From Acaryochloris thomasi RCC1774 (GTDB taxonomy: Bacteria > Cyanobacteriota > Cyanobacteriia > Thermosynechococcales > Thermosynechococcaceae), in the NCBI RefSeq assembly GCF_003231495.1, contig NZ_PQWO01000008.1, positions 1-32,000 on the forward strand: a stretch of DNA of 32,000 bases, given 5' to 3'. Below the pieces are notes generated by a model. It was not told the DNA's origin. It saw only the letters and a program-made list of their open reading frames with translations, and did no database searches. Below are positions 1-32,000 of the stretch, piece after piece. Made by a program: the position numbers and the translations under genes. Position 1 is the stretch's first letter. Every line of letters starts with the position of its first letter.

Positions 1-64
1 GCCCTGGAAGCAGGTCTTCTATCTGCTCCCATTGATCATCGCGCAGAGCATATCGTCGGGGCAT
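1..64 (-). mobile_element. 5' end of an IS5-like transposase gene (DUF4096-type N-terminus); it runs off the left edge of the window
   Basis: The reverse complement of 1..64 translates from an ATG (62..64) as MPRRYALRDDQWEQIEDLLPG. This matches the characteristic N-terminal motif (RRY-L-D-QWE-I--LLPG) of DUF4096/IS5-family transposases. Only 21 codons are visible. Confidence 0.55.
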
Positions 65-215
65 CTCAAAGCTCCTCACAGTAGAAGAGTCTTTAAGATG
101 AAAGATTAATGTAGATACGTCAAGTTAATTGATGACACGCCCTAGTAACAGGCTGGCAAATTGATCATTCCCAAGTCATTCCACGCTTAATCACAAACTG
201 GTTAGAGGTACATAG

Positions 216-458
216 ATGACTAGCAGCAAATTGATTCAAACTTGTATTCATTCTGAAGTTCGACTGCTGGGCGATATCAAAGCTGACTTCTCTGATCGTC
301 ATATCCCCAAAGGAACTCGTGGCACTATTGTAGAGCGCTACGATAAACCAGACGCCGTTGCCGTTGATTTGGCGATTCCAGATACAGGCTTAGTGGGTGG
401 GTATCGTTACGAGAATGTTATTTTGACTCCACCACAGTTTGAGATCATAAAACGCTGA
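216..458 (+). CDS. Small hypothetical protein (80 aa), DUF4926-like
   Basis: ATG start at 216 preceded by an AGAGG Shine-Dalgarno-like sequence. The size and the G-T-IVE...AV-V-L pattern resemble DUF4926 proteins. The family call is made from memory only. Confidence 0.5.
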   Translation: MTSSKLIQTCIHSEVRLLGDIKADFSDRHIPKGTRGTIVERYDKPDAVAVDLAIPDTGLVGGYRYENVILTPPQFEIIKR

Positions 459-514
459 CGGCGTGTTTAGCAGAACATTACAGGTGGGATTTCACACAAT
501 GGGATCATGTTCTT

Positions 515-1030
515 CTAAATACCTAAGTCAGCGAGAGCAAGACGAATTTGCTCAAGACGCCTGCGGTTAACGCCCAGATCAGACTCTCCCAGACGGGCGG
601 CAGAGCGGACCTGAATCAGGTTCTCTTCAGCAGGTAGATAGAATTCAGCATCATCGACAAAACCCATCAGCTTGCTAGCAGATTCAGTCCGAATATAGTC
701 ATCCCGTTGCTCAACGACTGTAGTGTTGGGAACAACGCTTAAAACCTTCAGCAAGGCTTCGCGGGCAGTCTCCCGATCTCCGGCATAGGCAATCGGAGCA
801 ATTTCATGATCGAGATCAGCACCCTGACTCACCACGCAATTGGGAGAGTCAGGACAGGGTGCCAATTGTCCATCTTGCAAACCAATAACCTCGGGAGGGC
901 TACCGGCAAACAGCCCCTGAAGTCCAGGCAAGGCTGCGGGCGATGTAGAAACGGCCCAGGCTGGTGATGTGAATAGACCCGAGAAAGCTAGAAGTCCAGC
1001 TAAAACGAAAGAGAGAAAATATTGCGTCAT
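515..1030 (-). CDS. Secreted DUF1499-family protein
   Basis: N-terminal signal peptide (…FSGLFTSPAWA/VS) and the CPDSPNCV-SQ motif typical of DUF1499. ATG start at 1030. Confidence 0.7.
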   Translation of the reverse strand: MTQYFLSFVLAGLLAFSGLFTSPAWAVSTSPAALPGLQGLFAGSPPEVIGLQDGQLAPCPDSPNCVVSQGADLDHEIAPIAYAGDRETAREALLKVLSVVPNTTVVEQRDDYIRTESASKLMGFVDDAEFYLPAEENLIQVRSAARLGESDLGVNRRRLEQIRLALADLGI

Positions 1031-1126
1031 GAGATTCTGCTTTACTACCTATGATGCAGTTTACAAGCATATCGAGTGGCATGGTGAGGTCTACGGTATG
1101 CTGATGCAGATGTTTGCAAACCGACT

Positions 1127-2914
1127 ATGACGAGCTATTCCACTCTGGTTGAACTGCTGTGCGATCGCGCCCAGAAAACCCCTGACAAACGCGCCTATAC
1201 GTTCCTCGCAGATGGCGAAACGGAGTCGGGAACGCTGACCTATGGTGAGCTGGACCGGCAGGCACGTGCGATCGCAACTCACCTAAGCTCTCGTCTATCA
1301 CCCGGAGACCGGGCGCTGCTCATTTATCCCTACACGGCAGGCTTAGAGTTTATTGCGGCTTTCATGGGGTGCCTCTATGCCGGGGTCATCGCCGTCACAG
1401 ACAACCCACCGCGTAATCTAGACGCCCTCCGCAAGCTCCAGGAGCGGATGACGCTATCAGGCTCCACCGCCTTTCTGACCACAGAGACGCTTGCAACTCA
1501 ACTCCAAAGTCAGCTCCCGAAAAGCCCCGAGACTGCCGCCCAGCTCTCTCAACTCTTTGTTGTCACGACAGACACCATCTCGGCCAGCCCAGATGATTGG
1601 CATCAGCCCGAACTCGCCGCAGAAACACTAGCCTTTTTGCAATATACCTCTGGCTCCACGGGCACGCCCAAAGGAGTGATGGTGACCCACGGCAATATTC
1701 TCTATAACGAGCGGGTCATTCAGCAGGCTTTTCAGCACAGCACAGAGACTCTCTTTGTCGGCTGGCTCCCTTTATTTCACGATATGGGACTGATTGGAAA
1801 TGTACTGCAGCCTTTGTATATAGGGATTCACAGCGTTTTGATGTCTCCAATCTCTCTGATTCAGAAACCAGTGCTATGGCTAGAGGCCATTTCTCGATAC
1901 CGAGCGACCACCAGCGGTGGCCCCAACTTTGCCTACGAATTGCTTTGCCAAAAAACAACGCCGGAGCAGAGAGCTAGCCTAGATCTCAAGTCTTGGGACG
2001 TTGCCTTTTGTGGCGCAGAACCCATTCGGGTAGAGACGCTGGAGCAATTTACGCATCTCTTTGAACCACAGGGTTTTCGCCGAGAAGCCTTTTACCCTTG
2101 CTATGGCATGGCGGAAGCCAGCCTATTTATCTCTGGAGGGGATAAAAGCGACCCGCCCGTCATTGTGTCGATTGACAGAGCAGCGCTAGAGAGAAATCAA
2201 GTTGAGCATGCAGAGCAACCTGAGGCAAAAGCACTTATGGGTTGCGGTCATGCTTGGCTAGAGGATCAAATCTTGATTGTGGATCCCGACACTCGGCAGC
2301 GCTGTGCCACAAACCAGGTAGGTGAAGTCTGGGTCTCAGGTCCGGGTATTGGCCAAGGCTATTGGCAGCAAGCCGAGGCCACGGAACAGACCTTCAGAGG
2401 CACCCTCGCAGACACTGGAGAAGGCCCCTTTCTACGCACCGGCGACTTTGGATTTCTCCAGGGCCAGGAGCTTTTTATTACCGGACGCCTCAAGGACATG
2501 ATGATTTTGTGGGGGCGCAACCACTACCCCCAACACATTGAGCAAACAGTTGAACAATGCCACCCAGCTCTACGCAGCAACTGCGGTGCAGCCATTGCCG
2601 TTGACGTTGAAGATCAAGAACAGCTTGTGATTGTGCAAGAGGTAGAGCGCACGGCACTCCGCCAATTTGATGCCCAGGAGGTGATCGAGGCGATTTGCCG
2701 AGCCGTAGCGGAGAACCATATGTCAGAGGTTTATGGGGTCGCGCTGTTGAAGACAGGCAGCATTCCCAAAACCACCAGTGGCAAAGTCCAGCGACGCATG
2801 TGTCGAGCAAAGTTCTTAGACAATAGCCTCAATACAGTGGCCCAGTGGCAAATGACTCCTGAGCAGCGGGGAACGATCGTCGATTTGATGGCTCGGTCAG
2901 GAGCTACAGGCTAA
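1127..2914 (+). CDS. Fatty acyl-AMP ligase (FAAL), adenylate-forming superfamily; copy 1
   Basis: 595 aa. AMP-binding core motif LQYTSGSTGTPKGVMVTHGNILYN, the WLPLFHDMGLIG motif, GEGPFLRTGD-GF, and a C-terminal SGK-QR motif. The overall layout is that of the FadD32/FAAL class rather than acyl-CoA synthetases. Confidence 0.85.
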   Translation: MTSYSTLVELLCDRAQKTPDKRAYTFLADGETESGTLTYGELDRQARAIATHLSSRLSPGDRALLIYPYTAGLEFIAAFMGCLYAGVIAVTDNPPRNLDALRKLQERMTLSGSTAFLTTETLATQLQSQLPKSPETAAQLSQLFVVTTDTISASPDDWHQPELAAETLAFLQYTSGSTGTPKGVMVTHGNILYNERVIQQAFQHSTETLFVGWLPLFHDMGLIGNVLQPLYIGIHSVLMSPISLIQKPVLWLEAISRYRATTSGGPNFAYELLCQKTTPEQRASLDLKSWDVAFCGAEPIRVETLEQFTHLFEPQGFRREAFYPCYGMAEASLFISGGDKSDPPVIVSIDRAALERNQVEHAEQPEAKALMGCGHAWLEDQILIVDPDTRQRCATNQVGEVWVSGPGIGQGYWQQAEATEQTFRGTLADTGEGPFLRTGDFGFLQGQELFITGRLKDMMILWGRNHYPQHIEQTVEQCHPALRSNCGAAIAVDVEDQEQLVIVQEVERTALRQFDAQEVIEAICRAVAENHMSEVYGVALLKTGSIPKTTSGKVQRRMCRAKFLDNSLNTVAQWQMTPEQRGTIVDLMARSGATG

Positions 2915-2964
2915 TGTATCAGGGGCCATGTTAGGGTAGCTGGGGTCTGCAACAATTCCGCATC

Positions 2965-3756
2965 ATGACGACGTCCTTTAGCCAAATCTACGAGACGCTG
3001 AAAGCCAAAAACCGGGCGTTGGTTCTGGGGGTCGGCGAAGGCTTAATCCGTAAGGTTGAACAGCAATTTGTCCGGCATTCGCTGATTGGCGATCGCAAGT
3101 TTTTTGAGCCAGAACAGTTCGACTGGATTCCGGAGCTAGAGGCCAATTGGCACAAGATTCGCCAAGAGCTAGACCATATTCTGCAGCACCGGGATGAGCT
3201 GCCCAACTTTCAAGATATTGCCAAAGACGAATACCGCATTACCAAGGACGACCGCTGGAAAACCTATTTTTTCTACGCCTTCGGTATCGAGATGGAGCAG
3301 AACTGCAGCCGCTGCCCCGAAACAACGCGCCTTCTAAAAAACATCCCCAACATGACCACGGCATTCTTCTCAATTCTGCTGCCCCACAAACAGATTCCAG
3401 AACATAAGGGGGTTTACAAAGGCATCATTCGCTATCACCTAGGTCTAAAAGTTCCTGAGCCTAAGACAAGCTGCGGCATTTGCGTGGGCGGCGAAACACG
3501 CAACTGGGCAGAGGGCAAAAGCCTAATCTTTGATGATCTCTATCGCCACTCGGCCTGGAACAATAGCGACGATGTGCGCGTGGTTTTGTTTGTAGACTTT
3601 CTCCGGCCTGTTGCGCGGCCCTACAACCTTTTCAACCAAATGATCATGCGCTTAATCTCATGGTCTCCCTACGTCCAAGATGGCAAGGCCAGACAAGACC
3701 AATGGGATGAGCGGCTAGAGGCGCTGTTAGGTAAGGGCAAACCAAGACTCGACTGA
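2965..3756 (+). CDS. Aspartyl/asparaginyl beta-hydroxylase (AspH/LpxO) family Fe(II)/2-oxoglutarate dioxygenase
   Basis: 263 aa. The segment IPEHKGVYKGIIRYHLGLKVP plus a downstream W-E-…-FDD…H-A-N…R-VL-VDF matches the PF05118 fold signature. It lies 50 nt downstream of FAAL copy 1 on the same strand. Confidence 0.75.
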   Translation: MTTSFSQIYETLKAKNRALVLGVGEGLIRKVEQQFVRHSLIGDRKFFEPEQFDWIPELEANWHKIRQELDHILQHRDELPNFQDIAKDEYRITKDDRWKTYFFYAFGIEMEQNCSRCPETTRLLKNIPNMTTAFFSILLPHKQIPEHKGVYKGIIRYHLGLKVPEPKTSCGICVGGETRNWAEGKSLIFDDLYRHSAWNNSDDVRVVLFVDFLRPVARPYNLFNQMIMRLISWSPYVQDGKARQDQWDERLEALLGKGKPRLD

Positions 3757-3859
3757 CGACTGCCCCTGCGCGACAGCTCAACAATCGGCTTCACCCTGCA
3801 TCCTAGACGGAGCAGGACAAGTCTCCTACCCTAGGACCAGTCAGCGACAAAGCCTCAGT

Positions 3860-5155
3860 CTAAATTCCGAGACGTTGATAAATCTGATCTAGATGCTCAA
3901 GGTGACGCTGAGGATTAAAGCAGTCTTCGATTTCGTCTGCCGACAGATATTCTTTCACCTGGCTATCTTCAACAATGGCTGCTCGGAAATTGCCACTCTC
4001 CTGGTTCCAGGCCGCGTGAGCATTGCCCTGCACAATGGCATATGCATCCTCGCGGCTCATGCCCTTTTCCACTAGCGCCAGCAGCACCCGCTGGGAGAAA
4101 ATAACACCGCCGTAACGGTTCATATTCCGCTTCATATTATCGGGGTAAACCTGAAGCTTCTGTACCAGCCCCGTGGTCTCCACCAGCATAAAATGCATCA
4201 AGATTGCGGCATCAGGCAGAATCACTCGCTCGGCAGAACTATGGGAAATATCCCGCTCGTGCCACAGAGCGACATTCTCTAAGCCCGTCATGGCATAGCC
4301 TCGGATGACGCGAGCAATACCTGTAAGTCGCTCTGATTTAATGGGATTGCGCTTATGTGGCATGGCCGATGATCCCTTCTGGCCCTTGGAGAAGAATTCC
4401 TCTACTTCCAAAACATCGGTTCGCTGTAGGTTACGAATTTCCACCGCGAAGCGTTCAATGGAGGCCGCCAGCAGGGCCAAGACCTGCAGATAATTGGCGT
4501 GGCGATCTCGTGACACCACTTGAGTGGAGGCGCAGTCAGGCTGAAGGCCCAGATTTTGACATGCGATCGCTTCTACCTGTGGGTCAATATTGGCGTAGGT
4601 ACCGACTGCCCCAGAGATTTTGCCCACAGCAATATCGTGCTGAAGCTGGTTAAGGCGATCTCGGTGTCGCAATACTTCCGCTAGCCACCCGGCCAGCTTG
4701 AATCCTAGAGTAATAGGTTCAGCGTGGATGCCGTGACTGCGGCCCACCATCACCGTATTGCGGTGCTGTTGTGCTTGGTAGCGAATCGCCTGAATCAAAG
4801 CCTCATGCTGACGCAGGAGCACTTTCACGCTGGCAACCAACTGCAGTGCCAGAGCGGTATCCAAAACGTCGGAACTGGTCATCCCAACATGGATATAGCG
4901 ACCCGCATCCCCGACATACTCATTCACGTTTGTCAGGAAGGCAATCACATCATGCTTGACTTCGGCCTCGATTTCTAAAATCCGGGCAGGGTCAAAGTTT
5001 GCCTTCGCCTTGATTGTCTCCACCGCCTCTGCGGGAATCTTCCCTAGCTCGGCCTGGGCTTCGCAGGCTGCGATCTCAACCTGGAGCCAGGTCTGGAATT
5101 TATAGTGGTCCGTCCACAGATCGCCCATTTCGGACAGGGTATACCGCTCGATCAA
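3860..5155 (-). CDS. purB: Adenylosuccinate lyase
   Basis: 431 aa. Conserved N-terminus MIERYTLSEMGDLW (TTG start) and the fumarate-lyase signature SSAMPHKRNP. Confidence 0.95.
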   Translation of the reverse strand: MIERYTLSEMGDLWTDHYKFQTWLQVEIAACEAQAELGKIPAEAVETIKAKANFDPARILEIEAEVKHDVIAFLTNVNEYVGDAGRYIHVGMTSSDVLDTALALQLVASVKVLLRQHEALIQAIRYQAQQHRNTVMVGRSHGIHAEPITLGFKLAGWLAEVLRHRDRLNQLQHDIAVGKISGAVGTYANIDPQVEAIACQNLGLQPDCASTQVVSRDRHANYLQVLALLAASIERFAVEIRNLQRTDVLEVEEFFSKGQKGSSAMPHKRNPIKSERLTGIARVIRGYAMTGLENVALWHERDISHSSAERVILPDAAILMHFMLVETTGLVQKLQVYPDNMKRNMNRYGGVIFSQRVLLALVEKGMSREDAYAIVQGNAHAAWNQESGNFRAAIVEDSQVKEYLSADEIEDCFNPQRHLEHLDQIYQRLGI

Positions 5156-5243
5156 GTTCTTACGCAGAGTACGACTGAATCATTGTACGGCCTCAGCGAT
5201 CTTCTCTGCACTTCATGGGATAAGCCGATCAGTATGTGCCCCC

Positions 5244-6188
5244 CTAAGAAGCTGCTGTGCCTGATTTCCAAGCGTTTGCTTTTTCTGATTCAAGCTGTTG
5301 GACGGTACGCTGCAGGGCTTCAATAATGCTGTACATTTCCATCGGATCAAAGACCTTCAGCAGACTGGTTTGCGTCACAATTCCTAAGCCTTGTCCCCAG
5401 TTCCAGGAAACGACAAAGCGACGGACTCGCCGCTGCTGCATCTCTTGCTGAACCATTGATAGCGAATCTTCAGGGGAAAGCAGAAAGAGAGGCGTACTCA
5501 TCACCGCTTGGGCCTGCTGCTTGACGAGGTTGAGCTGCAGCGACTGAAATTGCACAATATCGCGTTCAGTGACGATCCCTACTGGCTGAGGATTCTCTCC
5601 CGTGAGATCGACTATCACGACACAGCTGACGCGGTGTTCAGCCATCTGCTGCGCGAGGCATAACACAGATGTTTCTGGCTCGGCTTGAACGACATCGACC
5701 GTCATAACCTCGGCCACGCGCCTCAGCTTTAGGAGATTAGCGGGCTTCAGCACCTTACGTAGAGTTTCAGAGGAGATGACGCCCAATAGATGGTCAAATT
5801 CATCCACAATGGGCAAATGGCGAATCCGGTAGCGACGAAACAGAAACAGAACCGCAAAAACATCCTGAAGACTCCCCCGGGAAAGGGTCTTGACGGGGTG
5901 GATCATCACCTCAGCAATGGTGCATTTTTCCAGAGACCGATTCTCTGCCGCCAGACGAACAATATCGCGTTCGGTAAAAATTCCCTGAAGCTCCTGATCC
6001 TGCATAACCAGAACACAGCTTGACCGCACAGAGGAGTCAGCAACAGATCCACCCAGCTCGCAGCGGCTAAAGGGGCTCTGACTCATCAGACCGATAACCT
6101 CCACCAGTGACGCGTCGGGAGCCACGATTAAGGGGTTGGGGTCAATGGCATCGAGGGGCGTATGGAGCTGGGGGCCATCCAGAGGCAT
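5244..6188 (-). CDS. CBS-domain protein (two Bateman modules / four CBS motifs) ending in a short coiled-coil
   Basis: 314 aa. Repeated GI-TERDIV / HLP-VD / GVIS CBS patterns. The C-terminal segment …IIEALQRTVQQLESEKA looks like a signalling-helix linker, but no output domain follows. Confidence 0.8.
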   Translation of the reverse strand: MPLDGPQLHTPLDAIDPNPLIVAPDASLVEVIGLMSQSPFSRCELGGSVADSSVRSSCVLVMQDQELQGIFTERDIVRLAAENRSLEKCTIAEVMIHPVKTLSRGSLQDVFAVLFLFRRYRIRHLPIVDEFDHLLGVISSETLRKVLKPANLLKLRRVAEVMTVDVVQAEPETSVLCLAQQMAEHRVSCVVIVDLTGENPQPVGIVTERDIVQFQSLQLNLVKQQAQAVMSTPLFLLSPEDSLSMVQQEMQQRRVRRFVVSWNWGQGLGIVTQTSLLKVFDPMEMYSIIEALQRTVQQLESEKANAWKSGTAAS

Positions 6189-6196
6189 TGGAGACT

Positions 6197-6541
6197 CTAC
6201 TGTTTTTTAGATGTGCCTGATATGCGCTTGGCCTTCCCGTAAAGGCGATCTAATACTCGTTTGACTGAAATCCGCTGCCACTGCTGGCCGCGCTTGGTTT
6301 GATAGCCGCTCTGATTCAGCCAATCGGCAATTTGCTGCAGAGATTTGCCCGACTTGTGGTGCCGACGAATCAGATCAACGATTTCTTGCTCTTTAGGGTT
6401 CTCGACGAGTTCGCCATTTTGCGATCGCAACCCAAACGGAGGCGAACCAAACCCAGCATATCCCCCTTGGGCTGCCTTGGCCTGCCGCCCCTGATCGAGA
6501 CGCTGCCAAGCCAACAAATCATCTGAACGCTCCGCTGTCAT
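6197..6541 (-). CDS. Recombinase-domain-only protein (large-serine-recombinase 'Recombinase' DNA-binding domain; no resolvase catalytic domain)
   Basis: The pattern GGYAGFGSPPFGL…ENPKEQEIVDLI…GKSLQQIADWLNQSGYQTKRGQQWQRISVKRVL matches PF07508-type domains. I prefer the ATG at 6541 over the TTG at 6568 used by the ORF track. There is only an 8-nt gap to the downstream CBS gene. Confidence 0.65.
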   Translation of the reverse strand: MTAERSDDLLAWQRLDQGRQAKAAQGGYAGFGSPPFGLRSQNGELVENPKEQEIVDLIRRHHKSGKSLQQIADWLNQSGYQTKRGQQWQRISVKRVLDRLYGKAKRISGTSKKQ

Positions 6542-6562
6542 TGGTGTTTCCCTAAACCCTTC

Positions 6563-6646
6563 AGACAAATGTTACAGAAAATCTCCTGAATTTCATACAG
6601 AATAAGCTACATAGCTCAAACAGGTGTATGATAGACAAATGTTACA
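6563..6646. repeat. Two copies of the 14-mer AGACAAATGTTACA in direct orientation (6563..6576 and 6633..6646), 70 nt apart
   Basis: Exact 14/14 match read directly from the sequence. The copies lie in the divergent region between the recombinase-domain gene and adk. Confidence 0.6.
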
Positions 6647-6749
6647 AGCAATTAGATTGTAGTCCTTTAACCGCAAGGCTTCAAATCTTTTTTGGTCAGG
6701 AGAGAGCCATTCATCATGTAGCGGCTGCTCATTCGTTGTAGGAAGACCG

Positions 6750-7313
6750 ATGCGACTGATTATTTTGGGCCCTCCGGGTTCAGGTAAAGGGACCCAAGCA
6801 GAAAAGCTAGCCTCACAAGCCAACATTCCACATATTTCAACGGGAGAGCTTTTACGCATTGCCATCTCACAGGGAACCTCCCTAGGCAAGCAAGCACGAA
6901 CCTTTGTTGAGTCTGGCGATCTAGTGCCCGACTCGCTGGTGATTGCTCTGATGCGGGAGCGTCTAGGGCAGCAAGATGCTCAACAGGGCTGGATTCTAGA
7001 TGGTTTTCCCTGTAATCTCACGCAGGCACACGCACTCGACTCATTGCTGCAGATTATGGGGCAGCCCTACGGTACCGTCATCCACTTAGACGTTGAGGCT
7101 GACAAATTAACGCAACGAATGCTGCAGCGGGGGCGTCAGGATGACCAAGCCAATATCATTCAACAGCGATTGGCTGTGTATCAGCAGCAAACGGCTCCCC
7201 TAATTGATTTTTATCAGCGTCGCCGTTGCTTAACGCATATCGACGGCAGCCCAACGGCTGAGATTGTGAACAGCGCAATACAAAAAGCGTTAAAAGTTCC
7301 AGTCGCTGCGTAG
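6750..7313 (+). CDS. adk: Adenylate kinase (short form, no zinc lid)
   Basis: [17 protein letters not shown]-loop, an ISTGELLR motif and a GFPC-L-QA motif (canonical GFPR). 187 aa. Confidence 0.95.
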
Positions 7314-7419
7314 CGCACCCTATCAAACGTTTTTCGAGTCTGAGTATCCAAGGGGGATCAACCATGACTCTTCATCTTTTTCGCCCACTTTTAGTTTTCG
7401 TCACTTAAGGATTCATTAC

Positions 7420-7719
7420 ATGGCAACGTACAAAGTCACACTCGTAAACGCCGCCGAAGGAATTGACGCCACTCTAGATGTTGCAGACGACCAGTACATC
7501 TTTGATGCTGCGGAAGAGAACGGTATCGAGCTGCCCATCTCCTGCAGGGCCGGGTCTTGTTCCACCTGTGGCGGCAAAGTTTTATCGGGAACGGTCGATC
7601 AATCCGATCAGTGCTTTCTCGATGACGAACAAATTGAAAAAGGTTTCGTACTCACCTGCGTGGCCTACCCCACCTCTGACTGCAAGATTGAAACCCACCA
7701 AGAAGATGCTTTGCTATAG
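7420..7719 (+). CDS. petF: Plant-type [2Fe-2S] ferredoxin paralogue
   Basis: 99 aa. ATYKVTL… start and cluster ligands in [13 protein letters not shown] … LTCVAYP. It differs from the canonical PetF consensus in having Cys in SDQCFLDD (usually Ser) and an …EDALL C-terminus. Confidence 0.92.
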
Positions 7720-7728
7720 GAGACAACC

Positions 7729-8064
7729 ATGAGTGAAAACATAATGACTACCGTTGCCTACGTGCAAGAAAATGACTTTGATGCCCTAATCGCCAACGAA
7801 ACCCTTACCGTTGTTGACTTTACGGCCTCCTGGTGTGGTCCCTGCCGCAAAATTAGTCCCCTTATGGACCAGTTGGCAGAGGAATTTCCCGATAAAGCCA
7901 CTGTTGTGAAGCTTGATATTGATCAGGCGAAAGCGATCGCAAAAAAATATGCCGTTCGCAGCATTCCAGCCGTGCTGATGTTTAAAGCAGGCGAGACGGT
8001 TGAGAATATCGTTGGCGTCAAACCTTACGAGACCTTTTCTGAAGCGGTCAGTAAACACAGTTAG
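7729..8064 (+). CDS. trxA: Thioredoxin
   Basis: 111 aa. WCGPC active site and the SIPAVLMFK motif. It starts 9 nt after the ferredoxin stop and has an AGGAGA RBS. Confidence 0.9.
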   Translation: MSENIMTTVAYVQENDFDALIANETLTVVDFTASWCGPCRKISPLMDQLAEEFPDKATVVKLDIDQAKAIAKKYAVRSIPAVLMFKAGETVENIVGVKPYETFSEAVSKHS

Positions 8065-8101
8065 AGCCGCCCCTCCACTCGATCCATCCCAAGACATAAT
8101 C

Positions 8102-8350
8102 ATGAAAAATACTCACAACGTTTGCTGCCCTAACTGCGGCGACCGCAGTGCTTCTCGGCGCTACTTTACCAGTGCCGATGCCAGAAAATGTAAAGGGGGA
8201 CTGGTCAGCCAAATTGAATGTCCTGCCTGTGATTATTTGATGGTGACCTGTACAGAGGATGGTCGAGTGCTGGAAGCTTATTCTTCAGGTTTACCGGCTC
8301 CCAGTTTCATCCATCAGCCTGAATCTCGCAGCCCGATACTTCAGTCCTAA
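8102..8350 (+). CDS. Small Cys-rich zinc-ribbon protein (82 aa), function unknown
   Basis: CPNC … CPAC pairs (CCPNCGD…ECPACDY). I chose the ATG at 8102 because the ORF-track start at 8000 overlaps the trx gene. The gene is followed by a terminator. Confidence 0.55.
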   Translation: MKNTHNVCCPNCGDRSASRRYFTSADARKCKGGLVSQIECPACDYLMVTCTEDGRVLEAYSSGLPAPSFIHQPESRSPILQS

Positions 8351-8357
8351 GCTGCTT

Positions 8358-8402
8358 CTGCTCTTGCTGCGGTATTGCCGTGTTCAAGAGCAGCTTTTTC
8401 TT
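8358..8402 (+). terminator. Rho-independent terminator closing the ferredoxin-thioredoxin-Zn-ribbon unit
   Basis: A 9-bp perfect stem, CTGCTCTTG (8358..8366) / CAAGAGCAG (8385..8393), followed by CTTTTTCTT. Confidence 0.6.
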
Positions 8403-8453
8403 AGCTTTTAGTCCGACTCATAGTCCAATGCAATACGGAGGAACGTACAGATC

Positions 8454-8909
8454 ATGATGAGAGCTGAAGAAATCATGACGAAAACGGTGGTGACCATTCA
8501 AGGGTCGGCCACTGTAGCAGATGCCGTAAAAATGATGAAAGACAAGAGCCTCAGGGCGTTGATCGTAGAGCCTCGCTATGAAGGCGATCCCTACGGTATG
8601 GTCTCGGAGACCGATATTGTCTATAAGGTAGCTGCATTTGGCCACGACCCCAAAGAAATGCGGGTCTATGAAATCATGACCAAGCCCTGCGTGGTGGTCA
8701 ATCCAGGATTGGGTGTGGAGTACGTCGCTCGGCTGTTTGCCAATACCAAAATTCGCCGTGCTCCTGTGGTGGAGGGCAAGCTACTGGGAATTATTTCCAC
8801 CAGCGATATTCTCCGCAAGAGCGACTTTGTTGAAAAGCCAAAGAGTAATTTCGAGCTTTATTGTGAAGACAACCCTAATGCCCGTGAAGCGCGGATGTAT
8901 GACGACTAA
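8454..8909 (+). CDS. CBS-CP12 fusion protein, short variant (CBS pair plus the CP12 C-terminal tail only)
   Basis: 151 aa. The CBS pair occupies aa 1-130. The tail, YCEDNPNAREARMYDD, resembles the CP12 C-terminal loop (C-x4-P-x4-C-x-YDD) but has Ala in place of the second Cys. Confidence 0.8.
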   Translation: MMRAEEIMTKTVVTIQGSATVADAVKMMKDKSLRALIVEPRYEGDPYGMVSETDIVYKVAAFGHDPKEMRVYEIMTKPCVVVNPGLGVEYVARLFANTKIRRAPVVEGKLLGIISTSDILRKSDFVEKPKSNFELYCEDNPNAREARMYDD

Positions 8910-8954
8910 GTCTTCACCCTTCCTCTGTTGTTGCGTTTCAAATCAGGATTTTGT

Positions 8955-9197
8955 ATGCAAGTCGGCGATAGCATCCGAGTCAAAGAATCTGTGACGGTTT
9001 ATCACTACCCCGATCATCGCAACCAACCCTTCGATCTCAGGGGGCAGACGGGAGAGATTATGGCTATTTTAGAATCTTGGCGGGGTCGAGCAATTAGCCC
9101 TAACCTCCCGGTGCATGTCAAGTTTGACAATAAGTTTACAGCTCACTTTTTAGATAACGAACTCGAACCGATCTCTCAAGGTGTAGTGCGTCCATAA
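8955..9197 (+). CDS. ftrV: Ferredoxin-thioredoxin reductase variable subunit
   Basis: MQVGDSIRVKESVTVYHYPDHRNQPFDLRGQTGEI…PNLPVHVKF-NKFTAHFLDNELEP matches the FTR variable-chain family throughout. I chose the ATG at 8955 rather than the track start at 8928. Confidence 0.85.
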   Translation: MQVGDSIRVKESVTVYHYPDHRNQPFDLRGQTGEIMAILESWRGRAISPNLPVHVKFDNKFTAHFLDNELEPISQGVVRP

Positions 9198-9230
9198 CTT
9201 CAAACGTATGGGTCTGCAAGTCGTTTGAAG
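9198..9230 (+). other. Perfect 9-bp hairpin immediately after the ftrV stop, with no U-tract
   Basis: CTTCAAACG (9198..9206) pairs with CGTTTGAAG (9222..9230) around a 15-nt loop. The downstream sequence is not T-rich, so this is not a classical terminator. Confidence 0.4.
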
Positions 9231-9288
9231 TGAAGAATGAAGTCCTATCTGAGTCGTAGGCGCAGTTTGTATTTAAGGTATCTCAAGC

Positions 9289-9915
9289 ATGATCAAAGCT
9301 AGCGAAATTATGACGCGCGAGGTGGTGTCGATCCAAGGCTCGGCCACAGTTGCAGATGCCGTCAAGATGATGAAAGAGAAGAGCCTCCGGGCGCTAATCG
9401 TAGAACCTCGCTACGAAGGCGATCCCTACGGGATTGTGTCTGAGACCGATATTGTCTCCAAGGTAGCGGCCTTTGGACATGCCCCCAAGCAGATGTGGGT
9501 CTACGAAGTGATGACCAAGCCCTGTATCGTGGTGCCCCCTGATTTGGGGTTGGAGTATGTGGCTCGTCTTTTTGCCAACACCCGTATTCGCCGTGCGCCA
9601 GTCGTTGAGGGTAAACTGCTAGGCGTTATCTCAGTTAGCGATATCCTGCGTAAGGGTGATTTTGTCGAAAAGCCAAAGGAGCTTTTCATTGAGGATAAAC
9701 TTGAGGTCGCCCGAGAGGAAGCCCGCACCATTTGTGCGGAGAAAGGCCCCACAGCCCGTGAATGTGCCGCGGCATGGGATGTAGTGGAAGAGATGCAAGC
9801 TGCCGCTGCTGATCAGCGGACGAAGCAGAAAGTCGCAGAGACTGCATCATCATCATTTGAGCAATACTGTGCAGACAATCCTAACGCGAAGGAATGCCGT
9901 ATCTATGATGATTGA
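9289..9915 (+). CDS. CBS-CP12 fusion protein, full-length variant
   Basis: 208 aa. A CBS pair is followed by a complete CP12 module: the N-terminal Cys pair (ICAEKGPTAREC), the core AWDVVEE (9772..9792) and the C-terminal loop YCADNPNAKECRIYDD. Confidence 0.9.
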   Translation: MIKASEIMTREVVSIQGSATVADAVKMMKEKSLRALIVEPRYEGDPYGIVSETDIVSKVAAFGHAPKQMWVYEVMTKPCIVVPPDLGLEYVARLFANTRIRRAPVVEGKLLGVISVSDILRKGDFVEKPKELFIEDKLEVAREEARTICAEKGPTARECAAAWDVVEEMQAAAADQRTKQKVAETASSSFEQYCADNPNAKECRIYDD

Positions 9916-10001
9916 GTCGTGCAGGCTTGCTGTCCCTGGCCTTGTGCCAATAAACCATCGGGGACCAACAGCTCTGCTTTAGCAATGGCTCGATCGAGCG
10001 G

Positions 10002-11195
10002 CTATGCCTTCGTATCGTCAATAATGATGACCTGCTCGATTAAAGGCATTTTGAGGAGTCGCTTCGCCACTCCACCTGGGGCAACGGTGTATATAGCACT
10101 TCCGTTTGTATACACCAATGACTTATCAGCTCCAACATCGTAAGAAAGCACGCCTTTACCGATCACCTGTGGATCTTCACCGGGAAGCTGCCGCATAAGC
10201 TGCCAGCTCCGAGGCACAAGGGCCGGGGAGTCTTTGTCTCCGAATCTTTCGTTTTCCTTCGCCATTTCGGCAGGGTCAATGCGCTTGCCCCAGAGAACAA
10301 GCTGATTGTTGGCCTGTATTTGGGGCTTACCTGATTTCAGGAGGGGCTTGCCTGCGTAGAATTTTGTGAACATGTTGAGCCATTCATAAATCGCTCGGAT
10401 GAATCGAAAGGGCATCAAAACAATATCTCGCAGGGTATCGAGCGGGCTGATGCGCCGACGGCGGGGCTGATAGGGACGGCGAATGTAATACATCGTGCCG
10501 TCTGCGACCACCTGAGGAAGCAGGAAGTCATATTTGGGATCTGCAACCAGCGTAGAAATATCGCCTTGCGCGAAGTCTAGTTTTTCGATGGTGTAAGGAC
10601 TTTGATCGACGAGATAGCCGTTGCGATCGCGTGCAATCCCAGCCGACTGATAAACCAGCGCCTTCCCCGTCCCCGGAATCCATCGGGGCGCTAAATCAAT
10701 CGAATCACCCTCCGTAGTTTGTTTCGGTCGGATCCCCTCAATGGACATCGTCGCAATGTGGGCTGAACTGTCTTGCTGCAGCAAAGCACAGGCCACTTCT
10801 TGGTGCTCTGGATGAAAGCTTAGATCTTGAACCGCAAAATCAGCGCTATGAAATAAACGCGATTCTCGATCGCTCACCGGATCAAAACTAAAGATACCGG
10901 CCATTTCCTCCGTTGCCAGCGTGTAGAGAACTTTACCTGCATCGCAAGGACTCACGGCCTTGAAGGTGACAGGGGGTTTCGCCTCTCCAGCTTGATCCTG
11001 CGGAAAAAGATGAGCCGGTAGAATATCCGCCATTGGGTTCTGGGTTTGCTGGGTCTTCCAAGCATTGCGGCGCTGGGTACTTGATATCCGGTCCTGTACG
11101 GTCTTGGCGAAGGCACTATCAACGGTGCGAGCTGGATTTTGTCCCTGCTTTAGATGGAGCTTTCCTCCAGCCAGATATGCGATCGTCAGACTCAT
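10002..11195 (-). CDS. Hypothetical protein (397 aa), possibly beta-propeller-like
   Basis: Long ORF with an ATG start and normal codon texture. Several PD40/TolB-like strands are visible (…KVLYTLA…, …KALVYQS…, …KSLVYTNGSAIYTV…). A basic segment RRPYQPRRRRISP interrupts them. I recognise no family with confidence. Confidence 0.6.
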   Translation of the reverse strand: MSLTIAYLAGGKLHLKQGQNPARTVDSAFAKTVQDRISSTQRRNAWKTQQTQNPMADILPAHLFPQDQAGEAKPPVTFKAVSPCDAGKVLYTLATEEMAGIFSFDPVSDRESRLFHSADFAVQDLSFHPEHQEVACALLQQDSSAHIATMSIEGIRPKQTTEGDSIDLAPRWIPGTGKALVYQSAGIARDRNGYLVDQSPYTIEKLDFAQGDISTLVADPKYDFLLPQVVADGTMYYIRRPYQPRRRRISPLDTLRDIVLMPFRFIRAIYEWLNMFTKFYAGKPLLKSGKPQIQANNQLVLWGKRIDPAEMAKENERFGDKDSPALVPRSWQLMRQLPGEDPQVIGKGVLSYDVGADKSLVYTNGSAIYTVAPGGVAKRLLKMPLIEQVIIIDDTKA

Positions 11196-11425
11196 CGGTC
11201 TCGTCCTGAGAATGTAGAGGTTTATAAAACTGCTTCTATCGTGCCTATCCTAGTTCTGAAGGGATACGGATGTGAATCTTCCGTGACTTTTGATTAAGTA
11301 CGAGCTTGATTTTCAGGACAAAACTGGGCAAGCATTGACCTCTTTCTATAGGCGCTTCTTGGAAAGGTATACTAAGCGTCAATCGCCTTTAAGAATAGTC
11401 ACTATGGGCTTTAGTCTGTTGACGC

Positions 11426-11863
11426 ATGAAAATCTTTCAAGATGATAATTTCCTGGCACTGATTCATCGCATTGAAAATCTAGTCGCCAAAGTATTGTCT
11501 GCGGCTTTGGTGATTGTGATCTTAGTGGCGCTCTTTGAGTTAATCCTTGTGCTCTCGCAAGAACTCCTGACCACTGAACCCATTGGATTCTTTAGTAAAA
11601 CCCTTATTCAGCTCTTTGGATTGTTTCTCAATATCTTGATTGCACTAGAGCTACTTGAGAATGTAACAGCCTACTTCAGGAAGCACGTCATTCACGTTGA
11701 GCTGGTGGTCATGACCGCGTTGATCGCAGTATCTCGAAAAATCATTATTTTTGATACAGAGAAATTTGAGAAGGTTGATTTGATAGCTTTGGCTCTCGCC
11801 TGTCTAGCACTTTCGGTGAGCTATTGGCTGCTGCGCCGAACCTCTGCGAAGAACCAGTCCTAA
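11426..11863 (+). CDS. PsiE-like (phosphate-starvation-inducible E family) small membrane protein
   Basis: 145 aa with four predicted hydrophobic helices. The layout and size are typical of the PsiE family. The family assignment is from memory. Confidence 0.55.
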   Translation: MKIFQDDNFLALIHRIENLVAKVLSAALVIVILVALFELILVLSQELLTTEPIGFFSKTLIQLFGLFLNILIALELLENVTAYFRKHVIHVELVVMTALIAVSRKIIIFDTEKFEKVDLIALALACLALSVSYWLLRRTSAKNQS

Positions 11864-11941
11864 CCCCTGGAATACAATGCAACGTGCAGAGAAGACTGTG
11901 GAGACAGGCTAGACTAGCAGTAGTTCAATTTGGCCCTATCT

Positions 11942-12400
11942 ATGAGTCTCAAAACGCAGATTGGTGACGACATCAAAGCCGCAATGAAGGCGAAGGACAA
12001 AGTCCGTTTAGTTGCGGTCCGCAGCATTAAGAAAGTCATCCTTGAGAAAGAAGTCGAAGCGAGGGTGGAAGGGCGCGACGAGCTAACTGAAGCAGAAGAA
12101 ACCGAACTGCTAGTCCAACAGGCTAAGCAGCGCCGGGACTCGATCGAACAATATGGCAAAGCAGGCCGAGACGACCTAGTAGAGCAAGAGGCTCAAGAAC
12201 TGGCCATTATTGAGGAATATCTGCCTAAGCAGCTGACCGATGCTGAGGTGACGGCTGTGATTACAGAAATTGTTGCTCAGGTAGGGGCCACCTCTCCGAA
12301 GGATATGGGGAAGGTCATGGGACCGGCGATGCAGCGTCTCAAGGGTCAGGCCGATGGCAAAAAGGTTCAGAGCTTGGTGAAAGCAGCGCTAGGGGGGTAA
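11942..12400 (+). CDS. GatB/YqeY-domain protein
   Basis: The MSLKTQIGDDIKAAMKAKDK-RL…R-I…QRRDSIEQY-KAGR-DL…E-…IEEYLPKQL pattern is typical of YqeY. I prefer the ATG at 11942 to the TTG at 11930. Confidence 0.85.
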   Translation: MSLKTQIGDDIKAAMKAKDKVRLVAVRSIKKVILEKEVEARVEGRDELTEAEETELLVQQAKQRRDSIEQYGKAGRDDLVEQEAQELAIIEEYLPKQLTDAEVTAVITEIVAQVGATSPKDMGKVMGPAMQRLKGQADGKKVQSLVKAALGG

Positions 12401-12793
12401 GTCAGGGGCAAAATAGAAATCTTTGCCTTTATCCCCCAAAAAGATCGTGGGTGTGATCCAGATCGCAGGCAGTCCCAAAATCCTGATTTAGTATAGGCTC
12501 ATATACGGAACTTTTATATCGAAACCAACCCCGGTGGCTTTGCTGCCGGGGCTATATGTTAGGGTCGTCAACCAAGAACAAACAATACAGGGCGACGCTA
12601 TCCAAACCGAAGATTTTTTCTATCACAGCTTTCTGCTCTGTAGCAGTACTCGACTGAGCTAGGACAGCCTTTCTTTGACAGATATAGCAACCGTTTCAAC
12701 ATCTTAATCAATACGCATACTGCTATGTGGCTGGGTTCAGGGGCGCTATGATCTTGGAGATCTCAGCTGCGTCAATCAACTTACCACTCTAAA

Positions 12794-15238
12794 ATGGCCC
12801 CAGCGCTTCATGTATTAGGAATTAGGCACCACGGTCCTGGTTCTGCCCGCAGCCTCCGAAAAACCCTCAAGGAACTGCAGCCGGATATCTTGCTCGTAGA
12901 AGGGCCACCCGATGCCGAGGATGTCCTCAAGGCGCTGGGGCATCCTGACCTGAAACCTCCCGTAGCGCTGCTGATTTACGCCCCTGAGCAACCCCAGTCT
13001 GCTGTTTACTATCCGTTCTCAGTCTTTTCGCCAGAGCTGCAGGCGATTCAGTATGGTCTAAAGCAGCAAATCCCAGTGCGGATGATGGACCTGCCCCAAA
13101 CGCATCAGCTGGGTCTACAGCAGCTAGAGAAAGAAAAGGCGGAGCGCCTCGCCCAGGAATCCCCCGAAGCGACAGAGACTCTGATGCCAGAAGAGACACC
13201 TATTGCGATCGCAAGTCCCACGGATCCATCTACTTCTGAGCCAAAAGATCTGAATGCGGCAGGTGTTGAACCTCAAAGTTTTGACCTCGAAAATCTTGAG
13301 TCTGAGCGTTCAGATCCCGAACCTCATGAAGCGGATCATCCTGTCGAACAAATAGCACTGGAAGTCCTGAGAATTCGTCGAGATCCGCTGACTTGGTTAG
13401 CGCAGGCAGCGGGCTATAGCGATAGTGAACGCTGGTGGGAGCAACTGGTGGAGCAGCGACAGTCGCACGGTGACATTTTTGCGGCCATTTTAGAAGCAAT
13501 GCAGGCGCTGCGCGAGGAATATGAGCAGGTCTTTCCCCTTAAGCCAGAGCATCCCCACGACCATCGGGAAGCGCTGCGGGAAGCATTTATGCGGCGGACG
13601 ATCCGGAAAGCGAAAAAAGAAGGTTTTCAAAAGATTGCGGTGGTTTGTGGGGCTTGGCACGGTCCTGCGTTGGTCGACGCCAAGCACTCTGTAAAAGATG
13701 ACAATGCACTGCTAAAAGGATTGCCTAAATGCAAGGTCAAGTCCACCTGGATTCCCTGGACCTATGAGCGTTTAACCTGGCGCAGCGGCTACGGGGCAGG
13801 GATTGAATCTCCGGGCTGGTACCACCACCTCTGGTCTCACCCTACAAATCCGGCGGTTCACTGGCTAACCCGGGTGGCCCGTCTGCTGCGTCAACAGGAT
13901 ATTGATGCTTCTTCTGCAAGCGTAATTGAGGCAGTAAGGCTTTCTGAGACACTAGCTGCGATGCGTGATCGCCCCACTCCCGATCTGGATGATCTAAACG
14001 AAGCAACCCAAACGGTGCTTTGCTTTGGCGATGATTTGCCGATGAAGCTAATTCACGAGCGGCTGATTGTTAGCGATCGCATCGGTCAAGTCCCGGAAGA
14101 TACCCCCCTTGTTCCGCTCCAGCTTGATTTACAGCGCCTGAGAAAGACCCTGCGTTTGAAACTGGATGTGGTGGCGAAGGAGCTGGAATTAGATCTGAGG
14201 AAGGAGAATGATTTGTTGCGATCGCAACTCTTCCATCGCCTCAACCTCTTGGGCATCCACTGGGGCAAAACCACCTACAGCCGCAGCAAAGGCACCTTCA
14301 AAGAAGCTTGGTCAATCTGCTGGGAGCCTGAGTATGAGCTATCTCTGATTGAAGCAGGGCAATGGGGAAACACCATCGAGGCCGCTGCGATCGCCTACGC
14401 CTGTCACCAGTCAGAAACTGCCCCGAATCTACCTGCATTAACAGCGCTATTAGATCAGGTCTTACTTGCAGATCTGCCCGCTGCCATTGCCTCTCTAATG
14501 ACGCGACTCCAGGCGGAGGCTGCGGTGGCTAGCGATATCGCTCACCTGATGTCGGCTCTACCGCCCCTCGCAAATATTTTGCGCTACCGTGATGTGCGTC
14601 AAACCGATACCGAAGGCGTCGCTCAGGTAGTCGAAGGTCTAATCGTTCGCATCTGCATTGGCCTACCAGGAGCCTGCGCTTCTCTAGACGACGATGCTGC
14701 CACCGCAATGGAGGAGCAGATCAACAAAACTCACAGCGCTGTAAAGTTGCTGCAAAATGAAGACTATCTCAAAGATTGGCAAGGAGCGCTGCTTCAGCTT
14801 GCTGATCAGCAACAGCTTCACGGTTTACTATCTGGACGCTGCTGTCGCCTGTTACTCGACGATGGTTGTCTCGACTCAGAAGAAGCGGCACGGCGGTTAC
14901 ACCTGGCTCTATCCACCGCCAACGAACCTGCCCAAGCCGCCAATTGGATCGCCGGATTTTTGCAGGGCAGCGGCCTCCTACTGATCCATGACGAAACGAT
15001 TTTGCCCGTCCTCGATCAGTGGGTAACAGACCTCTCCAAAGACGCCTATACCGGTCTTCTGCCACTCCTGCGACGGACATTTTCAGAATTCTCGCCAGCA
15101 GAACGACGTCAGATGGGGGAGCGCGTGAAGCGGGGCAAGTCTCAGACAGCGATGACGAACGCCAGCCAGAATTTAGACTTAGATCGCGCTCAGGGCGCTC
15201 TACCTTTGATTGCCCAAATACTAGGACTGCAGCCATGA
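12794..15238 (+). CDS. DUF5682-family protein (814 aa)
   Basis: The N-terminus LHVLGIRHHGPGSARSL…LQPDILLVEGPPD is the hallmark start of DUF5682 proteins. A large helical C-terminal region follows. An acidic low-complexity insert lies at about aa 110-195. Confidence 0.8.
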   Translation: MAPALHVLGIRHHGPGSARSLRKTLKELQPDILLVEGPPDAEDVLKALGHPDLKPPVALLIYAPEQPQSAVYYPFSVFSPELQAIQYGLKQQIPVRMMDLPQTHQLGLQQLEKEKAERLAQESPEATETLMPEETPIAIASPTDPSTSEPKDLNAAGVEPQSFDLENLESERSDPEPHEADHPVEQIALEVLRIRRDPLTWLAQAAGYSDSERWWEQLVEQRQSHGDIFAAILEAMQALREEYEQVFPLKPEHPHDHREALREAFMRRTIRKAKKEGFQKIAVVCGAWHGPALVDAKHSVKDDNALLKGLPKCKVKSTWIPWTYERLTWRSGYGAGIESPGWYHHLWSHPTNPAVHWLTRVARLLRQQDIDASSASVIEAVRLSETLAAMRDRPTPDLDDLNEATQTVLCFGDDLPMKLIHERLIVSDRIGQVPEDTPLVPLQLDLQRLRKTLRLKLDVVAKELELDLRKENDLLRSQLFHRLNLLGIHWGKTTYSRSKGTFKEAWSICWEPEYELSLIEAGQWGNTIEAAAIAYACHQSETAPNLPALTALLDQVLLADLPAAIASLMTRLQAEAAVASDIAHLMSALPPLANILRYRDVRQTDTEGVAQVVEGLIVRICIGLPGACASLDDDAATAMEEQINKTHSAVKLLQNEDYLKDWQGALLQLADQQQLHGLLSGRCCRLLLDDGCLDSEEAARRLHLALSTANEPAQAANWIAGFLQGSGLLLIHDETILPVLDQWVTDLSKDAYTGLLPLLRRTFSEFSPAERRQMGERVKRGKSQTAMTNASQNLDLDRAQGALPLIAQILGLQP

Positions 15239-16398
15239 GTGACGAACGCTTGCGACGATGGCGACTGATTCTCGGGGGCGGATCTGCTGACGGAATTGCT
15301 AGTGAGGGCTTTAGTCTCGGACCTACAGATGCATCGATGGATCAGGCACTCTCTTCTCTCTACGACGCTCAGGGCGGAGGGCGGTCAGGGGGCTTAGGCA
15401 GTTCTTCTCCTAAAGTGGCACGCTGGCTCGGTGATATCCGCAGTTATTTCCCCAGCTCGGTGGTGCGAGTCATGCAAAAAGATGCCCTAGAGCGGCTTAA
15501 TCTGCACCAGATGCTAATGGAGCCAGAAATGCTAGAGGCAGTGGAGCCAGACGTTCATATGGTGGCAAATCTGCTATCCCTAAGCGGTATTATGCCCAGC
15601 AAGACCAAAGAGACGGCTCGGATCGTGGTCAATCGAGTCGTCGAAGAACTGCTTAGGAAACTCTCTAACCCCCTGCAGCAGGCGGTGATGGGCAGTCTCA
15701 ACCGCGCCGTGCGGAACTCCCGTCCTCGTCACAACGAGATTGACTGGAATCGTACAATTCGAGCCAATTTGAAACATTATCAGCCGGAGTATCAGACCAT
15801 CATTCCTGAGCGGCGGATTGGCTTTGGCCGCAAGCGTTCGTCTCTCAAAGATATTGTGCTGTGCGTTGATCAGAGTGGATCGATGGCGACTTCTGTGGTC
15901 TATGCAAGCATCTTTGCGGCGGTCCTAGCCTCTCTACCAGCGGTCAAAACCCACATGGTGGTGTTCGATACGGCGATCGTTGATCTGACTGAGATGCTGC
16001 AAGATCCGGTGGACGTTCTGTTTGGAACACAGTTGGGGGGTGGAACCGATATCAATCGAGCTGTGAGCTATTGCCAAGGCCTAATCCGCAAGCCCGAAGA
16101 CACTATTTTTGTGTTGATTAGCGATCTATACGAGGGCGGAGATAATCGCTCAATGCTGAAGCGCATGGGGAGTTTGGTGCAAAGCGGTGTGCAGTGCGTT
16201 ACGCTGTTGGCCCTTAATGATGATGGTGCTCCTTGTTTTGATCATCAGAATGCAGCCAAGTTTGCGTCGTTGGGAATTCCTTCTTTTGCCTGCAGTCCTG
16301 ACCAGTTTCCGGGGCTGATGGCAGTTGCGATCGCACGTCAAGATCTCAGCCAATGGGCTGCAAAAGAAGAAATTGTAACAGCGGCCATGATGAAATGA
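15235..16398 (+). CDS. VWA (von Willebrand factor A) domain protein, CoxE-like
   Basis: MSDERLRRWRLILGG N-terminus and the MIDAS motif DQSGS (15868..15882). The start ATG overlaps the DUF5682 stop (ATGA at 15235..15238). The upstream part of the ORF-track entry (15019..15234) lies inside the DUF5682 gene and I reject it. Confidence 0.85.
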   Translation: MSDERLRRWRLILGGGSADGIASEGFSLGPTDASMDQALSSLYDAQGGGRSGGLGSSSPKVARWLGDIRSYFPSSVVRVMQKDALERLNLHQMLMEPEMLEAVEPDVHMVANLLSLSGIMPSKTKETARIVVNRVVEELLRKLSNPLQQAVMGSLNRAVRNSRPRHNEIDWNRTIRANLKHYQPEYQTIIPERRIGFGRKRSSLKDIVLCVDQSGSMATSVVYASIFAAVLASLPAVKTHMVVFDTAIVDLTEMLQDPVDVLFGTQLGGGTDINRAVSYCQGLIRKPEDTIFVLISDLYEGGDNRSMLKRMGSLVQSGVQCVTLLALNDDGAPCFDHQNAAKFASLGIPSFACSPDQFPGLMAVAIARQDLSQWAAKEEIVTAAMMK

Positions 16399-16411
16399 AC
16401 CGTATCCTTTT

Positions 16412-18172
16412 CTAGGAAGCACTTGCTATGTCCTGTAGCAAAGACTGGAATCGCTCCTGCTCAACCAGGGCAAATCCAGGTTCTAGGCGATCACGCTGGG
16501 CTAGGGCAAGACCTTTTTGAGCTTTGCCCTCTGCGGCCTCAGTATTTCCCTCCGCCAGCAGTAGTGCGGCCTCCGCCCTAAGCAAGGTATGTTCCTCAAT
16601 TAGAATGGTCTCTTGAATTTGATCAAACCATTGGCGAGCTAAATCTGATCGCTGACGGATACGAGCTTCAAAGAATGTGCCTTCCAGCAGCAGAGAAGCA
16701 CGCATGAGTTCAGGAAAATAGATAGCCATGCTGAGGATCTGATCTAGATAGTCACCTGCCTGCTGAAGCTCTCCTTGATCCAAGGTCATATGATAGGCAA
16801 TAAGTAGGCTCGATATGTGCGCCATTGAGGTTTCAGGAACGGCTAATAGCGGCTTGATAATGTTTGGATCTATGTCCCGGGGACGAATCCCCTGTTTCAG
16901 GTTGATATGAAATCGATGAAACGCCAAAGATCTTTGGCCTTGTAAATTATTTTGCAGCAGATCTAGTATTTTTCGACCATCTGTCGTTATATATCCCGAT
17001 CTACGAGGGATAAGATTGAAGACAGCAATATAAAAATTAGACATAGAGATAAGTGTGAACCACCAAATAAGGTGATAACGATTCATTAACTCCGGCAGGA
17101 ATAAGGGTATGACACCAATCAGGAAAAGTAAAAATGAGGCGATAGGACCACCTGCCATTAAAAACAGTAATTTTCGCCTTAAACAATGCATTGAACGAGG
17201 TGAAATCCCGACAAAACCTGCGACAAAACGACGACGCATTCGATGAAACTTCATTCCTTGAGAGGTGCGGACCCAAATAAATTTACCAACGGCAAAGCGA
17301 TCTAGCTCAGCTCCGTTGAGCCACCCGAGGAAGAAATGGCCAAGCTCATGGATCAAGACTGAAACATAGCTATAGGTCACGTAAAAAACAAGCAGCAACA
17401 AAGGATCTACGGAAGTTCCTGATGAAGATAAGGGCGGAAGAATCGTGTACCACACTGCCATTAGTAAAAGGGAAAAGAAGCAGGGAAGCAGTCGCCAACG
17501 TCGAGAGTTAGATCCTGGAGGCGTATCGTATGCAGACTGCCTTTGTGATTGAGATGAAGATCCTAGAAATTTATCGCGTTTAGACTTTCTTTTTAGTTGA
17601 GGTGGTATATATTTTTGCTTAGAGATCTGGCGCAGCCCCAAGCTTGTAATCGCACCATAAATGAGACCTCCTGTTAAACTGCCCATCAATGCAGAGATGC
17701 TATGAGACTGCTCCATGTCTCTATAGATAGCCGCGCATATTAGTCCGCCAATAAGAAATCCTGCAGCAAAAGCAATAGGGCCTATGATATTCCAACACCA
17801 TGCAGGCTTAAATCTCTGTCGTAGAATAAACCATTGAATAAGGCTAAAAAACGTTGCGTAAATGACCCCAATAATTACAAGTCCTGGAGATGGAATGCTC
17901 AGAGAGACAAGTCCCAAAAACAGGGGAAATAGGAGGGGAAATAAAGTACTGTTTATAATCCACAGTACTGAAGTCGAGAATTTTCGGCGGAGTATCACCC
18001 ACTGTAGTAAACCAGCCCACAAATGCAAAGATAGTAGGGCCGCTATTCCATAACCTATATAGTGATCGGCTGACAGAAAGTCGCCAATAAAAAAGGGTAC
18101 ACTCCCACCCATCCCATATCCGATGGTGTTACAGATAATCCATCGGAAATAGAAATTACGAGTCAGAGGCAA
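16412..18172 (-). CDS. M50 / site-2-protease-like membrane metalloprotease with an extra N-terminal polytopic module and a C-terminal TPR-like helical domain
   Basis: HELGH (17336..17350, minus strand) and a downstream NLIP…TTDG motif (NxxPxxxxDG type). The N-terminal ~190 aa contain an internal repeat (LLQWVILRRKF…W / LIQWFILRQRF…W). The C-terminus is helical-repeat rich. The start is uncertain: the ORF-track start is TTG, and the next ATG is at codon 21. The DNA is visibly more AT-rich than the flanks. Confidence 0.7.
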   Translation of the reverse strand: MPLTRNFYFRWIICNTIGYGMGGSVPFFIGDFLSADHYIGYGIAALLSLHLWAGLLQWVILRRKFSTSVLWIINSTLFPLLFPLFLGLVSLSIPSPGLVIIGVIYATFFSLIQWFILRQRFKPAWCWNIIGPIAFAAGFLIGGLICAAIYRDMEQSHSISALMGSLTGGLIYGAITSLGLRQISKQKYIPPQLKRKSKRDKFLGSSSQSQRQSAYDTPPGSNSRRWRLLPCFFSLLLMAVWYTILPPLSSSGTSVDPLLLLVFYVTYSYVSVLIHELGHFFLGWLNGAELDRFAVGKFIWVRTSQGMKFHRMRRRFVAGFVGISPRSMHCLRRKLLFLMAGGPIASFLLFLIGVIPLFLPELMNRYHLIWWFTLISMSNFYIAVFNLIPRRSGYITTDGRKILDLLQNNLQGQRSLAFHRFHINLKQGIRPRDIDPNIIKPLLAVPETSMAHISSLLIAYHMTLDQGELQQAGDYLDQILSMAIYFPELMRASLLLEGTFFEARIRQRSDLARQWFDQIQETILIEEHTLLRAEAALLLAEGNTEAAEGKAQKGLALAQRDRLEPGFALVEQERFQSLLQDIASAS

Positions 18173-18517
18173 TGTTTTTTGAGCAGAAGTCTGAGTAATG
18201 GGACTACTCCGTTTGCCGTTATCAGCACGTCGTATTGATGCAAAGGAGCAATGCCTGCTGCTTGCTCAAGCTACCCCATCTCTTTTGGGCATAAAAGCTT
18301 GAGGAGAAACATTCAGAACCGTTTGATATCCAATACACTATCTTTAGAGTGCCCACTTTTACGACTGGTCTACTAGATAGAGCAAGTGGATTATTTGATA
18401 TTAAATTGCTTAAGATTCCACGAGATAATACTGATGAAAACCATAGATTAATGGGTTTAGTTTAGTGATAATAATCAAGCAAGAACGTACTGATTCATGA
18501 AAACAGGTCTAGCAATT

Positions 18518-18673
18518 TCATAAAGCTATCCCGAGGAATCCTGATTTTTTGATCTGTTCGGCTCTATCGATTTCTAAAGCTAATGGGCTTTGCGATCTCA
18601 CCTTTACTGGCTGAGCAATCTCCTGAGTGAATTCGCAGAACACCTTGCGACTATCTTTATCAGTGAGACTCAT
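18518..18673 (-). CDS. Possible 51-aa ORF translationally coupled to the upstream reductase gene
   Basis: The minus-strand ATG (18671..18673) overlaps the TGA stop of the 18670..19881 gene (ATGA). It translates as MSLTDKDSRKVFCEFTQEIAQPVKVRSQSPLALEIDRAEQIKKSGFLGIAL. It is absent from the ORF track, whose shortest listed entry is 60 aa. I recognise no family. Confidence 0.25.
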   Translation of the reverse strand: MSLTDKDSRKVFCEFTQEIAQPVKVRSQSPLALEIDRAEQIKKSGFLGIAL

Positions 18674-19881
18674 ATGGGAACCTCAATCGTTGTTCCAGCC
18701 TGTCGTAATCGATCAGCCAGCACATCACCAAGGCCCGTCGCCGGGGTCAACACACCGCCTCGCTGAGGCCCACCCGGAAGGCGTTCAAAGTCTAGCGCCA
18801 AGGCCAAAGCTGATTCACAGAGAAACTTCACTGTCGAACGATTACCTGGATCGCCCGGATTATAAATCAGGCCCCGATGCTGTCCCCCCTCTTCGTCGAT
18901 AGCTAGCAACTGACAGCGGAACCATCCCTCATCCATTACTTGCTCAGACGGCCCCTCTCCCGGCTGCGGGAAATTGGGCTGCAGTAGTGAGCGGCGTACC
19001 CAAGGTTGCTGCATCATCGCGACCAGTAGGCCAGTCCCTACGGTGGTGACAGTTGCTTTCAGGCCCGATAAAGGCCCCTGAAACACAAGAGATTCTTGGT
19101 ATGTAAATTGAGAACCGTAGGGATCTTGCCATTGAGAGTAAAGAGCGCTGCTGCGACGGACAACTCGCGTGTTGACAGGCCCCATGAAAAAAGGCGCAAC
19201 CCATGCTCCCAGGTCTTGATCATACTGAGACCACTGCAGGTCCTCCGCTGCTGTCTCAGGTCGCACTTCAGGTGGATTGAGCAGATAGGGATCACCCATC
19301 TGTGACCATTGACCTGCATCGATTAAGTTATAGGCAGAAGCTAAAGTACCGCCATTGAAGCCGCCTGCCGCTTCAAAATAGGCTTTGACAACTTTGCAAC
19401 TTTTGCCCAGCTGCTGCAGATAGCGCACCATCAAGTAGGCTCCCAGATCTGAGGGGACAGAATCAAAGCCACAGAGGGGAATAATGCGGGTTCCTTGGGT
19501 TGCGGCCTGTTCGTGATAGGTTTCGATTAAGGAACGGACCCAGGCAGTTTCACCTGTAATATCGACGTAGTGAGTGTGTGAACGCACGCAGGCATCGACC
19601 ATTGCCTGACCGTAAAGCGCGAAGGGGCCTGCGGTTGTTAAAACGATGCGGGTTTGGGTTGCGATCGCATCTGTCCCAACCTGATCTCGGCCATCCGCCA
19701 CCAGAATATCGACCGTTTCACAGCCGACCTTCGTTCTGACAGCTTCTAGCTTTTGGCGATTACGCCCCGCGATCGCCCACTTGAGATGATCCGGCGCATG
19801 GTCTGCAAAATATTGAACCGTCTGCTGCCCTGTAAACCCACTGGCACCATAAAGCACAACATCATAGGTGCGTTCACTCAT
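18670..19881 (-). CDS. Saccharopine dehydrogenase-family NAD(P)-binding protein (trans-acting enoyl-reductase-like)
   Basis: YDVVLYGASGFTGQ Rossmann start, about 400 aa in length, and family-typical motifs GFDS-PSDLG and GG-NGGT. Confidence 0.85.
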   Translation of the reverse strand: MSERTYDVVLYGASGFTGQQTVQYFADHAPDHLKWAIAGRNRQKLEAVRTKVGCETVDILVADGRDQVGTDAIATQTRIVLTTAGPFALYGQAMVDACVRSHTHYVDITGETAWVRSLIETYHEQAATQGTRIIPLCGFDSVPSDLGAYLMVRYLQQLGKSCKVVKAYFEAAGGFNGGTLASAYNLIDAGQWSQMGDPYLLNPPEVRPETAAEDLQWSQYDQDLGAWVAPFFMGPVNTRVVRRSSALYSQWQDPYGSQFTYQESLVFQGPLSGLKATVTTVGTGLLVAMMQQPWVRRSLLQPNFPQPGEGPSEQVMDEGWFRCQLLAIDEEGGQHRGLIYNPGDPGNRSTVKFLCESALALALDFERLPGGPQRGGVLTPATGLGDVLADRLRQAGTTIEVPI

Positions 19882-20068
19882 TCCTAAAGACTATCCTCTC
19901 CATTTTGTTTATGCTTCAACACTAGCGGATTCCTCAATTCGTCGTGCAGCTTTTAGTTCGAGAATTAGACCTTTAAATCATTGGGCGGCAGTCGAGAAAC
20001 CAAGCGCAACTCTTGGCTGGGAATGAATCAAGTAGGATGAGAAAAAGACGCTGCGAAGGCATCTAGCC

Positions 20069-20767
20069 ATGACAACCGCTTTACCCAAAACGAACGCTGC
20101 ACTATCTACGGCGACATCAGCAGCTCCGCTGACAACAGAGATACGGGTTCTTTTAGAAGGGGTAAGTTGGGAAACCTTCGAGCAATTGCTAGAGGAAACC
20201 GGAGACCAACGGCACCAACGTTTTGCCTATCGAGATGGATTGTTGGAAATTATGGTTCCTTTGGCGGGACATGAAGAACCAATTAGGCTCTTCGATCAAT
20301 TATTGGCAGCAATTATTGATGAGCTAGAACTTGAATTCCGAAGCCTTGGCTCGCTGACCATGAAAAATCCTAAGCAGAAAAAGGGACTAGAACCTGATTG
20401 CTGTTTCTATATTCAAAATGAAGCAGTGGTTCGTGGCGTTGATGCTTTAGATTTTGAGGTTCATCCACCTCCCGATTTAGTGATTGAGGTCGATAACAGC
20501 AATTCTTCATTGAACAAGTTCCCGATCTATACAGCTCTCAAGGTTCCAGAAATCTGGCGTTTACGGTATGGCTCAATGACGATCTACCATTTGAATGCCG
20601 AGCAATCAGAGTATAAAACCCAAGATAAAAGTTTGGCGTTTTCGCAGTTGCCGGTGCAGGAGTTACCGCAGTTTGTCGAGCAGGCCAAGAAAATCGGGCA
20701 GCGGGCAGCCGTCCGAGAACTGGCGAAACGGGTCCGGCAGGTGCTAGCAGATTTAGCGAAAGATTAG
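20069..20767 (+). CDS. Uma2-family (DUF820) PD-(D/E)xK endonuclease-like protein
   Basis: …FAYRDGLLEIM-P…, EPDCCFY…, PPDLVIEVDNSNSS and …VPEIWR motifs characteristic of Uma2. Confidence 0.85.
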   Translation: MTTALPKTNAALSTATSAAPLTTEIRVLLEGVSWETFEQLLEETGDQRHQRFAYRDGLLEIMVPLAGHEEPIRLFDQLLAAIIDELELEFRSLGSLTMKNPKQKKGLEPDCCFYIQNEAVVRGVDALDFEVHPPPDLVIEVDNSNSSLNKFPIYTALKVPEIWRLRYGSMTIYHLNAEQSEYKTQDKSLAFSQLPVQELPQFVEQAKKIGQRAAVRELAKRVRQVLADLAKD

Positions 20768-20845
20768 AGAAAAAGACCCTCATGCAATAGACCGCTGGCG
20801 TGAATTGCTATTCTGAGCAAGGTGTGTAGACTATTGTGAGGCTTG

Positions 20846-21874
20846 ATGGGCAGACAGTACCGCGTTGCTGTACTTCCGGGTGAAGGCATCGGCCCTGAAG
20901 TTGTTGATGCAGCTTTAAAAATTTTGTATTTACTCGCAGATCTTGAAGGATTTGAGATCCAGGGAGACTATGGCCTGATCGGTCTACCTGCTCAAGAGAA
21001 GCTAGGCTCTTTTTTCCCTGAGACAACAGCTCAACTTTGCCAAGGCTCTGACGGCATCGTTTTTGGTGCGGTATCGCGGGGAGGGCTGCTAGAGCTGCGT
21101 CAGCATTTTGATTTTTTTATGAATCTGCGCCCGGTGCGATCGCATCCCCATCTTTTCCATAAATCCCCCCTCAAGCCAGAGCTATTGCAAGATGTCGATA
21201 TTCTATTCGTCCGCGAACTCGCCAGCGGTCTCTACTTTGGTCCCGCAGGCAGAGCAACAGATGGATCCTATGGCTATCACACCATGCGCTATAACGATTC
21301 AGAAATTCGGCGGATTGCCAAGGTCGCGCTGCAAAAGGCCCAGGAACGTCGCGGCCATCTGACCGTTGCCCACAAAGAGAATGCCCTGCCCCAGATTCCC
21401 TGGTGCCGTCTAGTGCAGGAGATGGCTCAAGACTTTCCAGATATCACTGTAGAACCAGTCCTGGTGGATAATTTAGCGATGCAGCTTGTGATGCACCCTC
21501 AGGATTTTGATGTGATTCTGGCGGGGAATTTGTTTGGTGATATTTTGAGCGATTTGGGAGGTGCGATCGCAGGTTCCATCGGCTTACTCGGCTCGGCCAG
21601 CTTCAATGAACGAGGATTAGGGCTTTACGAACCTGTTCACGGAACGGCTCCAGACATTGCAGGCAAAGGAATTGGCAATCCATTAGGCATGATTAGTAGT
21701 CTCACAATGATGCTCCAGCACTGGGGAGAACACGCCGCAGCTTCAAGGCTTGCGCAAGTTCAGAACCAGATTTTAGAGCAGGGATACCGCACAGCAGATT
21801 TGTATACAAAGAACCCTCAAGAGAAAAAGGTCAGCACCCAGGACTTAACCTCACTGTTTTGCAAGCGACTTTGA
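20846..21874 (+). CDS. 3-isopropylmalate dehydrogenase-family (beta-decarboxylating) dehydrogenase, divergent paralogue
   Basis: VLPGEGIGPEV, RELASGLYFG, NLFGDILSD and EPVHGTAPDIAGKGIGNP motifs. The segment that normally reads …GAVGGPKWD… is shortened. The ATG at 20846 lies one codon inside the TTG track start. Confidence 0.85.
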   Translation: MGRQYRVAVLPGEGIGPEVVDAALKILYLLADLEGFEIQGDYGLIGLPAQEKLGSFFPETTAQLCQGSDGIVFGAVSRGGLLELRQHFDFFMNLRPVRSHPHLFHKSPLKPELLQDVDILFVRELASGLYFGPAGRATDGSYGYHTMRYNDSEIRRIAKVALQKAQERRGHLTVAHKENALPQIPWCRLVQEMAQDFPDITVEPVLVDNLAMQLVMHPQDFDVILAGNLFGDILSDLGGAIAGSIGLLGSASFNERGLGLYEPVHGTAPDIAGKGIGNPLGMISSLTMMLQHWGEHAAASRLAQVQNQILEQGYRTADLYTKNPQEKKVSTQDLTSLFCKRL

Positions 21875-21927
21875 CACCGCTAAGATAGAAGTCACGAGAG
21901 CAGTATCGTTGTCTGCAGGCAAAGTTT

Positions 21928-22482
21928 ATGATTGCCGTCCCAAACTACATCAGTCCTGAAGAATATCTCGCTATCGAACGGCAAAGTGACATTCGCCATG
22001 AGTATCGCCGTGGTTTGGTGTATGCGATGGCCGGTGGCACAGATAATCACGATCGCATTGCTCTAAATCTTCTGACTCTGATTAATATTCAACTTGGTGA
22101 CTCAGACTGTCGATTTCACTCCGGCAATGTCAAGGTCAATTACCAAGATGAGTTTTATTACTATCCCGATGCATTTGTAACCTGCAATCCAAAAGACCGC
22201 GATGATCGCTATGTTAAGCGCCATCCAAAGCTGATCGTTGAAGTCCTTTCATCCAGCACAAAAATTTTTGATATTGGGAAAAAGTTTGAAGATTATCGAC
22301 GGATTCCAGCCTTAGAGGAGTATGTCTTGATTTCTCAAGAGACTCAGCGGGTGGAATGTCGCCGTCGTATATCTACAGAAGTTTGGGAAACCACTATCTA
22401 TGCAGCAGGGGAACAGGTAGTCCTCAAAAGTATTGGGTTGGAACTTGCGATTTCTGATCTGTATCGCGGTCTTGACGACTAA
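21928..22482 (+). CDS. Uma2-family (DUF820) endonuclease-like protein
   Basis: …EYLAIERQSDIRHEYRRGLVYAMAGG-DNHDRI-LNL… and …PKLIVEVLSSST… motifs. Confidence 0.85.
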   Translation: MIAVPNYISPEEYLAIERQSDIRHEYRRGLVYAMAGGTDNHDRIALNLLTLINIQLGDSDCRFHSGNVKVNYQDEFYYYPDAFVTCNPKDRDDRYVKRHPKLIVEVLSSSTKIFDIGKKFEDYRRIPALEEYVLISQETQRVECRRRISTEVWETTIYAAGEQVVLKSIGLELAISDLYRGLDD

Positions 22483-22585
22483 GAAGTGTTCTGTTGTATT
22501 TATTTCTTCTGAGCCGATGCATCCCAATGGCAGCCTCTGCTGCATGGCTTACTATTGAGGACATGCCCCAAACGAGAAGTGAGGT

Positions 22586-24313
22586 ATGACAAAGGAAAAA
22601 GTCCTGCAGCTTGGTAATGATATCAATACCGATGACATTATCCCAGCAAAACGCGGCACCAATGGCGATCCAGGCCATTTAAAGCGCTATGTACTGGAGC
22701 ATTTGATTGGTGTTGATCAACTTCTGCAGTATGACGTGATTGAAGCTGGTGAGAATTTTGGTTGCGGTTCCAGTCGAGAGTATGCACCTCTGGCGATTCA
22801 GGCAGCAGGCATCAAAGAAGTCCGGGCGCGATCCTTTGCGGAGATTTTCTATCGCAACAGTATCAATATTGGTTTGCCGCTAGAAACCTTTGCTGAACAG
22901 AGCCAAGATCCAGTCGTAACTGCTATTACCGAGGCAGGGGGATTATTCCCGTTCAACAAACAGCGACAACGAGGGGAGGTCCAACTTCCGAAAGGGAAAA
23001 CGCTGCCGCGACCGATGACGATGGCAGAGAAGATGCTGGCGCAGGCTTCAGGCAATGCCTACGTGAAGCCTGGAGAACTTGTGTTTGCTCAGGTGGATTT
23101 GGCGATGTCCCATGATGCGATCGCAGGTCCAGTGGCAGCCCTCTTCCATCAACATTTTGGTGCAGACGTAAAGGTTTGGGATCCGCAAAAGCTAGTGCTG
23201 GTGGCCGATCACTTCATTCAGATCAACGACATTAGGCCGGATACGGGTGCGCCAACGATGTATAAAAACATGGTTGCCTTTGCCCAAGAACAGAACTGTC
23301 ACCTCCTTGACATGGTGTCCCCCGGTGAAGCCGCAGGCATCTGTCATGTTCTACTGCCAGAACAGGGGTTTATTCGCCCCGGCATGATTGTGGCAGGGAC
23401 AGATTCCCATAGTTGCACCTACGGGGCCTTTGGAGCGTTTTCAACCGGCGTTGGCTCCACCGATATGGCCAACCTGTTTGCAATGGGCGATCTGTGGATC
23501 CGGGTGCCCGCAACGATCTTGATTGAGCTATCGGGAACGCTGCCCACCGGGGTCAGCGCTAAGGACATTATGCTTTTCATCTTGGGGCAGATCGGCTGTA
23601 GCGGCGCAACCAGTAAAGTGCTGGAGTTCCGTGGCTCAATCATTACTCAGTTGCCGATGGATGAGCGCATGACCCTCGCCAATATGGCGATTGAGTGCGG
23701 TGCCATGTGTGGACTCATTGCCCCCGACCAAGTGACAGAGCAATACGTCAAACAGCAGACGTCAGAGCCATTTGAGACAGTATTAAGTGATTTTGAGGCC
23801 GAATTTGAGCAGGTCTATCGCTTTGATCTGTCGGCGCTAGAACCACAGGTGGCGCGTCCGCCAAAGCCCGATCAGGTGGTGGACATCGGTGCGCTCGGAG
23901 ATGTGCCGATCACGCGAGCCTTTATCGGTTCCTGCACAGGGGGCAAGCTGCATGATTTAGAGCAGGCGGCGGCAGTATACAGCGCTCCAAGATCAGATGG
24001 GAAACAGCGCAGGATTAGCCCCGATGTACAGCTCTTTGTCGTGCCAGCATCTCAGGCAGTCCGGCATAAAGCAGAAGCTTTAGGCTATTTACAAACCCTG
24101 GAGCAGGCGGGTGCGCAGATTCTTAAATCAGGTTGCGGAGCCTGTATAAATGCGGGTGCAGGAACATTGGGCCGTAAAGAAACGGGAATTTATGCGACAA
24201 ATCGCAATTTTAAGGGGCGCAGTGGTGATCCCAGTGCCTATAATTATCTTGCATCTCCAAGGGTTGTGGCGATTTCAGCCCTGCGAGGCAAAATTACGGA
24301 CCAGCTCGATTGA
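22586..24313 (+). CDS. Aconitase-family dehydratase: LeuD-like small-subunit domain fused N-terminally to a LeuC-like large-subunit domain
   Basis: aa 1-~120: GNDINTDDIIPA, GENFGCGSSREYA and FYRNSINIGLP (LeuD/swivel domain). From about aa 144: MTMAEKML…VDLAMSHD…, GTDSHSCTYGA, IGSCTGG and GCGACINAG (LeuC/HacA type, with all three Fe-S Cys contexts). Confidence 0.85.
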   Translation: MTKEKVLQLGNDINTDDIIPAKRGTNGDPGHLKRYVLEHLIGVDQLLQYDVIEAGENFGCGSSREYAPLAIQAAGIKEVRARSFAEIFYRNSINIGLPLETFAEQSQDPVVTAITEAGGLFPFNKQRQRGEVQLPKGKTLPRPMTMAEKMLAQASGNAYVKPGELVFAQVDLAMSHDAIAGPVAALFHQHFGADVKVWDPQKLVLVADHFIQINDIRPDTGAPTMYKNMVAFAQEQNCHLLDMVSPGEAAGICHVLLPEQGFIRPGMIVAGTDSHSCTYGAFGAFSTGVGSTDMANLFAMGDLWIRVPATILIELSGTLPTGVSAKDIMLFILGQIGCSGATSKVLEFRGSIITQLPMDERMTLANMAIECGAMCGLIAPDQVTEQYVKQQTSEPFETVLSDFEAEFEQVYRFDLSALEPQVARPPKPDQVVDIGALGDVPITRAFIGSCTGGKLHDLEQAAAVYSAPRSDGKQRRISPDVQLFVVPASQAVRHKAEALGYLQTLEQAGAQILKSGCGACINAGAGTLGRKETGIYATNRNFKGRSGDPSAYNYLASPRVVAISALRGKITDQLD

Positions 24314-24325
24314 GGTGTAAGGTTC

Positions 24326-25786
24326 ATGATTCGAAGCGACGCGATCGCAAACCCAGCCAATGATCGGCAAATACATCAACAGTATGATGTCGTCGTAATC
24401 GGTGGCGGTCCTGCTGGATCGACACTGGCAATGCTGCTGGTACGGCAAGGGTATCAGGTCTTACTGCTGGAGCGAGCACAGTTCCCACGATTTCACGTAG
24501 GGGAGTCACTGCTGCCCGCCAGCCAACTGATCTGGGAAAAGTTAGGGATTACGGACCAGCTCCAGGATCTGAATTTTACCTACAAAGATTCAGCAGAGTT
24601 CCGCTTGGGCCTAGACCCGCGCAGTTCTGATTATGAATCAGCCTATGTCGACTTTACGGCTCCACAAAACTGGCCGCAGAAAGATTTCCCTGAGCATCCC
24701 GATGCCTATCAGGTAAAGCGCAGTGAGTTTGATTGGTTTTTACTGCAACAGGCGCGTTCCCAGGGAGTGACGGTGTGTGAGCAAGCCACCGTGAAAGAGG
24801 TTCTTTGGGAAGGTGACCGAGCAACGGGGATTTGTTGGCGATCAAAAACCGGCCAAAACTATACAACGATGGCCAACTGCGTCGCGGATTGTTCGGGGCG
24901 GCAGGCGCTGATTGGCCGCAGCCGCAAGCTAATCAAGACCGATCCGTTCCTGCAAACCTCAGCGGTCTTTGGTCACTTCCGCAACGTGACTCCGAATCCA
25001 GGGCGAGAGGGGGGTGCGATCGCAATGTACTTCATTGAAAGGGGCTGGCTGTGGTTTATCCCTGTTGGCCCAAACGAAATGAGCGTGGGCGTTGTCGTCA
25101 ATCGGCCTGACGATTGGCAAGGCCGATCACCCGAAGAAATTTTAATGACGTATATAAATCGCCATCAGTATTTGCGCGATCGCTTCATCAACGCTGAACA
25201 AATCTCTAAGGTTCGTATCCTGCAAAAGCTAGCCTACAGTGCCAAACGCAAAGCCGGGGACGGCTGGATATTAGTGGGAGACGCCAGTTTCTTTGTTGAC
25301 CCATTTCTCTCTTCTGGCGTCCAAGTTGCCTTCAAAACAGCAGACAAAGCCGCAGACGCCATTCACACATTCCTGCAGAGTCAAAGGAATCAACGGTCCT
25401 TTCACCAGTATCAGCACTGGTGCCGACAGTATGAATTCCATGTTTTTGTTACCATGCGTCTTCTCTACTGGATCATGGAGAGCCAGTCCGCCATGCAGAC
25501 CTTCATACAGGCGATAGGCTATAGACTGCAAAACAGACCCGACCCGATTGTTCGTCGGTTTGTAGCTTGGTCCCTCGGCTACTTTGATCGCTTTCACGGG
25601 GCGCTTTACTGTCTATGGCTTGGCTTTAGCCTGATGGCAGGAGTGGGCTGGCTAAGGCGGCATTTATTTCGCCGACCAGACTGGAGCCACCCCTCCGAGT
25701 TTTGCGACCAACCCAGCATCGATATTCCTAAATCAATCGCGCCTCAGAATCAAGCACAAAATTCCTTTGCCAAGCCTTTGGGTTGA
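24326..25786 (+). CDS. FAD-dependent oxidoreductase, flavin-dependent-halogenase-like
   Basis: YDVVVIGGGPAGS dinucleotide fold, FPRFHVGESLLP, GWLWFIP (WxWxIP, 25046..25063), FFVDPFLSSGV and a Lys (K87) about 27 residues after the GES motif. The C-terminal ~60 aa contain a hydrophobic stretch (LYCLWLGFSLMAGVGWL). It starts 12 nt after the dehydratase stop. Confidence 0.65.
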   Translation: MIRSDAIANPANDRQIHQQYDVVVIGGGPAGSTLAMLLVRQGYQVLLLERAQFPRFHVGESLLPASQLIWEKLGITDQLQDLNFTYKDSAEFRLGLDPRSSDYESAYVDFTAPQNWPQKDFPEHPDAYQVKRSEFDWFLLQQARSQGVTVCEQATVKEVLWEGDRATGICWRSKTGQNYTTMANCVADCSGRQALIGRSRKLIKTDPFLQTSAVFGHFRNVTPNPGREGGAIAMYFIERGWLWFIPVGPNEMSVGVVVNRPDDWQGRSPEEILMTYINRHQYLRDRFINAEQISKVRILQKLAYSAKRKAGDGWILVGDASFFVDPFLSSGVQVAFKTADKAADAIHTFLQSQRNQRSFHQYQHWCRQYEFHVFVTMRLLYWIMESQSAMQTFIQAIGYRLQNRPDPIVRRFVAWSLGYFDRFHGALYCLWLGFSLMAGVGWLRRHLFRRPDWSHPSEFCDQPSIDIPKSIAPQNQAQNSFAKPLG

Positions 25787-25867
25787 ATCCTAACTGGAGG
25801 CGCTTTTATTGAGCCTTCGGTCTGGGAGGGTCAGCCCTAGCTCGTCGCAAAACTAACCGGAGAAACA

Positions 25868-26371
25868 ATGCATCGCTTAATTTCTATTGCCTTAGGTTCT
25901 ACCTTGCTGCTGATCTCACCCTCAATAGCAAAAGCACAGACGCCTCCGAACCGTCCATCAATCTCGGATCTCGAGGCAACAGGTCTAGTGATCAAACCCA
26001 GCCCCTATAGCGTTCAAGAAACAGCAGAGCGCCTGACGAAAGTTCTGGAAGCCAAAGGTCTAAGAATCTTTACGACCATCGACCACAGCGAGAATGCAGC
26101 TCAGGCGGGACTAACACTTGCGGCAACCCAGGTCATCTTGTTTGGAAACCCCAAACTCGGCACACCCTTGATGCAGTGCAGCCCCAGCGTTGCCATTGAT
26201 TTACCCCAGAAAGTACTGATCTGGGAAACGGCAGAGGGCGTACAGCTCGCCTACAACAATCCCGCTTATCTGTCTGGACGCCACCGACTGCGGGGGTGTG
26301 GTCAAGAAGTAGTCGCTCAAATCTCTAAAGCCCTCAATGGACTAACCGATGCCGCCCTCAAAGCTGATTAA
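25868..26371 (+). CDS. Secreted DUF302-domain protein
   Basis: Signal peptide (…SPSIAKA/QT). The pattern IFTTIDHSENA…G-…T-VILFGNPK-GTPLM…IDLP-KVLIWE is typical of DUF302. Confidence 0.8.
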   Translation: MHRLISIALGSTLLLISPSIAKAQTPPNRPSISDLEATGLVIKPSPYSVQETAERLTKVLEAKGLRIFTTIDHSENAAQAGLTLAATQVILFGNPKLGTPLMQCSPSVAIDLPQKVLIWETAEGVQLAYNNPAYLSGRHRLRGCGQEVVAQISKALNGLTDAALKAD

Positions 26372-26436
26372 CGGGATTGAGCCTCCCTCGTCGTCCGCAG
26401 CAGCACAATCGTTCTCGGGCCTAGCTTAGACTGTCG

Positions 26437-27666
26437 CTAGTCAATATTCGTTCTCTTACCGCTCATGCTTTTATAGCCAGTGTTGTAGTAGAAAAAGCCA
26501 GATCTCTTCAGCGATCCATCGCGGGCGAACAGGCTGTAATTGACAACAGAACCGCCCGAGAAACTGATGCGTTTGCCCGAAAACATTGTGGTAAAGAGGG
26601 ACTGCCGCGTTCGATGGCTACCCCCTGCAACGTCAATATCTAAGTGCAAAACATGCGCCCCTTGATCGTCAAGGATTTTTTCTAGCTTATTAGCCTGAAT
26701 AATCGCCAGCAACGGTGGGTTCCCAAACGGATCTTCTTGACCAAGCGGCACAAGGAGAGCGTCTAGAAAAGCATCAACCTCATCATTGAGATCTAGCAGC
26801 GTGGAGTCCGCATATTCTGAAGCGGCTTTAGATCTCAAGCGCATCAGATCCGCAAGCTCAGATCCCACAAGGCCCTCTAAACTAGATTCGTCAAGGCTAT
26901 CTAGGCTGGTCAAATAGAAGCTAGGGTTATAGACCTTGACGGGAATATCTTTTTTTTGAATATGCGACGCCACCGCAGAGATAAAGGCGTTCGGATTGAG
27001 TTCAAAGTCAGGCTCAAAGGTAATTTGATCTTTGCTGCGGAAGAGAGCCACAAACTCTAGGACAGAGCGGGTAAAGGTTGTCGGTAGCGCTAAAGACGAT
27101 AGATCTGTAATCCCTCTCGAGCCCCTTGTTCCTGGACGAGAAGAACGGAAAATAATTCCAAGGTCAGCATACCTTTGCTTGAATTCTCTGAGTTTGACCT
27201 TCAAGAGACGGTAGGCGGTCAGATCGGAGAAGATTTCTTGATCGTAGATAATTAAAGAATTGATCCCTTCAATGTCGCTAATGTCTTTCGAGATTGATCC
27301 AGCTACCTTGTTCATCGCCTCATAGGCCAGAATTCTAGACTCTACCGTCTGAAAGCTACCCTGCTGAACACTGGTATCGCTGGAGTCGAGTGGCTCAGTG
27401 GCACTCGTTGTCGGTGCAATAACGGTTCCCTTAAGCCTTGTAAGCTCAATCTGTTGCTGAAGCAAATTATATTCAGCCTCAAGCTGTCGCTGCTTTTCGA
27501 GGATCTTATTTAAGCGCTGTTCTGCAGGTGACTCAACCTCTTCTTCCTGTGGTGGGAAATCAAAAAAGTCCTGGGATACAGCTGTCTTAGTAGTGCACAA
27601 ACCATCAAATAAGCCCAGTAGAATCAGACTTGTTGCGAAGAAAAAAGAGGCTTTATATTTGTACAT
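26437..27666 (-). CDS. Secreted or membrane-anchored hypothetical protein with an N-terminal coiled-coil (orphan)
   Basis: I prefer the ATG at 27666 (MYKYKASFFFATSLILLGLF…) to the TTG at 27681. A hydrophobic N-terminus is followed by a heptad-like region (AEQRLNKILEKQRQLEAEYNLLQQQIELTRLK). I recognise no family. The gene is AT-richer than its neighbours. Confidence 0.6.
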   Translation of the reverse strand: MYKYKASFFFATSLILLGLFDGLCTTKTAVSQDFFDFPPQEEEVESPAEQRLNKILEKQRQLEAEYNLLQQQIELTRLKGTVIAPTTSATEPLDSSDTSVQQGSFQTVESRILAYEAMNKVAGSISKDISDIEGINSLIIYDQEIFSDLTAYRLLKVKLREFKQRYADLGIIFRSSRPGTRGSRGITDLSSLALPTTFTRSVLEFVALFRSKDQITFEPDFELNPNAFISAVASHIQKKDIPVKVYNPSFYLTSLDSLDESSLEGLVGSELADLMRLRSKAASEYADSTLLDLNDEVDAFLDALLVPLGQEDPFGNPPLLAIIQANKLEKILDDQGAHVLHLDIDVAGGSHRTRQSLFTTMFSGKRISFSGGSVVNYSLFARDGSLKRSGFFYYNTGYKSMSGKRTNID

Positions 27667-28091
27667 TTGTAAGTTTTTCAATTATTCATCACTATTTCTA
27701 GATCCTGATTCGAGTCAGACATCCTGTCGCTAACGTCTATATTGAGGATGCCCCTGCTGCTAGCTTGCTTTTACCTCTACCACAGCTTTTTCTGCTGACT
27801 AGACACAGATTTTGACAGGCTGGATTCTTGAATCCCGTTGAGGAGAAAATTATCCTTTGCATCCTACAGCAGCGTTTGTCTACAGATAAAACGGTTAGCT
27901 GCAGCCAGCAAGTTAAAGGAGCATCACCATCGGTTTTACTCGCTCTATTTACCAGTCTTCGGATAGAGCGAACGATTTGCCGTTTCAGAGAGAAAATATG
28001 GTCTCTTGTAGGTGACAATTAGATTTCTTGCTAGGTAAGATGCTTATGACTCAAAGCCCCCTATCGCTGTTCTCCACTGGACGCCGCACTC

Positions 28092-29924
28092 ATGCAGATG
28101 ACCCAACCGTCGAACTTTGTTGAGCTACTGCGTGATCAAGCACAGCGACAACCGGCTCAGGTTGCCTATATTGCCCTCAAGAACGGAGAGAAAGAAGATC
28201 GTCGCATTACCTACGGCGAGCTTGACCAGCAGGCACGTGCGATCGCAACTCATCTAACCACCCAGATTTCCCTTGGTGAGCGGGCGCTATTAGTCTATCC
28301 CTACGAATCGGGCATCGAATTTATCACCGCTTTTCTCGGGTGCCTCTATGCAGGCATCGTAGCTGTCCCCAGTCATCCCCCACGCAGCCGCTATACCCTC
28401 AACGACCTCAGTGCGCGTCTAGAGACAGCAAAGGCAAAAGCAGTTCTCAGCACCCAGTCTCTAGGCAATAAGCTCAAGCGTCAGCTCTCAGACCCTGAGA
28501 TACCCGCCTCTCAGATGCAGCTTCAGTGGATCACCCCCAGCGCCCTACCGATCGCAGAGGCTACAGACTGGAAAACCCCAGATATTAACGGTGACACCCT
28601 GGCGTTCTTGCAGTACACCTCCGGCTCCACCGGCACACCTAAAGGGGTGATGATTGACCATCGCTGCCTGCTCTACAATCAGCAGGTTTTACAGCAGGCA
28701 TTCGGCCATTCAGACCAGTCCATCGGCGTCGGTTGGCTGCCGCTGTTTCACGACATGGGGCTGATCGGTAACGCGCTGCAGGCGCTGTACCTGGGCACCT
28801 CCTGCATTCTGATGTCGCCCATTGATTTCATTCAAAAGCCAATTCGCTGGCTGCGGGCCATTTCTCACTACGGAGCCACCACCAGCGGTGGACCTAATTT
28901 TGCCTACGATCTGCTGTGCAAGCAGGTCAAGGATGAGCAGCTTGATGATTTAGACCTCAGCCGTTGGCAAGTCGCATTCTCTGGCGCTGAAGCAGTCAAG
29001 GTGGAGACGATGGATCGCTTTGCCGCTAAGTTTGAGCGCTGCGGCTTTCAGCGACGGGCATTCTACTCCTGTTACGGAATGGCGGAGGCGACGCTGTTCA
29101 TTACCGGAGGCGAAAAGGCGGAACTGCCTCAGGTGCAATATGTTCAGGCAGAGGCGTTAGAAAAGAATCAGGTAGCGGTGGCGAGTCCGCAGCAGAAGCG
29201 GGCGCGGGCACTCGTGAGCTGTGGGCGACCTTGGTTAGACGGAAAGGTTGCGATCGCAAATCCCAACACACTTACCCGCTGTCCCCCCGATCAGGTTGGC
29301 GAAATCTGGTTCTCTAGCGCCGGTCTCGGTCAAGGCTACTGGCAACAGCCGGATCTAACCGAGCGGACCTTTCAGGCACGCCTAGAAACCGGCGAAGGCC
29401 CCTTCCTCAGGACCGGCGATTTAGGCTTTATGCTAGACGGTCATCTGTTCATCACCGGACGCCTACACGATGTTTTAGTCTTCTGGGGACTCAACCACTA
29501 CCCACACCACATCGAACACACCGTCAGCACTTGTCATCCCGGCTTTAGCCCCGACTGCGCCGCCTTTTCCATTCCCGTAGAAGGCCAAGAGCGCCTAGTG
29601 ATTGCCCAAGAAGTCCAGCGGTCCCAGCGTCGATCTCTCAAAGCCAAAGACATCGCCCATAAGATTCACTGGGTCGCCTTTGAAGAGCACTTCGTAGATG
29701 TTCACGCCCTCGCCCTGATCAACCCCGGTGGCCTGCCTAAAACCCCCAGCGGCAAAATTCAGCGAAGCGCATGCCGTCAGCAGTTTCTCGACGGCACTCT
29801 CAAAGTCATCGACGAATGGCGCTCGCCGCCCCAAATGCCCACAGATATTCCAGGTCTGATGCGCTACTATTTCAATCCCCTCAACCACCTCAAACGCTAC
29901 ATCGCTCAGGCGCAGTGGCCGTAG
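28092..29924 (+). CDS. Fatty acyl-AMP ligase (FAAL); copy 2
   Basis: 610 aa, collinear with copy 1 (same LQYTSGSTGTPKGVM, WLPLFHDMGLIGN, TSGGPNFAY and GEGPFLRTGD motifs). It has an extra ~30-aa C-terminal tail (…PPQMPTDIPGLMRYYFNPLNHLKRYIAQAQWP). Confidence 0.85.
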   Translation: MQMTQPSNFVELLRDQAQRQPAQVAYIALKNGEKEDRRITYGELDQQARAIATHLTTQISLGERALLVYPYESGIEFITAFLGCLYAGIVAVPSHPPRSRYTLNDLSARLETAKAKAVLSTQSLGNKLKRQLSDPEIPASQMQLQWITPSALPIAEATDWKTPDINGDTLAFLQYTSGSTGTPKGVMIDHRCLLYNQQVLQQAFGHSDQSIGVGWLPLFHDMGLIGNALQALYLGTSCILMSPIDFIQKPIRWLRAISHYGATTSGGPNFAYDLLCKQVKDEQLDDLDLSRWQVAFSGAEAVKVETMDRFAAKFERCGFQRRAFYSCYGMAEATLFITGGEKAELPQVQYVQAEALEKNQVAVASPQQKRARALVSCGRPWLDGKVAIANPNTLTRCPPDQVGEIWFSSAGLGQGYWQQPDLTERTFQARLETGEGPFLRTGDLGFMLDGHLFITGRLHDVLVFWGLNHYPHHIEHTVSTCHPGFSPDCAAFSIPVEGQERLVIAQEVQRSQRRSLKAKDIAHKIHWVAFEEHFVDVHALALINPGGLPKTPSGKIQRSACRQQFLDGTLKVIDEWRSPPQMPTDIPGLMRYYFNPLNHLKRYIAQAQWP

Positions 29925-29931
29925 CTTGAGC

Positions 29932-31554
29932 TTATTCAAAGAGTTTTTCGCTAGCCTCAGCATCTAGAAAATGGAGCGAATAGGGCGCTTCGCTAATCGA
30001 CTGCGCATAGGACGACTGCAAATAGGGCCGGAACGCCTCGTCTTCAGCAACGTGGGTTTTGAAAAACGCCACCGTCAGCGCCTTTTGATAGGTCATTGAC
30101 AGCTCTTCTAAACGTTCCACCTCATCCTCTTTTACCAGTCCGCTGATCACTTCAAAGGTAATGTGGGCATGGGGCAATCCCTCAGACACGGCCAAGTAGC
30201 GATCCGGGGTCGTGAGGCCCTTAAACGTCGGCATCTGCTCCAGCAGCAGCGGGGCCGGTAGGTCAATATCCGTGGCCTCCCACAGAATCGGCAAATCGAG
30301 TTTGCTCATTTCCTCAGGACCAAACAAAGAGCTGCTGAAGGGGCCGAGCAGGAATAGCGCTTTGACCCTGCGATCGCGGAGCTGAGTCGATTGCGGTGGC
30401 AATTCAAGGGCATAGCACTGGTAGTAGAGCGAGATATTGAGCAAATCCATCTGCTCACAGGTCTGCTGAAGCTGCTCAAAATTGAGTTCCGCTCCCCCCA
30501 GCGAAAGTGCCGTCGGTCCACCAAAGGAGTGGCCAAATACGCCCACATCTTCAAGGTTGAGCTGATTTTGAAACTGCCCCGCGTTGCGCCGTTCTAGATC
30601 GTCTAGTACCGCCGTCACTTCTTGAGGGCGCTTAATATACTCCGTCACTGGGAACAGTTCCTGATGCTGACCGGCAAAGAAAGCCTGACGCCTTGGCTTG
30701 TTACTGCCCGCATGTACAGGCACCACCACAGCAAAGCCATAGGAAGCTAAATGGTGCGCCAGATCTTCAAAGAAATCTTGCTCAGCCCCAAACCCAGCCG
30801 TAATAACAACGACGGGCATTGATCTCGAGAGCTGCTGCGGATGGTACAGATCAAACTTAAGATCACTTCCCTGAACCTGCAGCGGTTGTAGAACCGTCTT
30901 CAAAGAACCCTTTTGGCGCAAATCAGGCTGCTGAGCAGATGCCGTCAAGGATTGGCCCGCCTGCAGTTGAGCCTTTTGCCCGTCTAGAGACTGCTCTTGG
31001 GCGGCGGCGGTGGCAACCTCAGCCAGTTTAGCCATGAACGCATCCGTTTCTGAAACTAAGCCTTTAGCGCGTTGAGCTAGACCTAGAATTTGGGCCACAT
31101 CAATCTCGATATCTTCGGGATATTGCTGCAGCATGCTGATGAAAGAGATGCCCTCGTCCGCCTTTGACGCATTGACGAAGGCCGTCTGCAGCTCCTCGAA
31201 CCCATTCCCTTTATCACGGGTCCGCACAAGCTGCCCCACATTCTTCAAGAAGCGCTCACCAATGGAGGTGTAAGCCATATAGGAAAGGTTGAAATAGTTT
31301 TCGTCGTAGCGGGTTTGCAGCAGTTCTCGTAGCTGCGCTCTCTGTTGAGAGGTGAGCAAACTAAGGTAGGTGTCCAGATCAGGCTCCGCTGCTCCCGTTT
31401 CGGCCCACATTGCCAATGCCGGAACCGATAGCGGCAGTTCCAGAGAGCCGAACTTAAAATAGACCTGTTCTGCAGACCAAGCGGGTAGGGCTGTCGCTAG
31501 GGCAGCCAGACTGCCAAACAAAAGACTGAATAACCAGCTTTTTCGATGACTCAT
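29932..31554 (-). CDS. Secreted DUF1400-domain / alpha-beta hydrolase (dienelactone-hydrolase or PAF-acetylhydrolase-like)
   Basis: Signal peptide (…LPAWSA/EQ). The N-terminal part is DUF1400-like (…FGSLELPLSV-AL…TY-SLL…QR-QLRELL…). The C-terminal alpha/beta fold carries the nucleophile elbow GHSFGG. Confidence 0.8.
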   Translation of the reverse strand: MSHRKSWLFSLLFGSLAALATALPAWSAEQVYFKFGSLELPLSVPALAMWAETGAAEPDLDTYLSLLTSQQRAQLRELLQTRYDENYFNLSYMAYTSIGERFLKNVGQLVRTRDKGNGFEELQTAFVNASKADEGISFISMLQQYPEDIEIDVAQILGLAQRAKGLVSETDAFMAKLAEVATAAAQEQSLDGQKAQLQAGQSLTASAQQPDLRQKGSLKTVLQPLQVQGSDLKFDLYHPQQLSRSMPVVVITAGFGAEQDFFEDLAHHLASYGFAVVVPVHAGSNKPRRQAFFAGQHQELFPVTEYIKRPQEVTAVLDDLERRNAGQFQNQLNLEDVGVFGHSFGGPTALSLGGAELNFEQLQQTCEQMDLLNISLYYQCYALELPPQSTQLRDRRVKALFLLGPFSSSLFGPEEMSKLDLPILWEATDIDLPAPLLLEQMPTFKGLTTPDRYLAVSEGLPHAHITFEVISGLVKEDEVERLEELSMTYQKALTVAFFKTHVAEDEAFRPYLQSSYAQSISEAPYSLHFLDAEASEKLFE

Positions 31555-31795
31555 AGATCGGAATCGAGCAAATGCAGCAGAGATCGGTTTAGAAGAAAGG
31601 CTAGGACAACCAGAGTTGAGGCTTTTGATCCCAAACCATGACGGGTCTATCTTAATAAATGTGCCCTGAAGAAGAAAGATATTTCAAGAGACAGGCACCC
31701 CAGTAATACAGAGACGAAATTGCATAAGATAGAGCGAGCGCATCCAGTATCAGGAAGGGGCCGTTTGAGTTCTTCTACTTCTCGCAGTACGCAGC

Positions 31796-32000
31796 ATGGC
31801 CTCTAACTTAAGCGGCGATCGCAACCATTCCACCGAAGACGATCGCAACTTTTATACATCGATGAGCCGTGCTTGGCGATTCGCCGTGATTGCCTTATTA
31901 GCAATCGGTATCTGCTTTCGGTTCGCCAACCTTGATCACAAAGTGTACTGGTTTGATGAGGTCTCTACTTCAATTCGGGTAGCAGGACACACGAAAAGCG
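31796..32000 (+). CDS. 5' part of a probable GT39/ArnT-like membrane glycosyltransferase gene; it runs off the right edge
   Basis: My own translation: MASNLSGDRNHSTEDDRNFYTSMSRAWRFAVIALLAIGICFRFANLDHKVYWFDEVSTSIRVAGHTKS. A TM helix followed by …L-…-YWFDE… resembles the first loop (DE motif) of GT-C family 39 enzymes. Only 68 codons are visible, and M23 is an alternative start. Confidence 0.45.
   Translation, partial: MASNLSGDRNHSTEDDRNFYTSMSRAWRFAVIALLAIGICFRFANLDHKVYWFDEVSTSIRVAGHTKS

What the first reader, a model, noticed from the sequence alone, without database searches (positions are those of the whole stretch)
20846..25786. Non-canonical IPMDH-like gene, permuted LeuD-LeuC fusion and halogenase-like flavoprotein in one same-strand module
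Three same-strand genes look like a specialised 2-oxoacid-processing set rather than housekeeping leuBCD. First, the IPMDH-family protein keeps its catalytic motifs (NLFGDILSD, EPVHGTAPDIAG) but has a shortened region where LeuB normally reads GAVGGPKWD. Second, the isomerase is a single 575-aa polypeptide with the small-subunit (swivel) domain at the N-terminus of the large subunit. This is the reverse of the fungal LeuC-LeuD fusion order and differs from the usual two-gene bacterial arrangement. The loop after GNDINTDDIIPA (KRGTNGDPGH), which in related enzymes contributes to substrate choice, does not look like the LeuD loop I know. Third, the next gene starts 12 nt downstream and encodes a flavoprotein with halogenase-type motifs. 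By analogy with the leuABCD-derived homo-amino-acid pathways of cyanobacteria (the HphABCD type), this could be a chain-elongation or isomerisation-decarboxylation module feeding a modified, possibly halogenated, small molecule. No LeuA/HphA-like condensing enzyme is present in the window.
Basis: partly seen in the sequence, partly recalled or inferred. Interest (0 to 1): 0.7.

Follow-up and report, generated by a model that had tools for sequence, protein, structure and literature searches.

The report
HphB/HphCD homologation genes plus halogenase
The two leucine-pathway look-alike genes belong to the already described cyanobacterial HphB/HphCD enzymes that lengthen aromatic amino-acid precursors by one carbon, and the only unusual point is that in a few close relatives a halogenase-type gene directly follows them.

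Summary
The ORFs, motifs, domain order and the 12-nt gap are all as described. The window is from Acaryochloris thomasi RCC1774.

The IPMDH-like gene and the LeuD-LeuC fusion are not housekeeping leuBCD. They belong to the known cyanobacterial HphB/HphCD family (3-benzylmalate dehydrogenase and isomerase, homophenylalanine/homotyrosine pathway).
- The fusion is 66-85% identical to about 570-aa proteins in 161 species genomes.
- An HphB-like gene lies directly upstream in 78 of 116 testable loci, often with hphA and NRPS genes nearby.
- The "shortened GAVGGPKWD region" is the published lid deletion of HphB.
- The D-then-C domain order is the family norm and resembles aconitase B.

The third gene carries every hallmark of a CndH/CmlS-type flavin-dependent halogenase. 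It follows the fusion gene in only 4 of the 7 nearest relatives and in none of about 99 other loci. A functional link is therefore plausible but confined to one lineage.

No hphA or NRPS lies in the window, and the rest of the genome could not be searched. A Uma2 gene has been inserted between hphB and hphCD.

Verdict: a new member of a known kind with a local halogenase twist. Interest is modest.

The parts
20846..21874 (+). hphB-like gene. It encodes a lid-less 3-(aryl)alkylmalate dehydrogenase of the IPMDH family. The ORF opens at TTG 20843, and the likely start is ATG 20846.
   Evidence: Pfam Iso_dh, E = 1e-93. The score against the TIGR00169 leuB model is 311.6 bits, below its 353.2 cutoff. 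A 13-14-aa deletion lies at the GGPKWD..RPE lid, between S78 and R79 (about nt 21076/21077), relative to PDB IPMDHs. The protein is 60-69% identical to IPMDH-like genes directly upstream of the fusion in 78 of 116 loci, and 80% identical in L081.
21928..22482 (+). Uma2-family (putative restriction endonuclease-like) gene inserted between hphB and hphCD.
   Evidence: Pfam Uma2, E = 7e-34. The gene is absent from this position in L081 and in the typical loci. There hphB and hphCD abut or lie about 50 nt apart.
22586..24313 (+). hphCD-like gene. It encodes a single-chain aconitase-family isomerase, with the small-subunit domain first and the large-subunit domain second.
   Evidence: Domain hits are. 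The protein is 66-85% identical to about 570-aa cyanobacterial proteins, some of which JGI names '3-benzylmalate isomerase'. The AF2 model has pTM 0.82. It matches MJ0499/MJ1003 large subunits at TMt 0.89, and its best whole-chain match is AcnB at TMq 0.78.
22586..22975 (+). Swivel (LeuD-like) domain, residues 1-130. It includes the specificity loop PAKRGTNGDPGH (nt 22643-22678) and the GCGSSRE motif.
   Evidence: Residues 3-100 and 110-133 align to M. jannaschii small subunits 3VBA and 2PKP. About 40 residues of the LeuD beta sub-domain are missing. The loop reads KRGTNG against YLVY/YLRT. S62, S63 and R64 are invariant.
23012..24313 (+). Large-subunit (LeuC/HacA-like) part, residues 143-575. 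It carries DSH (273-275) and the Fe-S ligands C450, C517 and C520.
   Evidence: NF001614 scores 465 bits and TIGR01343 hacA_fam 443 bits, both above cutoff. TIGR00170 leuC scores 228 bits against a cutoff of 560. The part aligns with 4KP1. The cysteines are invariant in 38 sequences.
24326..25786 (+). Flavin-dependent halogenase-like gene of the CndH/CmlS/PltA type.
   Evidence: Best PDB hits are halogenases: 3E1T CndH, 8ZOP, CmlS, PltA, Bmp2 and Mpy16. GxGxxG, K87, WxWxIP and FxDPxxSxG are invariant across 19 homologues down to 36% identity. The protein is 100% identical to P0121 of Acaryochloris thomasi RCC1774, which is mis-named kynurenine 3-monooxygenase. A homologue lies directly downstream of the fusion in L081/L082, L083 and L084.
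25868..26371 (+). DUF302 gene, the next gene on the same strand.
   Evidence: Pfam DUF302. A 72%-identical homologue sits in the same position in L081/L082. It is absent from L083 and L084.
20069..20767 (+). Second, distantly related Uma2 gene, upstream of hphB. Context only.
   Evidence: Pfam Uma2, E = 2e-21. It is not significantly similar to the other Uma2 copy (27% identity over 110 aa, E = 0.077).

Best explanation
Genes 20846-21874 and 22586-24313 encode HphB and HphCD family enzymes. These are the last two dedicated enzymes of the cyanobacterial 2-oxoacid homologation pathway.

Proposed mechanism:
- HphCD is a [4Fe-4S] aconitase-type dehydratase/hydratase built as one chain, with the swivel domain in front of the catalytic domains as in aconitase B. 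It isomerises 2-benzylmalate (or 2-(4-hydroxybenzyl)malate) to the 3-substituted malate.
- HphB is an IPMDH that lacks the active-site lid. It oxidatively decarboxylates that product with NAD+ to 2-oxo-4-phenylbutyrate or its 4-hydroxy analogue.
- A general aminotransferase then gives homophenylalanine or homotyrosine.
- The condensing enzyme HphA must be encoded elsewhere in the genome.

The adjacent halogenase-like gene, with DUF302 after it, is a lineage-specific neighbour. It may chlorinate or brominate the phenolic product or a downstream metabolite.

Shown here: family membership, intact catalytic residues and the synteny statistics. Inferred: the substrate, the presence of hphA elsewhere and any role of the halogenase.
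For: 1. Family of the fusion. It is 66-85% identical over its full length to about 570-aa proteins of many cyanobacteria. [quoted passage not shown]
2. Synteny. An HphB-like gene lies directly upstream on the same strand in 78 of 116 testable loci. Among 71 loci with at least 5 kb on both sides, 27 hold an HphA-like gene and 41 hold NRPS genes.
3. Lid deletion. The IPMDH-like protein has the 13-14-aa lid deletion reported as the distinguishing feature of N. punctiforme HphB (bioRxiv 10.64898/2026.06.15.732371). Its score against the leuB equivalog model is below cutoff.
4. Type of large subunit. It is archaeal IPMI/HACN-type, not bacterial LeuC. TIGR00170 scores 228 bits against a cutoff of 560.
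5. Catalytic residues. All Fe-S ligands and catalytic residues are invariant.
6. Substrate specificity. Against 46 classical hph-cluster proteins, only 9 mostly conservative sub-clade-specific substitutions were found. The specificity loop is of the same type.
7. Patchy distribution. Only 161 of 185,579 species genomes have the fusion, which argues against a housekeeping role.
8. Dispersed hphA. Genomes with an 'orphan' fusion do encode HphA-like proteins on other contigs: P01_D01_bin.1, P01_F01_bin.150 and Synechococcus PCC 7335.
9. Halogenase neighbour. The halogenase hallmarks are intact. The fusion-halogenase pair recurs in three other contigs whose flanks otherwise differ. The stop and start codons overlap in two of them.
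Against: - No hphA, NRPS, carrier protein or aminotransferase lies in the 32-kb window.
- The source genome could not be searched. No A. thomasi HphA appeared among the top 120 hits, which is inconclusive.
- The window's fusion falls in a heterogeneous clade. Many members there are orphans in housekeeping contexts, and hphA is never adjacent in the 7 nearest relatives.
- A Uma2 gene interrupts the hphB-hphCD pair.
- No enzyme of this sub-clade has been assayed.
- The halogenase link is absent from about 99 loci found through the fusion and from 3 of the 7 nearest relatives. The halogenase's more distant homologues sit in PKS clusters without hph genes.
Confidence: 0.72

Rival explanations
1. 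The fusion-halogenase pair, with or without the HphB-like enzyme, is a separate module. It would process a non-Hph substrate, for example a polyketide or fatty-acyl-derived alkyl- or aryl-malate or a starter unit. It would feed a halogenated PKS/FAAL product rather than supply homophenylalanine or homotyrosine to an NRPS.
For: In L083 and L084 the pair sits beside type I PKS genes and a conserved unknown protein of about 580 aa. No hphA or hphB is nearby. The window holds two FAAL genes and a DUF1400 hydrolase whose homologue directly precedes the fusion in L084. More distant halogenase homologues lie in PKS and type III PKS clusters.
Against: The specificity loop and active-site residues do not differ from the classical HphCD clade. 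Only 9 conservative sub-clade-specific changes were found. The window and L081 keep the HphB-like partner. The window itself holds no PKS. The PKS neighbours may be coincidental.
Confidence: 0.13
2. The halogenase-like gene is only a neighbour. HphB/HphCD act as usual, and the flavoprotein serves an unrelated pathway, such as phenolic polyketide or lipid halogenation.
For: No halogenase homologue was found in about 99 loci retrieved through the fusion. It is absent from 3 of the 7 nearest relatives (L001, L144, L145). Homologues at 49-59% identity occur without hph genes.
Against: The pair is kept in four contigs with 62-80% halogenase identity although the flanks are rearranged. The stop and start codons overlap in L083 and L084, and the gap in the window is 12 nt.
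Confidence: 0.4
3. The genes are a decaying remnant of a former hph/NRPS cluster and have no current pathway role.
For: A Uma2 gene is inserted between the genes. No hphA or NRPS lies within 32 kb. Neighbourhoods are highly variable in the nearest relatives.
Against: Both ORFs are full length. Every residue that is invariant in the family is present, including the Fe-S ligands and the catalytic Ser, Arg, Asp and His. The protein is 82-85% identical to its nearest relatives, with no frameshifts.
Confidence: 0.08
4. These are the organism's housekeeping leucine-pathway enzymes (LeuB and a fused LeuCD).
For: They belong to the same superfamilies. The best NCBIfam hit for the dehydrogenase is the leuB model.
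Against: The scores fall below the leuB and leuC equivalog cutoffs. The lid deletion is present. The large subunit is of the archaeal type. Only 161 species genomes carry the fusion. N. punctiforme has a separate IPMDH that is 37% identical to HphB (bioRxiv 10.64898/2026.06.15.732371).
Confidence: 0.03

Closest known systems
HphCD (3-benzylmalate isomerase) of the cyanobacterial hphABCD homophenylalanine/homotyrosine pathway. It was characterised in Nostoc punctiforme PCC 73102 (Koketsu et al. 2013, cited from PMC12961565 and PMC6562525; the paper itself was not readable here).
   Same: - One chain of about 570 aa, with the small-subunit domain before the large-subunit domain.
- 66-75% identity to proteins in classical hphA-hphB-hphCD-NRPS loci.
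- The same specificity-loop type.
- An HphB-like gene upstream.
   Different: - No hphA or NRPS lies within the window.
- A Uma2 gene separates it from hphB.
- A halogenase gene follows it.
- It has a 7-residue insertion (YSAPRSDGKQRR region) that the other members lack.
- It belongs to a separate, context-variable sub-clade.
HphB (3-benzylmalate dehydrogenase, N. punctiforme)
   Same: IPMDH fold with intact catalytic motifs. It lacks the lid segment of about 14 aa that is conserved in IPMDHs (bioRxiv 10.64898/2026.06.15.732371).
   Different: Identity is only 60-69% to HphB-like proteins of classical clusters. Activity and cofactor use are untested.
Archaeal-type isopropylmalate isomerase and homoaconitase (M. 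jannaschii MJ0499/MJ1277 and MJ1003/MJ1271; PDB 4KP1, 3VBA, 4KP2, 2PKP)
   Same: These are the closest solved structures. The large part is 38-40% identical with TMt 0.89. The small part is 32-36% identical. The Fe-S and catalytic motifs are the same.
   Different: - The archaeal enzymes have two subunits, whereas this is one permuted chain.
- The loop reads KRGTNG instead of YLVY/YLRT.
- About 40 residues of the small subunit's beta sub-domain are missing.
Aconitase B (E. coli AcnB, PDB 1L5J)
   Same: The domain order is the same, with the swivel domain 4 N-terminal to domains 1-3. It is the best whole-chain structural match, at TMq 0.78.
   Different: Identity is 18%. AcnB has an extra N-terminal HEAT-like domain and acts on citrate and 2-methylisocitrate.
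Fungal Leu1 (LeuC-LeuD fusion)
   Same: It is also a single-chain IPM isomerase (own knowledge, not tested here).
   Different: The domain order is the opposite, large then small, and the lineage is the bacterial LeuC/LeuD type.
CndH / CmlS / PltA-type ('variant B') flavin-dependent halogenases
   Same: These are the best PDB matches (E = 1e-54 to 1e-43). The Lys, GxGxxG, WxWxIP and FxDPxxSxG motifs are conserved.
   Different: The scores fall below every curated equivalog cutoff: CmlS 193 bits against 900, and QhpG 151 against 240. The C-terminal 100 residues are distinct and partly hydrophobic. No carrier protein or flavin reductase was seen nearby.

Membership tests
HphCD (3-benzylmalate isomerase family) | A single polypeptide that combines aconitase small-subunit and large-subunit domains | tested here: met
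   The small domain covers residues 3-133 and the large domain residues 143-575.
HphCD (3-benzylmalate isomerase family) | Close full-length similarity to proteins encoded in literature-described hphABCD clusters | tested here: met
   The protein is 71% identical to the fusion of M. aeruginosa LEGE 91341 (L018), and 71% identical to those of P. agardhii NIVA-CYA 126/8 and Snowella 249/25. The hphABCD genes of these strains are described in PMC9594780 and PMC8402340.
HphCD (3-benzylmalate isomerase family) | Genomic pairing with an HphB-type dehydrogenase | tested here: met
   The HphB-like gene lies upstream, separated only by the inserted Uma2 gene. The pairing is seen in 78 of 116 loci.
HphCD (3-benzylmalate isomerase family) | An HphA (benzylmalate synthase) in the same genome | not testable with these tools
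   None is present in the window. The source genome is not retrievable. The top-120 HphA search was inconclusive.
HphCD (3-benzylmalate isomerase family) | 2-/3-benzylmalate isomerase activity | not testable with these tools
   This needs an enzyme assay. Only indirect support is available, from the conserved loop and active site.
HphB (lid-less IPMDH) | Iso_dh fold with catalytic motifs and without the lid of about 14 aa that is conserved in IPMDH | tested here: met
   The feature is defined in bioRxiv 10.64898/2026.06.15.732371.
Housekeeping LeuB / LeuC / LeuD | A score at or above the curated equivalog cutoffs (TIGR00169, TIGR00170, TIGR02084) | tested here: not met
   The scores are 311.6 bits against 353.2, 228 against 560, and 97 against 246.
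Housekeeping LeuB / LeuC / LeuD | Near-universal presence in the lineage | tested here: not met
   Only 161 of 185,579 species genomes carry a relative of the fusion.
Flavin-dependent halogenase | GxGxxG, WxWxIP, the catalytic Lys and the FxDPxxSxG motif | tested here: met
   G26-G31, W241/W243/P246, K87 and F323-G331 are invariant in 19 homologues.
Flavin-dependent halogenase | Halogenating activity on a defined substrate, with a partner flavin reductase | not testable with these tools
   No Pfam hit to a flavin reductase or carrier-protein family among the window ORFs of at least 120 aa that were scanned. The activity needs an experiment.

The most novel reading that the evidence does not exclude
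In a small Acaryochloris/Thermosynechococcaceae-related lineage, an HphCD-type aryl-malate isomerase may have become operonically coupled to a CndH-type halogenase, sometimes together with HphB and DUF302. This would form an NRPS-independent module that makes a halogenated homo-aromatic 2-oxoacid or amino acid, or a halogenated aryl starter unit for neighbouring PKS/FAAL enzymes. No such biosynthetic logic has been described for the Hph pathway.
Probability: 0.2. Interest if true: 0.55.

Novelty: new member of a known kind. Interest (0 to 1): 0.3.

Why it matters
As it stands, the finding adds one more HphB/HphCD pair to a known cyanobacterial homo-amino-acid pathway. It also corrects database names: 'LeuC', 'homoaconitate hydratase' and 'kynurenine 3-monooxygenase'.

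Its practical value has three parts:
- It documents that the HphCD family is a permuted, AcnB-like single-chain isomerase with a truncated swivel domain and a distinct specificity loop.
- It shows that many cyanobacteria carry dispersed or orphan hphCD genes outside NRPS clusters.
- It flags a small lineage in which hphCD is directly followed by a halogenase. If the two are truly coupled, this points to halogenated homo-aromatic building blocks and to enzymes useful for engineering the homologation pathway.

Tried and rejected
- **Housekeeping leuBCD.** Rejected on the curated cutoffs, the lid deletion, the archaeal-type large subunit and the patchy distribution.
- **General conserved three-gene module.** Rejected. 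tblastn found no halogenase homologue in 80 genome loci or 56 metagenome loci.
- **hphA or NRPS remnants in the window.** None found at E <= 10 beyond the FAAL adenylation domains.
- **Retrieving the source genome or its flanks.** Exact look-ups of four proteins failed. These were three window-encoded proteins and P0121, the 100%-identical database copy of the window's flavoprotein. A. thomasi is also absent from the genome-contig hits.
- **Searching for an A. thomasi HphA with an upper-clade HphA query.** Not seen in the top 120, which is inconclusive.
- **Promoter and terminator scan across 19800-26600.** Counts equalled the shuffled expectation, so nothing can be said about co-transcription.
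- **Repeats around the Uma2 insertion.** Only HIP1-like palindromes and chance matches were found, with no target duplication.
- **Koketsu 2013 and the ChemBioChem 2024 review.** Neither could be read.
- **Sub-clade-specific substitutions as a sign of new specificity.** Only 9 were found and most are conservative.


Full report
**What is there**

The window carries five consecutive plus-strand ORFs:
- an IPMDH-family gene at 20843/20846-21874;
- a Uma2 gene at 21928-22482;
- a 575-aa aconitase-family gene at 22586-24313;
- a 486-aa flavoprotein gene at 24326-25786, starting 12 nt downstream;
- a DUF302 gene at 25868-26371.

The 575-aa protein has an aconitase small-subunit (swivel) domain at its N-terminus. 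An archaeal-type isopropylmalate isomerase/homoaconitase large subunit follows at residues 143-575. The Fe-S ligands are present (C450, C517, C520), as are the catalytic DSH and GCGSSRE motifs.

The flavoprotein is 100% identical to a protein of Acaryochloris thomasi RCC1774, where it is annotated 'kynurenine 3-monooxygenase'. This identifies the source organism. The genome itself could not be retrieved with the tools.

**The two leu-like genes are HphB and HphCD family members**

A protein search found full-length homologues of about 570 aa at 69-86% identity in many cyanobacteria, including Planktothrix, Microcystis, Nostoc, Snowella, Hydrococcus and Synechococcus PCC 7335. JGI names several of them '3-benzylmalate isomerase'.

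A scan of one genome per species found the fusion in 161 of 185,579 genomes, all apparently cyanobacterial. The distribution is therefore patchy, as expected for an accessory gene.

Synteny analysis covered those 80 loci, 56 metagenome loci and the contigs fetched by protein look-up.
- An IPMDH-like gene 60-69% identical to the window's lies directly upstream on the same strand in 78 of 116 testable loci.
- It is typically about 50 nt away or overlapping.
- Among 71 loci with at least 5 kb on each side, 27 hold an HMGL/LeuA-like gene of about 395 aa (HphA, which JGI names 'benzylmalate synthase'), and 41 hold NRPS genes.

This is the hphA-hphB-hphCD arrangement described next to anabaenopeptin, spumigin and other NRPS clusters (PMC8402340, PMC6562525, PMC9564503). 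One of my loci, L018, is from M. aeruginosa LEGE 91341. Its hphABCD genes inside an anabaenopeptin cluster are reported in PMC9594780.

Alignment to solved IPMDHs shows a clean 13-14-residue deletion at the GGPKWD...RPE segment. A 2026 preprint on N. punctiforme HphB describes exactly this: a 14-aa 'lid' that is conserved in IPMDHs and absent in HphB. The authors propose that its absence explains the enzyme's side-chain promiscuity (bioRxiv 10.64898/2026.06.15.732371). The protein also scores below the leuB equivalog cutoff, at 311.6 bits against 353.2.

In the fusion, the small-subunit part aligns to M. jannaschii small subunits over residues 3-100 and 110-133. About 40 residues of the LeuD beta sub-domain are missing. 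The specificity loop reads KRGTNG where IPMI has YLVY and homoaconitase has YLRT. That loop type (PA[KNQ]R[GAC]T[NT]) is shared by the classical hph-cluster proteins.

An AlphaFold2 model gave pLDDT 75.8 and pTM 0.82. Confidence was low only around the cofactor-binding loops. The model matches the MJ0499/MJ1003 large subunits at TMt 0.89. As a whole chain it best matches E. coli aconitase B at TMq 0.78. From my own knowledge, aconitase B is the known aconitase with the swivel domain placed before domains 1-3. The D-then-C order is therefore real, but it is how all members of this family are built.

**Where the window's copy sits in the family**

I built a neighbour-joining tree of 84 fusion proteins, annotated by gene context. 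It separates two groups.
- The 'classical' clade includes Nostocales, Microcystis and Oscillatoriales. Nearly all its members have hphB, often with hphA and NRPS genes.
- The second clade is heterogeneous. It includes the window, many orphan copies in housekeeping contexts, and a group linked to a divergently transcribed hphA plus a large PKS/NRPS but lacking hphB.

The window's sub-clade comprises the window, L081, L083, L001, L084, L144 and L145. Against 46 classical proteins it shows only nine fixed differences at otherwise conserved positions. Most are conservative and none lies in a catalytic motif. I therefore see no sequence evidence for a changed reaction.

Genomes with orphan fusions do encode HphA-like proteins on other contigs: P01_D01_bin.1, P01_F01_bin.150 and Synechococcus PCC 7335. 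A dispersed hphA in A. thomasi is therefore plausible but unproven.

**The flavoprotein**

Its best solved relatives are all flavin-dependent halogenases: CndH, 8ZOP, CmlS, PltA, Bmp2, ChlB4 and Mpy16. The catalytic Lys (K87), GxGxxG, WxWxIP and FxDPxxSxG are invariant in 19 homologues down to 36% identity. It reaches no curated equivalog cutoff.

No homologue occurs in any of about 99 loci retrieved through the fusion gene that have enough downstream sequence to test. Three contigs retrieved through the halogenase's own nearest homologues do carry the fusion gene immediately upstream:
- L081/L082: hphB-hphCD-halogenase-DUF302, the same order as the window but without Uma2.
- L083: PKS-hphCD-halogenase-GNAT.
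- L084: DUF1400 hydrolase-hphCD-halogenase.

The stop and start codons overlap in L083 and L084. Among the seven nearest relatives, the halogenase follows the fusion in four. It is absent in three: L001, L144 and L145. More distant halogenase homologues (49-59% identity) sit in PKS, type III PKS or CylC-type clusters, or alone, without hph genes.

The linkage is therefore real but restricted to one lineage. It may reflect either function or shared ancestry. Chlorinated homotyrosine residues are known in cyanopeptolins (PMC2515870), so a halogenated Hty product is chemically reasonable. Nothing in the window demonstrates it.

**What is missing or odd in this locus**

There is no hphA, NRPS, carrier protein, aminotransferase or flavin reductase in the 32 kb. 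A Uma2 gene is inserted between hphB and hphCD, and another lies upstream of hphB. The two copies are only distantly related, and no insertion scars were found. Promoter and terminator scans were uninformative.

**Verdict**

The features taken as novel are defining traits of an already characterised family.

The best explanation is an HphB/HphCD pair that carries out the isomerisation and oxidative decarboxylation steps of aromatic 2-oxoacid homologation, with hphA elsewhere (confidence about 0.7). The halogenase coupling is a lineage-specific possibility, at about 0.2-0.35.

Novelty: a new member of a known kind. Interest is modest.

Noticed in passing
window 1127-2914 (+) and 28092-29924 (+); 2965-3756 (+); 29932-31554 (-): The window holds two paralogous fatty acyl-AMP ligase genes, 53% identical to each other. 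An Asp/Asn beta-hydroxylase-family gene follows the first. The second is convergent with a DUF1400 alpha/beta hydrolase gene. No ACP or PKS was found in the window. A DUF1400 homologue (51% identity) directly precedes the fusion gene in L084.
   Followed up: partly
L007, L008, L019, L020, L024, L074 (also L107, L113), around locus coordinates 8600-21700: A separate group of HphCD-like genes has a distinct context. A methyltransferase-like ORF (in four of the six genome loci) and a hexapeptide-transferase-like ORF (in five of them) lie upstream. A divergently transcribed HphA-like gene and a PKS/NRPS of about 2,500-2,900 aa lie downstream. No HphB-like gene occurs within 10 kb. This looks like a different, uncharacterised use of the homologation enzymes.
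   Followed up: no
L001, L004, L006, L009, L010, L026, L035, L038, L071, L080, L144 and others: Many HphCD-like genes are 'orphans' in housekeeping neighbourhoods. L001, for example, has LexA, Hsp20, carbonic anhydrase and an NTP-transferase nearby. At least three such genomes encode HphA-like proteins on other contigs.
   Followed up: partly
L083 5084-6826 (-) and L084 11413-13191 (-): A conserved protein of about 580 aa with no Pfam match (49% identity between the two) lies just downstream of the hphCD-halogenase pair in both PKS-associated contigs.
   Followed up: partly
window 8454-8909 (+) and 9289-9915 (+): Two neighbouring genes encode CBS-domain proteins with C-terminal CP12 domains. 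The first has only a partial CP12.
   Followed up: no
window 12794-15238 (+) and 15019-16398 (+): A DUF5682 protein of 814 aa is followed by a VWA/CoxE-like protein. The listed ORFs overlap by about 220 nt, so the GTG start of the second is probably over-extended.
   Followed up: no
window 6197-6568 (-): A 123-aa ORF matches only the 'Recombinase' domain (PF07508), which suggests a truncated serine-recombinase remnant.
   Followed up: no
window 24326-25786; protein P0121: The public annotation of this protein in A. thomasi RCC1774 is 'kynurenine 3-monooxygenase'. Its motifs and PDB matches indicate a flavin-dependent halogenase instead.
   Followed up: yes
L127 4506-7147: A metagenome contig holds a more distant pair, with a fusion 51% identical and an IPMDH-like gene 41% identical to the window's. 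It is possibly an outlying lineage of the same fused architecture.
   Followed up: no
window 23978-24013 (fusion residues 465-476): The window's fusion protein has a 7-residue insertion (in YSAPRSDGKQRR) relative to all 15 aligned homologues. It lies in a variable surface segment after the GSCTGGK motif.
   Followed up: no
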